Below, piece by piece: positions 1 through 64,000 of a stretch of 64,000 nucleotides of DNA. Made by a program: the position numbers and the translations under genes. How positions within the stretch are numbered: the first letter of the stretch is position 1; every line of letters begins with the position of its first letter. Source of the DNA: Candidatus Magasanikiibacteriota bacterium (GTDB lineage Bacteria; Patescibacteriota; Patescibacteriia; Magasanikbacterales; UBA922); assembly GCA_021648085.1 (NCBI GenBank), contig JAKITS010000001.1, positions 45,434 through 109,433 of the forward strand, given 5' to 3'. The notes beneath the pieces were generated by a model, which saw nothing but the letters and a program-made list of their open reading frames with translations, was not told the origin of the DNA and made no database searches.

Positions 1-985
1 TTATTGGCGTTGGTATACAGAATTAACTTGGAAAAGATTAAACGCTTTACCAGAAGATGCGGTTGTAAATGTGGCAGTTGCTTTGCAAATTCCAATGGCA
101 CTCATGTTAAATTATGATGTTTGGGAAAGATTAATGTGGTATTTAGGATTAAGAACTTATGAAGAAAAAGAATTAGCAAGTCTTTATGTGAAAATTAGGG
201 ACGCTTTTATGAATTCAAGAGCGTTTTTGGGAAAAAGTAATGGAAAAGATTATGTAGTTCGTGATTTTGTGGAAAAAGTAAAAATTTTAGAAAGAAAAGA
301 TGAAGATAGTATCGAAACTGCAGAATTTTATGACAAAATTAGAACTATAATAAAAGAGCAGAGTTGTATTGTAAATAAGTATATAGAAGTTGATATAAAT
401 GATTTTATAAAAAGCTTAAGAAGTTTGGTTGCTTTTTTCCTGGGTGTTAAACCAGAAAATGCACCAAGTGTCGTAGAAATATTTATGTATCCAGAGTTAA
501 TAGAAGCCGCGGAAAAAACTGAAGAGTATCTTAAAAATTTAGAAGAAGAAAAAGAAGAAGTGTTAGAACCTAAAAAAGAAGAGGTTGTAGAAACTCCATT
601 TGTAGAAGAAAAACCAGCAGAAATTATTGAAGAATTAAAAGAGGAATTGGCTGTAGAAGAAAAAGTTGAACTTGAAAAAATAGAAGAAGTTCCTGTAGAA
701 AAAACTGTTGTGGAAGAAGCTTTAGTAGCTCCAGCTGAAGAAAAAGTCATTCCAACAAAAATCACAAAGCCTATTTTAGAAGAAAAGCCAGAAGAAAGTA
801 AAATGTCTTTGGAAGATATAAAAAAAATGATTGAGTCTAGGTTTGCAGATAAAGAGGGAAAAATAGAAAATATAGAAAGTGTGTTTACTTTGTTAAATTC
901 TATTGCAGATGATCAAAAAGATGAAAGTTTGCGAGAGCTGTATTATTTTGATGAAGAAAAAGGTGATTTTACTTGGAATATTTAA
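1..985 (+). CDS. hypothetical protein, 5'-partial (reading frame open to window edge), C-terminal E/K/V-rich low-complexity region
   Basis: ORF track 71..985 starts at GTG, but frame 2 is open back to nt 2 with no stop; acidic/lysine-rich tail; no recognisable domain. Confidence 0.45.
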   Translation, partial: YWRWYTELTWKRLNALPEDAVVNVAVALQIPMALMLNYDVWERLMWYLGLRTYEEKELASLYVKIRDAFMNSRAFLGKSNGKDYVVRDFVEKVKILERKDEDSIETAEFYDKIRTIIKEQSCIVNKYIEVDINDFIKSLRSLVAFFLGVKPENAPSVVEIFMYPELIEAAEKTEEYLKNLEEEKEEVLEPKKEEVVETPFVEEKPAEIIEELKEELAVEEKVELEKIEEVPVEKTVVEEALVAPAEEKVIPTKITKPILEEKPEESKMSLEDIKKMIESRFADKEGKIENIESVFTLLNSIADDQKDESLRELYYFDEEKGDFTWNI

Positions 986-994
986 TTTTTATAT

Positions 995-2686
995 ATGTCA
1001 CAAGGACCTACAATTTTGGTAAAAAAATCAGATGGAACTGCTGTCAAAATGACAATGGCTGAATTTAGGGAATATAAAAATGTTAAAAAAGAGGTAAAAC
1101 TAGAAGAGGTAAAAAATGATGGAATATCATCCCGAAAGATGAAGAAGGATTTTGAAGAAAAATTACCAAAAAAAGATAAGAAACAGTCAAAACCTGTAAA
1201 ACAAAAAAAGGAAGAGAAAAAAGGAAAACGCTATGAAAAAACTGGACTTATAAAACAGACCCCGCATGAATTGATGAAAAAAGAAGAAAATCTTCCTGCT
1301 GTTGTAGAGTTTGCAAAAAAAGAAATGAAAGTTCCAGCCAATTTGCCAATTTCCGAATTGATTAAAAAAGATATTGCAAAAAAAGAGGAGGAGAAAAAGA
1401 GTAAAATTTCAAAAAAAGAAGAAAATAAAGAGGTGAAAAAAATAGCAGATTTAATTGAAGATGAAATAACTGAGAATAAACCAGAACCAAAACCAGAACC
1501 AAAACCAGAACCAAAACCAGAACCAAAACCAGAACCAAAACCAGAACCAAAACCAGAACCAGAACCAAAACCAGAACCAAAACCAGAACCAAAACCAGAG
1601 AAAATAAAAGTGGAAGATGTTAGGGTTAAAAAAGAAGAAAATTATATTGAATTAGAAAAGGAAAAAAAGAAGAGTTTTCTAAAAGAAGATGAGGTTGTTG
1701 CTGAAAAAGTTTTGGAAGCAAAAAAAAGACAAGAAAAAAAACCATTAGCAGAGATTCCAAAAAAGAAATGGAGAGATAGTGACTATAAGTCACCGTTGGA
1801 TGAAGATTTGGGAAATATTTCTAACAATATAAATGATGGTGGTGCAGACAAAGAAGTTGTTGCGAATAGGGTAATTTCTAGTATGAATTTTAAAGTTGCA
1901 GACGATTTGCAAGGAAGACTTAGAACTTTAATACTTTCTAGATTGAAAGATGTAAGAGATGACGATCAGTTGAGAGAATATGCACAAAAAAAAGTTTTAG
2001 ATGGTGGTTTAGGTTTGAACGGTAAAAATACTGATGAATTAGTAAGGTTTGTTTCTGGAACAAAAAGAAGTCAGGAGGGTATTAATGTCGTAGAGTCTGC
2101 AGAAGAAAGTTTTTTGAAATCTGTGGGAAGTATTACAGAAAAACCATCAAAAACAGATGATGTAGTTTCTCAAATTATTGAAAAAGAAAAAACTAGATCT
2201 ACCGGATTACAAAAGCTTACAATCGCACAAATGGTAGGTGAGAAGAAAGAAGAAAAAACATCTGTTCAGGCTCCAGTAATTACAAAAATTTCTTCTATAA
2301 AAACAAACATAAAAAGTGATTTTGCACGCAAAAAACCAATGCACGATATAAAAAAAGTACAAGGTGGTGAAATTAGAATGGGGCCGGTGGACGAGATAAG
2401 AACATTTAAATCAGAAGATTTTCACAGATTGAACAAAGATGCAGGAAAAGCTATAGAAAAATTGTTGAATAAGGTGAGTGTCTTAAAAAGTAGTTCATTT
2501 TTACTTTATATGGATGCTGTAAAAGCTTGGTTGCAAAGTCCTTTTTATAAAAGTTATCAGGAAGTTTTGCTTGATGCGGTGAATAGCAACAGAAAAATAG
2601 AGGATGTTTTGAACGAAGATAGGCACAAGATTTCAGCAGAAGATTTCTATGTAGTTGTAAAAATTAACAAGAAAATAAAAATTTAA
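995..2686 (+). CDS. Lys/Glu-rich protein with central (PEPK)n proline-rich repeat and ordered C-terminal domain
   Basis: 563-aa ORF; 12-bp tandem repeat encodes ~26 PEPK units; TonB/VirB10-like proline-rich spacer but no obvious TM segment. Confidence 0.5.
   Translation: MSQGPTILVKKSDGTAVKMTMAEFREYKNVKKEVKLEEVKNDGISSRKMKKDFEEKLPKKDKKQSKPVKQKKEEKKGKRYEKTGLIKQTPHELMKKEENLPAVVEFAKKEMKVPANLPISELIKKDIAKKEEEKKSKISKKEENKEVKKIADLIEDEITENKPEPKPEPKPEPKPEPKPEPKPEPKPEPEPKPEPKPEPKPEKIKVEDVRVKKEENYIELEKEKKKSFLKEDEVVAEKVLEAKKRQEKKPLAEIPKKKWRDSDYKSPLDEDLGNISNNINDGGADKEVVANRVISSMNFKVADDLQGRLRTLILSRLKDVRDDDQLREYAQKKVLDGGLGLNGKNTDELVRFVSGTKRSQEGINVVESAEESFLKSVGSITEKPSKTDDVVSQIIEKEKTRSTGLQKLTIAQMVGEKKEEKTSVQAPVITKISSIKTNIKSDFARKKPMHDIKKVQGGEIRMGPVDEIRTFKSEDFHRLNKDAGKAIEKLLNKVSVLKSSSFLLYMDAVKAWLQSPFYKSYQEVLLDAVNSNRKIEDVLNEDRHKISAEDFYVVVKINKKIKI
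1481..1599 (+). repeat. perfect 12-bp tandem repeat (ccagaaccaaaa)n, about 10 units, coding for (PEPK)n
   Basis: read directly in sequence; the antisense ORF 1362..1592 (VLVL...) is its mirror artefact. Confidence 0.9.
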
Positions 2687-2742
2687 TAAAATAATATTCT
2701 TAACTTAATTCTTAAATCATAATTCCTAGTCCTAAATATAAT

Positions 2743-3174
2743 ATGCCCCAGCAATTTGTAGTCCCACAATTTATAGATGTAGAAGACAAAATTTTTGGTC
2801 CAGTCACAACTAGACAATTCTTGATTTTGTTGGTGACTGCACTGATACTTTTTATTATTTTTAAACTTGCTGATATTGTTTTATTTGGTTTGCTAACTTT
2901 ACTTTTGGGTGGTTTTTCACTCGTTGTGGCTTTTGTAAAAGTAAATGGTCAGGCTTTTCATTATTTTATATTAAATATTTTTCAAACACTAAAAAAGCCT
3001 GGGTTGCGTGTGTGGAAAAAAGATTATTCAAAAGAAGATTTGGAATATTTGAGAAAATTTGGAATGAAAGAAGAAATAGAAGAAGAGCAGAAAAAAGAAA
3101 TAACAACACATAGAAAAATTAGAGACCTATCCCTAATTGTAAACACGGGTGGGTTTTATAAAGGAGAAGAATAA
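2743..3174 (+). CDS. small two-TM membrane protein, PrgI/VirB3-like T4SS component
   Basis: 143 aa, two adjacent hydrophobic helices, immediately upstream of VirB4-like genes (gene order typical of Gram-positive-type T4SS). Confidence 0.4.
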   Translation: MPQQFVVPQFIDVEDKIFGPVTTRQFLILLVTALILFIIFKLADIVLFGLLTLLLGGFSLVVAFVKVNGQAFHYFILNIFQTLKKPGLRVWKKDYSKEDLEYLRKFGMKEEIEEEQKKEITTHRKIRDLSLIVNTGGFYKGEE

Positions 3175-3176
3175 AT

Positions 3177-3860
3177 ATGGTTAAAAATAAAAAAAGTAAA
3201 AAAAGTAAAAAACCAGCAAGTCAGTCTTATCTTCCTATTGCACAGATAAAAGACGGTGTTGTTGTTTTGAAAGACGGGACAATGCGTTCTGTACTTTTGG
3301 TTTCAAGTATCAATTTTGCGCTTAAATCTGAAGATGAGCAAAATGCACTGATTTCTTCTTATGCTAGTTTTTTGAATTCTTTGGAATATCCTTTGCAGGT
3401 TGTAATTCAGTCTAGAAAATTGCAAATTCAGCCATATATAGAAAATTTGCTAAAAATGCAAAAAGAACAGACAAATGAATTGCTGAAAGCACAGATAGGT
3501 GACTACGGATCTTTTATAAGTGAATTGGTGGATATAGGAGAGATAATGTCCAAGCGTTTTTATGTGGTGGTTCCGTATGATCCGCTATCAAATAAGAAGA
3601 AAAGTTTTTGGTCTAGATTTCAAGAAGCTGTAAAACCGGTAACATCGATAAGGTTGAAAGGTGAGAGATTTGATAAAAGAAAAGAAGACTTGTCATCGCG
3701 CGTTCGGCAGGTAGTTTCTGGACTGGGAAGTATGGGCTTGCAGGTTGCGGAGCTAGATACACAGGCTTTGGTAGAGCTTTATTATTCAACATATAATCCT
3801 GATATAGCTTATGCGCAACAACTTCAGGATATAAATAAGATTCAAGTTGAACAGATTTAA
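3177..3860 (+). CDS. VirB4/TrbE N-terminal-domain-like protein (split from ATPase domain)
   Basis: motif '..LPIAQIKDGVVVLKDGTMRSVLLVSSINFALKSEDEQ..' resembles N-terminus of Gram-positive conjugative VirB4 homologues; stop TAA is 2 nt before next ATG (translational coupling or frameshift). Confidence 0.45.
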   Translation: MVKNKKSKKSKKPASQSYLPIAQIKDGVVVLKDGTMRSVLLVSSINFALKSEDEQNALISSYASFLNSLEYPLQVVIQSRKLQIQPYIENLLKMQKEQTNELLKAQIGDYGSFISELVDIGEIMSKRFYVVVPYDPLSNKKKSFWSRFQEAVKPVTSIRLKGERFDKRKEDLSSRVRQVVSGLGSMGLQVAELDTQALVELYYSTYNPDIAYAQQLQDINKIQVEQI

Positions 3861-3862
3861 CT

Positions 3863-5752
3863 ATGGCATTTAAACCAATTTCTACAAAACAAAAAAATAT
3901 TCCAGGACTCAAGAAAGGGGATAAGAAAACAGAAGAATTAAAAGTCCAAAAAGAGTTAGTTAGTCTGGAAGAAGAAAGAGTTTTTCGTTCTGGGACAGTT
4001 GCAATCAAAGACTTAATTGCACCTTCTGCATTCAAAGTTGATTCTAGTTTTTTGCAGTTGGGCGATGTATTTTTGAGAACTATTTTTGTAATTTCTTATC
4101 CAAGGTATATTGCAGTTGGTTGGAGTTCTCCTATTTTGAATATGAGCATTACCATGGATATCTCAATGTTTTTTTATCCTATAAAAGCGGAGATAATTTT
4201 GAAACAACTAAAGAAAAAAGTGGGAGCATTGCAGGCACAACTTAGCTCTGACAGAGAAAAAGGAGCACCAAGAGATCCACTGCGAGAAACAGCTTTGCGA
4301 GATATAGAAAAACTTAGAGATGATCTTACGCAAGGTGTTGAACATTTTTTCCAATTTGCATTTTATACTACAATTTATGCAAAAAGTAAAAAAGAATTAG
4401 ATAAATTGAGTGAAGATGTAGAAAGTGTTTTTGGTTCTACTTTGATATATAGTAAGCGTGTTTTGTACCAAGCAGAACAGGGATTCAATTCTACTGCACC
4501 ACTTGGAATAGATGAGCTGATGGTTGCATTCAATATGAATTCGTCTCCTATTGCATCATCATTTCCATTTATTTCTGCAGAGCTTACAAGTGATAATGGT
4601 GTACTTTATGGTATAAATAGACATAACAATAGTTTAATTCTTTTTGATAGATTTAGTCTACAAAATGCAAATATGGTTGTATTTGCAACATCTGGAGCTG
4701 GAAAATCATATGCAATTAAACTAGAGATTTTGCGTAGTATGATGTTTGGTACAGATGTGATTGTAATTGATCCGGAAATGGAATATAAACATTTGAATGA
4801 TGCGGTTGGTGGGACTTATATAAATATTTCTCTTTCCTCTGAAAGTAAAGTAAATCCATTTGATTTACCGAGACCTGTTGGGCAAAAGATTTCCACAGAA
4901 GATGTTGTTAGGAATGCAGTTATTACAATGAAAGGTCAGCTTAGAATAATGTTTGGTAAAATATCTCCGCAAGAAGATTCTGTTTTAGATAGAGCATTGA
5001 TAGAAACTTATGCTAAAAAAGACATAACAGCAGATTCAGACTTGGCGACAGTAGAGCCACCAATTATGCAGGATTTATTGGAAATTTTGGAAGGTATGGA
5101 AGGTGGAGAAAATTTGGTTTTGAAACTTCGTAAATACACAGAAGGAACTTTTTCAGGACTTTTCAATTCTCCAACTAATGTAAATGTAAATAACCAGCTT
5201 GTAATTTTTAGTGTGCGTGATTTAGAAGATGAATTAAGGCCGGTTGCTTTATATTCTCTTATAAATTATATTTGGAATGTTGTACGATCAGAAAGAAAGA
5301 AGAGATTGTTGATTATCGACGAGGCTTGGTGGCTTATGATGCACGAAGATAGTGCTAAATTTATCTTTGCACTTGTAAAAAGATGTAGAAAATATTATCT
5401 TGGAATTACTACAATTACACAAGATGTAAACGATTTTTTACGATCACCGTATGGACAATCTATTGTAAACAACTCTTCACTTCAGCTTTTACTCAAACAG
5501 TCTCCATCTGCAGTAAACTTAATACAAAAGACTTTTATGCTTACAGAAGGCGAAAAGTTTTTACTTTTGGAAAGTGCAGTTGGCGAGGGGATATTTTTTG
5601 CAGGTCTAAAGCATGCTGCCATTAAAATCGTAGCATCTTATACAGAAGATCAACTAATTACATCTGATCCAAAACAGCTTTTGGAAATTGAAAAATCCAA
5701 AAAAGAATATGAAGAAAAACTTCTGCAAGATAAAGGTGAAGAAACTAAATAA
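3863..5752 (+). CDS. virB4: VirB4/TrbE/CagE-family type IV secretion ATPase (C-terminal ATPase portion)
   Basis: Walker A 'VVFATSGAGKSYAIK', VirB4-type Walker B 'LLIIDEAWWLM', 629 aa. Confidence 0.75.
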   Translation: MAFKPISTKQKNIPGLKKGDKKTEELKVQKELVSLEEERVFRSGTVAIKDLIAPSAFKVDSSFLQLGDVFLRTIFVISYPRYIAVGWSSPILNMSITMDISMFFYPIKAEIILKQLKKKVGALQAQLSSDREKGAPRDPLRETALRDIEKLRDDLTQGVEHFFQFAFYTTIYAKSKKELDKLSEDVESVFGSTLIYSKRVLYQAEQGFNSTAPLGIDELMVAFNMNSSPIASSFPFISAELTSDNGVLYGINRHNNSLILFDRFSLQNANMVVFATSGAGKSYAIKLEILRSMMFGTDVIVIDPEMEYKHLNDAVGGTYINISLSSESKVNPFDLPRPVGQKISTEDVVRNAVITMKGQLRIMFGKISPQEDSVLDRALIETYAKKDITADSDLATVEPPIMQDLLEILEGMEGGENLVLKLRKYTEGTFSGLFNSPTNVNVNNQLVIFSVRDLEDELRPVALYSLINYIWNVVRSERKKRLLIIDEAWWLMMHEDSAKFIFALVKRCRKYYLGITTITQDVNDFLRSPYGQSIVNNSSLQLLLKQSPSAVNLIQKTFMLTEGEKFLLLESAVGEGIFFAGLKHAAIKIVASYTEDQLITSDPKQLLEIEKSKKEYEEKLLQDKGEETK

Positions 5753-5757
5753 AATAT

Positions 5758-6324
5758 ATGGAAGATATTAGAAAAAGACTTTTAATTATAATAGGATTGG
5801 TTTCATTTACTGTTATTATTGTAGTTGTGATTATATTAGCCGTTACAGGAGGAGAAAACAAAGGCACTCAACAGGTGGAAGATCTGCAACAAGAAAATGT
5901 AGAAGAAATTTTTGAGATAGAAGAAGTGGTCAAACGAGCTCCAACTGTAGAAGATATGCCACCGCAAAATCCAGAAGAGGTGAGTGCAAAACAGACTGCG
6001 CGTCTTTTTGTAGAGAGGTTTCAGACTTATTCAAATCAAAACGATAATAAACATATAGATGATGTGATACATTTGGTCACAGATAGTATGGCTGTGTGGG
6101 TAAGAGCTCAAAAAGTAGACAAAAGTTTGGATTATGAGGGTGTTACAACTCAAATTTTAGCTAGCAATGTATCAAATTTGGAAAGTAGTAGTGTGACCGT
6201 AAATATAGAAGCACGACAGACAGTGGAAAATAGTGAAGGGGAGAATACAGAGCAAAAAAGTGGTAGAATAGAGCTTGTAAAGGTTTCTGGAGAGTGGAAA
6301 GTGAGTGGATTTTTTTGGGATTAA
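5758..6324 (+). CDS. N-terminally membrane-anchored protein with NTF2-like soluble domain; possible VirB8/PrgL-like T4SS component
   Basis: single N-terminal TM helix, ~150-aa extracytoplasmic domain ('ARLFVERFQTYSNQ' NTF2/SnoaL-like), position right after VirB4. Confidence 0.3.
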   Translation: MEDIRKRLLIIIGLVSFTVIIVVVIILAVTGGENKGTQQVEDLQQENVEEIFEIEEVVKRAPTVEDMPPQNPEEVSAKQTARLFVERFQTYSNQNDNKHIDDVIHLVTDSMAVWVRAQKVDKSLDYEGVTTQILASNVSNLESSSVTVNIEARQTVENSEGENTEQKSGRIELVKVSGEWKVSGFFWD

Positions 6325-6457
6325 AAAATCAAATTAAGCAAAACATAAAAAAGAGGGGAATCCTTCTTTTTTATATTTTGGTTTTTTCTAGCTTTTGACT
6401 TAATTTTAAAAATATATTATTTTGAGCAAAAAAAGTAGTCTCTTATTTAACTTGGAC

Positions 6458-6781
6458 CGCGTCATATTGAGCGAAACGAAGTGGAGTCGAAATATCTCAA
6501 AAAAGTATAACCAGAATTATGAATATTTTATGTTCTTATGATTCTGTTTCGAGATCCATTCGACTTCATTCCGCTTTGCTACATTTCGCTCAGGATGACG
6601 TGAATATTTTACGTCATCCTGAGCGGAACGAAGTGGAGTCGAACGGATCCCTGTGCAGTATAACCAGAATATAAATAATTAAAATAAAACGTTAGTCCGT
6701 CTTTCTTTTTGTTCTTTGTTAATTGATAATTGCTAGTTTTGTGAAACTGTTTCGAGATCCTTCGGCTTCGCTCAAAATAAT
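6458..6781. repeat. cluster of 4 copies (mixed orientation) of dispersed intergenic repeat family, core CACGTCAT(C/A)(C/T)TGAGCG-[variable CGAAG-rich]-GGATCTCG(AAAC)
   Basis: copies at ~6458-6498 (+), 6544-6602 (-), 6612-6661 (+), 6749-6780 (-, partial); same family recurs at 15.7, 60.6, 62.7-63.1 and 63.9 kb. Confidence 0.75.
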
Positions 6782-6830
6782 ATCTTAAAAATCGAGTTTT
6801 TTACTTTATGAACTTTCGACTTAAATAAAT

Positions 6831-7532
6831 ATGCAATTTTTAGAGAAAATAAATAATTTTCTAAAGGAAACACTGTTTCCAATTTTTTGTTTGGGTTGTG
6901 ATACAGAAGGTAAGTGGATTTGCGACAATTGTAGATTTAGTTTTGATACAAATGGAATTTTTTTGTGTGCGGTTTGCAAAACACATACAGTTTTTGGAAA
7001 AACTTGCGATAAATGTAAGAAAAAGACAAATTTAGAATCTGTTTGTGCGGTTTTCAATTTCAAGAAAAATTTAAATGCTAGCAATCTGGTAAGTATATGG
7101 AAATATCAATACGCAGAAGAATTGGTAGAAAACATTGATAATTTTGCGCAAGAATTTGCTCGAAGTAATTTTTCTTTATTTTTAGAAATAGATGCGATTG
7201 TTCCAGTTCCACTTCATCCGCGTAGGTTTGCTGAGCGCGGTTTCAATCAGGCTGAAATAATAGCACAAAGTTTGTCAAAAGTTTTGGAAAAACCAGTTGT
7301 GAATTTGTTGAAAAGAAAAAGATATACAAAACAACAAGCAAAATTGAAAAAACACAAAAGAATAAAAAATGTTGTTGGAGCTTTTACCACGCAAAAAGAT
7401 TTTCAAAAATATAATAGAGTTTTGTTGGTGGATGATGTTTACACCACAGGTAGCACAATAAATGAATGCGCAAATGTTTTGCACAGTGGAGGTGTGCAAA
7501 CTGTGGATAGTTTTGTTCTTGTTCGTGGATAA
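6831..7532 (+). CDS. comFC: ComF-family competence protein (phosphoribosyltransferase domain with N-terminal Cys4 zinc finger)
   Basis: N-terminal CxxC..CxxC..CxxC..CxxC; PRTase motif 'VLLVDDVYTTGSTINE'. Confidence 0.8.
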   Translation: MQFLEKINNFLKETLFPIFCLGCDTEGKWICDNCRFSFDTNGIFLCAVCKTHTVFGKTCDKCKKKTNLESVCAVFNFKKNLNASNLVSIWKYQYAEELVENIDNFAQEFARSNFSLFLEIDAIVPVPLHPRRFAERGFNQAEIIAQSLSKVLEKPVVNLLKRKRYTKQQAKLKKHKRIKNVVGAFTTQKDFQKYNRVLLVDDVYTTGSTINECANVLHSGGVQTVDSFVLVRG

Positions 7533-7621
7533 AAAAATACATAAACTATTGACAATTCATAAAATATTTGGTAAATTTATACTTCGTCGATCTTTATATA
7601 AACAAAAAAGGAGGTGTTAAA

Positions 7622-7939
7622 ATGAGTGAGCATTTGTACACAACTCACGAAGGTGATTTTTTGGTAGTTATGCTTGTAGGTGTAATACCTCTTTGTATTG
7701 CAGAGGTTGTAGAGTCTTACCCTTTAAAACTTAAAGTTTGTGAGATTGGACCTTTTGCCAATTTAACAAGATCTGATTTTATTATCCAACCAAAAGACAC
7801 AAAACTACTGCAAGATGATTACTTCAAAGGTACTGATATTTTTTTATCTTCTGTGTATGGTGTTGGCGGTAAGGTTTTGTCTGGTCTAAGATCTCTCGGG
7901 GCAGGAGGTCAAAAACTTTGGGAAATTTTGCCAATTTAA
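7622..7939 (+). CDS. hypothetical protein
   Basis: ORF track starts 7568, but ATG at 7622 follows a strong RBS (aaaGGAGGtgttaaaATG); rho-independent terminator follows. Confidence 0.4.
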   Translation: MSEHLYTTHEGDFLVVMLVGVIPLCIAEVVESYPLKLKVCEIGPFANLTRSDFIIQPKDTKLLQDDYFKGTDIFLSSVYGVGGKVLSGLRSLGAGGQKLWEILPI

Positions 7940-7945
7940 AAATAT

Positions 7946-7978
7946 AAACGATAGTTTTCCAAACTATCGTTTTTTTAC
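7946..7978 (+). terminator. rho-independent terminator (aaacgatagtttt-cc-aaactatcgttt + T-run)
   Basis: perfect 11-bp stem followed by TTTTTT. Confidence 0.7.
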
Positions 7979-8022
7979 TTCAATTAAAAAAACACCAAAT
8001 GAATGATGTTTCAGAGTGTTTA

Positions 8023-8307
8023 TTATTTTTGGTATTTTTTCCAAAAATAAGATCTTTTTATTGTAATTATCGCGAGTATTCCCCAAATTATAGTTATCAT
8101 CAAACGCATTGTTTGTGTTGTATCAAATAGAAATATTATTCCAGAAGATACAAATAATGCAATTAAATTTGTAATATGTATACCTTCAAATTTTGGATTG
8201 CTAGCTAGGTTTGCTTTTACAAAAGATAGTATAATTAGTAAGATTAGCAAAATAACAAGAATAGTATGAGTTAGTATTATTATTTGTTGAAACATGAATT
8301 TCCTCAC
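8023..8307 (-). CDS. small polytopic membrane protein, hypothetical
   Basis: 94 aa, 3 hydrophobic helices. Confidence 0.35.
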   Translation of the reverse strand: MRKFMFQQIIILTHTILVILLILLIILSFVKANLASNPKFEGIHITNLIALFVSSGIIFLFDTTQTMRLMITIIWGILAIITIKRSYFWKKYQK

Positions 8308-8654
8308 TGTCTATTCTTTAATTGAAATGAACCGCTTTTACTTTATATCTTTTTACTATTTTTGTCAATTAATAAGGTATATAAATAAATTATATGTCTT
8401 ATTTTAAATTTCAGTTCCAATAATAGTTTATCCTTCTCCAGTACGGATATTTTTTTTCTAGCCATTTTCTGGTTTTTGCAGTTAATTCTTGTTCTTTTTG
8501 GGGGGTAATCTTTGTGTTCTTTCACTATAATACTTTATGTTCTAAATATTATATTTTTTTAACCTTCTGCGGCAAGTATTATTAGTTTTCCTTTATTTTT
8601 GTAATTATTTTTTTCTCTAAAAAGATCTTTATATGTTCTATCTATTTTTATATT

Positions 8655-8705
8655 TTATAACAAATTTTAAATAAAAACAAAAACCAGCTTTTCAGCTGGT
8701 TTTTG
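8655..8705. repeat. direct repeat copy 1 (ttataacaaattttaaataaaaacaaaaaccagcttttcagctggttttt), includes a terminator hairpin
   Basis: near-identical to 9405..9454; hairpin aaaaccagctttt-c-agctggttttt. Confidence 0.8.
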
Positions 8706-8778
8706 TATTTGCGGAGAAGATTAAATAATATTAAAAAGCTAATTAGCTAAAATATATTATAAAAAATAAATAATTTAT

Positions 8779-9306
8779 TTATTTTTGTTTCAAAACCCGG
8801 TTTATTTCAGATGAAAGTTCTTTCCTTTCTTTTGAAGTTTGTTCGCGTATTTCATTTGCACGAAGTTTACCTGTATTTGGGTTTATTTGCAAGGCTGACG
8901 TAGTAAATGTCAAATCCCCTCCTCCAATATAATTAAAATAAGAATGTGCATTAGTGCTACCAGATTGATATATACCATCTGATATATCCATATAAACATC
9001 TAGATCAATTGTATCTCGTATGTTTTCCAATGCTCGAGATTTTTTTATTTCAGATAGTCTAAATACTGCATGTTCAACAAGTGGATGGTTTTCTTCAAGT
9101 TGAATGCCTGCATTTTTAAGTTTTTCTAAAATTTCTATTTTTAATTGTTCAAAAGAAGGAATATTTTCAAAAGCTTTCTCAATAATATCATTATACTCCT
9201 TTATGTCAATTGATTTATTAGTAAGAATTTCAGCTTCTTGGTCTAACATATCTTTTTTTGCTTCTTTTTGGGAAATAGGTTTTCCCATGCTTTCTTGTGT
9301 TACCAT
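8779..9306 (-). CDS. hypothetical protein (gene flanked by ~50-bp direct repeats)
   Basis: 175-aa ORF, no recognisable motifs; lies between two copies of a terminator-containing direct repeat. Confidence 0.45.
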   Translation of the reverse strand: MVTQESMGKPISQKEAKKDMLDQEAEILTNKSIDIKEYNDIIEKAFENIPSFEQLKIEILEKLKNAGIQLEENHPLVEHAVFRLSEIKKSRALENIRDTIDLDVYMDISDGIYQSGSTNAHSYFNYIGGGDLTFTTSALQINPNTGKLRANEIREQTSKERKELSSEINRVLKQK

Positions 9307-9404
9307 ATGGCAATAAAATTAATTAATTAATAACGAAATTCTATATAAATTTCTACATTTAGTATACTATAATCTTTTTTTTTGCAAGTCTTCTATTTTT
9401 TCTT

Positions 9405-9454
9405 TATAACAAATTTTAAATAAAAACAAAAACCAGCTTTTTAGCTGATTTTTA
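9405..9454. repeat. direct repeat copy 2
   Basis: 47/50 identical to 8655..8705. Confidence 0.8.
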
Positions 9455-9475
9455 TTTTTACAAAAAGGACGGGAT

Positions 9476-9560
9476 TCCTCTCACTCCGATTCGAGCATAA
9501 ATACTGCGCGTACTCGTATCCTTCTCATCCAGACACGAGTAAAGATTTTTACTCGTTCCC
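9476..9560 (-). repeat. tRNA-downstream conserved element (GGATGAGAAGGATACGAGTACGCGCAGTAT..GGAGTGAGAGGAATCC on minus strand), copy downstream of tRNA-Ser(GCT)
   Basis: shares ~55 nt with two tandem copies at 9673-9898. Confidence 0.7.
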
Positions 9561-9568
9561 TTTCTTTG

Positions 9569-9658
9569 CGGAGAGGGCGGGATTCGAACCCGCGGTCCGG
9601 GAAATACCCGGACAACACATTAGCAGTGTGCCGCTTTCGACCACTCAGCCACCTCTCC
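9569..9658 (-). tRNA. tRNA-Ser (anticodon GCT), long variable arm
   Basis: cloverleaf readable: acceptor GGAGAGG/CCTCTCC, D-arm GCTGAGTGGTCGAAAGC, anticodon loop CTGCTAA, T-arm GGGTTCGAATCCC. Confidence 0.85.
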
Positions 9659-9672
9659 AGTATTTTTTGTTT

Positions 9673-9898
9673 TTTAAATTCTTGTGGAGAGAGTGGGATT
9701 CCTCTCGCTCCGACTCGAGCCTGGATACTGCGCGTACTCGTATCCTTCTCATCCCACACACGACACAAGACTTTGTGTCGCTTCTATCCTGCGGAGAGAG
9801 TGGGATTCCTCTCGCTCCGACTCGAGCCTGGATACTGCGCGTACTCGTATCCTTCTCATCCCACACACGACACAAGACTTTGTGTCGCTTCTATCCTG
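9673..9898 (-). repeat. two tandem 108-bp units, each = 18-nt copy of tRNA-Ser(TGA) 3' end (AATCCCACTCTCTCCGCA) + terminator-like hairpin + conserved ~55-nt element
   Basis: units 9673-9790 and 9790-9898 nearly identical; directly abut the 3' end of tRNA-Ser(TGA). Confidence 0.8.
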
Positions 9899-9985
9899 CG
9901 GAGAGAGTGGGATTCGAACCCACGGAGGGCGCAAACCCTCAACGGTTTTCAAGACCGCCGCCTTCGACCACTCAGCCATCTCTCC
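9899..9985 (-). tRNA. tRNA-Ser (anticodon TGA)
   Basis: acceptor GGAGAGA/TCTCTCC, anticodon loop CTTGAAA, long variable arm, T-arm GGGTTCGAATCCC. Confidence 0.85.
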
Positions 9986-10117
9986 AGTTTTATTTTTTAA
10001 AAATATTCAAACAATACGATAATAGTTTATCTTATTTTAAACAATAAGTCAATAGTTTTTATATTTTGTAAAAAACATAAAATATGATATAGTGATTGTA
10101 TATTCTTATATAAATCT

Positions 10118-10531
10118 GTGTTAGAAAACAAAACAGACATTTTTGGGATTATGGTAGGTAGTAAGCCTACCAATCAAGATTGGCAAGAGAGCCGCCAAGA
10201 GGGTGAGCTTGCTGTTGATGTTATTGAAACAGAAAATAAAATTGTAATAATTTCTACAATTGCTGGTACAAAAACAGATAGTGTGGAAATATATGTCCAC
10301 AATGACCTACTAACTGTAAAAGGAAGTAGAGAGATGCCAGTAGAAGAGCTTAGTGATGGAAAAATGCATTTAAATGAGTGTTTTTGGGGAGCTTTTTCCA
10401 GAACAATTGTTTTGCCAGTAGATGTTCAAGGTCATAGAGCACAAGCAGAATATAAAAATGGAATTTTAAAAATAACTATACCAAAACAAATAACAGACAC
10501 AAAAATACCTGTTTTTGTAGTAGAAGAATAA
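10118..10531 (+). CDS. Hsp20/alpha-crystallin family small heat-shock protein
   Basis: alpha-crystallin domain signature '..AVDVIETENKIVI...GAFSRTIVLP..V....A.YKNGILKITIPK'. Confidence 0.8.
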   Translation: MLENKTDIFGIMVGSKPTNQDWQESRQEGELAVDVIETENKIVIISTIAGTKTDSVEIYVHNDLLTVKGSREMPVEELSDGKMHLNECFWGAFSRTIVLPVDVQGHRAQAEYKNGILKITIPKQITDTKIPVFVVEE

Positions 10532-10532
10532 T

Positions 10533-12467
10533 ATGACAGATATTTTGCCAAAATCAAAGAAAAAAAGCCCAGCGCTTGTTGCACTAATTGTTTCTGCAAT
10601 TGTTTTTAGTGTATTTATTGCAATTTTTGCTATTACATCGGTAGTGGTTGGAATTCAATATTCAGAAAGGGTTGCACCAGGGTTAAGGATTGGGAATTAT
10701 GATGTGGGTGGTTTTACAAAAGATGAGTTAAAAGAGTTTTTACAAAACAAAAATGATCAACTTGTTGGCACTGGCATAAACTTATCTTTTAAGGATGGAG
10801 AGGGGAAAAAAGAGATAACACTTTATCCTGTTATACTTTCAGATGATTATGCATATGAACTCATCTATACGGATATACAAGCAGAAGTAGAGCGTATAAT
10901 TCGTTTTGGAAAGAGTGGTGGTGTAATGTTGAAAGGGGTTAGTAATATAATTTCAGCATTAGGAAAGCCAAGTATTTCTTTAAAATATATAGAGATAAGC
11001 GATGAAAAAATAATAGAAGAAATTAAAAGTTTGGTGAGTATGTATGAGTCTGAGGCAGTTGATGCATCTGTAATAGTACTTAAAACAAATCCTTTGGAGT
11101 TTAAAATAACATCATCATCGATTGGTGTAGTATTTGACTATCAAGACACTGTGTTTCAGATTAGGGAGCAATGGTCAAAATTGATTGTTCCAAATGTGGA
11201 AGTCGAAAAAGATGTTATAGATCCAAATTTTGTAGAGGATGATTTCAATGGTGCAGAAGATGCACTTAAAAATATGTTTTTGCATGGTTCACTATTTCTA
11301 ACTTATGATTTTTCAACAGCAGACAACTTTGTTTTTAGAGGTAAAAAAACATGGGAAGTGACACCACAGCAAATAAGTGAATGGATTGAGGCACAAGTAC
11401 AAGACGATGTTGTAGTTTTTGGATTAAACAAAGACAGGACATTCGAATTTATAGATGAAAAAATAGCATCAAAAGTGGACATAGAACCGCGTGATGCAAA
11501 GTTTGAGATAAATGAAAACAGTAAAGTGACAGAATTTCAAGGATCTAGGCTTGGTTTTAAGGTAGATCTAGAGGAGAATTATAAAAGTTTGAACAATTTA
11601 TTTGTAAGTAGAAATTTTTTGGAGGAGGGGGTAGACCTGCAATTGGTTTCAAGTACGGTTGATTTGATAATATCTGAAGCAGTATCAGAGATTTCAACCG
11701 GAGATGTAAATGATTTGGGGATTACAGAAATGTTAGGGACTGGTATTTCTGATTTTTCTGGTAGTCCCTCAAATCGCATCAAAAATATTAAAAATGCAGT
11801 AAATAAATTAAACGGAGTTTTGATAAAACCAGGAGAAGAGTTTTCCACAATTAGACATACAAAACCATATACAATATCTGGCGGATATTTACCAGAGTTG
11901 GTTATAAAAGGTGATCAGATAATTCCAGAAATTGGTGGTGGTTTGTGCCAAATAGGAACAACACTTTTTAGAATGGCTATGAACAGTGGTATGAAGATTA
12001 CCGAGCGTAGAAATCACTCTCTCGCAATTCCTTATTATAATGATCCTGTAAACCATCTCCCTGGAACAGATGCTACAATTTATGACCCAAATCCAGACTT
12101 TAGGTTTCTAAATGATACAGAAAATTATATCTTGCTCGAGGCTGATATAAATTGGAACACAATGGAACTTGTCTTTACTCTTTGGGGTACAAATGATGGT
12201 AGAGAGGCTAGTTTTACACACCCTGTCGTAAAGCGTTGGATTCCTCACGGACCTACAAAAAATATTGAAACTACAAAACTTGCACCAGGAGTAAAAAAAT
12301 GTCAACACTCTTATACTGGTGCAGAATCATATTTTACATACTCTAGACAGCTTCCTGGACAGGAAAAAGAAGAGATTGTCTACGAGAGTTATTATAGACC
12401 TCTGCCACAAATATGTTTGGTTGGTGTAGACCCAGATGCTTCATTAGAAACCCTACCCGTTGAATAA
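10533..12467 (+). CDS. VanW-family membrane-anchored protein (cell-wall associated)
   Basis: N-terminal TM; C-terminal VanW-like motif 'IIPEIGGGLCQIGTTLFRMAMNSG'. Confidence 0.55.
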   Translation: MTDILPKSKKKSPALVALIVSAIVFSVFIAIFAITSVVVGIQYSERVAPGLRIGNYDVGGFTKDELKEFLQNKNDQLVGTGINLSFKDGEGKKEITLYPVILSDDYAYELIYTDIQAEVERIIRFGKSGGVMLKGVSNIISALGKPSISLKYIEISDEKIIEEIKSLVSMYESEAVDASVIVLKTNPLEFKITSSSIGVVFDYQDTVFQIREQWSKLIVPNVEVEKDVIDPNFVEDDFNGAEDALKNMFLHGSLFLTYDFSTADNFVFRGKKTWEVTPQQISEWIEAQVQDDVVVFGLNKDRTFEFIDEKIASKVDIEPRDAKFEINENSKVTEFQGSRLGFKVDLEENYKSLNNLFVSRNFLEEGVDLQLVSSTVDLIISEAVSEISTGDVNDLGITEMLGTGISDFSGSPSNRIKNIKNAVNKLNGVLIKPGEEFSTIRHTKPYTISGGYLPELVIKGDQIIPEIGGGLCQIGTTLFRMAMNSGMKITERRNHSLAIPYYNDPVNHLPGTDATIYDPNPDFRFLNDTENYILLEADINWNTMELVFTLWGTNDGREASFTHPVVKRWIPHGPTKNIETTKLAPGVKKCQHSYTGAESYFTYSRQLPGQEKEEIVYESYYRPLPQICLVGVDPDASLETLPVE

Positions 12468-12507
12468 TAATAAAAATAAAAAGCGGTACATTTTGCACCG
12501 CTTTTGT

Positions 12508-13104
12508 TTAAGGTTTTGGCAGTCCATCTAATATTTTAGCAAGATCTTCTTTTGTTTCTTCTTCTATTTTTAGTATAAAATCTTTGTCTAACTGACTTCT
12601 TGTTATATTTGTTTCTATATTTGTAATAAAAATTTTATCTAACTTTCCTTTTGCGTTAAAAATAAAAATATTATCAGGTATTTTTCCATTTTCAAAATAC
12701 ATTACAGCGTATGTTCCGTCTGGTTCCCACATAGCAGCAAAACCGTCTGCCTCGCTGTTTTCGTTGAACATACCTATAACTAGTAGATTTCCATTTTTAT
12801 CCCACTGTGCCCACTTTCCAAAAGGTTTGTCTTTTAGGAACTCTCCAACAGTAATTATAGAGCCTGTTTCATCGCTATATTTTTGGAAGGGGCCTATTTT
12901 TTTAGAATTTTCATCTAAGCAATAATATTCAGTTGTAAACTCTTCACCAGAAACTTCTGTATAAGTGGTATTTTTGGGACAGTCAAAAATTTGTATTTGT
13001 TCAAAAATTTCTATGTCTGTTTTTTCTTTTGTATCTTCTTTTTTATTGCACCCAACTAAAAATAAACAAAAGATTATTAAAAGAACACTAATTTGTTTTC
13101 CCAT
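12508..13104 (-). CDS. lipoprotein with MORN/YwqK-like repeats (paralog 1 of 3)
   Basis: signal peptide + lipobox LVGC; G-x-W-x-x-W-x-x-NG-type repeats. Confidence 0.5.
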   Translation of the reverse strand: MGKQISVLLIIFCLFLVGCNKKEDTKEKTDIEIFEQIQIFDCPKNTTYTEVSGEEFTTEYYCLDENSKKIGPFQKYSDETGSIITVGEFLKDKPFGKWAQWDKNGNLLVIGMFNENSEADGFAAMWEPDGTYAVMYFENGKIPDNIFIFNAKGKLDKIFITNIETNITRSQLDKDFILKIEEETKEDLAKILDGLPKP

Positions 13105-13194
13105 TTTTTCCTCCTATGTTTGGATGGGTCTATGTATTTTTACATATTAAAGATAAAAAATCAAAAAAGCAGTACAAAATTGTACTGCTTGTTT

Positions 13195-13818
13195 TTATGG
13201 AATAGGAAGATCTTCTGTTTCTTTTGATATTATTTCTTTGTATAGTTCGTTTAGAAAGTCTATTTCATACTCTGTCATATTAGGGGCTTGAATTTCAACT
13301 CCATTTCGTCCTGGACTTTTGACTTTTAGAATTTTTAGAATTCTTTCATTTTTATATTCGTAAGCTAAATTTACAGGAACCCCTTTTGATAATTCAAGTA
13401 TTACACAGTGTTTATCTGCACCAATATTTATCCAAGCGATTGCATATCCGTGAGGTTGTCCTCTGTCATTAAAGTTTTCAATTGAAATGATTTCTCCTGT
13501 TTTACTCCATTTAACCCATTTACCAACTTTAAGATTTTTCCTAAATTCTGCGAGTGCTTTTATTTTCTGTGTATCAGTATAAAAAGCTACAAGCTTACCC
13601 TCAATCCTACCCAGTTCGTTTATACACGAATAAATAGTAGTATTTTCAATAGATGTCTTGTCTACCAAATATACTGTATCTTTTGAGCAGTTTATTTTTT
13701 GTCCGTCTTTTTTATCTGCAATGGTTTGAGTATCATCTTTTATAACTGTTTTATTACACCCAAAAGTAGTGAATATGAAAACTACCAATATAAAAAGAAC
13801 ACTAATTTGTTTTTCCAT
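13195..13818 (-). CDS. lipoprotein, MORN/YwqK-like (paralog 2 of 3)
   Basis: lipobox TFGC; N-terminal 12 codons nearly identical to paralog 1 (MEKQISVLFIL vs MGKQISVLLII). Confidence 0.5.
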   Translation of the reverse strand: MEKQISVLFILVVFIFTTFGCNKTVIKDDTQTIADKKDGQKINCSKDTVYLVDKTSIENTTIYSCINELGRIEGKLVAFYTDTQKIKALAEFRKNLKVGKWVKWSKTGEIISIENFNDRGQPHGYAIAWINIGADKHCVILELSKGVPVNLAYEYKNERILKILKVKSPGRNGVEIQAPNMTEYEIDFLNELYKEIISKETEDLPIP

Positions 13819-13937
13819 TTCCCTTTCCTATGTTTTAGATTGTAATCATAACAATCTTTTTATGGATAAATTTATAGTCCCACATTTTATACAAAAAAGC
13901 AATTTGACAGAAAAAAAAGACAGTATCAAAACCGTCT

Positions 13938-14627
13938 TTATTCAACAAACAGACTTACCTTAACCTCTTTGCCATTTTCAAATATTGTTTGCTCTACCAT
14001 CGTTATTGGAATATCCAAAAAATAATAATAATCTTTTCGGACAAGATACACCATTTGTATTTTGTTTAAATATCGAAATATATTTTCTTGCTTTAATTTT
14101 CCATTATTCCAAAAAGATTGATTTTCCAACCTCCCTTTTGCATCAGTTATTCTAAACTCACCATGTCTTTTCCCGTTTGAGTATTCGCCATAATAAACAA
14201 GAATTTTTGTATTTATATCCCATATTCTTTCAGATCTGGTATGAACTCCATTTATATAAAATGCTTGCCAGTGCAAAAAACCATTTTCTGTATACATCTC
14301 AAATTTGCCATGAAGTTTATCATTTTTGTAGTTTGATAAAGTTCTTATTCTCCCGTTATTATAAACAGACTTATACAACCCCTCTCTTTTGCATGTTGAC
14401 CTAGCTGTATTTATTTCTCCAGCAGAGCATTCTTTTGTTTTTACAACACAAGAATAAATTTTTACATCTTGTAAGCTCGAGTATATTTGTAATACAGTTC
14501 CTGTTTTACATATTTTTTCTATGTCTATGGTTCGCTCCGCAATTGTAATAGAACCAAACTCGGAACACCCTAAAATAAATAGTGAAAATAATAAAGTTAA
14601 AAACATCTTGTAAAGAACTGTTTGCAT
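13938..14627 (-). CDS. lipoprotein with MORN/YwqK-family repeats (paralog 3 of 3)
   Basis: lipobox ILGC; repeats 'YKNDKLHGKFEMYTENG', 'YSNGKRHGEFRITDAKG'. Confidence 0.55.
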   Translation of the reverse strand: MQTVLYKMFLTLLFSLFILGCSEFGSITIAERTIDIEKICKTGTVLQIYSSLQDVKIYSCVVKTKECSAGEINTARSTCKREGLYKSVYNNGRIRTLSNYKNDKLHGKFEMYTENGFLHWQAFYINGVHTRSERIWDINTKILVYYGEYSNGKRHGEFRITDAKGRLENQSFWNNGKLKQENIFRYLNKIQMVYLVRKDYYYFLDIPITMVEQTIFENGKEVKVSLFVE

Positions 14628-14937
14628 TTCCCACTCCTTTTTTGCGAGTTTTTTTATTTTTATACCTATTGTTTTGTATCATATTTCACAAAAAAGTACA
14701 ATTTTACACATTTTTACTTGACAGATTACAATATGTATGCTAATATTCTACTTCGTAAGTATGAGTTGGAGATAGATGGTAAAAAATCTTATCAAAGGTT
14801 TGTTGTCATCTGTATCCACGACAAGCATGAGGATGTGGCACTGGGTTACGCTGGCTCCGGCTCGCGGATTTCACGACTACATCTTCTTGGATACAGCAAT
14901 AAAAAAATCACTTGTTTCAAGTGATTTTTTTATTTTT

Positions 14938-15537
14938 TTATTCAATAATCTTATCAACAATTCCATACGCTACTGCTTCTTTTGCGCTCATAAAGTAGTC
15001 TCGGTCGGTGTCTTTTTCAACTGTTTTCACTACTTTTCCTGTATGTTTTGATAAGATTTCATTTAGTTTATCTTTTATTTTCAAAATTCTTTCGGCATGA
15101 ATTTTAATGTCACTCGCTTGTCCTTCCGTTCCGCCCATTACTTGATGGATCATCACTTCACCGTTTGGTAGACAAAATCTTTTCCCTTTTGCACCAGAAG
15201 CCAAAAGTACAGAAGCCATACTCGCAGCCATTCCAACACAAATTGTAGAAACATCTGACTTTATGTATTGCATTGTGTCATAAATCGCCATTCCAGCTGT
15301 CACAGATCCGCCTGGAGAATTTATATAGATCTTTATATCTTTTTCTGAGTCTTCATTTTCCAAAAACAAAAGTTGAGCAATTATAGAATTTGCCACAACA
15401 TCATTTATTCCAGTCCCAAGGAAAATAATCCTATCTTTTAAAAGACGAGAATAAATATCATAAGATCTTTCACCAAAATTTGTTTTTTCAATAACTGTAG
15501 GTATCAAAATTTGTGAGTTTATATTTTTTACTTCCAT
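14938..15537 (-). CDS. clpP: ATP-dependent Clp protease proteolytic subunit
   Basis: '[18 protein letters not shown]', catalytic Ser/His/Asp context; ORF-track start 15621 over-extends, ATG 15537 (MEVKNINS..) fits ClpP N-terminus. Confidence 0.85.
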
Positions 15538-15674
15538 ATATAAATTAATAATTTTACTATTGCTTAGAGCATAGCAAAGATTTTGTATTTTGTGAAGACA
15601 AGCAAGATAGTAGACTAACAATTAAGTAGATTAAGCAGGTTAAGTACAAAAGGGGTAAAAAAGAAAAACCAATG

Positions 15675-15803
15675 CACGTCATATTGAGCGGAGTGAAACG
15701 AAGTCGAAATATCTCGGGAGAGTATCATTAGAATTGTGAATATTTAATGTTCTGGTTATTTTGTCTCGAGATCCTTCGGCTTTGCTCAGGAAGGTGTGTG
15801 TGG
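15675..15803. repeat. inverted pair of the dispersed repeat family (forward copy 15675-15715, reverse copy 15763-15803)
   Basis: cacgtcatattgagcggagtgaaacgaagtcgaaatatctc ... gtctcgagatccttcggctttgctcagg; can form a long hairpin. Confidence 0.75.
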
Positions 15804-15912
15804 TTTTTTTTCATTTCGAATCCAAGCAAAGTGATTAATCAAAAAAAGCAAAGCTTTTTGATATATCAAATCGAGCGAAGATGATCCATCAAGTGTAAGC
15901 GATACATCGTTT

Positions 15913-16884
15913 TTAATTTTCTTCTTTAAGAAAATTAAAAACTTTCTTCAATACTTCCTCAACAGTCCCTTTTATTTTAAAGCCAGCAGCTTTTTTGTGT
16001 CCGCCGCCACCAAGTTTTTTTGCATATTTTGCAACATCCACATTTTCGTCGTTTGAACCACGAAAACTTCCTTTTACAAAGCCGTCATCAGCTTCTTTCA
16101 ATATTAGGCGAATTTTTGCATCGCTAATTGAATTCATAAAATTTCCTACATTTTCAACATCTTCTGGTGTTGCGCCAGTTTCAACTAAATCTGTTTTTTT
16201 TAGATATGTATAAGCAAAACTATACTCATCTTTTTTTGTAAGGCGTGACAAAATAGTTCCCCAAATTTTCAAGGAATTTATAGTTTTATTTGTGTAAAGA
16301 TTTTTTTTAATTTGTGATAAGTTTGCGCCAAGCTCCAAAAGTTCGCTTGTTATTTTTATAGAATCAGATGTTGTGTTTGAGTTTTGAAATCTATCTGTAT
16401 CTGTAATAATTCCAGCCAGCAAAGACGAAGCCATTTTACAATTTATTTTTATATTATTTACTTTAAAAAAGTTAAAAAGTAATTCAGTGGTTGAACAAGA
16501 CTCTGTGTTTACAAGGTTCAAATCTCCAAAAAAAGTATTGGTTGGGTGGTGGTCTATATTTATTACAAAACTTTCTGTTTCTTTTAAATACTTTTCTAGA
16601 CCTGCATAATCTGGACTGCCAGTATCAAAAATAATTATTAAGTCAAAATTTTCTTTTAGTATTTTTTTATTAAAAGTACACTTTTCAGAGTTTGGAATAA
16701 AAAATAATTTTGGTGGAATTTCTGTAGCAGAAAAACCTCGATATTTTTTATCAAGAGAATCTAAAAATTCCATAAATGCTGTCACAGAACCCAAAGCATC
16801 TGCATCTGGATTTTGGTGGGGAACCAACAAAATATTCTCAGATTGTAAAACTTTTTTATAAATTTGTCTCATTATTCTTTCCAT
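15913..16884 (-). CDS. nrnA: DHH/DHHA1 phosphoesterase (NrnA-like oligoribonuclease / pAp phosphatase)
   Basis: 'HQNPDADALGS', 'DHH', C-terminal 'GGGHKKAAGF'. Confidence 0.8.
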   Translation of the reverse strand: MERIMRQIYKKVLQSENILLVPHQNPDADALGSVTAFMEFLDSLDKKYRGFSATEIPPKLFFIPNSEKCTFNKKILKENFDLIIIFDTGSPDYAGLEKYLKETESFVINIDHHPTNTFFGDLNLVNTESCSTTELLFNFFKVNNIKINCKMASSLLAGIITDTDRFQNSNTTSDSIKITSELLELGANLSQIKKNLYTNKTINSLKIWGTILSRLTKKDEYSFAYTYLKKTDLVETGATPEDVENVGNFMNSISDAKIRLILKEADDGFVKGSFRGSNDENVDVAKYAKKLGGGGHKKAAGFKIKGTVEEVLKKVFNFLKEEN

Positions 16885-16986
16885 CTTTTTATTTACTGTG
16901 GATAACCTTTTTATAAAAGTTAGTAATTCTATAACTAATTTGATAAAATGTCAAGTGTGACATTGTAATAAAACTTTTTAGCATTT

Positions 16987-19965
16987 ATGTATTTAAAACG
17001 AATTGAATTGAATGGATTTAAATCCTTTGCAAAAAAAACAGTTTTTGAATTTCCAGCACCAAAAGACGGGAAGTTTGTAATTACTTCAATTGTTGGACCA
17101 AACGGAAGTGGAAAGAGTAATGTTTCAGATGCTATTCGCTGGGTTTTGGGTGAACAAAGTTTGAAACAACTTCGTGGTAAAAAAAGTCACGACATTATTT
17201 TTTCTGGTTCAAATCTAAGAGGACAGCTTGGAATGGCAAGTGTTAGTTTGGTTTTTGAAAACAAAGATCACAAAATTCCAGTTGATTATGATGAAGTTAT
17301 AATTTCTAGAAAACTTTATAGATCTGGCGAAAATGAATATTTAATAAACGGTAAAAAAGTGCGTCTTATAGATTTTCAAATTTTATTAGCAAAAGCTCAA
17401 TTTGGAAATAATTCTTATGGAATTATAGGACAAGGCGTGATAGATAGGTTTTTGTTTCAAACTCCAGCGGAGCGAAAAATGTTTTTTGACGAAGCGTCTG
17501 GAATAAAAGAATTTCAAATACGACGACATCAGGCAAGTTTAAGACTAAAAAGAACTACAGAAAATATAAATCAAGCAGAACTTTTACTTACAGAAGTTTC
17601 CCCACGCCTTAGAAGTTTGGAGCGACAAGTAAAAAAATTGGAGAAAAGACAAAGTTTAGAGATAAAATTGAAAGAGGCTCAAAATAGTTATTATGGTAGT
17701 CTTTGGGGTAAAAATAAGAAAAAAATAGATGAATTAAGAGTTAGGTTGGACTGTGTAAATAAAGAATATAAAATTTTGGAAAATAGTTTAGTAATGGTTC
17801 AAAATGATTTGGCAGAATTGGCAAGAGAGCAAAGCAGAACAACAAATTTTGATAGTCTACAAAATGAATACCAAAAATTATTTAGAGAAAAAAGTGAGTT
17901 AGAACAAGACAGGTCTGTACTTTCTGGAAGACTTCAGGTTGAGTATGGAAAAGCAGGTGAACAACAGATTGGTTGGTTGAGGACAAAAATTGATCAACTA
18001 AAAATCCAACAAAATGAGTATAAAATATCTGTAGAAAAATTGGAAAATTCAGTGAACAAAACAGTTGCAGACTTCAATGAAAAACAAAAAGATGTAGAAA
18101 AAAAAGAAGAAGAAATAAAATTATTGCAGGAAAAAATTAGTAAGTCTGCCGGAAATCAAAATAATAGTTATGGACATAAGTATGGTTCACCTGCTGTTCT
18201 AAATATTTTGAATAATAAAGATAGCTTTGGAAAGGTTTACGGAGCCGTGTCAAATCTGGCAGAAGCAGATTTGAAATATGCTTTAGCATTGGATATTGCT
18301 GCTGGTGGAAACTTATCTTCTGTGGTTGTAGAAAGTGATATAACTGCAAAAAAATGTATAGAACATCTAAGAAGTGAAAGACTTGGAACAGCAACATTTT
18401 TACCTTTAAACAAAATAAATCCTCGTCGTATTTATGAAGATCAGTACGATTATTTGGATTACGATGGAGTTCATGGTTTTGCTGTTGAGCTTGTTCAATT
18501 TGAAGATAAGTATGAAGATATTTTTTCTTATGTTTTTGGTAGTACTTTGATCGTAGAAGACATTAGTGCAGCTAAAAAAGTTGGAATTGGAAAAATAAGA
18601 ATGGTGACTTTGGAAGGCGATGTTTTGGATAGAGGTGGGAGTATGCGTGGAGGTTATAGAAGTAGAAAAGGAGGTATGTTTAGTTTTTTGAATCAAAATA
18701 GTAATATAACAGAAAGTGGAATAAGTTATGAAAGACTCCATCAATTATTAAACAAAGTACAGTCTAACTATTTAAGAGAAAAAAATACATTGTCAGAATT
18801 AAATACACAAAAACAAATTTCTGAAAACAATTTAGAAAGCCTAAATAAAAATAAAAAAGATAACTCAAGAGAACTGGCTAGTTTGGAGCAGGAACTATTA
18901 ATGAATACTTCCGGATCAAGTGATTATGGAGATATAGTGGAAGGTATTCAATCTCAAAAAGATGAATACGACAGAAAACTAATTGAACTAGAAGAAACTC
19001 TAAGTGTTGCTCGTAATAAAATTGAGCGGTTTAATCAAGATGAAGAAGATAAAAAGAAAAAAATCTTTTATTTGCAAGACGAAATGCAAAAAAAACAGTC
19101 TGAATTAAATACTTTGGCTTCAAATAAAAATAATTTTGATGTAGAAATGGCGAGAAGAGAGACAAAACAAGAAGATTTGGAACATGAGATAAAAGTTGAG
19201 ACAAATGAAGACATACACACTATTTTAAAAAGAGGTGTGGAGTATATTTCTTCTGATGAGTTTGAAGGTTTTCAAGATAAAATACAAAAAATAAAATATA
19301 ATTTAGGGTTAATTGGTGGAATAGACGAATCTGTTATTCAGGAATATGAAGAAGTTTCTGAAAAATATGGACATTTGAGTGGTAAGTTGAAGGATTTAAA
19401 AAATGCTGTAAATGATCTAAATAGATTAATCACAGAATTAGATATTTTGATGAAGCAAAAAAGAAAAAAAGTTTTTACACATATTAAAAAAGAGTTTTCT
19501 AGGTATTTCAAATTACTTTTCAATGGTGGAGGGGCAGAATTAATTGAAATATATGGACGAGAGAAAGATAATGAATTAGACGAAGAGGCTTCTGAAAATA
19601 AAGGAAAAAGGGTTTTACAAGGAATTGAGATTACAGCTTGTCCTCCTGGAAAAAAGATTAAACATATAGAATCTTTGTCTGGCGGAGAGAGAACGATGAC
19701 CTCCATTGCTCTAATTTGTGCAATTTTGCGTGCAAACCCATCACCTTTTGTCGTGTTGGACGAAGTAGAGGCAGCATTAGATGAGTCAAATTCTATACGG
19801 TTTACAGAAATTTTAGAAGACCTTGCATCTCGCGCGCAATGTATACTTATTACTCACAATAGAGCAACAATGAACGCTTCGGACTTACTTTATGGAGTCA
19901 CAATGGGTGGAGATGGTGTAAGTAGTCTAGTATCTGTAAACCTGGAAAATCACGCAAAGACTTGA
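16987..19965 (+). CDS. smc: chromosome segregation protein SMC (compact, 992 aa)
   Basis: N-terminal Walker A 'GPNGSGKSN', hinge '[11 protein letters not shown]', C-terminal '[23 protein letters not shown]'. Confidence 0.85.
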
Positions 19966-20032
19966 CTTTTTGTGTGATTTCGTATACAATAATCGCATAT
20001 TTACCGTCACAATTAAATAGATATATTAAGTT

Positions 20033-20653
20033 ATGTTAGCAATAAGACTACAAAGAAGAGGAAAAAAGAAACAACCGGTTTACCGTGTAATTGTTTCTGA
20101 GAAACACAAAGATACACAAGCTGGAAGTTTGGAAATTTTAGGGCACTACAATCCACTAGTAAAACCAAGTAAAATTGTTTTAAAAGTAGATAGAATAAAA
20201 TATTGGATTTCTGTTGGTGCACAACCTTCAAATACAGTATTCAATCTACTTGTAAAAGAAGGTGTTATAAAAGGTGATAAAAAGAAGTCTGTAACAATTA
20301 CAAATAAAAGACAAGGGAAAATTGATGCTTCAAATACAGAAAAAATTAAAAAAGAAGCTGATGCAAAAGCAAAAGCTTTAGAAGAAAAAGAAGCTAAAAA
20401 AATTGCTGCAGAAACTGAAAAAGCTGAAGCAAAAAAAGTAGAAGCAGAAAAAGCAAAAACTGAGGAAACTCCGAAAGAAGAAGAGATAAAAACAGAAGAA
20501 ATCGAAAAAACTCCTGCTGTTGAGGATAAAGCTGAAACACCTAAAACAGAAGAAGTTATAAAAGAAGAAAAAGTTGAAACTCCAGAAGAAGATGTGAAAA
20601 CAGAAGGAGTTAAAACTGAAACTGTGGATAAAGAAGTCGAAAAGAGTAAGTAA
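20033..20653 (+). CDS. rpsP: 30S ribosomal protein S16 with long K/E/A-rich C-terminal extension
   Basis: 'MLAIRLQRRGKKKQPVYRVIV...GHYNPL' S16 signature. Confidence 0.85.
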   Translation: MLAIRLQRRGKKKQPVYRVIVSEKHKDTQAGSLEILGHYNPLVKPSKIVLKVDRIKYWISVGAQPSNTVFNLLVKEGVIKGDKKKSVTITNKRQGKIDASNTEKIKKEADAKAKALEEKEAKKIAAETEKAEAKKVEAEKAKTEETPKEEEIKTEEIEKTPAVEDKAETPKTEEVIKEEKVETPEEDVKTEGVKTETVDKEVEKSK

Positions 20654-20750
20654 AATTTATAATTGTATTGACCTTCTTTTAAAATAAATGATATAATTTA
20701 GATGTTGTTTAAAAGCATAATCTAATTTAATTAATCCGTAAGTTTAAAAT

Positions 20751-21125
20751 ATGGAAAAAGATCAAGAGTTTGTTGAAATGATTGTAAGAAACATTGTAAA
20801 TAATCCAGAAGATGTTTCTACAACAAGAGAAATTGATGAAAGAGGTGTCCTTATTACACTAACTGTAAATCCTAGTGATATGGGTTATGTGATTGGGCGT
20901 CAAGGAAATACAGCTCGTTCTATTCGTACTTTATTAAAAATTGTTGGAGCAAAAGCAAATGCAATTGTAAACTTAAAGATTAACGAACCAGAAGGCGGTC
21001 GTCCACCAAGAGTTGAGAGGACTAATAGACCCGAAAGAGTCGAATCCCCAAGAGTTGAAGTTCCAAAAGCTCCAGCTGTAGAGGAGGAAATAGATACAAG
21101 TGCTGTAGAAGACTTGAACATCTAA
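20751..21125 (+). CDS. KH-domain RNA-binding protein (YlqC-like, rpsP-linked)
   Basis: 'GYVIGRQGNTARSIRTLLKIVG' KH motif; conserved position after rpsP. Confidence 0.7.
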   Translation: MEKDQEFVEMIVRNIVNNPEDVSTTREIDERGVLITLTVNPSDMGYVIGRQGNTARSIRTLLKIVGAKANAIVNLKINEPEGGRPPRVERTNRPERVESPRVEVPKAPAVEEEIDTSAVEDLNI

Positions 21126-21175
21126 AAAAGAATTAAAAACAAAAACTGCCCAAATTGGCAGTTTTTGTTTTACAC

Positions 21176-21204
21176 TTGACTTTTTTGTATTTTTTATGTA
21201 AAAT
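21176..21204 (+). promoter_or_regulatory. sigma70-like promoter TTGACT-N17-TAAAAT driving tRNA-Val/Ile
   Basis: read in sequence ~20 nt upstream of tRNA-Val. Confidence 0.5.
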
Positions 21205-21223
21205 GTTATAGTATTTGAGTAAA

Positions 21224-21299
21224 GGGTTCGTAGCTCAGTTGGTTAGAGCGCTTGCTCGACATGCAAGAGGTCAGAGGTTCGATTCCTCTCGGACCCACA
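21224..21299 (+). tRNA. tRNA-Val (anticodon GAC)
   Basis: GGGTTCGTAGCTCAGTTGGTTAGAGC...anticodon loop TCGACAT...GGTTCGATTCC. Confidence 0.85.
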
Positions 21300-21324
21300 G
21301 ATATTTTGAAACAGTCCTACAAAA

Positions 21325-21400
21325 GGGCAATTAGCTCAGTTGGTTAGAGCGCAGCACTGATAATGCTGAGGTCCCAGGTTCGATTCCTGGATTGCCCACA
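21325..21400 (+). tRNA. tRNA-Ile (anticodon GAT)
   Basis: GGGCAATTAGCTCAGTTGGTTAGAGC...anticodon loop CTGATAA...GGTTCGATTCC. Confidence 0.85.
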
Positions 21401-21477
21401 AATTTAAAATCATTTTTTATAGATGGTTTTTTTATTTTTTTAATGTATAATATAAAATATTCATTATAATAAAAAAT

Positions 21478-21882
21478 ATGAAAAATAAAAAAATTATTAT
21501 TGCATTTTTTGTAGGTTTGCTAATTGTTTGTGGAGGTATTTATTTGTGGCAAGCACAAAAAAATCCATTAAATTTTAAAAGTGATGATATTGGTAAATAT
21601 GTTTTGGAAATGAATAAATATGAAACAGAAAAGCCTAACAATTTTGAAAGAGCAAAATTTGGCAATGGAAATGATATTGATGTTGGTTCAAGTATAATTT
21701 CTCATAGTGTTTTTGTATTGACTGAGCAAAACTGGGACACTGGAAATATGGAAGATGTAAAAATATTTTATTTGGAAGAACGCGAACCGCCAGCTTGTGC
21801 ACAAGAAGATGTCTGTTTGGACTCAGATAAAACCACTTACTATGGCCCATTCCAAGGGAAAGTATTACAATTACTTCAATAA
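21478..21882 (+). CDS. membrane-anchored hypothetical protein (paralog A; C-terminus YYGPFQGKVLQLLQ)
   Basis: N-terminal TM; shares a ~70-aa domain and identical last 14 aa with 21997..22566. Confidence 0.5.
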   Translation: MKNKKIIIAFFVGLLIVCGGIYLWQAQKNPLNFKSDDIGKYVLEMNKYETEKPNNFERAKFGNGNDIDVGSSIISHSVFVLTEQNWDTGNMEDVKIFYLEEREPPACAQEDVCLDSDKTTYYGPFQGKVLQLLQ

Positions 21883-21996
21883 GATTAATATTTAAATAAA
21901 AAATCGTTTCAAAAAGTGATTTTTTGTGTTATAATAAAAGTATTAATTTACAAAATAATATAATATTCCATATTATATATATAATTATTAAAAAAT

Positions 21997-22566
21997 ATGA
22001 ATGAAGAAATGCAAAATGAAACACATAATATGCAAGATAATTCTAAAAATGTTTGGATTTTAGTGGTATCTATTATATTTACAGCTTTAATTGTTGGGAT
22101 TGGAGTATATTTTTTACAAAGTATAAATATAAAAAATATAGAAAAAAGAATGCAAACACAAAATCAAGAATTACAATCTAAAATAGAGGAAATAAAAGAT
22201 ATATTGGAAACAAAACAGGTTATCATCCAAACAGAAAATAGCGGTGATTTATTACAAAAACAAATAAAAACAACACAGCAAAATTTACCAGAATTTAATA
22301 CTACAGACGAATATGTTCTTATAATGGATGATTATAAAACAAGCAGACCGTCTGGTCTTATTAGGGCAAAATTTGGAAGTGGTGTTGATATTAATATTGG
22401 TTTGGATGGTGTGGCTCATAGCGTTTTTGTTTTGGTCGAACCTGATTGGAATGAAAACGGTAATTTAGATGATACAATGGTGTTTTATTTAGAATTGAAT
22501 GGAGATCCTAACATAGTAAAATATTACGGTCCATTTCAAGGGAAAGTATTGCAACTCCTTCAATAA
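21997..22566 (+). CDS. membrane-anchored hypothetical protein (paralog B)
   Basis: as above; followed by a hairpin + T-run terminator (~22590-22625). Confidence 0.5.
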   Translation: MNEEMQNETHNMQDNSKNVWILVVSIIFTALIVGIGVYFLQSINIKNIEKRMQTQNQELQSKIEEIKDILETKQVIIQTENSGDLLQKQIKTTQQNLPEFNTTDEYVLIMDDYKTSRPSGLIRAKFGSGVDINIGLDGVAHSVFVLVEPDWNENGNLDDTMVFYLELNGDPNIVKYYGPFQGKVLQLLQ

Positions 22567-22709
22567 GATTAATATCTAAACAAAAAAACCACTTTTTAAA
22601 GTGGTTTTTTTGTTTTTTTTAAATCTTCTTTACTTAATTGATTTGTTTTTTTTCTCTTTTTACGCTATAATCCTCTCATAAGTATAAGAAAAAGACTTAA
22701 TTTAAAAAG

Positions 22710-23369
22710 ATGACTAAAAAAAGTGAAAAATTGGAAAAGTCTGAAGTCGAAGAAGACGGTGAAAAAAACGAAGATGAAACCTTAGAAGATGAATTAGATC
22801 TAACACAAGAAAAAAGCATATTTAGGAAAATAGGTAGTTTCTTTTTGGAATTAATAAAAATTGCGCTGTTGGCTGGAATAACTATCGGAGTTGTCCGTTA
22901 TTTCTTGTTTAAACCTTTTTATGTAAAAGGTCAGTCAATGGAGCCAAATTTTCATGAAAGAGATTATCTAATTATAGACGAAATAAGTTATCGTTTTGGG
23001 GAGCCAGAAAGAGGAGAGGTAATAGTTTTTAAAGCTCCGCTAGATAATGAAGATTTTTATCTAAAAAGAATAATTGGTCTTCCTGGAGAGAGGGTAAAAG
23101 TAGAAAATAGTAAAATAATTGTGTATAACAAAGATAATCCTGCCGGCGTTGTAGTAGACGAGAGTTATATAATAGAAGAAACGCCTGGTACATATTCTGT
23201 CACTTTGGCAGAAGATCAGTATTTTGTAATGGGAGACAACAGAGATGAAAGTTTTGACTCAAGGCGTTTTGGACCAATTTCAGAAGATACAATAGTAGGA
23301 AAGGCGTGGGTAAGAGGTTGGCCTTTTAGTAGGGTTTCCTTGTTCAATACCCCAAAATACAATTTTTAA
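22710..23369 (+). CDS. lepB: signal peptidase I
   Basis: 'KGQSMEPNF', 'YFVMGDNRDESFDSRRFGPI'. Confidence 0.85.
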   Translation: MTKKSEKLEKSEVEEDGEKNEDETLEDELDLTQEKSIFRKIGSFFLELIKIALLAGITIGVVRYFLFKPFYVKGQSMEPNFHERDYLIIDEISYRFGEPERGEVIVFKAPLDNEDFYLKRIIGLPGERVKVENSKIIVYNKDNPAGVVVDESYIIEETPGTYSVTLAEDQYFVMGDNRDESFDSRRFGPISEDTIVGKAWVRGWPFSRVSLFNTPKYNF

Positions 23370-23391
23370 AAAAATAATCGAATAAAATAAT

Positions 23392-24786
23392 ATGGTACAG
23401 AAAAGTAAGCAAACAAAAAAACCAGCTCCAAAAAAAGCAGTAAAATCTACAACAAAAAAAGCTGTAGAAGAGATGGAAGTAAAAAAGATTCCCACTTTTT
23501 CTAGGGTAAAAGGAATGAGAGATATTCTACCTCAAGATGATAATATTTGGAAAAAAATGAGAAGTAAGAGGGCGGAAATGGTAAAAGCTTATGGATATTC
23601 TTACATAGAGACACCATTGTTAGAGAGTGCAAATCTTTTTGTTCGTTCTGTGGGAAAAGGAACTGACATTGTAGAAAAGGAAATGTATGTTTTTGATGGT
23701 GTTGATAGTTTTGGTAAGACTGCTTTACGCCCAGAAGCTACAGCCTCTGTAGTGCGTGCGTATATTGAAAATGGACTTCATACACTAACTCAACCTGTGA
23801 AAGTTTGGTACGAGGGACCAATGTTTAGAAGGGAGAAACCTCAAGCGAATAGATATCGTGAATTTCATCAGTTTGGTTGTGAAGTGATAGGAGACAATCA
23901 CAATCCAGCAATGGATGCAGAGATTATCTCTGTTGCTTACAATTTTATAAAAGATTTAGGAATAGATGTAAGTATTCATTTAAATAGTATTGGTACTTTG
24001 AATGACAGAGAGAGATATTTAGTAGAATTGGTTAGTTATTTGCGTTCAAAGCGTAGTTATCTTTGTGTCGATTGTAAACGCAGAATAAATAAAAATCCAC
24101 TTAGAGTTTTGGATTGCAAAATGAAAGGTTGTAAAAGTGTAATAGAAGAAGCACCACATATTGTAGATTGGCTTGGTGATAAGTCAAAAGAGTTTTTTAT
24201 GTCTGTTTTGGAGTATCTAGATGAGCTAGGCTTACCTTACAAGTTAGATTATAAACTTGTTCGTGGACTAGATTATTACACAGATACTGTTTTTGAGCTT
24301 TTTCCTGTTGAAAACGACAAAGAAGACAATGGTTCACAAAGTGCTCTTGCGGCTGGTGGTAGGTATGACAAATTAGTGGAACATTTAGGAGGGCAACCTG
24401 CTACAGCTTGTGGTTTTGGGATAGGGTTGGAAAGAGTTGCAAACAAATTGAAAGAAAAAATAAAAAACGGCGAAGCTGAAGAGGAGAGTGAAATTAAAAT
24501 ATTTTTTGCACAACTTGGAATTCAGGCAAAAAGAAGGGCACTAGGAATTATAAAAGAGTTGAGAAAAGATGGGATTTTTGTTGGGCACAATCTAGCTAAA
24601 TCTGCACTAAAAGCTCAATTAGAAATAGCAGATAAAATGCAAACTCCTTATACTCTTATTTTGGGTCAAAGAGAGGTGCAAGATTCTACTATTATAATTA
24701 GAGATATGGAATCTGGAATTCAAGAAATTATAGATCAGAAAAAGTTAAAAACAAGACTAAAAAGAATACTTAGTCAGTTGGTTTAA
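23392..24786 (+). CDS. hisS: histidine--tRNA ligase with K-rich N-terminal extension and Cys-rich insertion
   Basis: 'RGMRDILPQD', 'LRPEATASVVRAY', 'YYTDTVFE', 'GGRYD'. Confidence 0.85.
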   Translation: MVQKSKQTKKPAPKKAVKSTTKKAVEEMEVKKIPTFSRVKGMRDILPQDDNIWKKMRSKRAEMVKAYGYSYIETPLLESANLFVRSVGKGTDIVEKEMYVFDGVDSFGKTALRPEATASVVRAYIENGLHTLTQPVKVWYEGPMFRREKPQANRYREFHQFGCEVIGDNHNPAMDAEIISVAYNFIKDLGIDVSIHLNSIGTLNDRERYLVELVSYLRSKRSYLCVDCKRRINKNPLRVLDCKMKGCKSVIEEAPHIVDWLGDKSKEFFMSVLEYLDELGLPYKLDYKLVRGLDYYTDTVFELFPVENDKEDNGSQSALAAGGRYDKLVEHLGGQPATACGFGIGLERVANKLKEKIKNGEAEEESEIKIFFAQLGIQAKRRALGIIKELRKDGIFVGHNLAKSALKAQLEIADKMQTPYTLILGQREVQDSTIIIRDMESGIQEIIDQKKLKTRLKRILSQLV

Positions 24787-25001
24787 TTGGTTATTTTATG
24801 TTTTTTTAGTCAACCTGTGGAAAAAGTCTAAAAATAGGTTGACTTATTAGTATTTTTTGTATATAATTTAGATAGGTTAATTCTATAATAAATTGTATTA
24901 TTTTAGAGTTGGTCTAAGGGTGTGTACTGTGTCTGTGAAAAAGATGTTGTATTCATTCTAAAAATAACTTAAATTTAACCCAATACGGGAGGTGAATTAA
25001 T

Positions 25002-25247
25002 CTGTCAGAAATTAAAAGAAGAAAAAGTGAATCATTTGAGGCATTTATGCGTCGTGTGAAGAGAAACTGGAAACAGTCAGGTAAACTTTTGCAGGCGAGG
25101 AAGGTAAAATATTTTGACCCTAAAAAAAGTAAAAATCTTAAGAAAAATCAGGCTGTAAAAAAAGCACACAAAGCAGACAAAATAACCTATTTGCGTAAAA
25201 TAGGTAGAATGCCAGAAGAAGAGAGTTTTAGAAAAAGAAGAAGGTAG
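25002..25247 (+). CDS. rpsU: 30S ribosomal protein S21, probable non-ATG (CTG/ATT) start
   Basis: GGGAGGTGA RBS at ~24987-24995; in-frame upstream extension 'LSEIKRRKSESFEAFMRRVKRNWKQSGKLL..' matches S21 N-terminus; followed by yqeY as in many bacteria. Confidence 0.6.
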   Translation: MSEIKRRKSESFEAFMRRVKRNWKQSGKLLQARKVKYFDPKKSKNLKKNQAVKKAHKADKITYLRKIGRMPEEESFRKRRR

Positions 25248-25254
25248 AATTATT

Positions 25255-25701
25255 ATGTCTTTAAGAGAACAAATAATAGAATCACAAAAAACAGCAATGT
25301 TGGAGCGCAATAAGGTACTACTTAGTACATTGCGTAATTTGTGGTCTGCGATAAAGAATGAAGAAATAGAAAAAAAGCGCAATCTAACTGATGAAGAAGT
25401 CCAAGCTGCTGCAAAGCGTCTTGTAAAACAATCTCAGGATGCATTACAAGATTTCAGAAAAGCTGGTAGGGAAGATCTGTCAGAAAATGCTGAAATAGAA
25501 ATAGAATTACTTAAAAAGTATTTACCAGAACATTTGAGCAAAGAAGAGGTTGAAAAAATAGTAGATAAGGTTGTAAGTGAAAACAGTGATAGTGATCTAA
25601 ACTTCGGAGTTTTGATGGGGGTGGTAATGCAACATGTAAAAGGAAAAGCAGACGGCGCACTTGTGCGTCAGTTGGTTGACAAACGCTTGAAGTCTAAATA
25701 A
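25255..25701 (+). CDS. yqeY: GatB/YqeY-domain protein
   Basis: 148 aa, typical YqeY length and composition; conserved rpsU-yqeY linkage. Confidence 0.75.
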   Translation: MSLREQIIESQKTAMLERNKVLLSTLRNLWSAIKNEEIEKKRNLTDEEVQAAAKRLVKQSQDALQDFRKAGREDLSENAEIEIELLKKYLPEHLSKEEVEKIVDKVVSENSDSDLNFGVLMGVVMQHVKGKADGALVRQLVDKRLKSK

Positions 25702-25707
25702 ATTCAA

Positions 25708-25762
25708 AATGGGGTTGTTTTCAAACATTGTTTCGTTGAAATAGTATTTGAAAACAACCCCA
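25708..25762. terminator. long perfect hairpin (17-bp stem atggggttgttttcaaa / tttgaaaacaaccccat, 21-nt loop)
   Basis: read in sequence between yqeY and the pilin-like surface protein gene. Confidence 0.5.
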
Positions 25763-25787
25763 TAGTAAAAATCTAAAATAATTTCCC

Positions 25788-27791
25788 ATGCTTGTCTGGA
25801 TGAGAAACAAAAAATTAGTCAAAAAAGCTACTGCAGTCTTTTATATTATGATTGCAGTGGTTTTTTTGTTTTCAATTTTTTCTTTTAGTGGTACCACAGA
25901 AGTTTACGCGCAAGGTGATACTTTTGGATTGGAGAGTGTTGACAGTGTCACAGAGCTTGCAACACAAGATATTCGCATAACAATTGCTAAAATAATACGT
26001 GTATTTTTAGGACTTTTGGGTATTATTGCTTTGAGTATTATTATTTACGGGGGTTTTACTATTATGACCTCTGCCGGCAACGAGGAAAAAGTTGCAACTG
26101 GAAAGAAAATACTTGTAAACGCTGTTATTGGGTTGGTTATTATCTTATCTTCGTTTGCTATTACTCAGTTTGTATTATCTTCACTCCAAAAAGCTACAGG
26201 AGGATTGGCAGGGCTTGGTGGAACAGCAAGAGCGCCAGGTATTCAAGTGTTTGCAGGTAGTGGATCTTTTGGAAAAATTATATCAGATCATTTTCCAGAT
26301 AGAGATCAAAGAGATGTAAGTAGAAATACAAAAATTTCTGTCACTTTCAATGAATCTATAGACCCTTCAAGCATTGCGATAGACTCAAATGGAAATGGGG
26401 TTTTTGGAGATTGTGTGACACCAGATTTAGCAGTTTTTGACTGGAATACTCAGTGCGATGTTTTAAATAAAGATGCTGTAAAGATTTATTCTAACGACGA
26501 CGCGGATTCTCTCATAGATTCTGCGGTAATAGTCACAGAAACAGATGGAAATATTCTTACTTTTACAATAAAACCTCTTGAATTATTAGGAAATCCAAAT
26601 GAAAATGTATGGTATACAGTAGATCTTACAGAAAAAATACTTAAAATAGATACAGGAACAAGTGTGTTTGATAATGACAGAGATGGGCATTATTTTTGGG
26701 AGTTTGAGGTGGGGACACTTTTAGATTTTGATCCGCCAAAAGTAACATCTGTTTTTCCTACTATGAATTTGGATGTTTCTAGAAATACAATTTTACAAAT
26801 AAACTTCAACGAGCCAATGGATCCCACATCTTTACAAGGTATTTCAGGTTCTGGTTTTACAAATATTATTTTTGGAGATACTGCTGTTTCTGGAGAATGG
26901 AGAATTACAAATGGTTACAAAACAGTAGAATTTGTGTCAACCGAAGCTTGTGGACAAAATAGCTGTGGAGATGTTATGTACTGTCTTCCTGTAGAATGTC
27001 CTGACACAGATTTAAATTGTACAGTTCCTTATGAAGTTTTGGTTCGAACTGCGGAGTTAATTTCAGAGAAAAATTCCGAGGCTATTCCTTTTACGGGTGT
27101 TATGGATATATCTGGAAATGCATTAGATGGTAATGCTGATGGTGTTTCAGACGGAAAACCAGTAATAGAAAATCCTATAATTTTGGATATTTCAGAAAAA
27201 GTACCCGATAATTATTTTTGGGAATTTGGTGTAATAAATGAAATAGACAGAACATCTCCATATATAGAAAATATTTTTCCAGGAATTGACCAGGAAAATG
27301 TAAGAGGGTCAGAGCCAATTGAAGTTGGTTTCAGTATGATTATGTGGTCATCATCTTTAAAACAGGCTGAAATACAGGAGTATCCAGCAAACGAGGGTGG
27401 AATGGCGGATATTTGGTTTAATATAGGGTCTAAGGTTGTGGCAGATTCAAATGGAATTCAAAAAACAAATATGATTATAAAACATAGAGAGTTTGGACCA
27501 AACGGTTTACCGCTTCATTATTTCTCGTCTGTTTCCAGTGATATTAAAAGTATAAACCAAAATTGTGTTTATCCTGGAAAAGGACCGAGTGGAGATAAAA
27601 ACACCTCACCAACTTGTGTTTACAAAGAAGATAAAGATGGTAATGTGGTAGAAGATTCAAATTGTACACCTGTAAATTTACAAGCTGATACAGACACCGG
27701 ATGTGTGCAAACTGCAGATCCAGAAGGGCTTACACAGCCAAACTTAGATGATTGTATTTCATTTTTAGAAAGTGTTAGTCAAATAGATTAA
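25788..27791 (+). CDS. surface protein with VirB2/TrbC-pilin-like N-terminal membrane domain and Ig-like/Cys-containing extracellular region (667 aa)
   Basis: signal peptide, 'DTFGLE..VTELATQDIRITIAKIIR', two hydrophobic helices separated by 'TSAGNEEK'; first ~125 aa ~60% identical to start of next gene. Confidence 0.5.
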   Translation: MLVWMRNKKLVKKATAVFYIMIAVVFLFSIFSFSGTTEVYAQGDTFGLESVDSVTELATQDIRITIAKIIRVFLGLLGIIALSIIIYGGFTIMTSAGNEEKVATGKKILVNAVIGLVIILSSFAITQFVLSSLQKATGGLAGLGGTARAPGIQVFAGSGSFGKIISDHFPDRDQRDVSRNTKISVTFNESIDPSSIAIDSNGNGVFGDCVTPDLAVFDWNTQCDVLNKDAVKIYSNDDADSLIDSAVIVTETDGNILTFTIKPLELLGNPNENVWYTVDLTEKILKIDTGTSVFDNDRDGHYFWEFEVGTLLDFDPPKVTSVFPTMNLDVSRNTILQINFNEPMDPTSLQGISGSGFTNIIFGDTAVSGEWRITNGYKTVEFVSTEACGQNSCGDVMYCLPVECPDTDLNCTVPYEVLVRTAELISEKNSEAIPFTGVMDISGNALDGNADGVSDGKPVIENPIILDISEKVPDNYFWEFGVINEIDRTSPYIENIFPGIDQENVRGSEPIEVGFSMIMWSSSLKQAEIQEYPANEGGMADIWFNIGSKVVADSNGIQKTNMIIKHREFGPNGLPLHYFSSVSSDIKSINQNCVYPGKGPSGDKNTSPTCVYKEDKDGNVVEDSNCTPVNLQADTDTGCVQTADPEGLTQPNLDDCISFLESVSQID

Positions 27792-27793
27792 TT

Positions 27794-30700
27794 ATGAGAT
27801 TGTTTAAGTCAAAATTTTTCCTATCAATATTTTTTACACTAGTTGTAGTTTCTTTATTTTTTGTTTCGGATATAACTGCTGTTTTTGCACAGCAGGCAGA
27901 TACTTTTGGTTTGGTGGAGGTCGGTCAAGTTACCGAGCTTGGAACGCAAGATATTCGTGTTACAATTGCAAAAATAATAAGAACACTCTTAGGTTTGTTG
28001 GGTGTTTTGGCTGTGTCTATTGTTTTATACGGAGGTTTTGTATATATGACTGCTGGCGGAAGTGAAGATAAACTTGGGCAGGCAAAGAAAATAATTATAA
28101 ATGGGGTTATTGGTTTGGTGATAGTTATGTCTTCTTTTGCAATTACACAGTTTGTCTTGTCGAGCCTTTCAGATGCAACAGGCTCGGGTAGTGTTGGGCT
28201 GTCTTCAAATAATTGTTCAAATACAGAATATGCTATAAACCATCCAAGTGAATGTTTTTCAAATTCAAATTCAGCTTGCACAAAATTTCCATCTTTTTGT
28301 AATTCAGCAGACTTCTTTTTTGTAAAAAGCATAACACCTTCTACACCAAACGGAGCAACAGGAATGAATAATATTGTTATAAGAGCAGTATTTAGTAAAT
28401 CTTTAGCATCAAATACAAATGTAGATTCTATATTTTCAGTTGAAAAAGATGGTATTTCTCAGCCTTTATCTATAAAACTTTCTCAATCTAGACAGGTGGT
28501 GGAGGCAACATTTAGAGCTACCACACCTTTGTGCGATGGGACTGTTCCACCAAATGAAACTTGTTTAGAGTTGGGTGATTTTACTATAAAAATTAATCCA
28601 GATATAAAAGACACAACAGGTAGAGAATTAACAAAAAATATAAATGGGCAGGAGTACCCTGTTTCAGCAGATTTTTCTGTGGATGTTGAGAACATAGACC
28701 ACACAAGACCAACTGTCACAAGTATGACAATAGATGGTTCAAATGCAGAAAATCAAAATATTACAATTGGAGATGCACATTCACTTAGAGTTGCAATGAT
28801 AGATAATACTGGAATTGGTTTTGTAAATATAAACATAAAAAATATAGACACAGGAAAAGTTATAGTAGAGTCTTTTGAGGGTCCAAATCCACTGGACGGA
28901 TCTTCTGGGGAATTTGTTATAGATTATCCTATTATATTGGGGGCTGATATAAATTCACTAGATAGATTTGATGTTTCTGTCACAATTTACGATATAGATC
29001 ATAATAGTAGTGTAAGTATTTTAAGCTTTATAGCTCTAGCAGAGAGCTGTACTAATGGTGTTCAAGATGGAGATGAAACAGGTGTTGATACTGGTGGTTC
29101 TTGCTCACTTTCTTCTGGTAGTTTTTGTGATGAAGATTGGCAGTGTGCCTCTCAAAAATGTGTAAACAACGAGTGTGTTGCTTGGCCAATGATTACAGAT
29201 ATTGATGCTTGGGATGGTGGATCTGGAAACTGGATTACAATTGCAGGACAGTTTTTTGGAGATAAGGAAGGTCTTGTTGAGTTTGGTACAGATTCCAATG
29301 GGGATGGCGAGATAAACGACTTAGATGTGTGGGTTAAAGCCGGTATTGCTATTTGTAGGAGTTTAACTACATGGAAAAACGATTGGATTGTAGTCCAGGT
29401 CCCAGATGATTCAGTTTTGCCAATAGGTTCAGAAAGTGCAATTCGTATTACTCTTGGAGACGGTACAGGGCTTAGTGATTCTACTGTCGATAGTCATGGT
29501 TCCATATCTGGACCAAACAATGGTTTGTTTACAAAAAACGAAATAAAAAGACCTAGTATTTGTGCCGTTGAATCTGTTTTGGGTTCTAATTCAGCAAAAC
29601 CAGATGCTGGTTTTGCTGTAATAGGAAAAAACTTCACAGACGATAAAACTGGAAATAAATTTGAGTTTGGTGGTGTAGAATTACCAACATTAATATGGGG
29701 AGATTTGGAAATTACAAGTAAAATACCGCTAAATACAAATGCTGGTAAGGTCTCTGTTCAGGTTGAGGTTGGTGGAGAAAGAAGTAATACAGTTCCTTTT
29801 ACTGTTTTGCCAATTGATAAAAATTTAATACCTTCAATTTCACTTGTAAACCCAGAAAATATAACAGTAGGAAGTTTTGTTACGCTTTCTGGAACTGGTT
29901 TTGGTGAAACAACAGGAATTGTTTATATATCTCCAAATTCTGGTGCTACTTGTACAGATATTTTGGCAGAAGGTTGTATTCAGGTGGAAGTTTCTTTACC
30001 AAATTTTTGTGGAGATACTTGGAGCTCTAATCAGGTTATTATAAAAATTCCAGATAACACACAATTTGGTGTGTACTATTTGGTTTTACAAAATGATTTT
30101 GGACTTCGTACAGATGGATCAGCTTTTGTTTCTGTTGTTGAGGGAGACCCTAGTCCTAGCATTTGTAAGATGATTCCACAGGCCGGGCCAGCACCACTGC
30201 CTGTTGGACATCAGGGTTTAGAATTTTTTGGGATTAACTTTTCTACAGACCCAACAGTATATTTTTGGTCTAAAACCGCAACAGAAGACGATCTTAATAC
30301 TTGGTTGAACGCAACAGGGAATGATGTAAATCAAATAGATCCGGATACTCATATTGTGAGTTATATCCCGAGTACGATAGAAGGATATTCAATGAAAACA
30401 GGTCCAATTGCCATCAGCTCTATCGATGGTGTTGTTAGTAATGCTGTAAATTACGAGGTTTCAGATTGTCGTGATGTTGGTGCTCCTGTTGGGTATCAGT
30501 GTTGTTCTGTTGGGCCAGACGCTGGAACAATAAAACCAAATGAATTTATTTGTGCAGGAGAGACAAGAGATGCTGGCTATGCTTGGAGATTTACGAGTGG
30601 TCTCCTGCCAAATATACCTTTTGTGGTCGAACAGTGCCCAGAATCAAGCGGTTCCGGAGTACCATCTCCAAGTCCCTGGATAAATAGAAAGCAGGGAGCA

Positions 30701-33700
30701 AATACTTGTTTAAATGCTTTGCCAACAGTTTTGTTTAGTGTGGGAATGAGTGATAGCTCACTTTCAGGAAATATTAGAGTTATTACTTGTGGAGAAGATA
30801 GTTTGCCACAGTGTGAAGATGAGGATATTTTTATTGATGTGTCTGCAGATTTTTCTGCTGGTCTGCGGTCTGAAGGATTTGTTTTAAACTTAACTAATAG
30901 TAATGGGGATTTAACACCAAACACTTGGTATAGGGTTGAACTTGGAAGTGGTTTGCAATCTCAAGAAATTAGGAGTATTTTGGGTATAGATCAGACAGTA
31001 AATGAAAACCTTTTAAAAACAAAATCTTGTGGAGACGGAACTTCTTATTGTTTTGAATTTAAAACAGGAGAAGGTTTATGTACCTTAACTTCTGCAGGTA
31101 TAATGCCAGGTACTCATACAACAAAAATACTAGGTCCTGTTTTGGACAGAAGATTTTCAAAAGAAAGTGAAACTTCACTGTTCTACCATATATTTGGAAA
31201 AGGAGATCAAGAGTGCACGGTTTTAGATGTTGATGGTTTCGGCTGGGACTGGAAGAGTCAAGATGATAATAAGGCAACTGTTGAGATAAGTGTTGGAGAT
31301 GGTTTTGTAGATACTAGAGCAATTGTAAATGCTATAGAAAATACAGCACCAGGAGATGTGAATATTTTTGCAATTTCAAGTAATTCACCTATCTCTCCTG
31401 TAAGTAGTTTAATTATAGATTTAGCAGATCCAAAAGTAGAATCGTATTGGCCAAACTGTGCAGAATCTTGTGTAAATAGTGGTGTTGGTGTCAAATTCAA
31501 CAGAGATATGAATGTTGCTGAATTTGTTTCAAATTTTAGGATAAGTGAGTGTATAGATGAATTTTGTAGTATCACATCAACCATCCCAATACAGTTTGAA
31601 ACTCTGAAAAAAAATAATTTAAATGTATTTCCTGTTGGAAATCTACAGCCAAACACTTGGTATTTTGTAGAGGTTTTTCCAGGAATTCATGCTATAGAAA
31701 AAGAAAATCCTCTTACTTATGGTAAAACAGTGGAAGCTTTTTCTTGGAAGTTTAGAACAAAAAATGACAGTACACTTTGTGGGATTGAGGATGTTTTGGT
31801 TGCCCCAACAAAATATATATCGCGTTTAATAGGAGATAGAAAAGAATATAAAGCAACTCCAATGAGTTTAGCAAATGAGTGTAGTTCTGCTGGACAAAGA
31901 TTAAATCCTTGGAATTTTGCATGGGGTTGGGAGGTCGTGGATACTCAAATAGCTAGTATCTCCTCTTTTGAAACTTTTGGAAAGTCAAAACCATTTTGCA
32001 CAACCTCTTGTTTGTTGGCAGGAAGTGTTGTGAGTTCAGATACTCAAAATGTAACTGCTTTGTGTGGAAATGGGATATTGGAGAGTGGGGAAGACTGTGA
32101 GTTGGATGACCCAGAAGAAGTATTAGGGGTTAGCTGTAGTTTAAGTTGTAAAAGAGTTGGGTCTGTAGCACCAACTTGTGGAGATGGGAGGATAGAATCG
32201 GCAAAAGGTGAGCAATGTGATACAGACGATGCTCTAACAGCCGAGGCTTGTAATGATAATTGTTTGTGGAAAGGTTCTTCAAAAGTAGAGCCAAAATCAA
32301 CAGCGCTAAATATTTCTTGGTGTGGAAGTGGTTCTGTAACATTTGGCGAAAGTTGTGATATTAAAGATCCGCTAACGCAAGATAGATGTTCAAATAAGTG
32401 TTTGAATTTGGGAACGCCTATCTCAAGTTATTGGTGTGAGCAAAATAAAACAAACGAATTACCAGACACAACTTTGGTAGGGCAGTCTGCAGAGTGTTTA
32501 TCTTCTGTAAGTATTTGTGGAAACGGATTATTGGAAAATGGAGAAGCTTGTGAAATCATTGCTAGTACTACTGTTGCGTTTGTGGGTGTTGGAAATGTTA
32601 CAGTTTCAAATGCTTCAGATGTTTGCTCTACTTCTTGTTTAGTTTCAAATGCTTGTGATGAACCAAACATGCCAACCTCAATAAGCTGTGATCCAAAGAT
32701 AGAGGAAGGTTGCACGCCAGAGTGTCTAAATTCTGGCTCATCTCTCGACTATTCAACACCTAGTCTGTGTAACGATGGAATTGTAGGGTTAGGGGAAGAT
32801 AGTTTATGTGAATTATCATCTACCGTACCTTTTGGTCAAAATCCATTGCAAATTGTAACAGCTATTGGAGATGGTGTTGTAAATCCAGATACAAATTCTC
32901 AAGATACACAAATAAGAGCTAGAGCTACAAAAACAAAAGATATAAATGGAAATCCTGTTGATATATCATCAGAATATGGAGAATCTTTATATTCATTACA
33001 GTGCGGATATACAAAATTTGAAGAGCTAATAAATAATAGATTTAACGACTGCCCTAATGCTATTGATGGTGTTGCTACGAACTCTTGTTGTTATACCAGA
33101 CCTCAAAGAGTAAGTGAGTATCCTGTGGATGGTTCTGGGATTGGAAATTCTAGTGCACCAGTTTGTTTGAATTCTTTTATAGAGGTTCATTTTGATGAAG
33201 AGATAAGCAAGTCTTCTGTAAGTGAAAATATATTATTAGCAAAAGGTTATCCGGGTGGATATGATTGTTCTGTAAGTGGAGAGGATAATGTGACAGAACA
33301 GGTGAGAAATTTACTTACTTTGCAAGAAGTAAAAGATGGAATTTGGACAAGGGTTTGGAAGGTTATAAAAAGATTTTTTACAAAAGCTGTTGGTTTGGAA
33401 GTTTTTGCAAGTATGTTTAGTGATTCAGATGTAGAGGTTTGGTGTGTGGGATCTGCAAATTTTAGAACAGATGTCTTGTATGAGGAAGATGTTGATGGAA
33501 ATATACTTTCCACAGATATTTCTATTTCTTTAACAAAGCTTTTGGATGTAGATACTGTTTATGCTGTAGTTTTGAAAAATGAAATTGAAAATTCTGAAGG
33601 TGTTGGAATATCTAGTCCAGATAGTTTAAGTGGTACTTTGGATGATTCATGGATTTTTAAAACTGGAGACGAGGTTTGTAAGATAGACAGCGTTTTTGTA

Positions 33701-36700
33701 AGACCGAGTGCAAAATTATTTGTAAAACCAAACACAACTAGCACTTTTTTTGCATTAGCTCAGAGTACTTCAAAACAAAGAATTGTGCCAATTGAAAATG
33801 TGTATGATTGGGAATGGCATTGGGCACCATTAAATAATGCAATTTTTGATATTTCTGCTTCAACTAGTTCTATAAATATAATAGCTTCTAAAGATTTAGA
33901 AGGAAGTGTTCTTGCAAGTGCAAATGCTGTAATTACTCACGACGCAGATCAAAACAATAGTCAGTTTGGAGAGTATTTTACCGGAATTACAAAATTGTTT
34001 GCTTTATTTTGTGAGAATCCTTGGCCACAATACGAATATTTTCCTTTTGAAGAAGGTATATCTTTTGGATCTTTGGGAAATATAAGTGGTTTTGAGCGGG
34101 GAGTTTTTGATGGCTCTACAATTCCAAAAGTTAGAATAGGTGGAGTATTTGAGTACTTTAATTTCAGTATGTCTTATTGTGCGGATAGTGGATCTTCTGA
34201 TAATAAAGCAGACGATCTTCCGTTCCTAAAACCTATTGTTCTTGTAAATGAATTTGATGTAGTTTCTGGTAATTTAGTTCAAGTTGGTGATAAAAGTTTG
34301 TCTGAGGATACTTTAAAAAAATTCTTCTTTTTCAATGAAAAAAATGATGATGTAATTGGTGTTCAAATTTTTATGAATCCGCTCAGGCTTACTGCCCGTG
34401 AATGGTATATAGAAAAATTTGGATCAGACATTGGAATGGATCAAATAACAGTTGCAGGTTATGATGCGTTGTCAGATAATAATAGTATTTATATAAACGC
34501 ACTAAATCAAGGTTCAAATGGAGATATTTATAATAATATTTACTTATTCAGTTTAAATGGAAGTGCGCAATCAAACACCCGTGAAGTTTTTGATATGTTG
34601 ATGGACTCACTTAAAATGAATATAAATATAAGTGAGTTTAATAGTTGCTCACAAGATGGGGATTTTAACACACCAAATATACAAGAAACAGTAGAGTGTA
34701 GCACAGACTTCGAATGTTTAGATGTTGCAGATTCTGGAGGGGTTTGCGCAAATGCACAGACAAAATTCAAAAGAGATTGGACGCGTCTAACAGACTTAAG
34801 GAATACTCAAGAAAAATTAGATTTTTATAAATTAGAAAATAATTCTTATCCAAAATTAGCTTCTGGATCTTTTATTCCAAACTACACAGTTTCCAAATGG
34901 TCATCTTGGGGAAACTTAAGTAATCTAATTGGTGGAGCGCCGTTAGATCCAGTAAACAAGTGGTCCGATTGTGGTGATTTGGATCCACAGACTTGTTGGG
35001 CTGCAGATGTTTCTGAATATGTTTGTCCAGAAAAAACTAGTGTGTACGAATATTCTTTTGACAGTATAACTAGTGATTACACGCTTCACATCCCTTTTGA
35101 ATATTTTGATTTATCCTCATCTGTAGTTTCAGGATTTTTGGACACTTCAAAAATTAAAATAGACAGGTGGTGTACACCGGGCGACATATATAACCCATCT
35201 TCTGGTGTGTGTGGAGATGGTGTAGTAAATGTTGGTGAACAGTGCGACCCTCCAAATTCTATAAATTACACAAATCAAGGTGTGGTTGGATCACAACAAT
35301 CTGGTTTTTGTGCAGATAGTTATTTGAACCAATCTATTTCTTGTATAAATTCAGCAGATTGTGGTTTATATTTGAATGTTGATGTTGAGCGATCAAAAAA
35401 GAGTATTTTTTCAGATACTGGTTCTGTTTGTTTCGGTGGAGTAGCAAAAGATTTACCATACGACATTTTAGCACATAAAAATGATGAAAGTAAATTATAT
35501 GGAATTAGTTGCCAAACATCTTCTGATTGTAAGTCTAAGGAAAATTATTTTAAAAATTTAACAGCAGGCGGATCTGGTGTACTTGGATTGTACAATGTTC
35601 AAAATGATAGTTTTGCTGAAGAGTCTTTAATTGGTGAATTTATATATAAAAACTTAGATGGAATAAAATGTCTTTCTTTACGGGATTTAGATATAGAATT
35701 TAGAAATGCTGGAAGTGGGACAAGGGGTACAAAACCTGTGGAGTGTAGTATTTCTACAAGTAATCCAATAATTGGATCTTGTAATAATGTAGGAGAATTG
35801 GCGCCAGCTCAGTGTACAGATAAGTGTACAATTAAATATGGAAGTTGTACTTCTTTTACAGACTGTGGAAACGGAAGGGTCGAAATTGGAGAAAATTGTG
35901 ATGATGGTGTAAAAAATGGAGAGTATGGAAGTTGTAATTTAACTTGTGATGGAGTTAGTGATCAGTATTGTGGAAATGGTCAAAAAGATGGTGCAAATGA
36001 AGTTTGTGATATAAATAATTTGGGTTTATCTGGATATTGTAGCAAAGATAAAAACATAAGCTGTTCTGATGATTTGGATTGTGGTGAGGTTAGAAATTTT
36101 GGTAGTTGTGGATATGAATATGTTTCTAATGTTCTAAAGCCTGTGTGTTCCTCAATAGATAGTAATGGTAATGTCCAACTTTCAAATTATCAGAATGGAA
36201 CGCAAGTGTTTTGTTATGACAACAGTTGTGATAAATTCGATAAAATTTATGGAACTTGTATTGCATCAAGTGATCCAACATACAGTTTTAATAAAGATAA
36301 TACTTGCGCTTGGGATTGTCAGGATTTTGGAGATTATTGCGGAGATGGAATTGTGCAAGGTGATTACGAAGCTTGCGATGATGGAAATTCAATAGACGAT
36401 GACAGTTGTGATAATTTTTGTGAAATTAATCTTTTAGCTACCACAAGTCAAGCAAGCTCTGCACCAAGTTGTGGAGATGGTGTGGTAGAAGAAGATGGTA
36501 CAGAAACTTGTGATTTGGGAGAGGATAATGGAATTAAATGTAGTCCATCTTATGGAGAATCTTGTAGTTACTGTTCACTAGATTGTGAAAATATTTTGAC
36601 AGTGGACCCTGTCGCGTATTGTGGAAATGAGACTGTTGATTTTAAATTTAATGATTTTAGTGATTGTTCAGATACTGGGAATATTTGCTTATCCGAACCT

Positions 36701-37981
36701 GTTTATGAGGCTTGTGATTTAAATAATAATAAAGTAGTCAAAAGAACTTCTTCTGGTCAAATATTAACACTTGAATGTGAAGACCAAGGCGCTTATTCGT
36801 GTAATAGTTGTAATGCACTTTCAGACAATTGTGCCAAATGTGTACTAGATACTTCAGGATTACTATCTGTTCCAAAAATCGCAATCCTAAATCCAATGAT
36901 AGGAAATGTGGAGCCTTTGGACAAAAACAGTGTGGATCGTTGGGGTTTTGAAGAGACTTTAGTTTTGGTGAGGCCAGAACCACCTGCAGGTTTTATTCAA
37001 AATCCTTATTTTGGATTTACAAGGCTTACAATGGAAAGTAGTATATATAAAGATCCAACACAGCAAAACTATATGATGGTTGAAAGTGGAACTGGTACTT
37101 ATGCACCTTATAAAGAACACACAATAGAAGGTAATGATTTATGTAGCGGAGAATATGGCGTTTATTTCAGTAATAAAGCTATATTTAATGCTGTAAATGG
37201 TTCAGAAGAAGGTTTTGAGGATAGTTATACAGATTTAACTCGTGGGGATCTTTATGATTATCCAGTAGACGGAACTGCTGAAATAAACAATGAAATAGTA
37301 TATTCTCCAGCTGTGCCACTAGAAGTATTTAGAGTAGTTGTAAAATGGACAGATAAGGAAGCTCGCTCAAATGTTTCGTTTAGTGGAATTGTTCAAAGTA
37401 ATTTTCTAAATCCAGCAGGAGAGTTGAACGGGGCTACTACATTTACAGACGCTGCTGCAGACAGAAAAATATGTAATCAGATAGGTTTAGTGAGTAATTT
37501 TCCAATAGAAGGTAGAAGTTTACCTAACTTTAATGAGTTTAGCAAATATTGGTGGCCAGAAAATACAGCTTGTGCTTACAATAAAAGAATCTATGTACAC
37601 CCAGAAGGAAGTATGGCTAGAACTTATACACAGTCTTTTACTATAGATACTTATAATGATAATGCAGACTATTCTTTTGTTGTGCAAGCTGTAAGTGGTT
37701 CTTTGGAAGGTTCACCAATAGCATCATTTCAGAATAGTAATTTGGAAGTAGAGGTGTACACTCATCACAGTGGACAGGTTCCTAGGGTTTCGGTTTTTAA
37801 ACCTACTCACACTTTCAAAATTAACCAATCACAAAAAAGCAGTAATAATGTGGCAAGATATTGGAGTGTATTTAATATTAAGAGGGTTTCAACCTCAGAA
37901 GGTTCAAAATATGAAATTCAAGCAATAGGAACAAACGGAAGTATAGAATCAACTTGGGATGAGGTTGTTCCTAATTTTTAA
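27794..37981 (+). CDS. giant (3395 aa) secreted/membrane-anchored cysteine-rich protein: VirB2/TrbC-like N-terminal domain + IPT/Ig-like modules + multiple Myxococcus-type cysteine-rich repeats (CG[DN]G...GE.CD)
   Basis: single uninterrupted ORF; >15 'CG(D/N)G..E.GE.CD(D)' repeats between aa ~1380-2600; start ATG 2 nt after previous stop. Confidence 0.6.
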   Translation: MRLFKSKFFLSIFFTLVVVSLFFVSDITAVFAQQADTFGLVEVGQVTELGTQDIRVTIAKIIRTLLGLLGVLAVSIVLYGGFVYMTAGGSEDKLGQAKKIIINGVIGLVIVMSSFAITQFVLSSLSDATGSGSVGLSSNNCSNTEYAINHPSECFSNSNSACTKFPSFCNSADFFFVKSITPSTPNGATGMNNIVIRAVFSKSLASNTNVDSIFSVEKDGISQPLSIKLSQSRQVVEATFRATTPLCDGTVPPNETCLELGDFTIKINPDIKDTTGRELTKNINGQEYPVSADFSVDVENIDHTRPTVTSMTIDGSNAENQNITIGDAHSLRVAMIDNTGIGFVNINIKNIDTGKVIVESFEGPNPLDGSSGEFVIDYPIILGADINSLDRFDVSVTIYDIDHNSSVSILSFIALAESCTNGVQDGDETGVDTGGSCSLSSGSFCDEDWQCASQKCVNNECVAWPMITDIDAWDGGSGNWITIAGQFFGDKEGLVEFGTDSNGDGEINDLDVWVKAGIAICRSLTTWKNDWIVVQVPDDSVLPIGSESAIRITLGDGTGLSDSTVDSHGSISGPNNGLFTKNEIKRPSICAVESVLGSNSAKPDAGFAVIGKNFTDDKTGNKFEFGGVELPTLIWGDLEITSKIPLNTNAGKVSVQVEVGGERSNTVPFTVLPIDKNLIPSISLVNPENITVGSFVTLSGTGFGETTGIVYISPNSGATCTDILAEGCIQVEVSLPNFCGDTWSSNQVIIKIPDNTQFGVYYLVLQNDFGLRTDGSAFVSVVEGDPSPSICKMIPQAGPAPLPVGHQGLEFFGINFSTDPTVYFWSKTATEDDLNTWLNATGNDVNQIDPDTHIVSYIPSTIEGYSMKTGPIAISSIDGVVSNAVNYEVSDCRDVGAPVGYQCCSVGPDAGTIKPNEFICAGETRDAGYAWRFTSGLLPNIPFVVEQCPESSGSGVPSPSPWINRKQGANTCLNALPTVLFSVGMSDSSLSGNIRVITCGEDSLPQCEDEDIFIDVSADFSAGLRSEGFVLNLTNSNGDLTPNTWYRVELGSGLQSQEIRSILGIDQTVNENLLKTKSCGDGTSYCFEFKTGEGLCTLTSAGIMPGTHTTKILGPVLDRRFSKESETSLFYHIFGKGDQECTVLDVDGFGWDWKSQDDNKATVEISVGDGFVDTRAIVNAIENTAPGDVNIFAISSNSPISPVSSLIIDLADPKVESYWPNCAESCVNSGVGVKFNRDMNVAEFVSNFRISECIDEFCSITSTIPIQFETLKKNNLNVFPVGNLQPNTWYFVEVFPGIHAIEKENPLTYGKTVEAFSWKFRTKNDSTLCGIEDVLVAPTKYISRLIGDRKEYKATPMSLANECSSAGQRLNPWNFAWGWEVVDTQIASISSFETFGKSKPFCTTSCLLAGSVVSSDTQNVTALCGNGILESGEDCELDDPEEVLGVSCSLSCKRVGSVAPTCGDGRIESAKGEQCDTDDALTAEACNDNCLWKGSSKVEPKSTALNISWCGSGSVTFGESCDIKDPLTQDRCSNKCLNLGTPISSYWCEQNKTNELPDTTLVGQSAECLSSVSICGNGLLENGEACEIIASTTVAFVGVGNVTVSNASDVCSTSCLVSNACDEPNMPTSISCDPKIEEGCTPECLNSGSSLDYSTPSLCNDGIVGLGEDSLCELSSTVPFGQNPLQIVTAIGDGVVNPDTNSQDTQIRARATKTKDINGNPVDISSEYGESLYSLQCGYTKFEELINNRFNDCPNAIDGVATNSCCYTRPQRVSEYPVDGSGIGNSSAPVCLNSFIEVHFDEEISKSSVSENILLAKGYPGGYDCSVSGEDNVTEQVRNLLTLQEVKDGIWTRVWKVIKRFFTKAVGLEVFASMFSDSDVEVWCVGSANFRTDVLYEEDVDGNILSTDISISLTKLLDVDTVYAVVLKNEIENSEGVGISSPDSLSGTLDDSWIFKTGDEVCKIDSVFVRPSAKLFVKPNTTSTFFALAQSTSKQRIVPIENVYDWEWHWAPLNNAIFDISASTSSINIIASKDLEGSVLASANAVITHDADQNNSQFGEYFTGITKLFALFCENPWPQYEYFPFEEGISFGSLGNISGFERGVFDGSTIPKVRIGGVFEYFNFSMSYCADSGSSDNKADDLPFLKPIVLVNEFDVVSGNLVQVGDKSLSEDTLKKFFFFNEKNDDVIGVQIFMNPLRLTAREWYIEKFGSDIGMDQITVAGYDALSDNNSIYINALNQGSNGDIYNNIYLFSLNGSAQSNTREVFDMLMDSLKMNINISEFNSCSQDGDFNTPNIQETVECSTDFECLDVADSGGVCANAQTKFKRDWTRLTDLRNTQEKLDFYKLENNSYPKLASGSFIPNYTVSKWSSWGNLSNLIGGAPLDPVNKWSDCGDLDPQTCWAADVSEYVCPEKTSVYEYSFDSITSDYTLHIPFEYFDLSSSVVSGFLDTSKIKIDRWCTPGDIYNPSSGVCGDGVVNVGEQCDPPNSINYTNQGVVGSQQSGFCADSYLNQSISCINSADCGLYLNVDVERSKKSIFSDTGSVCFGGVAKDLPYDILAHKNDESKLYGISCQTSSDCKSKENYFKNLTAGGSGVLGLYNVQNDSFAEESLIGEFIYKNLDGIKCLSLRDLDIEFRNAGSGTRGTKPVECSISTSNPIIGSCNNVGELAPAQCTDKCTIKYGSCTSFTDCGNGRVEIGENCDDGVKNGEYGSCNLTCDGVSDQYCGNGQKDGANEVCDINNLGLSGYCSKDKNISCSDDLDCGEVRNFGSCGYEYVSNVLKPVCSSIDSNGNVQLSNYQNGTQVFCYDNSCDKFDKIYGTCIASSDPTYSFNKDNTCAWDCQDFGDYCGDGIVQGDYEACDDGNSIDDDSCDNFCEINLLATTSQASSAPSCGDGVVEEDGTETCDLGEDNGIKCSPSYGESCSYCSLDCENILTVDPVAYCGNETVDFKFNDFSDCSDTGNICLSEPVYEACDLNNNKVVKRTSSGQILTLECEDQGAYSCNSCNALSDNCAKCVLDTSGLLSVPKIAILNPMIGNVEPLDKNSVDRWGFEETLVLVRPEPPAGFIQNPYFGFTRLTMESSIYKDPTQQNYMMVESGTGTYAPYKEHTIEGNDLCSGEYGVYFSNKAIFNAVNGSEEGFEDSYTDLTRGDLYDYPVDGTAEINNEIVYSPAVPLEVFRVVVKWTDKEARSNVSFSGIVQSNFLNPAGELNGATTFTDAAADRKICNQIGLVSNFPIEGRSLPNFNEFSKYWWPENTACAYNKRIYVHPEGSMARTYTQSFTIDTYNDNADYSFVVQAVSGSLEGSPIASFQNSNLEVEVYTHHSGQVPRVSVFKPTHTFKINQSQKSSNNVARYWSVFNIKRVSTSEGSKYEIQAIGTNGSIESTWDEVVPNF

Positions 37982-38028
37982 TAATTTATGTTGAGGTCTA
38001 CATATGGTATAATTAAGTTAATAAAACT

Positions 38029-38403
38029 ATGAAGAGAATTCTGATAGTAGGTTTGGTTATATTTGTAACAGCAGGAATATTGATAACTGCTTTGTTGTTG
38101 TTTTCTAATTCAAAAGAGAAGAATAATTCTCAAAAAAAAATAGATAATACACAAGAACAAATAACAAAAAAAGTAAATCAATTTCCAGATGATTTGGATA
38201 TGGATGGAATTTTAGATGTAGAAGAGGAAAAGCTTGGAACAAGTAATAAGGAGTTTGATACAGATGGGGATGGACTTAGTGATAAAACTGAAATAGAAAT
38301 TCTAGGAACAGATCCGCTAAATCCAGACACAGACGGAGATGGTTTTGCAGATGGTTATGAGGTTATAAAAGGTTTTAACCCAAACGGTGAAGGTACTTTT
38401 TAA
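38029..38403 (+). CDS. N-terminally anchored small protein with thrombospondin-type-3-like Ca-binding repeats (DTDGDG..D)
   Basis: TM helix; 'DTDGDGLSDKTEIEILGTDPLNPDTDGDGFADGYE'. Confidence 0.5.
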   Translation: MKRILIVGLVIFVTAGILITALLLFSNSKEKNNSQKKIDNTQEQITKKVNQFPDDLDMDGILDVEEEKLGTSNKEFDTDGDGLSDKTEIEILGTDPLNPDTDGDGFADGYEVIKGFNPNGEGTF

Positions 38404-38480
38404 ATATAATTATTAAAAATAAGAAATTTAAAAGTTTCGTAATAAAATTAAGCTTACCAAAAAATTCATAATATAAAAAT

Positions 38481-39344
38481 ATGTTTGATGATAAACCAAC
38501 AGACAATAATAATAAATTACCACCAAATTTGCCAACAAGTGAACCAGAAGATATTTTTGCAGGATCAGATGAAGATGTGAAAAGTGAACAAGAAGTATTA
38601 CAAGAACCGGAAAAAATGCCAGAACCAGAGGTTGAAAAAGAAACACAAGAAACAGCATTAAATGTTGGAGTTTTGCGTGCAAAAGCAGAAGGTGTTTCAG
38701 AGGAAAAACCAAAAGAAACTGAAATTAATCCTGTAGAGAATGAATTAAAACCAGATGAAAGTGGATTGCAACCAATTGATCATACAAAAAAAGTAGAAAT
38801 GCAAACACCGCCAACACAAAGTGGTGATCTTAAAAAGGAACTACAAAAATATGAGGTGAAAGAACCAGGTATGGCAAAGGCAATTATGATTGGTTCTATA
38901 GTTGTAGTTGCTTTAATTGTATTGTTAGGTGGTGCGTGGTGGCTTTATGCTACTTTTATGGCGGGTACAGAAGAGAAAAGTCCATTTGTTGATGAAGTTG
39001 TAGAGCCGGAAGTTGTGGAGGAGGTTGTTATTGAAGATGTATTGCCAGAAGATGTTTTAGATGATGAGTTATTGTTTGGCGGCGCAGTAGATTCAGATGG
39101 AGACGGTTTGGATGACATTAGAGAGTCTGATATAGGAACAGACCCAAACAATTGGGATACTGACGGCGATGCTTTAAGTGATTATGATGAAGTAACAATT
39201 TGGAAGACCAATCCACTGGATGCGGATACAGACGGAGATGGTTATTTAGACGGAGCAGAGGTTACAGCTGGTTTTAGCCCTACTGGACCTGGGAAATTAT
39301 TTGATGTGACAAATCTGGATTCTAGTAATACATCAACAAAGTAA
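38481..39344 (+). CDS. acidic membrane protein with C-terminal TSP3-like Ca-binding repeats (paralog of 38029..38403)
   Basis: central TM; 'DSDGDGLDDIRESDIGTDPNNWDTDGDALSDYDEV..DADTDGDGYLDGAEV'. Confidence 0.5.
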   Translation: MFDDKPTDNNNKLPPNLPTSEPEDIFAGSDEDVKSEQEVLQEPEKMPEPEVEKETQETALNVGVLRAKAEGVSEEKPKETEINPVENELKPDESGLQPIDHTKKVEMQTPPTQSGDLKKELQKYEVKEPGMAKAIMIGSIVVVALIVLLGGAWWLYATFMAGTEEKSPFVDEVVEPEVVEEVVIEDVLPEDVLDDELLFGGAVDSDGDGLDDIRESDIGTDPNNWDTDGDALSDYDEVTIWKTNPLDADTDGDGYLDGAEVTAGFSPTGPGKLFDVTNLDSSNTSTK

Positions 39345-39359
39345 GAAATTATTTAAATT

Positions 39360-40550
39360 ATGTTCGACAAAAAAGAACAAAAAAATACAGATAATTTATC
39401 ACAAAAAGATGTTGTAGATAAAAAAGTAGAAATGGATTTTAATACAATTCCAGATGTTTTTTATGGTGGAACAGAGCCAAAAGTAGAATTTAAAAAGACA
39501 CAAATCAAAATGGTAAAAGAAAATAAAACAGAAATGGTAGATAAGCCAAAACAACCAGAGTTGATACAACCAAAAAAAGTAGAAGAACAGAAAAAACAAA
39601 ATAAACCTATCTTGAGATCTATAAAAGTAAAAACACCAAAAAAGAAATTGTCTATTTTATGGATAATTTTGATAGCAGTTGGAACTACTGTCACAATTGT
39701 GCTTATTTCTTGGTATTATTTAAATCAAGCTGGGTATTTCAGTGATGTTCAAGAAGAAGGTATACTACAAGAAAATACGGATATAAAAATTCCTGTACAA
39801 ATTCCTACAGAAACAGTGGTAGATGTTATAGTCTCAACGACTACCATCACTACTACCACTACCACGGAAGAGGTTGTAGAAGAGCCGGCTTCTTTGCAAG
39901 AGCCTGCTTTAGAGTTCCCTTCAATCAACTTTAAAAATACAGAAGATCTGGACCAAGATAATATGACAGATTTAGAAGAAGAGGTTTTCTCTACAGATAG
40001 TAGTATTTGGGATTCGGATCAAGATAGTTATTACGATGGGCAAGAGCTTGTAAATCTATACAATCCAAAAGGGTTTGCGCCTGTTCGAATTATAGATTCT
40101 GGACTTGTCCGTGAATATGTAAATCCAATATGGAAGTATAGAATTTATTATCCAGTTGTTTGGGAGGTTGCAAGTGTGGACATTGATGCAAACCAGATAT
40201 TAATAAGTAGTGCAACTGGTGAATATATAGAAATTAGAGCATTTAAAAAAGATAAAACACAAACATTTTTGAATTGGTTTAGTGAAAAAGCAGTAGATCA
40301 GAAATTTACAGATTTATCAGAATTTATAAATCGTTTTGAACAGGATGGTTATAGAAGAGCGGACAATCTTGTGGCCTATTTTATACAAGACGAGACGGTT
40401 TTTACGGTTGTGTATCATCAAAATACAGAAGGTAATATAAAGTATAGACATATAGTTGAGATGTTGTTGCAAAGTTTTAGATATGGTAATTCTGTAGATA
40501 TAGATATTACAAAACAGCCTTTGGTTGGATTTGGAGAAGGTGAACTATGA
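39360..40550 (+). CDS. membrane protein with degenerate TSP3-like acidic repeat and C-terminal globular domain
   Basis: TM 'ILWIILIAVGTTVTIVLISWYYL'; 'DLDQDNMTDLEEE..DSDQDSYYDGQE'. Confidence 0.45.
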   Translation: MFDKKEQKNTDNLSQKDVVDKKVEMDFNTIPDVFYGGTEPKVEFKKTQIKMVKENKTEMVDKPKQPELIQPKKVEEQKKQNKPILRSIKVKTPKKKLSILWIILIAVGTTVTIVLISWYYLNQAGYFSDVQEEGILQENTDIKIPVQIPTETVVDVIVSTTTITTTTTTEEVVEEPASLQEPALEFPSINFKNTEDLDQDNMTDLEEEVFSTDSSIWDSDQDSYYDGQELVNLYNPKGFAPVRIIDSGLVREYVNPIWKYRIYYPVVWEVASVDIDANQILISSATGEYIEIRAFKKDKTQTFLNWFSEKAVDQKFTDLSEFINRFEQDGYRRADNLVAYFIQDETVFTVVYHQNTEGNIKYRHIVEMLLQSFRYGNSVDIDITKQPLVGFGEGEL

Positions 40551-40975
40551 GTGTGAGTATATATAAAACAGTTAAAAATACTGGAATAAAACAAAAAGTT
40601 GTTTTAAGTGCTGTGAAAAAAACTTTATCAAAAATTGGTGTAAAAAATAAAGACATAAGCATTAGTTTTATAGGGAGAAAAAAGATGAATAGTTTAAATA
40701 AACGATATAGAAAGAAAAATAGACCTACAGATGTTTTATCTTTTTCAGCTCAAGAAGGATTTGGTATTGGTGAAAATAGTGATTTTGGAGATATCTTTAT
40801 TTGTGTACCTTTTGTAGAAAAACAAGCAAAAAAGCAAAATATAAGCTACAAAGAAGAATGCTTGAGAATGGTAATTCATGGTGTATTGCATCTTGCTGGG
40901 TATGACCATATTACAAAAAAAGATGAAAAAATAATGTTTGGTATTCAAGAAAATATTTTAAAGAAAATGGTATGA
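40547..40975 (+). CDS. ybeY: rRNA maturation endoribonuclease YbeY
   Basis: 'HGVLHLAGYDH' metal-binding motif; 4-nt overlap (ATGA) with upstream gene. Confidence 0.85.
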   Translation: MSVSIYKTVKNTGIKQKVVLSAVKKTLSKIGVKNKDISISFIGRKKMNSLNKRYRKKNRPTDVLSFSAQEGFGIGENSDFGDIFICVPFVEKQAKKQNISYKEECLRMVIHGVLHLAGYDHITKKDEKIMFGIQENILKKMV

Positions 40976-41340
40976 GCGTAAAAAAAATTTTTACAAGTTT
41001 TAGAAATGCTGGAAGGGGTATTATTTATGTTTTTAAAAATGAGCAAAATTTTAGAATTCAAATTATAGTATCTATTTTTATTCTAGCTTTACTTTTTATT
41101 TTTAAGATAAAGCGTACAGAGGTTATTGTGATTTTACTTCTGATAACATTAGTTTTAATTTTGGAAATTCTAAATAGTGCTGTAGAGAAGTTTGCAGATA
41201 TTGTAAAACCACGTTTGCACGAGCAGGTAAAAATAGTAAAAGATATATTAGCCGCAATGGTATTATTTTCTGCGGTCAGTTCTGGAATAATTGGGTTTAT
41301 AATTTTTTTACCGTATGTTTTGGATTTCTGGATAAATTAG
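40972..41340 (+). CDS. dgkA: diacylglycerol kinase / undecaprenol kinase family
   Basis: 122 aa, 3 TM, 'EILNSAVE' motif; ybeY-dgkA linkage. Confidence 0.7.
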   Translation: MSVKKIFTSFRNAGRGIIYVFKNEQNFRIQIIVSIFILALLFIFKIKRTEVIVILLLITLVLILEILNSAVEKFADIVKPRLHEQVKIVKDILAAMVLFSAVSSGIIGFIIFLPYVLDFWIN

Positions 41341-41372
41341 TGATATAATAAATTGATTATATTGTCTTATAT

Positions 41373-42632
41373 ATGCGAAAGAATAGAAATAAAATAGAAC
41401 TGATCACAGGGTTGGATATAGGTTCTACAGCTATTAGAATAGCTGTAGCTCAGCAGATGACAAATAAGAATGGTGATCGTGAATTGCAGTTGGTGGGTGT
41501 AGTAGAGATTCCATCAGAAGGTGTACACAAAGGCACTGTCTCAAGTATAGAAGAGACAGTTTCTTCTATTTCAGATGTTTTGGAAAAAATAGAACGCCTT
41601 ATTGGTGTTCCTGTAACACATGCTTGGGTTGGTATGGCTGGATTTGATATTTTATCGCAAGATAGTGCTGGTGTTATAGCTGTTGCAAAGTCAGACGGTG
41701 AAATTTCCAGTGAGGATATTAGGAGAGCAATAGAAGCATCTCAAAACATGGTAATACCTGCAAACTATGAGTTATTACATGTATTACCGCGCAATTTTAC
41801 AGTAGACGGACAAACAGGTATAAAAGATCCTACAGGTATGACTGGAATAAGAATGGAAGTGAGTGCACAAATAATACATGGTGTTACCTCCCACATAAAT
41901 AATCTTAAAAGGGCTGTGTATAGGGCTGGCTTAGACATAGAAGATATTGTGCTTTCTGTTTTGGCAACCGGTGAAGTCGTTACCACGCAAAAACAAAAAG
42001 AACTCGGATCTATTGTTATAAATATAGGCGGAGCAACTACAAGTATAATTGTGTATGAAGGTGGCGACATACTTCATACAGCTGTAATCCCTATAGGTTC
42101 AGAGTATATTACAAATGACCTTGCTTTGGTTCTTAAAACTTCTATAGATGTTGCAGAAAAAGTAAAAATAGAATGGGGTAATTGTGTTCCTGAGTCTATA
42201 TCTGAATATGAAACTATAGATCTATTTAATCTTGGTAGTAAAGAGCACGAGGAGGTAACACTAAGGCTAATAGCAGAGATAGTCGGCACAAGAGTGAGTG
42301 AGATTTTAGAAAAAGTAGATCAGGAGCTTATGAAGATTGACAGGAGTGGACTACTCCCTGCTGGGGCAATTCTAACTGGAGGCGGTGCAAAAATAAACGG
42401 ATTGATAGAGCTCACAAAAGAAGAGCTAAGATTGCCTGCTACTTTGGGGTATCCAATAGGAATTCAAAGCGCACCAGAAGAGGCAAATGATTTGGCTTTT
42501 AGTACGGCGATTGGGTTGGTAAAGTGGGGTTCTGTTATACAGAACTCTGGGCTAAAAAGTAGTAATAAACTTATAGCACCTGTAAAAGTTTGGCAAGTAG
42601 TGAGGAAAATTTTTAATTCATTTATTCCTTAG
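41373..42632 (+). CDS. ftsA: cell division protein FtsA
   Basis: actin-like 'ITGLDIGSTAIRIAVAQ', 419 aa, upstream of ftsZ. Confidence 0.85.
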   Translation: MRKNRNKIELITGLDIGSTAIRIAVAQQMTNKNGDRELQLVGVVEIPSEGVHKGTVSSIEETVSSISDVLEKIERLIGVPVTHAWVGMAGFDILSQDSAGVIAVAKSDGEISSEDIRRAIEASQNMVIPANYELLHVLPRNFTVDGQTGIKDPTGMTGIRMEVSAQIIHGVTSHINNLKRAVYRAGLDIEDIVLSVLATGEVVTTQKQKELGSIVINIGGATTSIIVYEGGDILHTAVIPIGSEYITNDLALVLKTSIDVAEKVKIEWGNCVPESISEYETIDLFNLGSKEHEEVTLRLIAEIVGTRVSEILEKVDQELMKIDRSGLLPAGAILTGGGAKINGLIELTKEELRLPATLGYPIGIQSAPEEANDLAFSTAIGLVKWGSVIQNSGLKSSNKLIAPVKVWQVVRKIFNSFIP

Positions 42633-42791
42633 TTAGTTCACTTAGTAGAAATACTAGTGTTTTTAAGAGTGTGTACTCTTAAAAACACTATTGTTTTTAT
42701 TTTTTAGTTAAAGTACTCTATATACAGAAGATAACATTATTTTGTTAGTGTTATCGTGTTAGGAAGTTTATTTAGAATAAAGAGAAGGATT

Positions 42792-44081
42792 ATGCCTCAA
42801 GTAAAACCAGATGTGGAAACATTCGCAAAAATAAAAGTTATAGGAGTTGGTGGAGCAGGTGGCTCCGCAATAGATAGAATGATAAAAGAGGGTATTCGTG
42901 GAGTTGAATTTATTGCAATGAATACTGATATTCAGGCATTGCATCACAATGGAGCAACTCATAAAATACATATCGGTAAGACTATTACAAGAGGTCTTGG
43001 CGCTGGAATGAATCCAGAAGTTGGGCGAAAAGCTGCTGAAGAATCACAAAAAGAAATTCAAGATCTTTTAAAAGGTTCTGATATGATTTTTGTTACCTGT
43101 GGTTTGGGTGGTGGAACAGGTTCTGGCGCAAGTCCTGTAATAGCAGGTTTGGCTCGTGAAACTGGAGCTTTGGTAGTGGCTGTTGTTACAAAACCTTTTG
43201 CTTTCGAAGGACCACAAAGAAGTGCAATTGCAGAAAAAGCGTATAGAGAGTTATCTGAAAGTGTTGATACAATCATTACAATTCCAAACGAGAGGGTCTT
43301 ACAAATAATTGAAAAAAATACATCTTTAGTGGATTCTTTTAGAAAAATAGACGATGTTTTGCGTCAAGGTGTGCAGGGAATTTCAGAATTAATTACTATT
43401 CCAGGTTTGGTAAATGTTGATTTTGCAGACATAGAATCTATTATGAAAGATCAGGGTTCTGCACTTATGGGTATAGGTGTTGGAAGTGGAGAGACAAGAC
43501 TTCTTGATGCTGCAAACTCTGCTATCTCTAGTCCTTTGTTGGAGTTATCAATTGACGGTGCAAGAGGTGTTTTGTTTACTGTGACAGGAAGTTCAAATCT
43601 TGGAATGCAAGAGGTTTCAGAGGCCGCAAACATAATAACAAACTCTGCTGATGATGGCTGTAAGGTTATTTTTGGAGCAGTAATAGACGAGGAAATGGGA
43701 GATGATGTTCGTGTTACGGTAATAGCTACAGGTTTTGAAGGTCCAAGACGGCGCGGTGAAAAAAAAGAAATTGAAAAACTTACATCTCCTTTAAAATCTG
43801 CAAAAACTTTTTACCCAACATCAATATTTAGAAAAAATAGAGAAGAAGAAAAAAAAGATGAAATTCAGCGTGAAAATTATACAAATAAAAAGGTAGATGA
43901 TAGCGTACTAAACTCTAGTTTTATGAGCAAGAGCCTGGATAAGGTAAGTGTTTTGAACAATTCCCAAAACCCATCTTTAGATGTAGAAGAAGAAAAGGGT
44001 GAAAAAACACCAAAAGTAAATTTTAGTGGTGCGGACGATTTGGAAATTCCCACATTTATTAGAAAAAAAATGGGAATGTAG
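42792..44081 (+). CDS. ftsZ: cell division protein FtsZ
   Basis: 'GVGGAGGSAIDRM', 'GLGGGTGSGASPVIA' tubulin signature; start moved to ATG 42792 after RBS AGAAGGA. Confidence 0.9.
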   Translation: MPQVKPDVETFAKIKVIGVGGAGGSAIDRMIKEGIRGVEFIAMNTDIQALHHNGATHKIHIGKTITRGLGAGMNPEVGRKAAEESQKEIQDLLKGSDMIFVTCGLGGGTGSGASPVIAGLARETGALVVAVVTKPFAFEGPQRSAIAEKAYRELSESVDTIITIPNERVLQIIEKNTSLVDSFRKIDDVLRQGVQGISELITIPGLVNVDFADIESIMKDQGSALMGIGVGSGETRLLDAANSAISSPLLELSIDGARGVLFTVTGSSNLGMQEVSEAANIITNSADDGCKVIFGAVIDEEMGDDVRVTVIATGFEGPRRRGEKKEIEKLTSPLKSAKTFYPTSIFRKNREEEKKDEIQRENYTNKKVDDSVLNSSFMSKSLDKVSVLNNSQNPSLDVEEEKGEKTPKVNFSGADDLEIPTFIRKKMGM

Positions 44082-44108
44082 TTTATTAAAGAGTTTTATA
44101 AATATTTT

Positions 44109-44576
44109 ATGCATTGTCCAGTCTGCTCTTCAAAAGAAACTAGGGTTGTAGATTCTAGAATTATACAAGATGGAATGGCTGTAAAAAGAAGGCGAGAGTG
44201 TGAGAAATGTTCCTATCGTTTTTCCACAAAAGAAGAGACAGAACTTCTAGATCTTGTTGTTATAAAAGGTGATGGAAAGAGAGAGGCATATTTGCGAAAT
44301 AAACTAGAAAAAGGTCTTTTAGTGTCTTTAAGTAAGCGTCCGTACACCCAAGAAAAATTGGATAGAATGGTCCATTCAATAGAAAGGTCAATACAAAAAA
44401 GAAAGAAAAGGGAGATATTAAGCAAAGACATTGGTGAGATTGTAATGAAACATTTGAAAAAATTTGATAAGGTTGCTTATGTTAGGTTTGCGTCTGTTTA
44501 TAGGTCATTTGAGGATGTAGAAGGTTTTCAGGATACTGTAAATGCACTTAGTCCAAAAAAAAGAAAAAGAAAATAA
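44109..44576 (+). CDS. nrdR: transcriptional repressor NrdR
   Basis: 'MHCPVCSSKETRVVDSR...CEKCSYRFST' zinc ribbon + ATP-cone. Confidence 0.85.
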   Translation: MHCPVCSSKETRVVDSRIIQDGMAVKRRRECEKCSYRFSTKEETELLDLVVIKGDGKREAYLRNKLEKGLLVSLSKRPYTQEKLDRMVHSIERSIQKRKKREILSKDIGEIVMKHLKKFDKVAYVRFASVYRSFEDVEGFQDTVNALSPKKRKRK

Positions 44577-44585
44577 TTTAAAACT

Positions 44586-44888
44586 ATGTCAAAGGAGAAG
44601 AAAAATATAAAAGGATTGTCTGTAAATTCAGACACAAAAAAACTTTTGGAAGCAAATTTGGAAATTTCCAAAAGAATTGAGATTCAAAATAAAAAACTTC
44701 TAAAAAAGTTTAAATGGATGTTAATAAGTAATTACATCCGCTTAGCGTTAATCGTAGTTCCTTTTATTTTGGCAGCAATTTTCCTTCCGGCGTATATAGC
44801 CAAATTTTTAGAAGATTACAATGCTATTATTTCTCAAACTTCTAATTTTCCAGATGTTTCCGAATTGTTAAAATATCTGAAACAGTAA
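44586..44888 (+). CDS. small membrane protein, hypothetical
   Basis: 100 aa, one TM. Confidence 0.35.
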   Translation: MSKEKKNIKGLSVNSDTKKLLEANLEISKRIEIQNKKLLKKFKWMLISNYIRLALIVVPFILAAIFLPAYIAKFLEDYNAIISQTSNFPDVSELLKYLKQ

Positions 44889-44893
44889 TTTTT

Positions 44894-46336
44894 ATGAACA
44901 AAAGAACGAAAATAGTTTGCACAATAGGTCCGGCATGTGAAAAGAAAAGTATTTTAAAAAAAATGGTAAAAGTTGGAATGAATGTTGCTAGATTAAATTT
45001 TTCTCACGGCACACACGAAAACCACAAGCAACTTATAAAAAATATAAGAGAAGTGGCTAAAAAAACTGGTGAGCCTATTGCTATTATACAAGATCTGCAA
45101 GGACCAAAGATAAGACTCGGTATTTTACCAAAAGAAGGTGTTGAAATTAAAAAAGGTCAAGAGGTTATTTTTGATACATCTATAAAAGAGTATAAAAATA
45201 AAGTAGTACCAATTACTTATAAAGATTTGCACAAACATTTAAAAAAAGGTGAAAGAATTTTACTAGCAGATGGTAAGATAGAGGTAAAAATAATGCAGGT
45301 TGTTAAAACAAAAATAAAGACTAAAGTTGTAGTAAGTGGTATAATAAGTTCAAACAAAGGTTTGAATGTTCCAGACTCAAAATTAAAAATTTCTGCACTT
45401 ACAAAAAAAGATAAAGAGGATGCTTTGTTTGGAGTGGAGAATAATGTAGATTATATAGCACTTTCTTTTGTGACAGAGGCAAAAGACATAATAGATTTAA
45501 GATTTTTAATTAAAGAATACGAAAAAAAATTAAAAATTAAAAATGATAATGATATTCGTATTATTGCAAAAATAGAAAGACATGAGGCTGTTGATAATAT
45601 AGAAGAGATAATGGAGGTTGTGGATGGTATTATGGTTGCAAGAGGAGATCTTGGAATGGAAATTCCAGCGGAGCGAGTACCTCTGGTACAAAAAAAATTG
45701 ATAGACATTTCACTTAAATACTCTAAGCCTGTTATCGTTGCAACTCAGATGCTGGATTCTATGCAGGATAATCCAAGACCAACAAGAGCAGAGGTTTCAG
45801 ATGTGGCAAATGCTGTAATAGATCACACAGACGCTGTAATGCTTTCAAATGAAACAGCAACGGGAAAATACCCAGTCCACACTGTAAGGGTTATGTCTAA
45901 AATAATAAGCGAAACAGAAGCTTCAGATTATGATACTTTGGGTATGGCGATGCGTTCAATAAAAAAACATGGAAATGTGGATGAGATTATAACAAAACTT
46001 TCTAGGGTTATAGCAGAAGATACAGACAGTAAGTTAATTTTGGCGGCTTCAATTTCTGGTGATACAGGTAGGCTTATAAGTAAGTATAGGCCAGAATTAC
46101 CAATAGCTGTAGGATCAAGCTCTAAAAGAGTGAGGCGTCAGTTAAATTTGTCGTGGGGTGTTTTACCTTTTATTTTGTTAGAATGTTCTTCTATAGAAGA
46201 GTTGGTAGAGCGCTCAGTATCCTATCTAAAGAAAAATAAAATAATCAAAAAAAGAGATAAAATTGTTGTTGTAGCAGGAGAACCTGTAGGGAAGGCTGGA
46301 AACATAAATTTATTAGAATTAAAAGAAATTAAATAA
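44894..46336 (+). CDS. pyk: pyruvate kinase
   Basis: 'RTKIVCTIGPA', 'ARLNFSHG', 'MVARGDLGMEIP'. Confidence 0.9.
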   Translation: MNKRTKIVCTIGPACEKKSILKKMVKVGMNVARLNFSHGTHENHKQLIKNIREVAKKTGEPIAIIQDLQGPKIRLGILPKEGVEIKKGQEVIFDTSIKEYKNKVVPITYKDLHKHLKKGERILLADGKIEVKIMQVVKTKIKTKVVVSGIISSNKGLNVPDSKLKISALTKKDKEDALFGVENNVDYIALSFVTEAKDIIDLRFLIKEYEKKLKIKNDNDIRIIAKIERHEAVDNIEEIMEVVDGIMVARGDLGMEIPAERVPLVQKKLIDISLKYSKPVIVATQMLDSMQDNPRPTRAEVSDVANAVIDHTDAVMLSNETATGKYPVHTVRVMSKIISETEASDYDTLGMAMRSIKKHGNVDEIITKLSRVIAEDTDSKLILAASISGDTGRLISKYRPELPIAVGSSSKRVRRQLNLSWGVLPFILLECSSIEELVERSVSYLKKNKIIKKRDKIVVVAGEPVGKAGNINLLELKEIK

Positions 46337-46342
46337 TTTTGT

Positions 46343-49300
46343 ATGACACCTAAACTAGGTAAAAAACAAAAAAACATACTTTGGTTCAATGAGATTCGTA
46401 TAGGCGATATCCCTTTGGTTGGTGGAAAAAACGCATCACTAGGGGAGATGTATAATAGTTTAGAAAAAAAAGGTGTGAGTATTCCTTATGGTTTTGCCTT
46501 AACATCAAAAGCTTACAGAACAATTTTAAAAGAAAACAATTTAGATAAAGAATTTAAAAATATTTTTAAAACTTTAAACATAAAAGATGTAAAAAAATTG
46601 AATGAAACAGGTAGAAAGGTGCGATCAATGTTAATGAAGGCAAAAATTCCAAAAGATATTAAGCAGGAGATTTTACTGGCTTACAAAAAATTGAATAAAT
46701 ATGCAAAAAGTAAGAATGTAGCTGTAGCTGTAAGGTCTAGTGCCACTGCAGAAGATTTGCCAGATGCAAGTTTTGCTGGTCAGCAAGAAACCTATTTAAA
46801 CATAAGAGGTGAAAAAGATGTTTTGAATGCTGTGAGAAAGTGTATAACTTCTTTGTTTACAAATAGGGCTATTTCTTATCGTGAGACAAAAGGTTTCGAT
46901 CATTTAAGTATTTCTTTGTCTGTCTCAATACAAATAATGGTAAATTCTTCAGATGGTGCAAGTGGAGTTATGTTTACTTTGGATACAGAATCTGGTTTTG
47001 ACAAGGTTGTGCTGTTAAATGCATCTTATGGTTTGGGTGAGTATATTGTAAAAGGTAGGGTAAATCCAGACAGGTATTATATTTTTAAAGATGGTATAAA
47101 AAAAGGTAAAAAATCAATAATAGAGCGAAATTTGGGGAGTAAAGAGGTTCGTTTGGTTTATAAGAATGGTTCTGGCACAAAACAAAAAAAGGTTTCAAAA
47201 ACACAAAAATCTAAATATGCAATTTCAGATGAAGATGTTGTAAAGCTTACAAAATGGGCAATGATTATAGAGGATTTTTATAAAAAACCTCAAGACATAG
47301 AGTGGGCAAAAGATGGTAATACCGGAGAATTATATATAGTTCAAGCTAGGCCAGAGACTGTAAAAACAAGAGAAAATAAAAATGTTGTTGAAGATTATAA
47401 GTTAAAAAATAAAGGTAATGTAATTTTGACTGGTGTTGCGATTGGTCAAAAAATAGGTGTTGGAAAGGTTCGAGTAATAAGCAGTCCAAAAGAAATCCAC
47501 AAATTCAAAGAAGGTGAGGTTTTAGTTACAAGAATTACAGATCCAGATTGGGAGCCTATTATGAGAATTGCGTCTGCAATTATTACAGAGCAAGGAGGAA
47601 AGACAAGTCATGCAGCTATAGTGTCAAGAGAAATGGGTGTGCCATGTATTGTGGGCGCTACAAATGCGAGAAAAAAATTAAAAACCGGAAGTAAAGTGAC
47701 TGTTAGTTGTGTGGATGGAGATAAAGGACAAATATACAAAGGTATTCTTTCTTTTGAGGTAAAAAAGACAAAAATAGATAAAATTCCAAAAACAAAAACA
47801 AAAGTAATGTTGAATGTGGGAGATCCTACCAATGCATTTGCTTTATCTTTTTTACCAAACGATGGTGTTGGGCTTGCTCGCGAAGAGTTTATTATAGCGA
47901 GTACTATTAAAATCCACCCACTTGCACTACTAAATTTCAATAAATTAAAAGATAAAAAAGCAAAAAAGATAATAGAAGATATAACTGTTGGATATAAAAA
48001 TAAAGCAGATTATTTTGTGGATAAACTTGCAGAAGGTGTCGCAAAAATTGCTGTCTCTAGTTATGACAACGATGTAATACTCAGACTTAGTGATTTCAAA
48101 AGTAATGAATATTCTTCTTTAATAGGTGGTGCAGAATTTGAGCCAGAAGAAGAAAACCCAATGATTGGTTGGCGTGGTGCTAGTAGGTATTACTCCAAAG
48201 AATATAAAAAAGCTTTTCGTTTGGAATGTGAAGCTATAAAAAGAGTTAGAAATGAGTGGGGGCTTACAAATGTGATAGTTATGGTTCCTTTTTGTAGAAC
48301 CCCAGAAGAAGGTGAGAAAGTTATAAAAACAATGGCAGAATTTGGCTTGAAACAAGGGGAAAATGGTTTGCAGGTTTATGTAATGTGCGAAATTCCATCA
48401 AATGTAATTTTAGCGGAAGAGTTCGCTAAAATTTTCGACGGATTTAGTATTGGAACAAACGATCTTACACAGCTTACACTTGGTGTGAGTAGAGATTCAG
48501 CACTTTTGAGTGATATTTACGATGAAAATAATAAGGCTGTAAAATCTCTAATTCGTTCAGTAATAAAAATTGCACATAAAAATAAAAAGAAAATAGGAAT
48601 TTGTGGTCAAGCTCCTAGTGATTATCCAAAATTCGCAGATTTTCTTGTTAGAGAAGGGGTAGATAGTATTTCACTAAACCCAGATACTGTTTTGCAAACA
48701 AAAAAGAGAATTGCAAGTTTGGAAAGGACACTTGGAAAAACAGGAAAGAAAACAAATAAAAAATATCTAAGTTTTATAGGAATGTTTGGTTTGGTTGCAA
48801 GTTTGCTTGTTGGGGTAGGTGCTGGGTGTGATAGTATTAGAAATACAGATGGTTTTACTTTTGAGACCAGTAATAATGATATTACTCCAGCTCAAATTCG
48901 TGAAAAAACAGAAGAGCAACTTACAAAAAGATTTGAAGAGGAAAATTCTGCAAAACGAGTGGTTTTGGAAGAGGGTGGTTTTGCTAATTTTACACTTTCT
49001 TATCCTGTAGGTTGGAAGGTGGAACACTGGAGTGGTGGTTTGACTATAAAAGATATAGAAAATGATGAGTATATAAGTATTTTTACTCAGCTTGTGTCTC
49101 ACCCGGTGGAAGATCTAAAAAAGGAGGATATAAAAGTTGGAAAGTTGGATGCTAAAAAATACCAAGAGGTTTTTTACAATACTACAAACACACTTTTTAT
49201 AGTTGAAGTGGAGACTGCAGATGGGGATATTTTGGAGATAAACGGAACTACAAAACTTTTTGATGAAATCTTAAAATCTATGTCTTTTGTGAGTGAAAGT

Positions 49301-49465
49301 ACTCTGCCAGACAACGACACAAGTCATTGGGATGTGCGTGAGAAGCGAATTTGTATACAAATGGTTACATACGCAAGAGAAAGTGGCGGGGATAGTTGTG
49401 AATTTTTTCCAACGCCCTGTAGTGTTCCGGGCGACTGGGAAGTCTGCGATGCAGGAGACTTATAG
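46343..49465 (+). CDS. ppsA: phosphoenolpyruvate synthase (pyruvate, water dikinase) with in-frame ~240-aa C-terminal lipoprotein-like extension
   Basis: 'GGKNASLGEM', 'VRSSATAEDLPDASFAGQQET', 'GGKTSHAAIVSREMGVPC', 'IGTNDLTQLTLG' match E. coli PpsA; extension begins ~48740 with signal-peptide/lipobox-like 'FGLVASLLVGVGAGC'. Confidence 0.85.
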   Translation: MTPKLGKKQKNILWFNEIRIGDIPLVGGKNASLGEMYNSLEKKGVSIPYGFALTSKAYRTILKENNLDKEFKNIFKTLNIKDVKKLNETGRKVRSMLMKAKIPKDIKQEILLAYKKLNKYAKSKNVAVAVRSSATAEDLPDASFAGQQETYLNIRGEKDVLNAVRKCITSLFTNRAISYRETKGFDHLSISLSVSIQIMVNSSDGASGVMFTLDTESGFDKVVLLNASYGLGEYIVKGRVNPDRYYIFKDGIKKGKKSIIERNLGSKEVRLVYKNGSGTKQKKVSKTQKSKYAISDEDVVKLTKWAMIIEDFYKKPQDIEWAKDGNTGELYIVQARPETVKTRENKNVVEDYKLKNKGNVILTGVAIGQKIGVGKVRVISSPKEIHKFKEGEVLVTRITDPDWEPIMRIASAIITEQGGKTSHAAIVSREMGVPCIVGATNARKKLKTGSKVTVSCVDGDKGQIYKGILSFEVKKTKIDKIPKTKTKVMLNVGDPTNAFALSFLPNDGVGLAREEFIIASTIKIHPLALLNFNKLKDKKAKKIIEDITVGYKNKADYFVDKLAEGVAKIAVSSYDNDVILRLSDFKSNEYSSLIGGAEFEPEEENPMIGWRGASRYYSKEYKKAFRLECEAIKRVRNEWGLTNVIVMVPFCRTPEEGEKVIKTMAEFGLKQGENGLQVYVMCEIPSNVILAEEFAKIFDGFSIGTNDLTQLTLGVSRDSALLSDIYDENNKAVKSLIRSVIKIAHKNKKKIGICGQAPSDYPKFADFLVREGVDSISLNPDTVLQTKKRIASLERTLGKTGKKTNKKYLSFIGMFGLVASLLVGVGAGCDSIRNTDGFTFETSNNDITPAQIREKTEEQLTKRFEEENSAKRVVLEEGGFANFTLSYPVGWKVEHWSGGLTIKDIENDEYISIFTQLVSHPVEDLKKEDIKVGKLDAKKYQEVFYNTTNTLFIVEVETADGDILEINGTTKLFDEILKSMSFVSESTLPDNDTSHWDVREKRICIQMVTYARESGGDSCEFFPTPCSVPGDWEVCDAGDL

Positions 49466-49485
49466 TAAAAATAAAAACCACCAGT

Positions 49486-50412
49486 CTATTGGTGGTTTTT
49501 GGTTCTAACAATTCGTAAAACTGGGGTTAAAACTATTCTGCAGTTTGGAAGTTTTTGTTTTAATTCTAGAATACCATTTCTACTAAGTGGGTTTTCAGAA
49601 ACATCTAAACATTCAAGATATTTCATTTTTGAAATAGTATCTATAATCGCATCACTAAATTTATTTTTTCTAATGCCTAACTGTTTAAGTTTTGACAAAG
49701 ATAGTAAACTAATTAAACCTCTAAAAGTAATTTGATTTTCTGACAAATCCAAGAAAAATAATTCTGATAACTCTCTAATTTTTTCTAAAGCTTTGTCGTT
49801 TATTAAATTATTTCTCAAATCCAAATTATTTAAAGAAGTTTGTCTTAAAATGCACTTAATTCCATAGATGCTTAAATCACAGTTTGGCGCAGAAAGCTCT
49901 CTTAAATTTGGTAAAGGAATATTACTATTTAACATTAAAAAGAAGCTTTTTGTCTTTCCATTTTGATTTACAAAAAACAGCTTGCTAATTCTATGGAATA
50001 ATTGTTCTTTTAGTGATCTAATAATATAAGATGCACCTTCAGATCTTAGTCGAATCCAAATTTTGTAAGAATCTTTTGTGTATGTGGAAGAATTTGGACA
50101 TACTACCAATTCACCTGTTTTAATCATTTCTTCAAGGTCTTCTATTATTTTTTCATCTAAAAACAAATAAGAAAACAAATACTGTGTCATTTCTTTTGGA
50201 TAGTGGAAACCTAAAACTTCACACAAATGCATAGATTCTTTAGTCATTCCTCTTTTTTGGAGAAAATTTAAGAAAAAATTTAAAACTTTATGGTCAAATC
50301 TATGATGAAAAGTCCTAAATAAATTTTTGTGAGATAATAGTAATATGGGATTTGGATATTTTTTGGCCAATTCTTTTGAAAATAAACTAAGCATTTTTTC
50401 TATATTCTTCAC
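49486..50412 (-). CDS. leucine-rich-repeat (LRR) protein
   Basis: C-terminal half has consecutive LxxLxLxxN LRR units ('LNNLDLRNNLIND', 'LFFLDLSENQIT', 'LKQLGIRKNKFS', 'LECLDVSENPLS'). Confidence 0.6.
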   Translation of the reverse strand: MKNIEKMLSLFSKELAKKYPNPILLLSHKNLFRTFHHRFDHKVLNFFLNFLQKRGMTKESMHLCEVLGFHYPKEMTQYLFSYLFLDEKIIEDLEEMIKTGELVVCPNSSTYTKDSYKIWIRLRSEGASYIIRSLKEQLFHRISKLFFVNQNGKTKSFFLMLNSNIPLPNLRELSAPNCDLSIYGIKCILRQTSLNNLDLRNNLINDKALEKIRELSELFFLDLSENQITFRGLISLLSLSKLKQLGIRKNKFSDAIIDTISKMKYLECLDVSENPLSRNGILELKQKLPNCRIVLTPVLRIVRTKNHQ

Positions 50413-50594
50413 TTTTTTCTCCTATTTTTTTATACTATTTTTGAGTTTGGTTCAAAAGTAGTATTATTGTAAAGAACTTACCTATTCATAATAGCAGAGA
50501 AAATGATCATATTACAATAAAATATGTATCTTAACTTGAAAATGAAAGAAAAGTATGGTTTAATGCGTATTAATAAGTGTAAAAATAACTGTTT

Positions 50595-51167
50595 ATGCAG
50601 GATTTTTGTAAAAATAAAACAGACGAAGAATTGGTAAAATTATCCCTGCAAAAACAGGACTATTTTTTGTGTCTAATGGAAAAGTACGAGGGCAGGTTGA
50701 TTTCTTATGTTATGCGTATTTCTAGTTTTAACAGAGAGGATGCTGAAGATGTTTTACAAGAAGTTTTTGTAAAAGCTTATTTTAATTTGAATAATTTTGA
50801 TACAAAACTAAAATTTTCATCTTGGATTTATAGAATTACCCACAATCAAACTATTAGTCAGTTTAGAAAAAACAAGGTGCGTCCTTTATTTTATTTTGAA
50901 GAAAATGATCTAATTTTACTTATTGATAAATTTAATTTATCAAAAGAAGTGGACGATGGTTTTTTGAAGGAAAAAGTTTTAGAAGTTTTACAAAAAATGG
51001 ATAAGAAGTATAGTGAAGTTTTGGTTCTTAAATTTTTAGAGGATAAAGATTATAAGGAAATTTCAGATATTTTGAAAAAACCAACAGGAACTGTTGGAAC
51101 TTTAATAAATAGGGCAAAAACTAAATTTAAAAATGAATTTTTAAAATATGAAGGAAAATCTCAGTAA
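50595..51167 (+). CDS. ECF-family RNA polymerase sigma factor
   Basis: sigma-70 region 2 ('DVLQEVFVKAY..WIYRITHN') and region 4 HTH ('YKEISDILKKPTGTVGTLINRAK'). Confidence 0.8.
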   Translation: MQDFCKNKTDEELVKLSLQKQDYFLCLMEKYEGRLISYVMRISSFNREDAEDVLQEVFVKAYFNLNNFDTKLKFSSWIYRITHNQTISQFRKNKVRPLFYFEENDLILLIDKFNLSKEVDDGFLKEKVLEVLQKMDKKYSEVLVLKFLEDKDYKEISDILKKPTGTVGTLINRAKTKFKNEFLKYEGKSQ

Positions 51168-51876
51168 AAAAGTTTTAGATAAAATTAAAGAAGAAGACTT
51201 AAAACCTATTTCAAAGTCTAGTTTTCTGCTTAAAAATTCTATTTTGTGGATTTTTGGTGGACTTACGATGATTCTTGGAGCAGTTGCTGTTTCTGTGATT
51301 ATTTTCATACTCACAACTCAGGAGTGGAGTATTTACAAACAAATTGGCGACGGGTTTTTTAAGTTTTTCTTTTTGGTAGTTCCATACTTTTGGTTTGTTA
51401 TTTTTACTTTGTTTATTTTTATTACATATTTAAATTACAAACATACAAAGTTTGGCTATCGTCATAGTTTTGGAATGGTTGTGTTGGTATATTTTTTAGC
51501 AACTTTAGTTTTGGGTGGAGTATTTTATTTTGCAAAAGTTGGTGGCAAAATGGAAAATTTATTTAGTCAAAAAGTTCCTTTTTATGAGGTGATGGTGCAA
51601 CACAGGCAAAAAGTCTGGCAGTATCCAGAGCGTGGGCTACTTGGTGGTCGTATAGAAAAAATACTTCCAAATGGTTTTTTACTTTTGGATATTAACAAGG
51701 AAAAATGGATTGTAGATACAAAAGACGCTAAAATTTACAGTATTCAAGAGTTGAAGACTGGAAATGTGGTAGGGATTGTTGGCAAAGAATTATCTAAAAG
51801 TTTATTTAAGGCGGATTCTGTGAGAATAAGAGGTCTAAGAAGGTCAACACTAATTCAACAAAGTGAAAGAAAATAG
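51148..51876 (+). CDS. polytopic membrane protein, putative anti-sigma factor (overlaps sigma gene by 20 nt)
   Basis: position and overlap typical of sigma/anti-sigma pairs; several TM helices. Confidence 0.45.
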   Translation: MKENLSKKVLDKIKEEDLKPISKSSFLLKNSILWIFGGLTMILGAVAVSVIIFILTTQEWSIYKQIGDGFFKFFFLVVPYFWFVIFTLFIFITYLNYKHTKFGYRHSFGMVVLVYFLATLVLGGVFYFAKVGGKMENLFSQKVPFYEVMVQHRQKVWQYPERGLLGGRIEKILPNGFLLLDINKEKWIVDTKDAKIYSIQELKTGNVVGIVGKELSKSLFKADSVRIRGLRRSTLIQQSERK

Positions 51877-51953
51877 TTTTTTTCTGCGTATTAGTAAGTA
51901 GAAAGGCTAAAATGTGCGTACAAATTGGCTGTATAATTTACTAAATAATAAAT

Positions 51954-52559
51954 ATGAATAGAAAAACTATTGTTTTGGGAGGTGTTGTTGCTGGAATTAT
52001 TACAATTTTAGGTGTATCTACTGCGAGTGCTCATTTTGGCGGAAACAACCAATCAAATATTTTTCCAGAAAATCGTGAGGAAATTAAGCAAATAATCGAA
52101 TCAAAAGATTATGACGCTTTTAAAACTCATCTAGAAGAAAATGACAGAACTCAAATGCTAGAAAAAATCACAGAAGAAAAATTCAATAAATTCTTGGAAA
52201 TGAGAGAACTTGCGGAATCTGGTGATAAGGATGGCGCTAGAGAAATTAGAGAAGAGTTGAAATTGAAAAAGTTTAGAAAAAATTTCAATAAAGCAAAAAG
52301 ATTTGGATTGCAACACGAAGAAATGAGACAAATAATCGAATCAAGAGATTATGACGCTTTAAAAACTCATCTAGAAGAAAATGACAGAACTCAAATGCTA
52401 GAAAAAATCACAGAAGAAAAATTTGATAAGTTTCTAGAAATGAAAGAGCTTGCTATTTCTGGAGATAGAGAAGGAGCTAAAAAGATTGCAGATGAATTAG
52501 GTTTGGAAAGAGGAATAAGAAATCTTCACAAATCTATGCATAGACAAGTTCAAAAATAA
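51954..52559 (+). CDS. secreted helical protein with internal ~80-aa tandem duplication
   Basis: signal peptide; DNA 52086-52200 and 52326-52440 almost identical; terminator hairpin at ~52584-52603. Confidence 0.45.
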   Translation: MNRKTIVLGGVVAGIITILGVSTASAHFGGNNQSNIFPENREEIKQIIESKDYDAFKTHLEENDRTQMLEKITEEKFNKFLEMRELAESGDKDGAREIREELKLKKFRKNFNKAKRFGLQHEEMRQIIESRDYDALKTHLEENDRTQMLEKITEEKFDKFLEMKELAISGDREGAKKIADELGLERGIRNLHKSMHRQVQK

Positions 52560-52960
52560 AACAATTTAATACAAAAAAAAGACCTAATTATAGGTCTTTT
52601 TTTTGTATTAAATTGTTTTATTTTAAAAAGAAAAAAACTAATCATAAAAACAAAATTCTGCAAAGTTCATTAAATAAAAATATGCACAGATATTTGACAC
52701 TTTTTAGTAAGTGTGATAGTGTAAAAATATAATTAAAATTATATGAATTTAGAAAAAAGATATTATATGACAATGCAGTATGCAATTGTATGTAGGTTTA
52801 TGCCTGCTATTTTTGGCTTGCCTTGTTATAATGCTTTGGAATTTCTAGATTAATTAATTTACACAATTCTTCAAGAAAAAGCGTTATGACAAGACAAGTC
52901 ATAACGCTTTTTGATTTGTCTTGGTTCTTTATGAAATAGTCCAACAAAAAGGAGTGGAAA

Positions 52961-54142
52961 ATGAAACGAATTATAAGAGTTTATCTATTTTTATTATTTA
53001 TTTCACATTTTGGAATTGCAATAGTTTTCAGTACCTATGTTATCTTTTTGCAAAGGCATGGTTTAAGTTTATTTGAGGTAAATATAGTAAATATTGTATA
53101 CGCAATCAGTGTATTTTTATTCGAAGTGCCAACTGGAGCAGTTGCAGATTTATATGGTAGAAAAAATTCATTTCTTGTTTCATCTGTATTTATGTTTCTT
53201 GGGTGTTTACTCTATGGGCTTTTTGATTCGATGACTGGATTTATAATTGCAGAGATATTGTTGGCAATTGGATCTACTTGTGCGAGTGGGTCTTTTGAGG
53301 CTTGGGTTGTGGATGAGTTAGAAAAACTTGGATATGGTAATGATTTAAAATCGTTAATGTCTAAATCTGCATCAACAATACATATTGCAATTATTTCTGG
53401 TGTACTATTTGGAGGTTTGCTAGCGGATATTTTGGGGTTAAATATACTTTGGTTTTTGTCTGCTTTGTTCAATCTTATTACATTACTTTTATCTTACTTT
53501 CTAATGAAAGAAACTGTAATGTATAAAAGTGAAACAAAGAATACTTGCTTGCAAATAACAAAAAAAGGTTACAAACAAATAAAAGCAAGTAAATTATTGA
53601 AAGCTGTAATTATTTTAGATTTAATTTTAGTTTTTATAATTCAAGCTCCAAATATGCAATGGCAACCGCTATTTTCTCCTTTACTCGGTGATAGTATGTT
53701 TAGTTTAAGTTTACTATTTATAGCACTTATGGTTAGCGCACTTATTGGGTCAACATTGGTTGGTTTAAGTAAAAAACTTGGCGGAAAGATTAGATTACTC
53801 AAAATGGTTATATTATATGGCTCTTTACTTGTTATTTTTACTGCTCTTTTTCAAGATCTTTATATTATGATAATTGTTTTTTTAGCACATGAATTGTGTA
53901 GGGGTTTGTTTGTGCCTATTAAGTTTGCTCTAATTCATGAAAATGCAGAATCTAAACAGCGTGCAACTGTAGTATCATTGTTTAATATGATAAGAAGTTT
54001 GGGTGGTGCTGTTGGTTTGTTTGTATTTGGTTATCTGACAGTATTTTTCTCTATTCGCACAGTTTGGGTTATTGCAGGATTAAGTGCGTTCATTTTATTG
54101 TTCTTTTATTACCTTTGGGATAAAAATAAAAACACCGTTTAA
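52961..54142 (+). CDS. MFS-family transporter
   Basis: 12 predicted TM, 'VADLYGRKNSF' MFS motif A. Confidence 0.8.
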   Translation: MKRIIRVYLFLLFISHFGIAIVFSTYVIFLQRHGLSLFEVNIVNIVYAISVFLFEVPTGAVADLYGRKNSFLVSSVFMFLGCLLYGLFDSMTGFIIAEILLAIGSTCASGSFEAWVVDELEKLGYGNDLKSLMSKSASTIHIAIISGVLFGGLLADILGLNILWFLSALFNLITLLLSYFLMKETVMYKSETKNTCLQITKKGYKQIKASKLLKAVIILDLILVFIIQAPNMQWQPLFSPLLGDSMFSLSLLFIALMVSALIGSTLVGLSKKLGGKIRLLKMVILYGSLLVIFTALFQDLYIMIIVFLAHELCRGLFVPIKFALIHENAESKQRATVVSLFNMIRSLGGAVGLFVFGYLTVFFSIRTVWVIAGLSAFILLFFYYLWDKNKNTV

Positions 54143-54233
54143 TTATGGTGTTTTTTTTGTTTTATATTTGGTGTTATTCTCTTGTAATGATATATTAAAA
54201 TAAGTTCTACCTAACTTTGCAAAGTGGTGAAAA

Positions 54234-54551
54234 ATGAGTAGATTAAGAAAGGGAATTGTAAAAGTCAGTACATCTTGGAAAGGTGAGGTTAAGGAAAAGT
54301 ATGGTAAAAGATGTGTAGTCTGTGGTTCTTTAAAGAATATAGAAATTCATCATGTTATAACAAGACGAAATTATCTTGTTAAACGATATATACCAAACGG
54401 AGTTCCTCTTTGTCGTGACCATCATTCTAAAAATTGTAAATCAGCTCACAAAAACCCAAGTTGGTTCAAAGAATTTATAATTGAACGAAGAGGACAGGAA
54501 TGGTGGGATGATTTACATGAAAAGAGTAAAAAACCCAAAGAAGGTGGATAG
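54234..54551 (+). CDS. small HNH-like nuclease-motif protein
   Basis: 'CVVCGS..IEIHHV.....N...LC..HH..NC' Cys/His arrangement typical of HNH; adjacent to tRNA-Asp integration-scar-like repeats. Confidence 0.4.
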   Translation: MSRLRKGIVKVSTSWKGEVKEKYGKRCVVCGSLKNIEIHHVITRRNYLVKRYIPNGVPLCRDHHSKNCKSAHKNPSWFKEFIIERRGQEWWDDLHEKSKKPKEGG

Positions 54552-54613
54552 TTTTTTTAAGAGGTGTAATTTTATACATCTCTTTTTAAATTTATTTAAT
54601 AAAGAAGTCTAAA

Positions 54614-54785
54614 ATTTAGACTATTTTTTATTTCGCGGACCGGACGCTCAGGCTCTCCCTGTGATATTTTACTATCGTAAAATATCCCTTCTCGTCCCAA
54701 CACGAGCAAAGACTTTTGCTCGCTTCCGTCCCACAAAACAAAAAATAGTCATTTAGACTATTTTTTATTTCGCGGACCGGACGGG
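54614..54785. repeat. 34-bp direct repeat (tttagactattttttatttcgcggaccggacg) = tRNA-Asp 3' end + flank, bracketing a 105-bp insert related to the tRNA-Ser-linked elements
   Basis: copies at 54614-54646 and 54753-54785; insert contains 'cccttctcgtcccaacacgagcaaagacttttgctcg' similar to 9476-9898 elements. Confidence 0.75.
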
Positions 54786-54846
54786 ACTCGAACCCGCAAC
54801 TTCCGCCGTGACAGGGCGGTGCTCTAACCAATTGAACTACCGATCC
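54773..54846 (-). tRNA. tRNA-Asp (anticodon GTC)
   Basis: reverse complement GGATCGGTAGTTCAATTGGTTAGAGC..CCTGTCACGG..GGGTTCGAGTCCCGTCCGGTCCG. Confidence 0.85.
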
Positions 54847-55182
54847 ATATGGGTACAGTTCATAATTCATTTTAGCCCATAATTTATAAAATTTAGCTGC
54901 AAACTATTTTTTCTTAAACACCTTATAAATATAAAGTTTATTAATAAAAAATTGTTTTCGCTTAAATTTTATTGAATTCTAACTAAAAGCAATTGTGAAC
55001 TGTACCTATTACTATTAACAAGATAATTTTATCAAATTAACAATCTATTGTCAACATATCTCAATAAAAAAGACCTTCGAAGTGTTCGACAACAAACAAG
55101 GGAATGAAGGAGGGGGTATCCCTGCCATTACCGAACACTGCAAAGGTCTTTTTCAAGATGCTAAATAAACTTTTAATAGAGA

Positions 55183-55527
55183 TTACTTTGTAGCTTCCAC
55201 AATGCTTTTGAACACTTCTGGTTTTTTGTCTGCTATTTCAGAAAGCACTTTTCTATCTATCAAGATATTTTTAGTCTTCATTGCTCCAATGAATTTGCTA
55301 TAACTCATATCAAACTCTTTTAAAGCTGCGTTTATACGAATTGTCCACAATCTACGCATTTCTCTTTTTTTGTTTCTTCTGTCGCGGTAAGCATAAGCTC
55401 CAGCTTTTGTATCAGCTGTTTTTGCAAGTTTCAGTAACTTTTTTCTTCCGTATTTAAAACCTTTCACTCTTTTTAGAATGCTTTTTCTTCTTTTTACATG
55501 TTGTGTTCCTCTTTTTACTCTTGACAT
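55183..55527 (-). CDS. rplT: 50S ribosomal protein L20
   Basis: 'MSRVKRGTQHVKRRK...RINAAL' L20 signature. Confidence 0.9.
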   Translation of the reverse strand: MSRVKRGTQHVKRRKSILKRVKGFKYGRKKLLKLAKTADTKAGAYAYRDRRNKKREMRRLWTIRINAALKEFDMSYSKFIGAMKTKNILIDRKVLSEIADKKPEVFKSIVEATK

Positions 55528-55533
55528 ATTAGT

Positions 55534-55746
55534 TTATTTCTTATATGGTACTGCATTCAAAATTGTTTTATGCACTGTACCACTAGAGATAGAATTATCT
55601 TTTCTCTTATTTCTTTTTGTATTTCCACGCTCGCGAGCGTTAAAATGATCTTGTCCGCCAGTACGGCTTATGATCTTTGTTCCTTTTTTAGATTTTTTGA
55701 TTACAAAGCGTTTTGCTGTTGCTTTGTGTGTTTTTAATTTTCCCAT
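55534..55746 (-). CDS. rpmI: 50S ribosomal protein L35
   Basis: 'MGKLKTHKATAKRF' ; start trimmed to MGKL. Confidence 0.85.
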   Translation of the reverse strand: MGKLKTHKATAKRFVIKKSKKGTKIISRTGGQDHFNARERGNTKRNKRKDNSISSGTVHKTILNAVPYKK

Positions 55747-55792
55747 ATGCACAAGTTATATCAGATTATTCTTATTAAGTCAAGTTTAGGCT

Positions 55793-56341
55793 TTATTTTT
55801 TATTGATTATTGCACTTACAACATGTCTTTGTTTTTGTGGTTGCTGTTCAAACTTTATATCAACAGTCTCAGATAGTTCTGCAAAAAACTTTTTCAATAT
55901 TTCAAAGGCTAAATGGGCCTTCCCTTTTTCAGCACCTTTTAGTATCACATCAACTTTTACCTTATCACCACGATCTAGAAATTTTTGTGCCTGTTTCTTG
56001 CGAATTTCCATATCGTGTTTACCAATTCTAATAGATAGGCGTATCCCTTTTAGTTCACCAGCACGAGATCTTATTTTTTGTTTTCGTGCTTCTTTTTCTT
56101 TTTGATATTTAAAATGTTTAAAGTCCATCAACTGTGCAACAGGCGGATCTGATTTTGGATTTACCTCTACCAAATCTACATCTGCTTCTCTTGCTTTTTC
56201 CAAAGCTTCACTTAATTTTAAAATGCCAATATATTTTTTGTCTTCATCAAGAAGACGCACTTCTGGTGCGGTGATAAAACTATTTATTTTAAAATGTGGT
56301 AAGACTGGTTTATCCGGTCTTTTTTTTCTAGAAATTCTCAT
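55793..56341 (-). CDS. infC: translation initiation factor IF-3
   Basis: 'APEVRLLDEDKKYIGI', 'VDLVEVNP...PVAQLMDF', infC-rpmI-rplT operon. Confidence 0.85.
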   Translation of the reverse strand: MRISRKKRPDKPVLPHFKINSFITAPEVRLLDEDKKYIGILKLSEALEKAREADVDLVEVNPKSDPPVAQLMDFKHFKYQKEKEARKQKIRSRAGELKGIRLSIRIGKHDMEIRKKQAQKFLDRGDKVKVDVILKGAEKGKAHLAFEILKKFFAELSETVDIKFEQQPQKQRHVVSAIINKK

Positions 56342-56451
56342 CCTGTTTTTATAATACGTTTCTTAATTTTTTAAAAGTATTTAGTAGGTAGCCTATGTTT
56401 CCTTTTTTACTTAATCGGCATTACTTACTTTGTCTAGTTTGCTTTCTTTTG

Positions 56452-56847
56452 TGGAGATGCTGGGAGTCGAACCCAGGTCTAGAGCGGGTTGCATAAGCGT
56501 TCTACATGTTTAGTTATTTTTGTTTTGAACTATAATTTAATAGAATAACAAAAGCAATTATAGCGTGCTTGTATGCAATTTCAAAACATATCTACAAGTA
56601 AAATATGTTTCTACACTCGATTAAGTTTACACCGCATGATTGCTATCGAGAATCACAGTTGCGATGGTTTCGGCAATTAAGCCAAAACAGATGCGAATGA
56701 AGGAGTAGTAAATGCGTTAGCAAATACATTCTTCACTCTTGATACTACTTTTGCGTTTGTAGATTGTTTTATGGATTTATGAGGTATAAAACACCCTCAA
56801 CATGCCCGTATATACAACTTGGCCGTCTATCGAAGCCTGTCACCCCC
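56452..56847 (-). ncRNA. ssrA: tmRNA (SsrA), predicted tag peptide ~ANAFTTPSFASVLA*
   Basis: 5' end GGGGGTGACAGGCTTCGATAGACGG (cf. E. coli GGGGCTGATTCTGGATTCGACGGG); 3' tRNA-like end GCATGTAGAACGC...CCTGGGTTCGACTCCCAGCATCTCCA; immediately downstream of smpB. Confidence 0.75.
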
Positions 56848-56852
56848 TTAAA

Positions 56853-57302
56853 TTAAAGACTATTTTTTATTATCCTACCCATCTCTCGATCAGCATCTCT
56901 TTTTTTAATAGTCTCTCGTTTATCATAATTTTTCTTTCCTTTGGCTAAGCCTAGTTTAATTTTAATGAAACGACCCTTATTATACAATGAAATGGGCACT
57001 ATTGTCAAGCCTTTTTCCTGTGATTTTCCTCTTAAGTATTCAATTTCTTTTTTTGATAGCAATAGCTTTCTTTGTTGGTTTGGGTCATACTCATCTAATT
57101 TGCCAGCAAATTTGTATGGAGAAATACGCATACTAGAAACAAAAGCATCAGTTTTGATAAAAGATAAGTGAGAACCTTGAAGTTTTGCGCCACCATTTCT
57201 GATAGATTTTACTTCTTGTCCAGACAATACTAAACCAGCCTCGATTTCTTCTAGGATTTCAAAATTAAACCTTGCTTTTTTGTTTGTTGCGTATGTTGGC
57301 AT
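56853..57302 (-). CDS. smpB: SsrA-binding protein SmpB
   Basis: 'ATNKKARFNFEILE..EAG..L.G.EVKS' SmpB signature. Confidence 0.9.
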   Translation of the reverse strand: MPTYATNKKARFNFEILEEIEAGLVLSGQEVKSIRNGGAKLQGSHLSFIKTDAFVSSMRISPYKFAGKLDEYDPNQQRKLLLSKKEIEYLRGKSQEKGLTIVPISLYNKGRFIKIKLGLAKGKKNYDKRETIKKRDADREMGRIIKNSL

Positions 57303-57404
57303 ATTTCTTTATTTACAGTATAGTCTGTTTGATTCTATTTTACCATAGTTAAATTATAGTCTATAATAGAATAGTTTACTTTATAATTTTTTTCAACTTA
57401 TTTT

Positions 57405-57842
57405 ATGTTTTGGAGAGACAAGGAAAAAGAAACAATTAAATGGTCTGTGTTAGTTTTGGCTGTATTTATTCTAGCTATAGTTTGTGCTGTGGCTTCCCTT
57501 GTATTTTTTTGGATTTATACCTCTACAGAAAGAGAAAATAATATAGAAAATACAATCACTACAATTCCAGAGAAAGTCGTAAATATGCTTAGTGAAAGAG
57601 AGATTAAGGATAATTATATAAAAGAAATTAATAATCTAAAAGTAAGAATTCAAGAGCTAAGTAAAAATAAAGAAGAATTAATGGTAGATGCAGAGTATAT
57701 ATTTCTGAGTGTTTCGGTACCAAACGAGCTAAGAGATTTACACTTAAAGAGGTTTTTAGAATTTAAAGCTTTGGAAGAAGAGAAGGTTGAGGTAAATGAA
57801 TTACGAATAAGATTGAAAGAAATTTTAAATATGGAGTTATGA
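57405..57842 (+). CDS. membrane-anchored coiled-coil protein, hypothetical
   Basis: N-terminal TM, charged helical remainder. Confidence 0.35.
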   Translation: MFWRDKEKETIKWSVLVLAVFILAIVCAVASLVFFWIYTSTERENNIENTITTIPEKVVNMLSEREIKDNYIKEINNLKVRIQELSKNKEELMVDAEYIFLSVSVPNELRDLHLKRFLEFKALEEEKVEVNELRIRLKEILNMEL

Positions 57843-58600
57843 TAAGAAAAATATTGCCATTTTTTATGGGAATTTGGAGTAGTTTGAGTATGTATGCAAT
57901 CCAAGTCTATCCAAATGTTTGGTTTGTTTTATTTGTTTTTATTGTTTGGAATACGATTTTGATTTTTGTGTATAAACAGATAAGAAAAAATATAGAAAAT
58001 TCATTTCATTATTCTTTTTTATCTATTACTACTTTTTTCGCATCGTTTAGTTTTATAAGTCTTATGGAGGTAGATTCTATTAGATTGTTCCTTGTCTTTT
58101 TTATAGGTTTTGTAATGTTTATTCTTACACATGCTTTTACATCCAAAAAAGTTTTTTCAACTGTCTCTCAAAAATCACTCCGCAGAGTTATGGTTATGAT
58201 TTGGGTTTTCAATGCTTATTCATTTTTAGCATTATCTTTTGCTTTAAGTATGTTTTTCCCAGGTTTGCCATTTTGGGCAATTACTATTTTTATTGGTTTG
58301 GTTTTTGGTGGTATTTCTACGATAGTTTGGTATCTTTATTATCCAATTCACCCAAAACACTTGATACTTTGGGCTTTAATTATTGTTTTGTTAATTATCG
58401 AACTAGTTTGGGTTTTTCATCTTCTACCTTTTGGTTTTTTTGTATCAGCTTTTTTTGTATCTTGGATTTGGTATATTATCCAGCTTCTTGTTCGTTTTCA
58501 TCTTTCGGCACAGGGAGTGCTTTGGAATAAACAAGTAGTATTTCTTTCTGTAAATGGAGTGTTATTTTTAATTCTACTATTTATAACCCGCTGGGTTTAG
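57839..58600 (+). CDS. polytopic membrane protein, hypothetical (4-nt overlap with upstream gene)
   Basis: about 8 hydrophobic helices. Confidence 0.4.
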   Translation: MIRKILPFFMGIWSSLSMYAIQVYPNVWFVLFVFIVWNTILIFVYKQIRKNIENSFHYSFLSITTFFASFSFISLMEVDSIRLFLVFFIGFVMFILTHAFTSKKVFSTVSQKSLRRVMVMIWVFNAYSFLALSFALSMFFPGLPFWAITIFIGLVFGGISTIVWYLYYPIHPKHLILWALIIVLLIIELVWVFHLLPFGFFVSAFFVSWIWYIIQLLVRFHLSAQGVLWNKQVVFLSVNGVLFLILLFITRWV

Positions 58601-58628
58601 AAAAAAATATTTTTAAATTTAAAATAAA

Positions 58629-59690
58629 ATGAATAATAATTCAAAATATAAACCACCTCACCTACCGCAAGACCTTCAAATACCTATGAAAACTCACAAT
58701 AGAGTAGGTTTCTTCCTAATGCTTTTCGTGATTTTATTGTTGTCAGGTCTTAGCGCTGTTGCGACATCTCTTTCTGTTATTGCGTGGCTTTCTCCTCCTA
58801 TTATTTTAGATAAGGTTTTGTTTGTGGATAGTTTGGGCAAAGATATGCAAAACATCAACCCGAATATGTTGCAACAAACCAAACAGAGAACTGTATCTAT
58901 TTATGACTCTAGACAAATGATCGGAATGGAATTTTACAAAGAAGATGCTTTTATTGCAGACAGTATTATAATTAGCTCAGATGGCTGGAGTGCTATATAT
59001 AAGCCAGATTATGTCTCTGGAGAGGAGATTTTTTGGGATGCTATAGATTACCAAGGAGAAAGTCATAAAATAGAAAATTCAGTTTTTGATAAAAATACAG
59101 GAATTCTCTATTTAAATTACGAAGGAAATGGTTTTAGAGTTGTTTCTTTTATGAATTTGGCAGATTTGGATCACATAAAATCTGCTGTTTTGTACAAAAG
59201 AGATGGTTCAAAAAAAATACTTTTAGGAGATAAGTATAAAATAATAGAAAATAAAAACTTTTCTATTTTGGAGTTGCAGTATAGATTCTTAAAAGATTCA
59301 GATTTTTCTGTTAATTCTGTTTTGTTTACAGATGGTGGTGAGTTTTTAGGGTTTGTAGGTTTAGCCGGATTGGTAGAAGGTTGGCAGGTTGAAGTTCAGT
59401 TGTTGAGCTTACTTTCCAAAGGAAGTCTTAGGGAAAATAATTTAGATATCTCTGGATTTATTGTGGAAGAGGTTTTTGATAAGACAAAATGGAAAAAAAT
59501 AGATAGTTTTTATGTTTCAGATATTGGAATCGTATCTAATCAAAATTTTAAAGTTGGGGACTTAATTACAAAAGTTTCTGGTCAACCTGTGGATAAGTTT
59601 AATTTAGCAAGACAAGTTTTACAGACTAGTGTTGGAAGCTCTTTTACTATTTTGAGAAATGGAGGTGAAATTGAAGTGCTATTAAAATAG
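58629..59690 (+). CDS. membrane-anchored protein with C-terminal PDZ domain (possible degenerate HtrA-like protease)
   Basis: 'KVGDLITKVSGQPVDKFNLARQVLQTSVGSSFTILRNGGEIEV' PDZ-like; no GNSGGPL catalytic motif seen. Confidence 0.4.
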   Translation: MNNNSKYKPPHLPQDLQIPMKTHNRVGFFLMLFVILLLSGLSAVATSLSVIAWLSPPIILDKVLFVDSLGKDMQNINPNMLQQTKQRTVSIYDSRQMIGMEFYKEDAFIADSIIISSDGWSAIYKPDYVSGEEIFWDAIDYQGESHKIENSVFDKNTGILYLNYEGNGFRVVSFMNLADLDHIKSAVLYKRDGSKKILLGDKYKIIENKNFSILELQYRFLKDSDFSVNSVLFTDGGEFLGFVGLAGLVEGWQVEVQLLSLLSKGSLRENNLDISGFIVEEVFDKTKWKKIDSFYVSDIGIVSNQNFKVGDLITKVSGQPVDKFNLARQVLQTSVGSSFTILRNGGEIEVLLK

Positions 59691-59715
59691 AAGACAAATT
59701 GTTCGAGATGACAGA

Positions 59716-60360
59716 ATGGGAATCGGAATTCTTTTATGGTATAATATTTTTATGTATTCAAGACCTGTCAAAATTTTAATAAAAAGATATAAACTGCTTT
59801 TAACAGCGGGTATTATTGGTACTGCAATTGTTCTTACTATTAGTCTGCTTGTTTCTCCGTTAGAATATCGCGCAGACGCTCAAGTTCTTATTATTTCTCA
59901 GTCCAGACTTGGTGTGGATCCTTATACTGTGGTAAAGTCTGCAGAGCGAATAGGGGAGAATTTAATTCAAATCATGAAGACAGAAGATTTTTTGAACAAG
60001 GTTATAGAGCAAGATATTGAAGTTTTCAATGAGTTGAACCTTCAGGAATTGGACACAAGGGAAAAAAGAAAGTTATGGAATAAATCCACTTCAGCTTCTG
60101 TAGTTTATGGCACTGGTGTTTTGAATGTTTCTGCGTTCCATCAAAATTCAGAAATAGCAGAAAAATTATCAAAAGCAGTTGTAGATACTTTAGTTTTTAA
60201 AGGTTGGGAATATGTTGGTGGAGATGTGGTTATAAAGGTTATCAACAATCCAGTGGCTACAAAATTTCCCGTTAGGCCAAATTTACCATTGAATGCTTTT
60301 GCAGGTTTTGTATTCGGAACTATATTTATGGGGTTAATTCTTGTTAGAAAGTTTAGATAA
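59716..60360 (+). CDS. membrane protein with N- and C-terminal TM helices (Wzz/CpsC-like topology)
   Basis: TM at both ends, ~150-aa periplasmic-like middle; TATAAT at 59738-59743 is 8 nt before ATG 59752 (possible leaderless start). Confidence 0.3.
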   Translation: MGIGILLWYNIFMYSRPVKILIKRYKLLLTAGIIGTAIVLTISLLVSPLEYRADAQVLIISQSRLGVDPYTVVKSAERIGENLIQIMKTEDFLNKVIEQDIEVFNELNLQELDTREKRKLWNKSTSASVVYGTGVLNVSAFHQNSEIAEKLSKAVVDTLVFKGWEYVGGDVVIKVINNPVATKFPVRPNLPLNAFAGFVFGTIFMGLILVRKFR

Positions 60361-60632
60361 AAAATAAATTTAATAAAAATTCTGTGCTAAAATAAGCCAA
60401 AAAATTGGCTTATTTTTTATTTTTAGCTAAAATTAGCTAAATAAACTTGACAAAACTATATTTTTATGGTATTTTTATCTATCGTCTTTAAAACTTATAA
60501 GTTTGTGAAGTAAAAAGTTAAAAGTTCTTTTTTGTCATTTCTGGCTTGACTAGGAATCTAGGAGTCTTTATTAAATGAACAACGAAAGAAAGGTGTGGAT
60601 TTTTGGTCAAACTAAAAATAACAGAAAATATT

Positions 60633-60737
60633 CACGTCATCCTGAGCGAAGCCGAAGGATCTCGAGAAAGTATCACCTTTCCTTCACGTCATCCTGAGCG
60701 GAATGAAGCAGGGCGGAATGAAGTCGAATGGATCTCG
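60633..60737 (+). repeat. two tandem copies of dispersed repeat family (second with expanded variable segment)
   Basis: cacgtcatcctgagcgaagccgaaggatctcg... and cacgtcatcctgagcggaatgaagcagggcggaatgaagtcgaatggatctcg. Confidence 0.8.
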
Positions 60738-60842
60738 TAATAAAATCACAATACTTTAAATATTCATAATTCTGGTAATATAATCTCAAGATATTTCGGT
60801 TATGTTCAATATGACTTGTAATGTTTTATTAAAAATAAGGTG

Positions 60843-60915
60843 AGAATAATTTAGAAAATATAAAAATATTTTTTAAATCATCTTCATCAATTCTGATGAA
60901 GAACTGCTTTGGGTG
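60843..60915 (+). promoter_or_regulatory. conserved upstream module with perfect palindrome tcttcatca-attc-tgatgaaga (60881-60902); paralogous copy at 63090-63160
   Basis: ~70 nt shared with 63090-63160; the palindrome shows a compensatory T:A->C:G change between copies. Confidence 0.55.
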
Positions 60916-60983
60916 AAAGCTCAAAATAGTGTTCGTGTTTTTTACAAACCATAATAATACTCACAATTCCTGAGGAGGAAAAA

Positions 60984-62504
60984 ATGAGCAAGGACAATGA
61001 CAATAATCACGGTTCGGAAATTTTGGAACTTGAAGTTGGTGGGGCTGACCTCCTTTTCAATGAAGGGGAGGCAGAAGATGTTGTCGACGCTTTGGCGGAG
61101 ACGACACTTGTAAATGCAGTTGTGGAAGAAGATGTTTCTTTCACAGTCATTCCCAGCCGAGACCAAGAAGAGGAGATTCAAAACCTCCTCGGAGCTCTAG
61201 GGAAAACAGGTGAGGAGTCTCCAGAAGACTCACTTCAAGCTTTCTCCAAAAGTGGGGATGACGAGGAGTGGAAACCTGCAGTAGTGGTGGAGGCTGAGAA
61301 GTCTACCACCAAAAAACAGGCAGCTGGAGCTCACCAAAAAGTAGAGGTTTTTTCCTCCAAAAAAATCCCGATAGGAACTCCAATTGGACTTCCTCATGGG
61401 AATACTCCCAGAATCCGAAAGGATTTGGGTGGGGTGCAGGAGATCTTGAGGGAGGATGGAACATCCAAACTCAAGGCTGTTCCTATGGATGGGAATACTT
61501 TAACAGCTCCTGTCACGGAGTTGTCGGAGTCTGCACAAGAGGAAGAGTTTTTCAAAGGTGGTGACACTCCACCAAAAGGCTTCAAAGCTGTTCAAAAAGA
61601 TGGTGAAAATCGTCTTGGAGATACATGGGTCGATGAAGATCCATCGTGGTTCGACCGAAACAGCTCAAGCATTTTGGGGTTTGGGATTATCGCTATTGTG
61701 GCGGTAATTCTTTCACTGGTGTTTTTGACTTTGGACATAGCCAAAGCTCCAAACCTCTCGACAGAGGAGCAGACCGCCGAAAAGTCGATAAGTTCCGAAA
61801 AACTCTTTCCTCCCACTTCAGATTCTTCTTCGGAAGAGGAGAAATGGACAGAGGAGGAAAAGAGAAACTTGGAGTCGGAAAAGGCTTTGTCACTTGCTGA
61901 GGAGAATCGCGAAAAGGCAGAAGATCTAGCAGAAGAGTTAGTTTCTTCCGCTACGAGCGCATCTCCAACTACCTCTCCTATTGGATTGGGAAGTACTACA
62001 GGAGCTCTTGATGTGGTGACAACAACAATCGGTGATGATTCTTCGAAAGAGGAAGTCGTTGTTGAAGTCAAAGAAGAAGTTGACTATTCCGAAGCATATG
62101 AAAATATACAAGGAGAAGTTGGTGGACTCGCCGAAGATGTTGAACTGTTCGCAGTCGATGTTCTCGGTGCGATTTCTGAAACTACTTGGCTTACTGTACG
62201 CACTCAACTTGCTAAAGAGGGTTCCGTCGCCGAAACCGAGGAAACAGATTCAGATGATGATTTGGACATTGAGTTCGAAGTCTCTGATGAACCTTCGGGT
62301 GGTGGATATTTTGATATGTCCACAGACGAAATTCTCGCACTAGACTACACAAATCCTCGCGGTGAGGATGATTGTGTGGCTATTATGAGTAGAGCTGGAT
62401 CGGACGAAGTTGGTGAGTTCGAAGGTATGCTCTGTTGCAGAAATCTCCAGATTCTTTCTGGAAAAGATGTGACAGATTGTCAAATTAGAGTGGAAAACTT
62501 TTAG
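60984..62504 (+). CDS. acidic single-pass membrane protein with novel C-terminal Cys domain (..DYTNP.GEDDC...GMLCCRNLQI...DCQIRV); visibly higher G+C than surroundings
   Basis: 506 aa; central TM 'ILGFGIIAIVAVILSLVFLTL'; C-terminal ~55 aa shared with 63209..63739. Confidence 0.5.
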   Translation: MSKDNDNNHGSEILELEVGGADLLFNEGEAEDVVDALAETTLVNAVVEEDVSFTVIPSRDQEEEIQNLLGALGKTGEESPEDSLQAFSKSGDDEEWKPAVVVEAEKSTTKKQAAGAHQKVEVFSSKKIPIGTPIGLPHGNTPRIRKDLGGVQEILREDGTSKLKAVPMDGNTLTAPVTELSESAQEEEFFKGGDTPPKGFKAVQKDGENRLGDTWVDEDPSWFDRNSSSILGFGIIAIVAVILSLVFLTLDIAKAPNLSTEEQTAEKSISSEKLFPPTSDSSSEEEKWTEEEKRNLESEKALSLAEENREKAEDLAEELVSSATSASPTTSPIGLGSTTGALDVVTTTIGDDSSKEEVVVEVKEEVDYSEAYENIQGEVGGLAEDVELFAVDVLGAISETTWLTVRTQLAKEGSVAETEETDSDDDLDIEFEVSDEPSGGGYFDMSTDEILALDYTNPRGEDDCVAIMSRAGSDEVGEFEGMLCCRNLQILSGKDVTDCQIRVENF

Positions 62505-62518
62505 GAGGTGAGTAAAAT

Positions 62519-62558
62519 CGACCGATTGTGAATATAGAAATATATCCACAATCGGTCG
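62519..62558 (+). terminator. terminator hairpin (12-bp stem cgaccgattgtg / cacaatcggtcg)
   Basis: read in sequence right after stop codon. Confidence 0.6.
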
Positions 62559-62575
62559 TAAACTACATTTTAGAC

Positions 62576-62604
62576 TTGACAAAAGTATAAAAATGTGGTA
62601 TAGT
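62576..62604 (+). promoter_or_regulatory. consensus sigma70 promoter TTGACA-N17-TATAGT reading into the repeat array
   Basis: exact -35 hexamer, 17-bp spacer, near-consensus -10. Confidence 0.6.
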
Positions 62605-62642
62605 TATATATTGATTTTTAAATAGAAAAGTGAAACATTTGC

Positions 62643-63080
62643 GAGATATTTCGACTCCGTTTCACTGCGCTCAATATGACGTAAAATAGTCATGTCATCC
62701 TGAGCGGAACAAAGTAAAGTCGAATGGATCTCGAGACAATATCACTTTTTCACACGTCATCCTGAGCGAAGCCGAAGGATCTCGAAACAGAATCACAGAG
62801 TATAAACATTAAAAATCACACACGTCATCCTGAGCGAAGTCGAAGGATCTCGAAACAGAATCACAGAGTACAAACATTAAAAACCACACACGTCATCCTG
62901 AGCGAAGTCGAAGGATCTCGAAACAGAATCACAGAGTACAAACATTAAAAACCACACACGTCATCCTGAGCGAAGTCGAAGGATCTCGAAACAGAATCAC
63001 AAAGTACAAACATTAAAAACCACACACGTCATCCTGAGCGAAGTCGAAGGATCTCGAAACAGAATCACAGAGTATAAAAG
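62643..63080 (+). repeat. repeat-family array: reverse copy (62643-62681), variant forward copy (62694-62752), then 5 tandem 68-bp units (62753-63080)
   Basis: period 68 bp (not a multiple of 3); units differ by only 1-3 SNPs, i.e. the inter-repeat segments are identical rather than spacer-like. Confidence 0.85.
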
Positions 63081-63127
63081 AAAAAAGTGAGAATTGTTTA
63101 GAAAATATAAAAATATTTTTTAAACAA

Positions 63128-63149
63128 TCTTCACTAATTCTGGTGAAGA
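63128..63149 (+). promoter_or_regulatory. palindrome tcttcacta-attc-tggtgaaga (paralogous operator-like site)
   Basis: see 60881-60902. Confidence 0.5.
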
Positions 63150-63208
63150 AGTTCATTCCATATTATTTCATTCCTTTCCTTTCCTTCTTTTTTTCACGTT
63201 TTTAAAGC

Positions 63209-63739
63209 GTGAAGGAGAAAACAATGTCCGAAGAAAAAAAAGAAAAAAAAGAACAAGAAGAACAAGAAGAACAAGAACAAAAAGAACAAGAAGAACAAGA
63301 AGAACAAGAAGAAGAGAGGGAGGTGGAGACACCTCTCAAGGAGAAAAAGACAATAAATTGGATTTGGGGAGCGCTTGCCATTTGGGCAAGTGTTCTCGTG
63401 ATTTGGGGATTGGCGAGTATTTTCTCCTCGGACGATGAGTTCGTAGAGAAAGAGTCGTCACCGCCGCCACCAGTGGTAGTGGCAACAACTTCAATCCCAA
63501 CTCCAATTTTATTACCTCCAACACCTATTGTGGTGAACGGGGTATGCTCATATCTTCCGGATTATACAAATCCCGGAGATGAGGACTGGTGCGTGAAAGT
63601 CGCACAGGAGGCAAAGAGACTTTGTTCTGGCGAAGATGCAGAATTCTACGGCATGCTTTGCTGTAGGAATTTGCAGATTAAAATCGACGACGATGTCGTC
63701 GATTGTCAGATTCGAGTCTCTAGTGTTTTTTATAGATAA
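63209..63739 (+). CDS. acidic (EEQ-repeat) single-pass membrane protein with the same C-terminal Cys domain (paralog of 60984..62504)
   Basis: 'DYTNPGDEDWC...YGMLCCRNLQIKIDDDVVDCQIRV'; TM 'WIWGALAIWASVLVIWGLASIF'; Pro-rich linker. Confidence 0.5.
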   Translation: MKEKTMSEEKKEKKEQEEQEEQEQKEQEEQEEQEEEREVETPLKEKKTINWIWGALAIWASVLVIWGLASIFSSDDEFVEKESSPPPPVVVATTSIPTPILLPPTPIVVNGVCSYLPDYTNPGDEDWCVKVAQEAKRLCSGEDAEFYGMLCCRNLQIKIDDDVVDCQIRVSSVFYR

Positions 63740-63753
63740 GGAGGAATGAAAAC

Positions 63754-63786
63754 AGCCAGATTTGTGATTTCTCACAAATCTGGCTG
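63754..63786 (+). terminator. terminator hairpin cagccagatttgtga-tttc-tcacaaatctggctg
   Basis: read in sequence after stop. Confidence 0.6.
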
Positions 63787-63803
63787 TAAAATACTTTTTA
63801 CAC

Positions 63804-63832
63804 TTGACAAAAGTTAGAAAGTATGCTATTAT
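63804..63832 (+). promoter_or_regulatory. sigma70 promoter TTGACA-N17-TATTAT reading into next repeat copies
   Basis: same CACTTGACAAAAGT context as 62573-62586. Confidence 0.55.
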
Positions 63833-63892
63833 CTTATATTATTTAAAAAGTGAAAATTATTATTAAAATTTTGAGTTAAAGTGAATTGGTTG

Positions 63893-64000
63893 CGAGATAT
63901 TTCGACTCCGTTTCACTCCGCTCAATATGACGTAAAATAGTTGCATCATCCAAAAAAATAGAAATTATCTTAAAGAAATATTTTGCAACACGTCATCCTG
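63893..64000. repeat. repeat-family copies (reverse copy 63893-63932; forward copy begins 63989, truncated by window end)
   Basis: gagatatttcgactccgtttcactccgctcaatatgacgt ... cacgtcatcctg. Confidence 0.75.

Follow-up and report, generated by a model that had tools for sequence, protein, structure and literature searches.

Type IV secretion systems (T4SS) of Patescibacteria were described between 2023 and 2025. In passages of PMC12102498 (Quinonero-Coronel 2025), these systems combine PrgI, TrsD and VirB4 with VirB2-like pilins and lack a relaxase, and 2425 of 2474 Patescibacteria VirB4 proteins fall into a single clade. The same passages report that VirB8 homologues are concentrated in the class ABY1, to which Magasanikbacteria belong, that comF, recG and radA are common near virB4 in ABY1 loci, and that coupling proteins occur elsewhere in many Patescibacteria genomes. 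In Southlakia epibionticum the T4SS is encoded by SEML1_0006-0019 (Wang 2023, PMC10633639), and according to parts of that paper these homologous genes are essential by Tn-seq. As summarized in part of a review (PMC12857230), Southlakia can do without comEC but not without its T4SS, and owes its competence to type IV pili.

The window analysed here, a stretch of 64 kb from a 984-kb contig, belongs to the chromosome of Candidatus Magasanikbacteria (Patescibacteria, class ABY1). It holds another ordinary copy of this known system, namely the membrane core of the chromosomal, non-conjugative T4SS carried by nearly all ultra-small Patescibacteria (CPR). More precisely, the block is very probably the cytoplasmic-membrane core operon of this chromosomal, vertically inherited and non-conjugative T4SS, in its class-ABY1 (Magasanikbacteria) form. 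The first-pass annotation had described a T4SS-like block of PrgI, VirB4 N-domain, VirB4 and a VirB8-like protein. These four ORFs lie exactly where it had placed them, all on the + strand and spaced 2-5 nt apart, with PrgI and the CD1110-type VirB4 above cutoffs. As a set of four, the block gives way to a larger one: across 80 related genomes the conserved unit comprises eight genes, in the order extended VirB6-like protein, two orphan soluble proteins (up1 and up2), PrgI, TrsD, VirB4, VirB8-like protein and ComF. The features of the window are the following.

1..985, +, up1 (cluster 6), conserved soluble orphan gene, 3' part only, from the alignment with L001
995..2686, +, up2 (cluster 3), conserved soluble orphan gene, 563 aa, directly upstream of PrgI
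2743..3174, +, PrgI/VirB3-like small membrane protein, two-helix hairpin, 143 aa (Pfam PrgI)
3177..3860, +, TrsD-like protein, the VirB4 N-terminal domain as a separate polypeptide, 227 aa (VirB4 models)
3863..5752, +, VirB4 ATPase, central and C-terminal domains, 629 aa (NCBIfam conju_CD1110, PDB 4AG5)
5758..6324, +, VirB8-like bitopic protein: TM helix 2-30, disordered linker 32-61, NTF2-like domain 72-187
6325..6830, no strand, spacer peculiar to the window's genome, 506 nt, with a terminator-like hairpin and a small repeat element
6831..7532, +, ComF (ComFC/GntX-type): N-terminal Cys-rich zinc-ribbon region and phosphoribosyltransferase domain (TIGR00201)
25788..27791, +, surface protein of 667 aa: signal peptide, VirB2-like two-TM pilin module, Ig-like (Big_5) domains (Pfam T4SS_pilin)
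27794..37981, +, giant surface protein of 3395 aa: N-terminal VirB2-like pilin module, Big_5, TIG and DUF4215 regions (Pfam T4SS_pilin)

The comparison covered 81 loci (80 related genomes beside the window) with neighbourhoods of +/-10 kb; counts for PrgI and ComF refer to loci with room for the gene. Relatives are encoded in 520 genome stretches. The unit was found in every related genome locus retrieved and is kept across at least 65 genomes, with a constant gene order and median gaps of 3-18 nt, while its flanks vary freely. Part of this conserved adjacency is phylogenetic inertia, as the relatives are fairly close (VirB4 73-93% identical among many species). Together with intact motifs and conserved synteny, that level of identity points to vertical inheritance under selection.

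How do the individual proteins fit a T4SS? The ORF at 2743-3174 reaches 31.1 bits with Pfam PrgI (gathering cutoff 27), contains a hydrophobic hairpin of two helices, and has a counterpart in 75/75 related loci, at a median identity of 59%; by analogy, the protein is presumed to be the membrane anchor for VirB4. The next ORF has no TM segment and aligns only with the N-terminal part of VirB4 models: positions 90-233 of 894 in VirB4_plasma (E 4e-12), 9-91 of 752 in CD1110 (E 5.5e-7) and 3-174 of 792 in VirB4_CagE, with a further match to the TrsD/TraD model (E 1.2e-7). It stays under all full-length cutoffs, as a fragment would. The following ORF matches NCBIfam conju_CD1110 at 338 bits (cutoff 325) over profile positions 171-728, the very part missing from the TrsD-like ORF, so that the two ORFs tile the VirB4 models. 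They are separate in 75/75 loci (median gap 7 nt), and the closest Bacillota VirB4 is adjoined by an equally split TrsD-like ORF.

The VirB4 ORF carries both motifs that had been quoted for it, a Walker A ATSGAGKS (aa 275-282, nt 4685-4708) and a Walker B LLIIDEAWW (aa 482-490, nt 5306-5332), whose G/K/S and D/E/W/W residues are invariant in 81 aligned VirB4 sequences. Among solved structures, its product comes closest to the VirB4 C-domain of Thermoanaerobacter (4AG5, E 3e-47); further matches are P-loop_TraG (E 1.4e-27) and, in the PDB, TrwK (E 5e-5). The CD1110 score and that of the Mycoplasma-ICE model (Mbov_0397, 269 bits), set against F-type TraC (182 bits) and VirB4_CagE (117 bits), suggest a monoderm affinity, and the annotation was right to call the core Gram-positive in type, the best models being the monoderm CD1110 and Mycoplasma ICE families. 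At least 8000 homologues reach E<=1e-20, and among the named ones the nearest come from Magasanikbacteria/Patescibacteria; the top plasmid matches listed, none above 35% identity, all belong to Bacillota or Actinomycetota, and the best of them shows the same TrsD-VirB4 split. The reading as a monoderm-type (MPF-FATA-like) core, its VirB4 split and accompanied by an NTF2/VirB8-like protein, is supported.

The last of the four ORFs encodes a bitopic VirB8-like protein with an NTF2-like domain, as expected of a T4SS. In Magasanikbacteria this protein is recognisable by its fold. VirB6, which like VirD4 and VirB11 had been reported as not visible, is a different matter from the other two: VirD4 and VirB11 are indeed unmatched in the window, but 65 related loci carry an extended VirB6-like polytopic protein (~1000 aa, ~7 TM segments) two genes upstream of PrgI, and the corresponding gene is predicted to sit just off the window's left edge, beyond position 1. 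Members of this VirB6-like family show weak matches below cutoffs to TrbL/VirB6 (6/25, best 8.7e-5) and CD3337/EF1877 (5/25, 1.4e-5); a PDB profile search returned no match.

Between the VirB6-like gene and PrgI lie the two orphans. The 5' end of up1 is cut by the window edge: by the alignment with L001 the gene begins ~165 nt before position 1, and the GTG at 71 is not its real start. It occurs in 70/81 loci, always on the + strand and between the VirB6-like gene and up2, and has no TM segment, no Pfam or PDB match and no known family. The second orphan, up2, occurs in 75/81 loci at a median of 5.5 nt from PrgI. Its conserved parts are an N-terminal motif and a helical C-terminal region, and it contains a PEPK tandem repeat (nt 1478-1599). 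The protein likewise has no TM segment and matches no Pfam, NCBIfam or PDB family; its AlphaFold model reaches a pLDDT of only 45 and is unusable.

At the other end of the unit, the comF that had been noted downstream is confirmed (TIGR00201 at E 2.9e-31, covering positions 1-190 of a 190-position profile but under NCBI's cutoff; GntX at E 1.5e-27). It is the last gene of the unit, present in 62 of the 63 loci with room, and the gene that follows it is of 44 different kinds among 64 loci. In relatives the gap from the T4SS genes to comF has a median of 6 nt and exceeds 150 nt in 5/69 loci only. In the window the two are parted by the 506-nt spacer, which contains direct and inverted repeats and, at 6345-6374, the terminator-like hairpin, making co-transcription of comF with the T4SS genes doubtful in this genome.

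The suggestion that the system is dispersed also holds, since T4SS_pilin domains in the proteins starting at 25788 and 27794 exceed the Pfam cutoff. The 667-aa protein scores 31.5 bits and the 3395-aa protein 32.9 bits with PF18895 (cutoff 26.6); with the NCBIfam Mbov_0395 pilin-like family they reach 45.7 bits (cutoff 40) and 33 bits, the latter below cutoff. A dispersed T4SS with VirB2-like pilin modules ~20 kb from its core is therefore supported. When relatives of the module were searched for exhaustively, proteins of at least 2000 aa accounted for 72 of the best 150; sizes of more than 5000 aa occur in relatives. Judged from sequence, the VirB2-like module often stands at the N-terminal end of a giant surface protein, and the Mycoplasma-ICE pilin-like protein is a member of its family.

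Could the block be something other than a resident T4SS? One reading makes the ATPase a HerA/FtsK-type or archaeal Ced-type DNA pump with unrelated small membrane proteins as neighbours. It can draw on weak matches, confined to the P-loop, with DUF87/HerA at 29.5 bits and CedB at 44.6 bits (E 8e-12). The scores of VirB4 models are higher by a factor of five to ten, one of them above a curated cutoff, and each neighbour has an independent identity, namely PrgI (above cutoff), a VirB4 N-domain and a VirB8 fold. The Ced system (CedA/CedB) does share a VirB4/HerA-like ATPase, serving DNA import rather than export, but the block has PrgI and VirB8-like partners in place of CedA-like ones. Model scores, the 4AG5 match and the identities of the neighbours effectively refute such a pump; the test by which the annotation itself could have been overturned leaves it standing. 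Another reading sees in the block a piece of an integrated conjugative element or of a decayed plasmid transfer region, with conjugative DNA export as its present or past role. In its favour, conjugation systems supply the closest characterised families (CD1110/CTn2, Mycoplasma ICE, pGO1 TrsC-TrsD-TrsE), and 1815 of 2291 plasmid records with a VirB4 match are predicted to be conjugative. We find this reading scarcely credible all the same. SMC, ClpP, FtsA/FtsZ, tRNAs and tmRNA in the same window mark the locus as chromosomal and not a plasmid conjugation locus, as the annotation had proposed. No scanned ORF of the window matches VirD4, VirB11 or relaxase families, and its unannotated ORFs contain no P-loop. 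No relaxase or coupling protein (VirD4/TcpA-type) appears, either, among the gene clusters that recur within +/-10 kb in 10 or more related loci, several of which lack an assigned family. No integrase was found in the window or within +/-10 kb of the 80 related loci, where one recombinase family occurs in 4 loci; neither mobile-element boundaries (integrase, att repeats) nor a patchy distribution was seen, and the flanks are varied and of housekeeping type. The high VirB4 identity among numerous species, together with preserved synteny and intact motifs, speaks against a mobile element too, and only 109 relaxases are reported for 3035 Patescibacteria genomes in passages of PMC12102498. Conjugation as the role of the block is thus very unlikely.

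What, then, would a resident T4SS do? Following established T4SS architecture, PrgI would tether VirB4 to the membrane, and the VirB6-like and VirB8-like proteins would make up the channel and scaffold that cross the single membrane and the wall. Hydrolysis by VirB4 could then power the extraction of VirB2-like modules and their assembly into a filament or anchor on the cell surface, as well as the passage of macromolecules at host-cell contact. H. pylori ComB is a DNA-uptake T4SS with VirB2, 3, 4, 6 and 8 homologues and VirB4 as its sole ATPase; it does without a coupling protein or relaxase, acts together with ComEC and ComFC in transformation, and belongs to the diderm MPF-T lineage with VirB7, 9 and 10. 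We take the component set of the block (VirB2, 3, 4, 6, 8) to be that of ComB minus the outer-membrane parts. We tentatively favour, at somewhat less than even confidence, a ComB-like uptake in which DNA would pass to ComF and from there, presumably, to ComEC and DprA. Protein export or attachment to the host ranks just behind. The shared component set argues for uptake, as does the fact that neither relaxase nor coupling protein turned up in the window or in the +/-10 kb around related loci. At the sequence level, general VirB4 homology is the only affinity to ComB that was seen, and the window contains neither comEC nor dprA. DNA uptake is also favoured by the place of comF inside the conserved unit and by the common presence of comF, recG and radA near virB4 in ABY1 loci, as reported in PMC12102498 in part. 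The spacer with its hairpin, which splits comF from the T4SS genes in the window's genome, counts against it. The same machine may instead work outwards, displaying VirB2-type pili or adhesins and/or exporting proteins into or onto a host bacterium for epibiotic growth, as proposed for Saccharibacteria, the adjacency of comF then being incidental. This is possible, if not probable. It agrees with the split of comF from the operon and with the two large surface proteins bearing N-terminal VirB2-like modules in this genome, and with Southlakia, where, in the parts of the sources cited above, the homologous T4SS and pilin array are essential to epibiotic growth and comEC is not, so that the essential role of the homologous system is not ComEC-dependent transformation. 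Yet the unit shows no effector-like genes, coupling protein or substrate receptor, comF stays attached to it while both flanks vary (44 different neighbours), and the ABY1-wide association of comF, recG and radA would be left unexplained. A bolder version of DNA uptake, which we regard as unlikely, would make the ABY1 T4SS a ComB/Ced-like importer of host DNA or nucleotides through a VirB6/VirB8 channel to ComF, with up1 and up2 as lineage-specific cytoplasmic receptor or motor adaptor replacing the coupling protein, and VirB2-like modules anchoring giant adhesins in the T4SS filament to catch the host. If true, this would add a new functional type to the monoderm T4SS and give auxotrophic epibionts a mechanism to obtain nucleotides.

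Set beside the Patescibacteria-clade T4SS of PMC12102498 and PMC10633639, as far as their passages go, the system shows no essential difference: it is chromosomal, with PrgI/VirB3, TrsD and VirB4, a candidate VirB6-like protein, VirB2-like pilins and no relaxase in the window, and shares with ABY1 specifically its detectable VirB8 homologues and a comF adjoining the T4SS genes. Unlike the Southlakia locus in those passages, the block has no peptidase or lysozyme gene after virB4. Beyond these passages go the two orphan soluble proteins between VirB6-like protein and PrgI in Magasanikbacteria, the VirB8-like protein in essentially every Magasanikbacteria locus (76/81), and pilin modules fused to 667- and 3395-aa proteins, as against arrays of small pilins. 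This T4SS class matters because it is nearly universal in a phylum holding a large share of bacterial diversity and, in the one species tested, is reported to be essential for epibiotic growth. The locus adds only detail to it (an eight-gene unit with comF, a VirB8-like fold, two operon orphans and pilin-module giants), which could guide experiments on DNA import and leaves the published picture unchanged.

Conjugation systems of the MPF-FATA group (pGO1/pSK41 TrsC-TrsD-TrsE, pIP501 TraC-TraD-TraE, CTn2 CD1110, pCF10 PrgI-PrgJ-PrgL) have in common with the unit the order VirB3-like, TrsD-like, VirB4, a VirB4 of the CD1110 family, a VirB8-like NTF2 protein and the lack of outer-membrane components and VirB11. 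In contrast to them, the unit has no relaxase, coupling protein, VirB1-type hydrolase or PrgB-type surface adhesin, and is chromosomal and vertically inherited, with VirB2-like pilin modules and comF. To the Mycoplasma ICE it is linked by the VirB4 and TrsD ORFs, which match the Mbov_0397 model (269 bits; 4e-12), and by the window's pilin module in the Mbov_0395 family; the Mycoplasma T4SS, unlike the Magasanikbacteria unit, resides on a mobile ICE. Both the Mycoplasma ICE and Pontibacillus loci have a large peptidoglycan endopeptidase and lack comF and a VirB8-like gene after virB4. The Pontibacillus genes lie on a non-mobilizable replicon of 898 kb, which encodes, in this order, two pilin-like proteins, a 779-aa membrane protein, a VirB3-like protein, a TrsD-like protein and a VirB4 of 35% identity.

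The locus is a typical ABY1 instance of a type IV secretion system (T4SS) already known from Patescibacteria, as that system is described in the portions of Quinonero-Coronel et al. 2025 (PMC12102498) cited here, and the details worth passing on are two orphan operon members, giant pilin-module fusions and the Mbov_0395 membership of the pilin module. That work sampled 3035 Patescibacteria genomes and found VirB4 in 2417 of them, with 2425 of the proteins grouping in a single clade inside MPF-FATA. TrsD is the most abundant partner, VirB3 is of the PrgI type, VirB6 homologues are present, and the few VirB8 homologues fall almost all in ABY1, according to the same portions (PMC12102498). Magasanikbacteria are an order within this class (PMC12577380).

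In the window, four ORFs with a spacing of 2-5 nt make up the core. The first-pass annotation had read them as a T4SS block, and the ORF list, profile searches and an 81-sequence alignment bear out the block, its coordinates and its Walker A and B motifs.

2743-3174, + strand: PrgI; Pfam PrgI, 31.1 bits against a threshold of 27
3177-3860, + strand: TrsD-like; matches N-terminal VirB4-model positions only
3863-5752, + strand: VirB4 ATPase; CD1110 positions 171-728, 338 bits against a cutoff of 325
5758-6324, + strand: VirB8-like protein (ORF4)
6325-6830: insertion of 506 nt separating comF from the VirB8-like gene, missing from most relatives

The ORF at 3177-3860 matches positions 90-233 of 894 of VirB4_plasma (E 4e-12), TrsD/TraD (1.2e-7) and positions 9-91 of 752 of CD1110. 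Since its matches and those of the next ORF cover complementary portions of the VirB4 models, the two tile one VirB4. Among solved structures, the ATPase comes closest to the C-domain of the Thermoanaerobacter VirB4 (4AG5, 3e-47) and next to R388 TrwK; Walker A (ATSGAGKS) lies at aa 275-282 and Walker B (LLIIDEAWW) at aa 482-490, and all 81 aligned sequences share the G/K/S and D/E/W/W residues of these motifs. Profile scores rule out a HerA, FtsK or Ced identity, so that the initial preference for VirB4 over an FtsK/HerA-type ATPase was right. ORF4 was identified as VirB8-like through fold comparison only, and a profile search of its alignment against the PDB gave no match. Together, the PrgI score above threshold, the CD1110 score above cutoff and the 4AG5 match support the interpretation as a T4SS core. 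In pGO1-type plasmids the genes run trsC-trsD-trsE, which is the order of PrgI, TrsD and VirB4 here. TrsD is described as specific to the pGO1 subclass in the text consulted (PMC12102498).

A Candidatus Magasanikbacteria MAG encodes, on a contig of 984,181 bp, proteins that match the ATPase and ORF4 at 100% identity (ORF4 locus tag L3J07_00230). The ATPase has at least 8000 homologues at E<=1e-20, the best 120 of which show 76-94% identity. We clustered the ORFs of 80 related loci from species-representative genomes, which did not include the source genome (520 confirmed stretches in all). The core proposed at first as minimal holds the right genes but falls short in extent, because the conserved unit comprises eight genes, not four, on a single strand, and the median distances between neighbours are 3-18 nt: VirB6-like, up1, up2, PrgI, TrsD, VirB4, VirB8-like and ComF. 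The VirB6-like protein (~1000 aa, with ~7 TM segments and an extended tail of hydrophilic residues) is found in 67 loci, PrgI and TrsD in all 75 with room for them, the VirB8-like gene in 76 of 81 and ComF in 62 of the 63 with room. Median identity to the window proteins is 76% for VirB4, 64% for TrsD, 59% for PrgI, 38% for ComF, 32% for the VirB8-like protein and 27-29% for up1 and up2. The unit is sharply bounded, as the neighbours vary on both sides: 44 different clusters among 64 loci lie 3' of ComF, and 44 among 54 loci lie 5' of the VirB6-like gene. Flanking genes examined include glycosyltransferases, cysteine desulfurase, an ABC ATPase and similar. In one related locus (L031), a PF05635 gene (23S rRNA intervening-sequence/four-helix-bundle, Avd-like) at 9568-9960 is inserted between trsD and virB4; thus, the operon tolerates small insertions.

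The left part of the unit is cut by the window.

1-985, + strand: up1
995-2686, + strand: up2

The left edge falls within up1, whose alignment with one related locus (L001) extends ~165 nt further upstream, so that one would look for the VirB6-like gene just past that edge. VirD4, VirB6 and VirB11 had all been noted as absent from the window; this holds within the window, where VirD4 and VirB11 have no family match, but the candidate gene for VirB6 probably lies just outside. The VirB6-like protein matched nothing above threshold in Pfam, NCBIfam or the PDB. Of 25 members, 6 showed sub-threshold similarity to TrbL/VirB6 and 5 to the mobilome membrane family CD3337/EF1877, and hhalign gave a weak alignment (probability 37%) with a 779-aa membrane protein of Pontibacillus. 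The name thus reflects topology, position and weak matches, and the protein is a candidate rather than a proven VirB6. In 70-75 of 81 loci, up1 and up2 separate the VirB6-like gene from PrgI; neither protein matched anything in Pfam, NCBIfam or the PDB. They have no TM segment and carry low-complexity acidic/lysine-rich and PEPK-repeat linkers, with a tandem repeat at 1478-1599. A word-index search with the up2 C-domain found a single protein, and the AlphaFold model built from two sequences (pLDDT 45) was unusable. We consider both proteins candidate lineage-specific T4SS components.

Two surface proteins of the window carry pilin modules.

25788-27791: 667-aa protein; signal peptide and two-helix module passing Pfam T4SS_pilin
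27794-37981: 3395-aa protein; signal peptide and two-helix module passing Pfam T4SS_pilin

In both, Ig-like/TIG-rich extracellular regions follow the VirB2-like two-TM module. In the 80 loci, the 10 kb on either side of virB4 contain no pilin module, so the early description of the system as dispersed was apt. An exhaustive search with the module recovered 27,840 representative clusters (E<=1e-3). Of the 150 top relatives, 72 reach 2000 aa or more, the longest having 5289 aa, 32 have 600-1200 aa and 27 have fewer than 300, and some relatives carry 2-8 modules in tandem. Giant pilin-anchored adhesins seem to be a recurrent class, and we found no discussion of them in the portions of the T4SS literature on such systems that we cite. 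Directly 3' of the giant fusion gene, at 38029-39344, are two proteins with bacterial thrombospondin type-3 (TSP3) calcium-binding repeats, which could be components of that surface structure as well.

The module of the 667-aa protein (25788-26198) also passes NCBIfam Mbov_0395 (45.7 bits against a cutoff of 40), the 'pilin-like conjugal transfer protein' family of Mycoplasma ICEs, and the window module is 40% identical to a Pontibacillus pilin-like protein (4486-5398 of that locus, L081) adjoining the closest Bacillota VirB4. Within the portions cited, VirB2-like pilins (PF18895) are reported in Patescibacteria T4SS and stated to be absent from MPF-FATA-type systems (PMC12102498). The latter statement is contradicted here, since the Mbov_0395 membership and the Pontibacillus neighbour argue that such pilins are not absent from all of these systems. 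The Mbov_0395 membership suggests that part of MPF-FATA has VirB2-like pilins of its own and did not borrow them from diderm systems.

What is established for the locus is its parts list, gene order, conservation and intact ATPase motifs. From general T4SS knowledge, we envision that PrgI would anchor the two-piece VirB4 at the membrane, that the VirB6-like and VirB8-like proteins would provide channel and scaffold through the single membrane and wall, and that ATP hydrolysis would drive assembly of the VirB2-like module and passage of macromolecules at cell-cell contact.

What passes is a matter for weighing. The parts list equals that of ComB, the Helicobacter pylori DNA-uptake T4SS, without its outer-membrane components and without coupling protein or relaxase, and comF sits inside the conserved unit whereas both flanks vary. 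Both points lean towards DNA uptake of the ComB type, a putative role in the ABY1 lineage that we hold tentatively, as plausible but short of probable. So does the gathering of transformation and recombination genes at ABY1 loci, where comF, recG and radA are commonly close to T4SS genes in the text available (PMC12102498); neither radA nor recG was among the ten flanking gene clusters scanned near virB4 in Magasanikbacteria loci. Against it, the synteny sample is of modest evolutionary depth, and here comF is parted from the T4SS genes by the 506-nt spacer, in which lie a terminator-like hairpin and a small repeat element. The main rival, protein export or host attachment, is only slightly less plausible, and it finds its footing in Southlakia, an epibiotic species in which Tn-seq showed the homologous cluster and pilins to be essential for epibiotic growth, in the part of Wang et al. 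2023 consulted (PMC10633639). There, comEC is dispensable, so the essential T4SS role is not ComEC-dependent transformation (2025 review, PMC12857230), which also counts against DNA uptake.

Conjugation is very improbable as a role, despite the pGO1-like gene order. Coupling-protein, VirB11, relaxase and integrase families match no window ORF, and the unannotated window ORFs contain no P-loop; the gene clusters that 10 or more related loci share in the surrounding +/-10 kb, several of them without an assigned family, include none of these functions. Only 109 relaxases are counted in the 3035 Patescibacteria genomes, and coupling proteins are seldom near virB4, in the portions cited (PMC12102498). 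An ICE or plasmid-remnant origin is likewise rejected on genomic context and conservation: the window is a low-GC (~32%) chromosomal segment with housekeeping genes (SMC, ClpP, ribosomal protein S16, HisRS, FtsA/FtsZ, pyruvate kinase, PPDK, IF3, L20, SmpB), five tRNAs and one tmRNA.

Outside Patescibacteria, the VirB4 relatives among the plasmid-collection matches listed come from Bacillota and Actinomycetota at <=35% identity. The best match, in Pontibacillus sp. ALD_SL1 (NZ_CP062975.1, 350-361 kb), lies on a non-mobilizable 898-kb replicon beside chemotaxis and flagellar genes, in the order two pilin-like proteins, the 779-aa membrane protein, VirB3-like, TrsD-like, VirB4 and a large M23 endopeptidase (1050 aa). 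Plasmid records that carry a TrsD-like match are predicted to be non-mobilizable in 59 of 66 cases. Non-conjugative relatives of the Patescibacteria-type T4SS may exist in Bacillota too.

Besides its hairpin, the spacer holds nested inverted repeats, an outer pair of 20-nt inverted repeats (6411-6430 / 6767-6786) and a 32-nt unit in two copies (CGTCATMYTGAGCGRAACGAAGTGGAGTCGAA) with a degenerate third copy at 62702-62724. By sequence, it looks like a small MITE-like element. A promoter scan did not rise above background, giving 25 sites where shuffled sequence leads one to expect 28.7. Further on, two tRNA-Ser genes lie on the minus strand (GCT 9568-9658 and TGA 9898-9985, region 9481-10047), and because of similar sequence between and around them the ORF list shows several overlapping ORFs there that are spurious.

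Follow-up and report, generated by a model that had tools for sequence, protein, structure and literature searches.

This locus raises the question of what a short sequence, repeated many times between the genes of a bacterial chromosome, is and what it does. The stretch analysed here (the window, 64,000 nucleotides) is Patescibacteria chromosomal DNA with a G+C content of 33%. It includes housekeeping genes (SMC, HisRS, FtsA, FtsZ, ClpP, pyruvate kinase and PPDK), and its FtsZ is approximately 65% identical to that of Candidatus Magasanikbacteria. A literature search gave no match to the raw sequence strings of the repeat and nothing on MITEs in the candidate phyla radiation. We consider it probable (about 0.75) that the repeats are Ssn-related hairpin motifs (SRM) of the NTS/dRS3 kind and that they form a distinct and widespread sequence class not catalogued before.

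The window carries about 18 units, each of 27 to 55 nt, where chance would provide none. They have the general form (CA)CGTCA-NNNT-GAGCG-[variable]-CGAA-N'N'N'T-CTC(GA). The core CACGTCATCCTGAGCG, with at most two mismatches, is found 11 times in the window compared with 0.00 expected (100 shuffles), and GGATCTCGAAAC is found 10 times compared with 0.16 expected. A covariance model (R1), trained solely on units from other organisms, identified 15 units at E<0.3 together with two lower-scoring long variants. One further unit, interrupted by the window edge (63989-64000), was recognised by sequence inspection. All are confined to five intergenic regions: 6325-6830, 15622-15912, 60361-60983, 62505-63223 and 63740-64000. 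An initial sequence-only reading had proposed a real, dispersed and evolving intergenic repeat family, and both the excess of cores and their intergenic location bear this out; its title counted six loci, while its own list, like ours, contains five. The high density that it pointed out is also genuine, but the units are clustered, three of the regions (clusters C, D and E) being adjacent at 60.4-64 kb, and the figure does not extrapolate to the whole genome.

The units occur in two stem versions, called CC (ATCCT...AGGAT) and AT (ATATT...AATAT), whose differences are compensatory. The CGAAG-rich variable middle segment noted previously corresponds to the hairpin apex, which in the window measures 5-6 nt (short) or 16-29 nt (long). 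Short units have GCGAAG(C/T)C at this position, one base more than GCGAAGC. Three pairs of units form inverted doublets (6460-6602, 15675-15803 and 60685-60818) consisting of a unit, a spacer of about 50 nt and an inverted unit; each combines one AT and one CC unit. The 'tail' AGTATAACCAGAATTATGAATATTT, which had been described as often following the core, is real and is the spacer of these doublets. There are, in addition, two head-to-head pairs (6587/6610 and 62643/62691).

A ComF-family competence gene follows immediately downstream of the first region. The first unit of this region is A1 (6460-6498, forward strand), an AT unit (stem ATATT/AATAT) with a long apex and the sequence CGTCATATTGAGCG-AAACGAAGTGGAGT-CGAAATATCTC, which scores 25.9 bits with R1 (E=1.9e-5 for the whole window) and is 97.5% identical over 40 nt to units around a GIY-YIG gene in another genome (L244). 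The spacer (6499-6545, unstranded), located with a repeat finder, contains the tail and is an imperfect palindrome whose halves pair in the fold of 6456-6604. It is followed by unit A2 (6546-6602, reverse strand), a CC unit (stem ATCC/GGAT) with a long apex. A2 scores weakly with R1 (8.9 bits) and includes an exact 16-mer at 6587-6602 and GGATCTCGAAAC at 6546-6557. A1 and A2 together constitute a doublet of 143 nt. Unit A3 (6612-6651, forward strand; CC, long, 14.5 bits) is placed head-to-head with A2, with a copy of the tail after it at 6657-6680, and unit A4 (6749-6787, reverse strand; CC, short, 19.1 bits, E=0.002) has a decayed 5' box. The second region contains a single doublet: unit B1 (15675-15715, forward strand; AT, long, 27.0 bits, E=9e-6), the spacer (15716-15762) and unit B2 (15763-15803, reverse strand; CC, short, 13.2 bits), again with a decayed 5' box. 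B1 is 100% identical over 39 nt to a unit from a metagenome (L186).

The other three regions bracket two membrane-protein paralogues that share just a Cys-rich C-terminus. Cluster C is preceded by a near-consensus sigma-70 promoter (60447-60475, forward strand; TTGACA-17-TATTTT with TG) and followed by a gene (60984-62504, forward strand) for a 506-aa membrane protein without family match. Its units are C1 (60633-60666, forward strand; CC, short, 40.8 bits, E=6e-10), C2 (60685-60738, forward strand; CC, with the longest apex, 29 nt), which was located by an exact 16-mer and scores weakly with R1 (7.6 bits), and C3 (60787-60818, reverse strand; AT, decayed, 12.6 bits). C2 and C3, with their spacer (60739-60786), form the third doublet.

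Cluster D lies 3' of a second near-consensus promoter (62576-62604, forward strand; TTGACA-17-TATAGT with TG, 11/12), itself preceded by a terminator hairpin (62519-62558), and 5' of a gene (63224-63739, forward strand) for a 171-aa membrane protein whose C-terminal domain is common to the product of 60984-62504. Here, unit D1 (62643-62682, reverse strand; AT, long, 28.4 bits, E=3.5e-6) is head-to-head with unit D2 (62691-62737, forward strand; CC, long, 20.6 bits). These are followed by a tandem array (62751-63078, forward strand; TRF) of 4.8 copies of a 68-bp repeat with 97% identity, including the 32-nt 'spacers'. Each copy comprises one short CC unit and 32 nt derived from the spacer; the units (62753-62788, 62821-62856, 62889-62924, 62957-62992 and 63025-63060) score between 39.8 and 41.1 bits with R1. 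Cluster E also follows a terminator hairpin (63752-63787) and a near-consensus promoter (63804-63832, forward strand; TTGACA-17-TATTAT with TG, 11/12). It includes unit E1 (63894-63933, reverse strand; AT, long, 28.4 bits), in a region 88% identical to 62627-62700, a truncated CC remnant after E1 (63941-63951) and the CC unit E3 (63989-64000, forward strand), which is the one interrupted by the window edge. The three promoters match 10 or 11 of the 12 consensus positions and have an extended -10 element.

Each unit can be described as an oriented semi-palindrome composed of GTC, a 5-bp stem (A-NNN-T), tandem G·A/A·G pairs, an apex, the return strand and CTC. The apex is either a GC/GC mini-helix closing a GAA loop (GCGAAGC) or a longer insert. 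The DNA heptamer d(GCGAAGC) is reportedly an extraordinarily stable mini-hairpin (Hirao et al.). It matches the apex of the minimal unit exactly; it is, of course, a biophysical motif and not a genetic element.

Pairing was assessed in 22 distinct units, all from unrelated contigs, whose alignment also served to train R1. In this alignment 96.1% of the cells of the 5-bp stem and the 2-bp apical helix pair, a value reached by none of 500 shuffles (the same applies to the covariation score), and pairing falls to 16-52% when the partner strand is slid by one to three columns. For example, the pair formed by columns 12 and 28 is UA in eight units, CG in seven, AU in three, GC in three and UG in one. 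Three pairs have changed on both sides. The GTC and the 3' C are invariant but, as the sequences had been selected on GTCA and CTC, this invariance is weak evidence. The window provides an independent view since other patterns, together with R1, were used to locate its units: most of them retain CGTCAT and nearly all have a C 3' of the stem. A search of viral contigs with a pattern that left the stem free identified 39 loci. The stems recovered were ATTCT/AGAAT (20 cases), ATCCT/AGGAT (9), ATGCT/AGCAT (2) and ACCCT/AGGGT (1), with one G-T wobble stem; the window adds ATATT/AATAT. Over all loci there are seven fully complementary stem versions.

The case for the hairpin rests on this covariation because the folding energies of single units are marginal. 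As DNA, a single unit has an energy of -1.9 to -2.9 kcal/mol, no better than shuffled sequences, compared with -8.9 kcal/mol for the Neisseria NTS; the minimum-energy DNA fold is nevertheless the structure proposed here. Single units folded as RNA give z values of about 0 and +1.3 relative to shuffles. Larger segments behave differently from one another. The segment 6456-6604 folds strongly both as RNA (-56.4 kcal/mol, z = -7.7) and as DNA (-29.4 kcal/mol, z = -5.8), and the D1/D2 pair gives -32.4 kcal/mol (z = -3.4). The suggestion that inverted pairs form long hairpins therefore applies to the first doublet but not to the example originally chosen for it (15670-15806, z = -1.5) or to the third doublet (60680-60818, z = +1.75). 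Each doublet arm has its own complementary stem, which points to selection on the hairpin of the individual arm and not on pairing between arms.

A known system combines several of these properties. In many bacteria, small single-domain GIY-YIG nucleases specific for single-stranded DNA, called Ssn (cd10448), are flanked by SRM (Chenal et al., Nat Commun 2025, PMC11893778). In Neisseria meningitidis, SsnA is a 94-aa protein with a single GIY-YIG domain and its gene is arranged as NTS-ssnA-NTS. The type SRM is the Neisseria Transformation Sequence (NTS, CGTCATTCCCGCGMAVGCGGGAATCYRG), which is part of dRS3. SRM are hairpins of 20-50 nt with an oriented, conserved 5' flank, and the NTS starts with CGTCAT. 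Binding by SsnA requires the hairpin to be in single-stranded DNA, which the enzyme cuts a few nucleotides upstream of the motif. Cleavage depends on the three nucleotides that precede the palindrome, and binding on the C that immediately follows it. SsnA has no activity on double-stranded DNA, RNA or the reverse strand, and it does not bind RNA. In Neisseria, the Ssn system reduces the integration of NTS-bearing transforming DNA, and copies of NTS are concentrated near membrane-protein genes (all PMC11893778).

The units resemble SRM and NTS in being oriented semi-palindromic hairpins in the 20-50 nt size range, with a (C)GTCAT 5' box and a C directly after the stem. Further similarities are a behaviour typical of elements with hundreds of copies, occurrence in symbiont-type genomes and the genomic setting: like NTS, the window units are almost wholly intergenic and cluster around membrane-protein genes. 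They differ in construction. The stem of the present units is weak, A/T-rich and limited to 5 bp, with tandem G·A pairs and GCGAAGC, whereas that of SRM/NTS is 7-8 bp long and G+C-rich; the apex accepts inserts of up to about 40 nt; and the ATATT and ATCCT stem versions are joined in fixed doublets. In addition, there is no ssn gene within this 64-kb window, and a GIY-YIG HMM gave no match in its six-frame translation.

The partner gene was identified in other genomes. GIY-YIG genes were first met directly downstream of units, and an HMM was then built from their proteins. With this HMM, eight GIY-YIG genes were detected in approximately 2 Mb of loci collected through the units. Each of these genes has R1 units no more than about 110 nt away, and six of the eight have them on both sides. 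In locus L110, for example, the layout is GTCATCCTGAGCG... - GIY-YIG gene - ...CGCTCAGGATGAC, and L155, L246 and L244 are further typical cases of a gene between units. The proteins are 92-101 aa in length and consist of a single domain (PF01541, E=3e-12); no PDB relative and no NCBIfam model was matched. In the L155 protein, residues Y7, Y17 and E64 correspond to the catalytic Y6, Y17 and E64 of SsnA. A literature search for GIY-YIG together with YhbQ gave nothing.

Three other loci were retrieved through the protein and are thus unbiased with respect to the repeat. In Bifidobacterium oedipodis (L284), units at 9907-9956, 10272-10321 and 10327-10366 surround the gene (10001-10279), with essentially no further units in 20 kb. 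In L285 there are units on either side of the gene and, in L282, 16 of 17 units lie within 4.3 kb around it. In total, all 11 GIY-YIG genes examined in other genomes are directly flanked by units, reproducing the repeat-gene-repeat arrangement around a gene for a protein of about 94 aa that characterises SRM and NTS. By analogy with these genomes, the organism from which the window comes may encode a cognate nuclease.

The published string for SRM, HGTCWYN(0-2)YYVSBRHN(0-5)WNVSBRGN(0-2)RNCYNB, matches none of the window units; nor does it match anywhere in L282 or in the loci that carry the eight GIY-YIG genes reached through units. It does match the NTS consensus and gave 27 matches elsewhere in the loci collected, of which about eight are canonical and NTS-like. 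The string was derived from 29 genomes and is a search aid, not a definition; the system itself was described in 2025, mainly from Pseudomonadati (PMC11893778). A scan of the window for a generic GTCW-stem-loop-stem-C arrangement identified no second SRM class. Since the 5' box, the C and the gene layout are shared, yet the string matches none of the units, we regard the repeats as a new sequence class of the known Ssn system. The failure of the sequence-only reading to recognise the family is understandable because the published string misses these units; its assignment to a REP/MITE-like class of protein-binding hairpins was judged right.

The family is by no means restricted to this lineage, as its description as novel would imply. 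Scanning one genome per species with a 14-mer gave at least 120 loci, of which about half are chance matches inside genes and about half full units. The matches listed come from Acidobacteriota, Omnitrophota, Verrucomicrobiota, Chloroflexota, Patescibacteria, Bdellovibrionales, Planctomycetota, Gemmatimonadota and others. Units are also present in phage contigs and in metagenomes, where the AT version occurs among the matches listed. The copies are consequently not limited to the window. Another genome (L175) carries the same AT-spacer-CC doublet, and a relative carries the orthologous locus (L257), with a Wzz-like gene (82% amino acid identity) and a downstream membrane protein (47%). This locus retains the promoter at 60447-60475, the first CC unit (C1, 89% conserved with positions 904-967 of L257) and an 80-nt leader block. 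Between the conserved blocks, however, it has about nine units of several stem types, one of them NTS-like (gtcattcccggctcgatcgggaatccag), compared with three in the window, which indicates rapid turnover of units.

Several other explanations were weighed against an Ssn-type origin. The one with the most in its favour, although we think it unlikely, is that the units are RNA modules of long 5' leaders which affect stability, processing or translation of the membrane-protein genes. Four of the five regions have the order terminator, promoter, repeats, start codon, with three strong promoters; some phage-contig units are located 20-30 nt upstream of a ribosome-binding site; and about 11 CC-type units are in the sense of transcription compared with two in antisense. 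This bias, however, is mostly due to one tandem amplification and to homologous cassettes, so that the copies cannot be counted as independent. Units are found in both orientations, and inverted pairs flank the GIY-YIG genes. In Rfam 15, the gathering score was reached in the window by tRNA and tmRNA alone, and the repeat regions gave only chance miRNA and snoRNA matches at E up to 10. The unit has a superficial resemblance to a hammerhead or other ribozyme core (CUGA...GAA), but on inspection it is without G8/A9 and has no Rfam match. Single units fold as RNA no better than shuffles, and SsnA does not bind RNA (PMC11893778). An effect at the RNA level would in any case be compatible with the Ssn-type explanation, with the influence of the units on expression being, perhaps, incidental.

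Explanations based on transposition fare less well. The units share with REP, BIME and REPIN elements (Nunvar 2010; Bertels and Rainey 2011, PMC3116915) that they are short extragenic palindromes, single or in inverted doublets with a spacer, that they are associated with one small nuclease-type gene which they flank and, presumably, that they act as single-stranded hairpins. The Ssn paper itself draws the REPIN analogy (PMC11893778), and conservation of the AT-spacer-CC doublet in L175 could suggest that the doublet is the mobile unit, moved by a Y1 (HUH) transposase (RAYT or IS200/IS605 TnpA). This is very unlikely. The units have neither a GTAG-type 5' tetranucleotide nor a GC-rich stem, their hairpin sequence is common to several phyla while REPs are lineage-specific, and their partner is a GIY-YIG and not an HUH/Y1 protein. 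Tblastn with approximate query sequences for IS200 TnpA and E. coli RAYT gave no match in the window. In the 285 loci (about 2.1 Mb), the approximate queries gave two RAYT-like genes; the nearest units are 0.6 and 1.9 kb away and neither gene is flanked, in contrast to the 11 of 11 GIY-YIG genes. The IS200/IS605 partner originally suggested is therefore not favoured. Classical MITEs derived from an IS with a DDE transposase are more improbable still. The doublets (125-145 nt, with an A+T-rich interior) do have terminal inverted repeats (CACGTCAT...ATGACGTG), but no target-site duplication is visible at any of the three. Single units occur as often as doublets do, and so do head-to-head pairs. 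Covariation within the stem of an arm reflects selection on its own hairpin and not on identity between arms, and an unsystematic look at the loci inspected revealed no transposase gene beside the units. Integron attC sites were discarded as the units have no R/L boxes and it is their sequence itself that is conserved. Finally, the 68-bp periodicity and the 36-nt repeat ending in GAAAC give the array at 62751-63078 the appearance of a CRISPR. It was excluded as such since the 'spacers' are 97% identical and the whole 68-bp unit is repeated, and a duplication confined to the window is incompatible with the presence of units in many other genomes and, within the window, in five separate regions; we attach practically no probability to either.

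If the repeats are indeed Ssn-type hairpins, a unit would fold whenever its DNA becomes single-stranded, as a transforming strand or as an intermediate of replication or repair. By analogy with SsnA, a cognate nuclease of about 94 aa would bind the hairpin and the C that follows, cutting this single strand a few nucleotides before the GTC box, and would spare the opposite strand as well as RNA and double-stranded DNA. The window copies would be non-autonomous and would have spread and decayed in tolerant intergenic DNA, as single units, as AT/CC inverted doublets and as one 68-bp tandem amplification. As in Neisseria, incoming single strands may be cleaved at these loci, and recombination there would be modulated. 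This would be the most likely consequence because the units bracket paralogous, fast-evolving membrane-protein genes. Since they are located 3' of strong promoters, the units would also be transcribed as 5' leaders, probably incidentally.

A more speculative extension, which we consider doubtful, is that, in this episymbiotic and probably competent Patescibacteria lineage, the hairpin clusters delimit units of single-strand exchange around promoter-gene cassettes for paralogous membrane proteins. Ssn-type cutting would then govern their gain, loss and shuffling by transformation, and the AT and CC versions would be read by two nucleases or in two strand contexts. As a corollary, the GAGCG/CGAA class, which the published string misses, may be a major partner hairpin of Ssn nucleases in bacteria and phages.

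An Ssn-type identity would extend the logic of this system to a hairpin that is built differently, with tandem G·A pairs and a GCGAAGC apex, and to a range that includes Acidobacteriota, Chloroflexota, Actinomycetota, Clostridia-like genomes, Patescibacteria and phage contigs. It would explain why some Ssn homologues have been reported to lack a recognisable repeat, and would provide candidate enzyme-site pairs for single-strand DNA tools. It would also account, in annotation, for a very common source of spurious short ORFs and assembly breaks. DNA uptake is considered central to the lifestyle of this ultra-small symbiont, in which the repeats would be placed around variable surface genes.

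The hairpin units, short intergenic repeats with a GAGCG...CGAA core, also occur in other genomes. In assembly GCA_948799185.1, at a locus retrieved through its GIY-YIG protein (L282), a region of approximately 4 kb without genes (6100-10521) contains 16 such units. It is flanked by a diversity-generating retroelement (RVT_1 together with bAvd) and by the gene for the GIY-YIG protein, a small nuclease of the Ssn type, and this arrangement is maintained in four assemblies. In the orthologous intergenic region of a relative (L257), a canonical repeat resembling the Neisseria Transformation Sequence (NTS), gtcattcccggctcgatcgggaatccag, lies amid GAGCG-class units (1306-1335). Several hairpin classes are therefore present together at a single locus.

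Short reiterated words of the type AGCGA(A/T)ACATCA occur at 15858-15910 of the window and at 6270-6360 of a locus from another genome with the same hairpin doublet (L175). In both cases they adjoin the doublet and may represent an additional repeat module. In the window, a tandem duplication of 240 bp (76% identity; 52046-52525) is contained within the ORF at 51954-52559.

Two tRNA-Ser genes of the window are interleaved with three 107-nt repeat units on the minus strand (9456-9562, 9680-9786 and 9787-9893), for which identity is 98% for the latter two and 64% for the first. The initial 19 or so nucleotides of each unit match the 3' end of tRNA-Ser exactly, with divergence thereafter. The minus-strand RNA has a predicted fold of -39.8 kcal/mol (z = -2.9), and Rfam gives a match to RtT below threshold (22.9 bits, E = 0.04). 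RtT is a repeat linked to a tRNA operon, the tyrT operon of E. coli. Elsewhere, a 76-nt inverted repeat (54849-55009; 72% complementary, with a gap of 9 nt) directly adjoins tRNA-Asp (54772-54846).

Directly downstream of repeat locus A in the window is a gene for a ComF-family (competence, DNA-utilisation) protein (6831-7532), whose product matches TIGR00201 with E = 3e-31 and a score under the curated cut-off. The window also encodes a TraG/VirD4-like ATPase (3863-5752) and, at 25788-27791, a T4SS-pilin domain protein.

Two paralogous membrane proteins (60984-62504 and 63224-63739), neither of which gave a family match, have in common only a Cys-rich C-terminal module of approximately 55 amino acids (DYTNP..C..MLCCRNLQI..DCQIRV; 58% identity, E = 2e-16). 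A strong promoter and a terminator serve each gene separately, so the pair resemble a variable surface gene family of the cassette type. An 80-nt block (60831-60910 and 63078-63157; 84% identity) is located between each of the two start codons and the repeat clusters. It contains the hairpin TCTTCA...TGAAGA as well as an A/T palindrome and is also retained in the relative (L257, 1546-1710). This block may serve the membrane-protein gene family as a leader or operator element.

Follow-up and report, generated by a model that had tools for sequence, protein, structure and literature searches.

In Escherichia coli, rttR denotes the 178-bp repeats of the tyrT-tyrV operon, and RtT RNA can be traced to the tyrT sequence of the late 1970s and to the rtT RNA paper of 1991. 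Bösl and Kersten (1991) reportedly connected rtT of E. coli with recovery from amino-acid starvation. To our knowledge, RtT is still without an established function, and it has been described only in Gammaproteobacteria and not from Patescibacteria. 3'ETS-leuZ and mascRNA are small RNAs freed from tRNA-containing or tRNA-like precursors by tRNA-processing enzymes. Later papers only repeat the rtT starvation link (bioRxiv 10.1101/2024.07.17.603846; PMC4986893), and RtT RNAs adjoining other tRNAs have been seen by Northern blotting in Pasteurellaceae (PMC4986893).

Here we describe three units that follow two tRNA-Ser genes in a 64-kb window, the whole stretch of DNA analyzed, from Candidatus Magasanikbacteria (Patescibacteria/CPR; G+C content of ~32% across the window). 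Our analysis indicates that the three units are probably tRNA-trailer RNAs of the RtT type, in a miniature and divergent form. As far as is known, this miniaturized variant of the RtT kind is new to the phylum, and the literature searched contains nothing specific on CPR tRNA-linked repeats.

Layout of the tRNA-Ser locus

All features of the locus lie on the minus strand, in the order promoter-like site, tRNA-Ser(TGA), U1, U2, spacer, tRNA-Ser(GCT), U3, and terminator hairpin. The promoter-like site (TTGACT-17-TAAACT; 10024..10052), which comes from a consensus scan only, is ~38 nt 5' of tRNA-Ser(TGA) and is the putative operon start. tRNA-Ser(TGA) itself (9899..9985; ARAGORN; Rfam tRNA model, 59.5 bits) has no encoded CCA, its discriminator G at 9899 being followed by CA. 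Unit U1 (9792..9898), a long form of 107 nt, begins 1 nt past this discriminator and is supported by Tandem Repeats Finder, by its fold, and by matches to our covariance model R1 (81.7 bits) and to Rfam RtT (18.8 bits). U2 (9685..9791; Tandem Repeats Finder; R1, 79.7 bits; Rfam RtT, 22.9 bits, E = 0.018) differs from U1 solely in its discriminator copy, which is A (9685). An A-rich spacer of 26 nt, identified from the sequence (9659..9684) and free of any promoter-like site in the consensus scan, leads from U2 to tRNA-Ser(GCT) (9569..9658; ARAGORN; Rfam tRNA model, 63.3 bits). U3, also of the long form (~9461..9568; R1, 58.6 bits; sequence and identity), likewise begins 1 nt past the discriminator of its tRNA. 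It is followed by an intrinsic-terminator-like hairpin, CAGC-UAAAAA-GCUG plus a U run (9425..9447, hairpin at 9447-9434; sequence and scan), which is the putative operon end. One promoter-like site and one terminator bracket both tRNAs and all units.

The repeats stand out statistically. Tandem Repeats Finder reports a period of 107 with 2.1 copies and 100% matches over 9686-9915. A 30-nt core block, GGATGAGAAGGATACGAGTACGCGCAGTAT, has three exact copies in the 64 kb, all on the minus strand (9861, 9754, and 9530), where shuffles expect 0. The 19-nt tRNA 3' end, GAATCCCACTCTCTCCGCA, is present in the tRNA itself and closes both U1 and U2, with 0 and 1 mismatches, respectively, against a chance expectation of 0, and copies of the tRNA end with up to 3 mismatches are confined to 9567-9915 within the window. 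As core block and tRNA end both recur far beyond chance, the observation of repeats made by an earlier, sequence-only reading of this DNA is confirmed. With filters off, R1 matches exactly the three units in the 64-kb window and nothing away from the tRNA operon.

That reading had placed two tandem units after tRNA-Ser(TGA) and a related third after tRNA-Ser(GCT), a layout that is borne out, all on the minus strand. The tandem repeat stands, but with a period of 107 rather than 108 bp, and the proposed span of 9476-9898 falls slightly short of the whole feature, which reaches ~9461. Reuse of the tRNA 3' end holds for U1 and U2, which end in 19-nt copies, but the copy in U3 is degenerate, matching the end of tRNA-Ser(GCT) at 14/19 positions, with all five differences being C to T.

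The GC-rich units also yield spurious antisense ORFs (e.g., 9566-10000, 144 aa). On the 3' side of the tRNA pair the window carries ~1.9 kb of small uncharacterized ORFs, a stretch missing in Magasanikbacteria L010, and an exact-protein look-up of a neighboring 175-aa ORF gave no match. For annotation the units are a hazard, as they may pass for att scars or for spurious antisense ORFs.

Anatomy and fold of the units

The acceptor- and T-stem strands of the preceding tRNA recur in each unit, where they form a closing helix around a conserved core; this core opens with AUGAGAAGG and stands in place of the T loop. In U1, CA precedes the acceptor-like 5' strand GGAUAGA (9896-9890), which is the tRNA's GGAGAGA with one change. 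Hairpin A, of 8-9 bp (9887-9868), is preceded by AG and followed by UGU, and then comes the 5' strand of P1, GUGGGAU (9864-9858), in which GUGGG is the tRNA's own T-stem 5' strand, plus AU. Junction J1/2 (GAGAA, 9857-9853) leads to P2 (GGAUAC/GUAUCC, 9852-9847 with 9835-9830) and its loop GAGUACGCGCA, and the P3 region (9827-9809) is flanked by AG before and GGA after. The unit closes with the 3' strand of P1, AUCCCAC (9806-9800; AU plus the T-stem 3' strand CCCAC), the acceptor 3' copy UCUCUCC (9799-9793), and the discriminator copy G (9792).

On the 5' side of a unit, the copied 5' strands of the acceptor and T stems are degenerate, and they pair with the 3' side, a near-exact copy of the last 19 nt of the tRNA. 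Between them, the core is built of AU-GAGAA, helix P2 with a conserved loop, the small helix P3, and then GA-AU. The unit is, in effect, a tRNA minus its D and anticodon arms, with a core of ~50 nt replacing the T loop; hairpin A of the long form sits where a class-II variable arm would be. No cloverleaf is present, in that ARAGORN and the Rfam tRNA model call none of the units, and only the acceptor and T stems are recognizable.

The minimum-free-energy fold of U1 (-39.3 kcal/mol; z = -2.6 to -2.9) contains both hairpin A and the GUGGGAU/AUCCCAC closing helix, the two elements that the sequence-only reading had drawn. It consists of a stem resembling an acceptor stem, of hairpin A, and of a three-way junction closed by a helix resembling a T stem. 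For most whole units, the minimum-free-energy fold combines the minihelix with a three-way junction. When the whole 561-nt operon is folded, a mixed structure results, with alternative cross-pairing between repeats. The core of U3 is 90% identical to that of U1; its hairpin A has another sequence and the same shape (ACGAGUAAA/UUUACUCGU), its P2 and P3 contain G.U pairs, and its 5' strand AGAAAGGG pairs with the degenerate copy of the tRNA-Ser(GCT) end on the 3' side.

Selection on the RNA structure

To evaluate the core across units, we used an alignment, A1, of ten distinct cores, from which R1 was built and which contains CPR units only. RNAalifold applied to A1 recovers P1, P2, and P3. Paired cells make up 96% of A1, versus 28 to 54% in controls with partners slid by 1 to 3 columns, and P1 is 100% paired in the 10 sequences. 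Two-sided changes are seen at 6/15 pairs, and in P2 at 4/6, counts that draw on only about six independent unit lineages; the observed covariation score was reached by 0/500 shuffles. In P2, GGAUAC/GUAUCC of the window becomes GGAUGU/ACAUCC in a sister species, despite tRNA-Ser(TGA) genes that are identical at 86/87 positions. Where pairs are not Watson-Crick, most are G.U on the tRNA-sense strand (U3, X1, and L008c), and the five C-to-U changes of U3 keep the pairing with the 5' strand, pointing to an RNA made from the tRNA strand. The stems are kept, and the region between acceptor and T stem is free to vary. The RNA structure of the core is under selection.

This pattern bears on two further explanations. 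Decaying, functionless pseudo-tRNAs, left as neutral by-products of unequal crossing-over or slippage, would fit the 100% identity of U1 and U2 outside the discriminator copy, which implies recent duplication, as well as the polymorphic copy number, the pseudo-tRNA-Thr with a T-loop insert in L016, and the decayed unit in L026. However, the core does not derive from a tRNA and yet stays conserved from one tRNA type and genome to another, P1, P2, and P3 are upheld by compensatory changes, and decay is unequal, sparing the stems and not the acceptor-to-T-stem region; we consider a neutral origin very improbable. Even less credible is that the unit encodes a small arginine-rich peptide like the protamine-like tpr of E. 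coli, starting at the AUG of AUGAGAAG. The E. coli tpr coding sequence does start at this motif and stops in the conserved GAGUAA, and AUG-AGA-AGG (Met-Arg-Arg) opens all CPR units, but the reading frame has 4 codons in the sister species (AUG AGA AGG AUG UGA), 7 in L020 X1, and 36 in U1, the variation tracks base pairing and not codons, and no properly spaced ribosome-binding site is found. The Tpr-like peptide was rejected because the ORF length spans 4 to more than 36 codons. Both neutral duplication and the peptide are contradicted by the conservation pattern.

Relatives behind other tRNA genes

Relatives were collected from one scan of species-representative genomes and one metagenome scan. 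In L001 (Patescibacteria) the core follows tRNA-Asp(GTC), and the last 19 nt of the unit repeat the 3' end of tRNA-Asp, with a terminator behind them. In L016 it follows a tRNA-Tyr(GTA) that holds a group I intron, and a recognizable pseudo-tRNA-Thr there has another insert in its T loop. Two diverged tandem units follow tRNA-Ser(CGA) in L015 and L020, those of L020 (X1 and X2) having 90% core identity. L015 also has a unit, X0, without a tRNA directly upstream, whose 5' strand (GGA[GGU]GAGG joined to GUGGG) corresponds to acceptor nt 1-7 fused to T-stem nt 49-53, and a half unit that is interrupted by a tRNA gene. Without exception, the two closing strands of the core agree in sequence with the acceptor and T stems of the tRNA located directly 5'. 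Conservation beyond this locus, which the sequence-only reading had left to be established, is thus seen for the ~50-nt core after tRNA-Asp, tRNA-Tyr, and other tRNA-Ser genes in Patescibacteria.

A sister species (VanW, 77% identical) has an 86-nt short form at the orthologous tRNA-Ser(TGA) site, the two tRNA genes being those that agree at 86/87 positions. This short form lacks hairpin A, and its P3 is CCC-AAA-GGG. Copy number varies within the sister species, with 1 unit on one contig and 3 on another, both of which encode identical VanW. An island with a serine recombinase, Rep, and a methylase abuts its tRNA-Ser(GCT), and no unit bounds this island. Among more distant Magasanikbacteria with the same gene order, reading of the sequences showed units to be absent in L010, L011, L029, and L030; L028 has tight tRNA spacing and no model match, L026 a degenerate, decayed unit, and L009 unrelated GC-rich trailers. 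Comparison of sister loci, as the sequence-only reading had proposed, showed that some lack units (L010, L011, and L028-L030) and that the sister species has 1 or 3 plus a serine-recombinase island. The core of U1 is 84% identical to that of the tRNA-Asp unit of L001 versus 63% to that of the orthologously placed unit in the sister species. The distribution of the units is patchy and does not track host phylogeny.

Neither plasmids nor phages appear to hold relatives: the plasmid collection gave no match, in the phage collection only the tRNA part matched phage tRNA-Ser genes, and among viral contigs searched with two patterns there was no member save one RtT of the E. coli type. The hits in L002-L005, L013, L014, L017-L019, L021, L023, L025, and L034-L037 were set aside as chance pattern matches.

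Possible mobile-element origins

The main alternative is that the core is a non-autonomous selfish parasite of tRNA genes, spread by recombination or by a trans-acting enzyme. Such an element would spread through the near-universal T-loop sequence (GGTTCGAATCC, compared with GAATCC in the unit), its flanks adapting locally thereafter, and its structure would be kept only because it is harmless to tRNA processing. In CPR the core follows no fewer than five different tRNAs, and RtT follows tRNA-Tyr and tRNA-Pro in enterobacteria; its occurrence among Magasanikbacteria is patchy (five loci without it and the relic in L026) and non-vertical, U1 being closer to the unit behind tRNA-Asp than to its sister orthologue; and the half unit of L015 is split by a tRNA gene. 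Against this, a Pfam scan of 30 window ORFs revealed no transposase, integrase, or reverse transcriptase, no matches occur in the phage or plasmid collections, and the divergence of X1 and X2 in L020, together with motif conservation from E. coli to CPR, argues for long-term purifying selection on the core. Features of MITEs are also lacking, as there are no terminal inverted repeats and no copies beyond the tRNA operon in the 64 kb; the sole inverted repeat of the unit is P1, which is tRNA-specific. The miniature mobile element considered in the sequence-only reading thus keeps the patchy, non-phylogenetic spread in its favor but has neither transposition machinery nor terminal inverted repeats. 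We consider a purely selfish origin unlikely, although it is partly compatible with an RtT-type RNA and selfishness may coexist with function.

A further possibility is an integrase footprint, in which the units are attL/attR plus a short leftover, a cis-mobilizable mini-element, of T-loop-targeting integrative elements that were later deleted, with tandem units formed by accretion. T-loop att sites in tRNA genes, reportedly described by Williams in 2002 and the basis of our block comparison, resemble the units in having a direct repeat of the 3' part of the tRNA, from the T loop to the 3' end, located 3' of an intact tRNA. The 3' side of the tRNA pair is, moreover, an insertion hot spot, as seen from the serine-recombinase/Rep/methylase island of the sister species and from the small ORFs, ~1.9 kb in all, that the window has there and L010 lacks. 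In contrast to att sites, the insert in the units is only 70 to 90 nt and comes without an integrase, the repeats in the window bounding only 88 nt; the two T-stem halves are separated by a structured core rather than by just the 7-nt loop expected of an att site; and one core recurs at unrelated tRNAs with compensatory changes, which a recombinase-binding scar would not yield. No distal att copy is found, no unit bounds the sister island, and the serine recombinase of that island makes no such duplication. The integrase search called for by the sequence-only reading covered 30 ORFs (most of those of ≥200 aa plus the small ORFs by the units; Pfam) and found none, which makes a simple att scar unlikely. 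That reading's own doubt about a plain integrase footprint is upheld by this absence, by the lack of a distal copy of the tRNA end, and by the compensatory changes in the core, and we regard such a footprint as improbable. The evidence favors instead its other suggestion, a structured small RNA linked to the tRNA precursor, with an architecture that it did not name, that of RtT of E. coli tyrT.

Probable relation to RtT RNA

In a scan of 4227 Rfam families, RtT (RF00391) is the top match for U1, U2, L020 X1, L020 X2, L016, and L001. The six units score 18.8 to 22.9 bits (E = 0.018 to 0.19), those other than U1 and U2 scoring 19 to 21.6 bits, and all are below the RtT gathering score of 45 bits; we therefore call the units a reduced RtT-related variant and not a member by Rfam's rule. 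The alignments skip 29 to 66 of the 130 model positions, with P2 and one hairpin present. In the reverse direction, the E. coli tyrT-tyrV region (L031) has four units that score 133 to 137 bits with the Rfam RtT model, and R1 matches all four in register, weakly (9.7 to 16.2 bits); on the RtT units behind Salmonella tRNA-Pro, R1 reaches just 5.4 bits. With flanks removed, the inner cores are only modestly similar to E. coli RtT in pairwise comparison, with shuffle p values of ~0.007 to 0.02 for four units and no significance for two.

The blocks that the units have in common with E. coli RtT occur in the same order in a joint alignment. The E. coli unit reads GCGGGG-AAGG-AU-GAGAAG ... CUCGAGCGCCAGCGAGAG ... 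ACCCGAAGGGCGAAG ... GAGUA-AU-CCUUC-CCCCACC-ACCA and starts, as CPR units do, by repeating the 5' strands of the acceptor and T stems ahead of AUGAGAAG. Its CUCGAGCGCCAGCGAGAG hairpin corresponds to P3 of the long CPR form, and its ACCCGAAGGGCGAAG hairpin to P3 of the short form. The annotated E. coli rtT RNA (L031, 1267-1437) extends from 7 nt past tRNA-Tyr and stops precisely at the copied CCA. The outer helix of Rfam RtT is the T-stem/acceptor copy, as in CPR units, and the Rfam consensus GgGaaGGAUGAGAA...AAUCCuuCcC aligns column for column with GUGGGAU-GAGAAGG...GGA-AUCCCAC. Salmonella has two annotated RtT units after tRNA-Pro(CGG), with flanks that copy the tRNA-Pro stems, and E. coli has one there. 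These tRNA-Pro-specific flanks indicate that flank adaptation to the local tRNA is already a property of the known family. Taken together, common descent of CPR units and RtT appears likely.

Proposed excision and significance

We propose that the units and the two tRNA-Ser genes would be transcribed as one operon. Given their mimicry of the acceptor and T arm, the units should be excised by the machinery of tRNA end maturation: RNase P, RNase Z, or exonucleases, and perhaps the CCA-adding enzyme, would release stable RNAs of ~85 to 107 nt. A cut by RNase P on the 5' side would leave 2 nt of trailer on the upstream tRNA, and RNase Z or exonucleases would trim the 3' side, halting at the copied discriminator. 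Judged from sequence, both cotranscription with the tRNAs and excision by tRNA-processing enzymes are probable. The repeated 19-nt tRNA ends would permit unequal recombination and so 1, 2, or 3 copies, and gene conversion through the same repeats may keep the 3' copy identical to the tRNA. As RtT function was never established, the analogy with RtT explains form and processing and not purpose. Speculatively and by analogy, the most likely role of the freed RNA might be that of an acceptor-end mimic that binds a conserved factor through its core, a role in line with the reported link between E. coli rtT and amino-acid starvation.

The relatives behind several tRNAs show that the tRNA minihelix with a core replacing the T loop is the conserved feature, and not the tyrT context. 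The minimal core of ~45 nt, backed by compensatory changes, is directly testable for partners or processing. How the same core comes to lie behind unrelated tRNAs with adapted flanks is a question of interest for how tRNA genes evolve and for recombination-driven concerted evolution. One tentative and rather doubtful extension is that RtT-type units are old or horizontally traveling, bacteria-wide tRNA-minihelix RNAs whose minimal core (AU-GAGAAGG, a helix with a conserved loop, and a small hairpin; ~45 nt) is exposed in reduced CPR genomes, and that they act either as uncharged-acceptor mimics titrating or signaling to a conserved tRNA-binding factor or as a new type of enzyme-free parasite colonizing tRNA genes via the universal T-loop sequence.

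Comparison with known systems

Over 9380-10040, Rfam models of hammerhead, twister, pistol, hatchet, and HDV-like ribozymes gave no match at E values up to 10, and no riboswitch or other family was found at the locus except tRNA, RtT, and tRNA-driven partial matches (sX4 and plastid UTR models). GAUGAG is not a hammerhead core, as it has G and G in place of C3 and U4, and a k-turn or tandem G.A reading of the junction was dropped, as it conflicts with the usual order of strands and lacks conservation in E. coli and Salmonella.

The sX4 sRNA of Xanthomonas (Rfam RF02223) has a model that spans tRNA-Ser and a trailer and ends with GGGGGGUGAGA, which is a T-stem copy plus UGAGA. This model matches the window at 9856-9989 with 41 bits, against a gathering score of 70, with the score coming mostly from tRNA-Ser. 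The Northern signal of sX4, 280 to 300 nt, is longer than the tRNA (PMC3300014). We take sX4 as a lead only. In E. coli 3'ETS-leuZ and eukaryotic mascRNA (MALAT1), a tRNA or tRNA-like fold sets the cleavage sites and thereby releases another stable RNA from one and the same transcript, as is proposed by analogy for the CPR units; however, there is no sequence or structural relation between them, and processing of the units is predicted.

RtT is the closest match in architecture. Some differences are clear: the core of CPR units is 45 to 55 nt, compared with ~105 nt in RtT; CPR units keep two of about five internal hairpins of RtT, with long and short forms keeping different ones; they have neither an encoded CCA nor a tpr-like ORF; and their hosts are Patescibacteria (tRNA-Ser, -Asp, and -Tyr), whereas those of RtT are Gammaproteobacteria. 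Yet RtT and CPR units alike lie directly 3' of a tRNA gene, often in tandem, and end by repeating the final ~19 nt of the tRNA (19/19 in U1, 18/19 in U2, and 14/19 in U3). In both, T-stem and acceptor copies form the closing helix, and AUGAGAA(G) comes right after the 5' T-stem copy. Both also have, in the same order, CUCG-N8-CGAGAG, GCCCGAAGGGCGA, and AAUCC before the tRNA 3' copy, and in both the flanks vary with the tRNA.

tRNA genes associated with T-loop inserts and partial units

In the metagenome contig L015, the 5' half of an RtT-like unit (GGAGGTGCGAGCGGGATTTGAAGGG, at about 225-300 on the minus strand) leads into an AT-rich segment, beyond which lies tRNA-Ser(CGA). It looks as if the tRNA-Ser(CGA) gene is located inside a unit, and the 3' end of the tRNA could serve as a stand-in for the missing 3' half.

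A second metagenome contig, L016, carries its RtT-like unit 3' of a tRNA-Tyr(GTA) gene (7981-8275, plus strand) that is split within its anticodon loop by a group I intron, to which the Rfam model Intron_gpI gives 40 bits at 8017-8217. This intron-split tRNA was missed by ARAGORN. On the same contig, a partial copy of tRNA-Thr(TGT), retaining the anticodon arm, T stem, and 3' end, lies directly behind the intact tRNA-Thr(TGT) (7742-7850, plus strand). The T loop of the copy holds a 38-nt insert (TTCG|insert|GAAT), in the same place as the core in RtT-like units. The copy is built like the units but has a core of unrelated sequence, a hint that the process involved is more general.

Possible insertions on the 3' side of the tRNA-Ser pair

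An island encoding an EcoRI-like methylase, a Rep protein, and a large serine recombinase is found in the sister species (L006, 87-5336). It adjoins tRNA-Ser(GCT) on the 3' side, where the window carries unit U3, and the ORF call for the recombinase extends antisense across both tRNA genes. In the window, ~1.9 kb of small ORFs without a Pfam match (7540-9430) separates a comF-like gene (6831-7532) from the tRNA operon; the comF-like gene of L010, from a more distant member of the Magasanikbacteria, stops 35 nt from the tRNA. The 1.9-kb stretch may be the remnant of an insertion on the tRNA 3' side.

In L009, from another more distant Magasanikbacteria genome, both tRNA-Ser genes are trailed by GC-rich sequences that differ from the units (4727-5360, plus strand), with a GIY-YIG-like ORF fragment between the two genes. 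The end of tRNA-Ser(TGA) plus trailer also recurs as a 15-nt repeat, CCTCCGCCACGAAAA, ~125 nt downstream, so placed that the repeat encloses an insert of unrelated sequence.

Other features of the window

Long ORFs of 112 to 144 aa (9566-10000, 9628-10047, and 9684-10022, plus strand) run antisense to the tRNAs and units. Their sole cause is the absence of stop codons from this GC-rich stretch, and gene-calling software could list them as proteins. Elsewhere, a 68-nt tandem repeat (62751-63078, plus strand; 4.8 copies, 97% identical) that matches no Rfam family has the hairpin GTCATCCTGAGCGAAGTCGAAGGATCTC in each unit. The repeat is intergenic, flanked by ORFs at 60984-62504 and 63209-63739 whose C termini are similar (..MLCCRNLQI..DCQIRV). 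A tmRNA (56449-56847, minus strand) specifies a 25-residue tag, AKVVSRVKNVFANAFTTPSFASVLA, and a single 3395-aa ORF occupies 27794-37981 on the plus strand.

Possible relationship to sX4

The Rfam model of the Xanthomonas small RNA sX4 (RF02223) matches the window at 9856-9989 (minus strand), as well as L015 and another compared contig, L008. The model spans a tRNA-Ser and a trailer ending in GGGGGGUGAGA. This composition suggests that a tRNA-Ser and the start of an RtT-like unit together make up sX4 itself.

Follow-up and report, generated by a model that had tools for sequence, protein, structure and literature searches.

A VirB2-like pilin module joined to large ectodomains in a conserved surface operon of class ABY1 Patescibacteria

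Two adjacent genes, here called A and B, in a 64,000-nt stretch of the genome of an ultra-small bacterium of the Patescibacteria (hereafter the window) encode surface proteins in which a VirB2-like pilin module is followed by a large ectodomain. The A-B pair is conserved in hundreds of related species and appears to be undescribed: in agreement with an earlier, sequence-only reading of the window, which took the arrangement to be uncharacterized, a literature search recovered no paper on this architecture and no report of a VirB2-type pilin module on such giant surface proteins. Being widely conserved and apparently undescribed, the pair is a good candidate for attachment to partners. We tentatively interpret A and B as modular VirB2-type pilins, with ectodomains that would act as adhesins of a type IV secretion system (T4SS) pilus or stalk, a reading to which we give slightly less than an even chance and in which the putative adhesin role is suggested by the types of domain present.

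Architecture and distribution of the two proteins

Both open reading frames claimed in the sequence-only reading were recovered with unchanged coordinates and sizes. Gene A (25788-27791, forward strand; NCBI L3J07_00355, annotated from Met5) encodes 667 aa, and gene B (27794-37981, forward strand; NCBI L3J07_00360) encodes a giant protein of 3,395 aa. The two genes are separated by 2 nt and are translationally coupled. A promoter-like site is located before A at positions 25676-25704; the counts returned by promoter and terminator scans are at chance level. Protein A is laid out as a signal peptide, a VirB2-like hairpin, a Gly-rich linker and an ectodomain of tandem Ig-like (Big_5) domains (AlphaFold2 pLDDT 88; Pfam Big_5 E 9e-14). 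This ectodomain (26256-27788, forward; aa 157-667) is all-beta and contains 12 cysteines.

The ectodomain of B (28178-37978, forward; aa 129-3395) is acidic and contains 132 cysteines, of which 109 are conserved. The IPT and Ig-like modules previously attributed to it were confirmed by profile searches, which identified an IPT/TIG domain (29618-29803, forward; aa 609-670; 33.2 bits vs. 20.9 on a segment) and several Big_5 Ig-like domains, the best of them at 31427-31759 (forward; aa 1212-1322; E 9e-15). Clusters of Cys-rich acidic repeats matching TIGR02232 are found at 32063-32809 (forward; aa 1424-1672; E 2e-10) and at 35210-36586 (forward; aa 2473-2931). The suggested count of more than 15 CG(D/N)G..GE.CD repeats was too high, with a strict search for CG(D/N/S)G..E.C(D/E) returning nine and HMMER resolving five, and their proposed assignment to DUF4215/TIGR02232 holds for TIGR02232 (44.9 bits vs. 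20.8, in five stretches) but not for DUF4215 itself (PF13948; 20.6-24.4 bits vs. 27). Segment-wise Pfam and NCBIfam scans yielded no family match for about 40% of the B ectodomain and no catalytic domain anywhere in B. Neither protein carries an LPXTG motif or a C-terminal hydrophobic segment and, since hydrophobic segments are confined to the N-terminus and LPXTG is absent, each ectodomain must hang from the hairpin.

Concern that B might be an assembly chimera was dispelled by independent assemblies, in which 119 giant homologues, several on contigs of 0.3-1.2 Mb, are collinear with it. A deposited protein of Candidatus Magasanikbacteria (P0071, on a 984,181-nt contig) matches B at 100% identity, and the gene for B has no long DNA repeats and an even composition. 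A-like proteins (640-760 aa) form at least 349 clusters and B-like proteins at least 208, with at least 568 matches in species-representative genomes. The arrangement is thus not peculiar to the source genome, and the sequences define a large orthologous family in which A and B are one-to-one, single-copy orthologues at a fixed locus. B homologues reach about 5,900 aa, and the length of B is, like its cysteines, strongly conserved.

The N-terminal pilin module

Hydropathy profiles place every hydrophobic segment of A and B, three in each protein, in the first ~135 residues, matching the signal peptide and two helices proposed beforehand, with a short charged turn between the two helices. The signal peptide of A (25788-25910, forward; aa 1-41, with its hydrophobic segment at 9-39) ends in a predicted type I cleavage site after VYA and before QGDTFGL, and this A-x-A/Q motif is kept in orthologues; that of B (27794-27889, forward; aa 1-32) would be cleaved after VFA and before QQADTFGL. 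The hairpins that follow, at 25980-26174 in A (forward; aa 65-129) and 27947-28156 in B (forward; aa 52-121), correspond to the PF18895 matches of both proteins and are modelled by AlphaFold2 as helices 62-93 and 99-137 in A (pLDDT about 90) and 54-86 and 91-128 in B (pLDDT >90). The N-terminal regions of A and B are 59% identical over 130 residues (BLASTP E 2e-33), close to the ~60% first estimated, and outside this region the two proteins produce no BLASTP alignment.

The N-terminal domain is not a generic signal-anchor, but a member of the Patescibacteria VirB2-like pilin family. Both proteins exceed the gathering score (26.6) of the PF18895 T4SS_pilin profile, with A scoring 36.8 bits (profile positions 8-71 of 71) and B 38.7 bits (3-71 of 71), and A in addition exceeds the cut-off of 40 for NCBIfam NF045849 (45.6 bits), the model for a 'pilin-like conjugal transfer protein'. 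The expected match to the TrbC/VirB2 family PF04956 was not obtained directly for A or B at E ≤ 1. Among close homologues, PF18895 is matched by 69 of 69 and PF04956 by 30 of 69 (the latter 31-61% identical, best E 2.4e-8), and the link of A and B to PF04956 is therefore transitive. Foldseek comparison of the hairpin model with the PDB gave a best E of 0.56 and ranked the Aeropyrum pernix conjugation pilus (8dfu) 30th with an E of 4.4, helical hairpins not being discriminating in such searches. Profile searches with the pilin alignment and the A family, and a search with B alone, found no relatives among PDB sequences. In view of this lack of significant fold or sequence matches to solved VirB2/TraA pilins, the pilin identity of the module rests on profile membership.

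A and B share with the known PF18895 pilins of Patescibacteria the signal peptide, the two-helix hairpin, the charged loop and the N-terminal segment, as well as their occurrence as adjacent paralogues. Such pilins form an essential array in Southlakia epibionticum and have been surveyed recently (Quinonero-Coronel et al., 2025). The differences lie in size and genetic setting. Known PF18895 pilins have nothing beyond the pilin module and span ~110-240 aa, whereas A and B add ectodomains of ~510 and ~3,260 residues. The known pilins also occur in variable arrays, typically with virB4, in contrast to the single-copy orthologues A and B, whose locus is fixed among housekeeping genes. The hairpins of A and B are nonetheless 45-63% identical to free-standing pilins. 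The resemblance extends to TrbC/VirB2/TraA (PF04956) and to PrgF of pCF10, which have a signal peptidase I leader (predicted in A and B), a pair of transmembrane helices with a short charged loop on the cytoplasmic or lumenal side, and outside termini. Unlike these conjugative pilins, A and B are encoded at a locus without a relaxase or conjugation context, and the head-to-tail cyclization seen in VirB2/TrbC is impossible in them, given their giant C-terminus.

The conservation pattern of the hairpin is informative. The loop MT(S/A)(A/G)G(N/S)E(E/D)K..(G/A)KK is conserved throughout the A/B hairpin alignment, and the whole pilin module of the free pilins is kept, including the charged loop and the N-terminal segment, which counts in favour of a modular pilin. 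In B, the hairpin is the most conserved 50-residue block of the protein (63% column identity vs. 20-50% elsewhere), a pattern that a simple anchor would not be expected to show. In 73 genomes, the A and B modules of the same genome are 53.8% identical, against 42.8% for A-B, 43.0% for A-A and 45.7% for B-B comparisons between genomes (permutation p < 0.0005). This within-genome similarity points to mutual contact or to a shared co-evolving partner, and shared amino-acid usage within each genome could account for part of it. The identity of the hairpins across these genomes (~43-46%, rising to 55-73% among the seven closest) compares with a mean mutual identity of 25% for members of published pilin arrays.

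Operon context and relation to T4SS genes

A and B are the first genes of a conserved five-gene surface operon, in which they are followed by three genes for single-pass proteins. Gene C (38029-38403, forward) encodes a 124-aa, N-terminally anchored protein with TSP3 calcium-binding repeats; its position is kept in the related loci L001 and L004-L007, is occupied by a 127-aa open reading frame in L002 and L003, and has no counterpart in L008. Gene D (38481-39344, forward), at a position conserved across related loci, encodes a 287-aa protein with an acidic cytoplasmic N-terminus and extracellular TSP3 repeats. Gene E (39360-40550, forward), the end of which overlaps the start of ybeY by 4 nt, encodes a 396-aa protein with no family match, and a gene of ~370-420 aa without a Pfam match holds the same position in all related loci. 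The operon contains no protease gene. Its housekeeping flanks, LepB-HisRS-YqeY on one side and YbeY-DAGK-FtsA-FtsZ on the other, are fixed in class ABY1 Patescibacteria, and it is a vertically inherited surface operon of this class. The housekeeping signal peptidase I LepB (22710-23369, forward), encoded upstream of the pair in 68 of 79 loci, is presumed to be the processing enzyme for A and B.

The sequence-only reading had reported VirB3/VirB4/VirB8-like genes in the window and, from this neighbourhood, had linked the pair to a T4SS apparatus. Genes for PrgI/VirB3 (2743-3174, forward), a TrsD-like protein corresponding to the VirB4 N-domain (3177-3860, forward, directly after PrgI) and the VirB4 ATPase (3863-5752, forward; NF045971, 338 bits vs. 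a cut-off of 325) are indeed present, but no gene in the window matches a VirB8 model. VirB4 is followed by a 188-aa single-TM protein. The T4SS genes lie upstream of the A-B pair at a distance of ~20 kb, with intervening housekeeping genes, and none of 79 related loci has a VirB4, PrgI or TrsD gene less than 10 kb from the pair, leaving the proposed tie by neighbourhood without support. PrgI, TrsD and VirB4 are possible partner machinery that is not physically linked to A-B, and their presence in this genome counts for a modular pilin.

The distribution of free pilins bears on this relationship in both directions. Neither a free small pilin nor a VirB6-like gene is visible in the 64-kb window, which counts against a modular pilin, while a free pilin gene of 125-136 aa is located between A and B in three related genomes, which counts for it, and free pilin arrays are found in the same lineages as A-B. 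Co-encoding of virB4 with VirB2-like pilins is typical, though not universal, being seen in 1135 of 1948 assemblies (PMC12102498). For genome L021, Table S3 of the same source assigns VirB2 to genes 461, 463 and 531, based on the T_virB2 profile alone and with no adjacent gene numbers.

Modular pilins, envelope anchors and known adhesins

In the modular-pilin reading, signal peptidase I would remove the Sec signal peptide of A and B. The mature module would then consist of helices 1 and 2, the charged turn between them on the cytoplasmic side (MTAGG-EEK--AKK) and, ahead of helix 1, a short N-terminal segment, a topology that places its two ends outside the membrane. The module is connected through a Gly/Ser linker to the extracellular domain, which comprises ~510 residues of tandem Ig-like structure in A and ~3,260 residues of Ig-like, TIG and disulphide-rich acidic repeat modules in B. 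The hairpins would act as pilins and not as passive anchors, packing against each other and also against the free small pilins of the lineage and the VirB6/VirB4 platform. The bulky ectodomains would fit only at the tip or base of a short T4SS-type pilus or stalk, where they would bind a partner cell or surface and supply the adhesin otherwise missing in monoderm T4SSs, as a counterpart of VirB5/PrgB. Solved conjugative pili all have outward-facing N- and C-termini and a loop that lines the lumen (ter Beek et al., 10.64898/2025.12.18.695078), so that a C-terminal extension is topologically compatible with a pilus.

The closest analogy for such a design is found in type IV pili. Modular type IV pilins, such as PilB and PilC of Streptococcus sanguinis or CofB, are well established and, like A and B, join a small carrier module through a short linker to a bulky functional module, which is expected to sit at the filament tip as an adhesin (PMC8179133). 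The likeness is one of analogy only. Type IV pilins belong to an unrelated pilin superfamily with an unrelated assembly machine and have a single N-terminal helix where the A/B module has two, and the class III signal peptide (G / F-x-x-x-E; IPR012902) is absent in A and B, which have a type I A-x-A leader. The largest modular type IV pilin in PMC8179133 measures 860 aa, far below the 3,395 aa of B. The pilus-tip protein VirB5 and the Gram-positive PrgB have the contact role proposed here for A and B, but no sequence or domain relationship to them, VirB5 being soluble and helical and PrgB LPXTG-anchored, whereas A and B are anchored by a pilin hairpin. Both the lack of any known VirB5 in monoderm systems and the survey of 3,035 Patescibacteria genomes that recovered no PrgB-like adhesin (PMC12102498) count in favour of the proposed role. 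SiiE, the giant proteins of Omnitrophota and Myxococcus-type Cys-rich proteins are likewise acidic, Ig-like and repeat-rich extracellular proteins of several thousand residues, with TIGR02232 also present in B, but they rely on T1SS or T2SS-like export or on other anchors. The Pam pilus system of CPR (10.64898/2026.03.03.709456), also considered, was rejected because its donor-strand-exchange pilins are unrelated.

In a second explanation, which we consider rather doubtful but serious, the hairpin would be pilin-derived and co-opted solely as a stable, self-associating membrane anchor of a core envelope complex that works independently of any T4SS. A, B and the three partner proteins would then build a calcium-stabilized surface layer or stalk array belonging to the basic ABY1 envelope, whether or not it takes part in host contact. 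The invariant position of the one-to-one orthologous genes among those for LepB, HisRS, YqeY, YbeY, DAGK, FtsA and FtsZ, with T4SS genes absent nearby, speaks for it, and this housekeeping and cell-division neighbourhood is just as fitting for a core envelope component. Calcium-dependent assembly is suggested by the TSP3 partners, and B is collinear with its homologues over its full length; the conserved length and cysteines of B resemble a structural protein more than a host-specific adhesin. A further point against the modular pilin is that, to our knowledge, no T4SS pilus has been visualized so far in any Patescibacterium. Against the anchor explanation, a mere anchor has no need to keep the loop and the N-terminal segment of the pilins or to be better conserved than the rest of the protein. 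The hairpins stay close to free-standing pilins, and free pilin genes are occasionally inserted in the operon. S-layer proteins are, furthermore, usually much smaller than the 370 kDa of B.

Two further explanations can be given little weight. The disordered Gly/Ser-rich linker after helix 2 (AlphaFold2 pLDDT <50 at residues 142-156 of A and 135-138 of B) is a possible protease site, and could indicate that A and B are substrates or shed products, with a hairpin serving as a temporary export or retention signal and an ectodomain that is cleaved to yield a soluble or matrix protein, or delivered by the T4SS. We regard this as very improbable, given that the operon encodes no protease, that it is implausible for a T4SS to take as substrate a 3,260-residue domain that is folded and rich in disulphides, and that a disposable signal would not be conserved as well as the hairpin is. 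An artefact, with a chimeric B open reading frame or an N-terminal resemblance due to chance or to a generic signal-anchor, is almost inconceivable: it fails to explain the collinear homologues, the even, repeat-free gene and the curated HMM cut-offs passed, and no point in its support was found, non-specific Foldseek matches being expected for any helical hairpin.

Textbooks describe VirB2-type pilins as small proteins. Their recognition in monoderm systems is recent, and Patescibacteria cannot grow epibiotically without them. In the A/B family, a complete pilin module is grafted onto an ectodomain that measures at least 500 and in some cases more than 5,000 residues, within a one-to-one orthologous operon kept in hundreds of species of an uncultured class. 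Proteins of this type may have been counted as plain 'VirB2' or left 'hypothetical' in genome surveys, and PF18895 matches cannot safely be taken as small pilus subunits. As modular pilins, A and B would bring to the T4SS pilin superfamily a principle established in type IV pili and provide a concrete candidate for the missing adhesin of the Patescibacteria T4SS. A more specific and, in our view, unlikely proposal is that their hairpins form a hetero-oligomer that nucleates the pilus of the Patescibacteria T4SS, or caps it, and replaces VirB5/PrgB, which would make them the first modular pilins of the VirB2 family. If so, the pilus tip would carry a disulphide-rich adhesin of ~370 kDa (B) and a shorter partner (A). 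Such a tip would define a new, T4SS-derived class of attachment organelle that is conserved throughout class ABY1, and it would be the first complex proposed as a candidate for host recognition in environmental Patescibacteria. Should A and B instead form an envelope complex independent of the T4SS, the operon would still represent the main surface architecture of ABY1 cells.

Pilin modules and ectodomains of A and B

The two adjacent genes with pilin-like N-termini, A (25788-27791, +, 667 aa) and the giant B (27794-37981, +, 3395 aa), are separated by 2 nt, and the core of the two-ORF observation in the sequence-only reading stands: both ORFs are present and their first ~135 residues are 59% identical (77/130; E 2e-33, BLASTP), with no further BLASTP alignment between the rest of A and the rest of B. 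The hydrophobic segments of both proteins, a signal peptide and two helices, all fall within these residues, and a later transmembrane segment, an LPXTG motif and a class III prepilin motif are absent from both. Both N-termini match PF18895 (T4SS_pilin) at 36.8 and 38.7 bits against a gathering score of 26.6, covering the profile almost fully, and A exceeds the cut-off of NF045849 (NCBIfam, "pilin-like conjugal transfer protein"). Among 69 close homologues (31-61% identical), all 69 carry PF18895 and 30 match PF04956 (TrbC/VirB2; best E 2.4e-8), so that the proposed VirB2/TrbC likeness is supported, although for PF04956 through these homologues and not by any direct profile match from A or B. 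AlphaFold2 models place a two-helix hairpin after the signal helix (pLDDT >90). No solved structure matched the N-terminal domain by sequence, and Foldseek against solved structures returned nothing significant (an archaeal conjugation pilus at rank 30, E 4.4); pilin membership hence rests on curated profiles and not on fold comparison. After a predicted cleavage site (A-x-A/Q), the module keeps the N-terminal segment DTFGL...DIR.TIAKIIR, the charged turn MTAGG.E.K...AKK and the C-terminal '..ATG' of the free pilins, the small stand-alone proteins of the PF18895 family. Judged from its sequence, the pilin module of A and B is complete.

In profile searches, the ectodomain of B contains several Big_5 Ig-like domains, one IPT/TIG domain and a weak DUF4625 match. 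The TIGR02232 cysteine-rich acidic repeat forms two clusters (aa 1424-1672 and 2473-2931); a strict count gives 9 repeat copies in B in place of the more than 15 first proposed, and Pfam DUF4215 scores below its cut-off. About 40% of B has no family match, and family scans found no catalytic domain. B is acidic (Asp+Glu 450 vs Lys+Arg 218) and holds 132 cysteines, 109 of them conserved in a 28-sequence alignment. Profile-profile comparison aligns A 1-580 to B 1-714 and, more weakly, to later parts of B, suggesting that A is a 'mini-B'.

NCBI L3J07_00360, encoded on a 984,181-nt contig of a Candidatus Magasanikbacteria MAG, matches B at 100% identity. At least 208 homologues, 2,000-5,900 aa long, are on record, nearly all combining PF18895 with Big_5 and TIG and in part also with DUF4215 or LamG. 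B is collinear with homologues over almost its full length, with few variable inserts (BLAST and the 28-sequence alignment), and its gene is free of long DNA repeats and even in composition, which dispels the doubt that B might be an assembly chimera; that the A-B finding is an artefact is extremely improbable. A has at least 349 homologues (640-760 aa, 40-72% identity). The pilin domain belongs to a very large family: with E <= 1e-3 as the limit, an exhaustive profile search gathered 81,549 cluster representatives, the best 150 comprising short pilins, A-like mid-size proteins, polypeptides with 2-17 tandem domains and ~40 giants with a single N-terminal domain. Many of the database proteins P0191-P0311 (e.g. 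P0201, P0192, P0235) carry 2-17 tandem PF18895 domains in one chain, P0201 showing 17 matching stretches in 1775 aa; these 'poly-pilins' could be another unusual architecture or, alternatively, fused gene calls of pilin arrays.

A conserved five-gene operon

Three genes complete the operon, C (38029-38403), D (38481-39344) and E (39360-40550), all encoding single-pass membrane proteins, those of C and D with extracellular TSP3 calcium-binding repeats. Neighbouring operon genes of the window are -4 to 77 nt apart, with no terminator-like site between them. Gene order is the same in eight loci retrieved through giant homologues only 28-38% identical: LepB, HisRS, a small ORF and YqeY upstream; the A-like gene, the giant, TSP3 proteins of ~130 aa and ~250-290 aa and a family-less protein of ~370-420 aa; and YbeY, DAGK, FtsA, FtsZ and NrdR downstream. 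Relatives of A are encoded in at least 568 stretches of species-representative genomes. Among the loci kept, 70 extend far enough downstream, and in 69 of these a second pilin-domain ORF lies directly 3' of A, reaching at least 1,800 aa in 61 of the 69; LepB, HisRS and YqeY lie upstream of A in 63-70 of 79 loci. The record names suggest Magasanik-, Falkow-, Komeili- and Uhrbacteria, Magasanikbacteria falling in GTDB class ABY1 (supplementary table, PMC12102498). Many species-representative records with the operon, such as L009, L013 and L024-L026, are titled 'uncultured Gammaproteobacteria bacterium' and one 'Candidatus Udaeobacter sp.', evidently placeholders or mislabels. In one lineage (loci L004, 17709-21509, and L005, 13038-16838), an extra 1,266-aa LamG (Laminin_G_3) protein without a pilin domain follows the giant, which suggests that modules can split from, or join, the giant protein.

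T4SS genes, free pilins and the wider window

PrgI (2743-3174), a TrsD-like gene (3177-3860) and VirB4 (3863-5752) lie ~20 kb upstream of A-B; VirB4, PrgI and TrsD occur within 10 kb of A-B in 0 of 79 loci, and no other ORF of the 64-kb window contains a pilin domain. Directly upstream of PrgI, within the T4SS cluster (995-2686, +), is a highly charged 563-aa protein with a long (PEPK)n repeat, no transmembrane segment and no family match beyond low-complexity ones. Directly 3' of VirB4 (5758-6324, +) comes a protein of 188 aa that has a single N-terminal TM helix and a ~130-aa C-terminal domain; it matched no model and may be the VirB8-like gene of the sequence-only reading; the ComFC-like phosphoribosyltransferase gene that follows (6831-7532, +) fits the published note that comF is often part of ABY1 T4SS loci.

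In three genomes a free pilin gene (125-136 aa) sits between A and B (L062 11869-12276, L078 11731-12129, L080 7065-7439), and in L044 (9099-9902) a free small pilin lies just upstream of A; the result is an array of three pilins, small and modular ones together. Free pilin arrays are present in A-B lineages, likewise away from virB4. L088 (5984-14435) and L090/L091 (7708-10408) hold 6-12 PF18895 pilin genes (124-470 aa) per array, with no VirB4 within 10 kb. One such array adjoins N_methyl (type IV pilus) pilins and another PMT_2/MptA-type glycosyltransferases.

Elsewhere in the window, adjacent paralogous single-TM proteins of 134 and 189 aa (21478-21882 and 21997-22566, +) share a C-terminal domain ending ...YYGPFQGKVLQLLQ and have no family match. 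A tmRNA gene (tag AKVVSRVKNVFANAFTTPSFASVLA) and five tRNA genes (Ser x2, Val, Ile, Asp) are also encoded (56451-56847, -; 9568-9985, -; 21224-21399, +; 54772-54846, -). GC skew is positive almost throughout 1-64000, with a monotonically rising cumulative skew, and the + strand carries nearly all genes; both fit a leading-strand position not far from the origin, as do the low numbers of the locus tags (L3J07_00355, L3J07_00360) and a published observation that T4SS genes of Patescibacteria are often near dnaA.

Acting pilin or envelope anchor

No other 50-residue block of B is as well conserved as the hairpin (63% column identity vs 20-50% elsewhere). Across 73 genomes, following a 7-genome pilot, A and B pilin modules of the same genome are 53.8% identical, against 42.8% (A-B), 43.0% (A-A) and 45.7% (B-B) between genomes (permutation p < 0.0005), and the nearest neighbour of the A module is another A in 56 of 73. 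Paralogue distance should be independent of genome unless gene conversion or co-evolution intervenes; the within-genome likeness could partly reflect shared amino-acid usage. Conservation, within-genome likeness and the free pilins between A and B or elsewhere in their lineages point to a role of the hairpin beyond anchoring.

Very probably, then, A and B combine a complete VirB2-family pilin anchor with large, disulphide-rich, Ig-like ectodomains outside the cell, in a vertically inherited surface operon of five genes. More tentatively, and at somewhat short of even chances, the mechanism favoured here has the modules still acting as pilins and the ectodomains forming a T4SS adhesin: the modules would assemble with one another as well as with free pilins and the T4SS platform, and steric constraints would place the ectodomains at the base or tip of a short pilus, where they would serve as the adhesin. 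The main rival, doubtful yet a serious contender, makes the hairpin an anchor that associates with itself and carries a calcium-stabilised core complex of the envelope, independent of the T4SS; the constant housekeeping neighbourhood and the absence of linked T4SS genes speak for such an anchor, whereas the fact that every pilin-specific motif is kept and that the two hairpins co-evolve speaks against it and favours acting pilins. Release or secretion of the ectodomain, in place of its display on the module, is unlikely. The T4SS-derived apparatus of the sequence-only reading is a reasonable conjecture.

VirB2-like pilins were already known in Patescibacteria (PMC10633639; PMC12102498). Southlakia epibionticum has an essential pilin array inside its T4SS cluster (PMC10633639), and a survey of 3,035 genomes by PF18895 and PF04956 reported arrays of 2-11 small pilins (mean 25% identity) and detected no PrgB-like adhesin (PMC12102498). 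According to a 2025 preprint (10.64898/2025.12.18.695078), the PrgF protein of Gram-positive T4SSs is a VirB2-like pilin, all pilus structures have both termini outward and the loop lining the lumen, and a VirB5-like tip protein was not found. Type IV pili are an established case of 'modular pilins' (PMC8179133); for a VirB2-type module fused to a large or giant ectodomain, full-text searches outside the subscription journals found no description. Unlike the known Patescibacteria VirB2-like pilins, A and B are modular and B is giant: they are a modular, giant version of this pilin.
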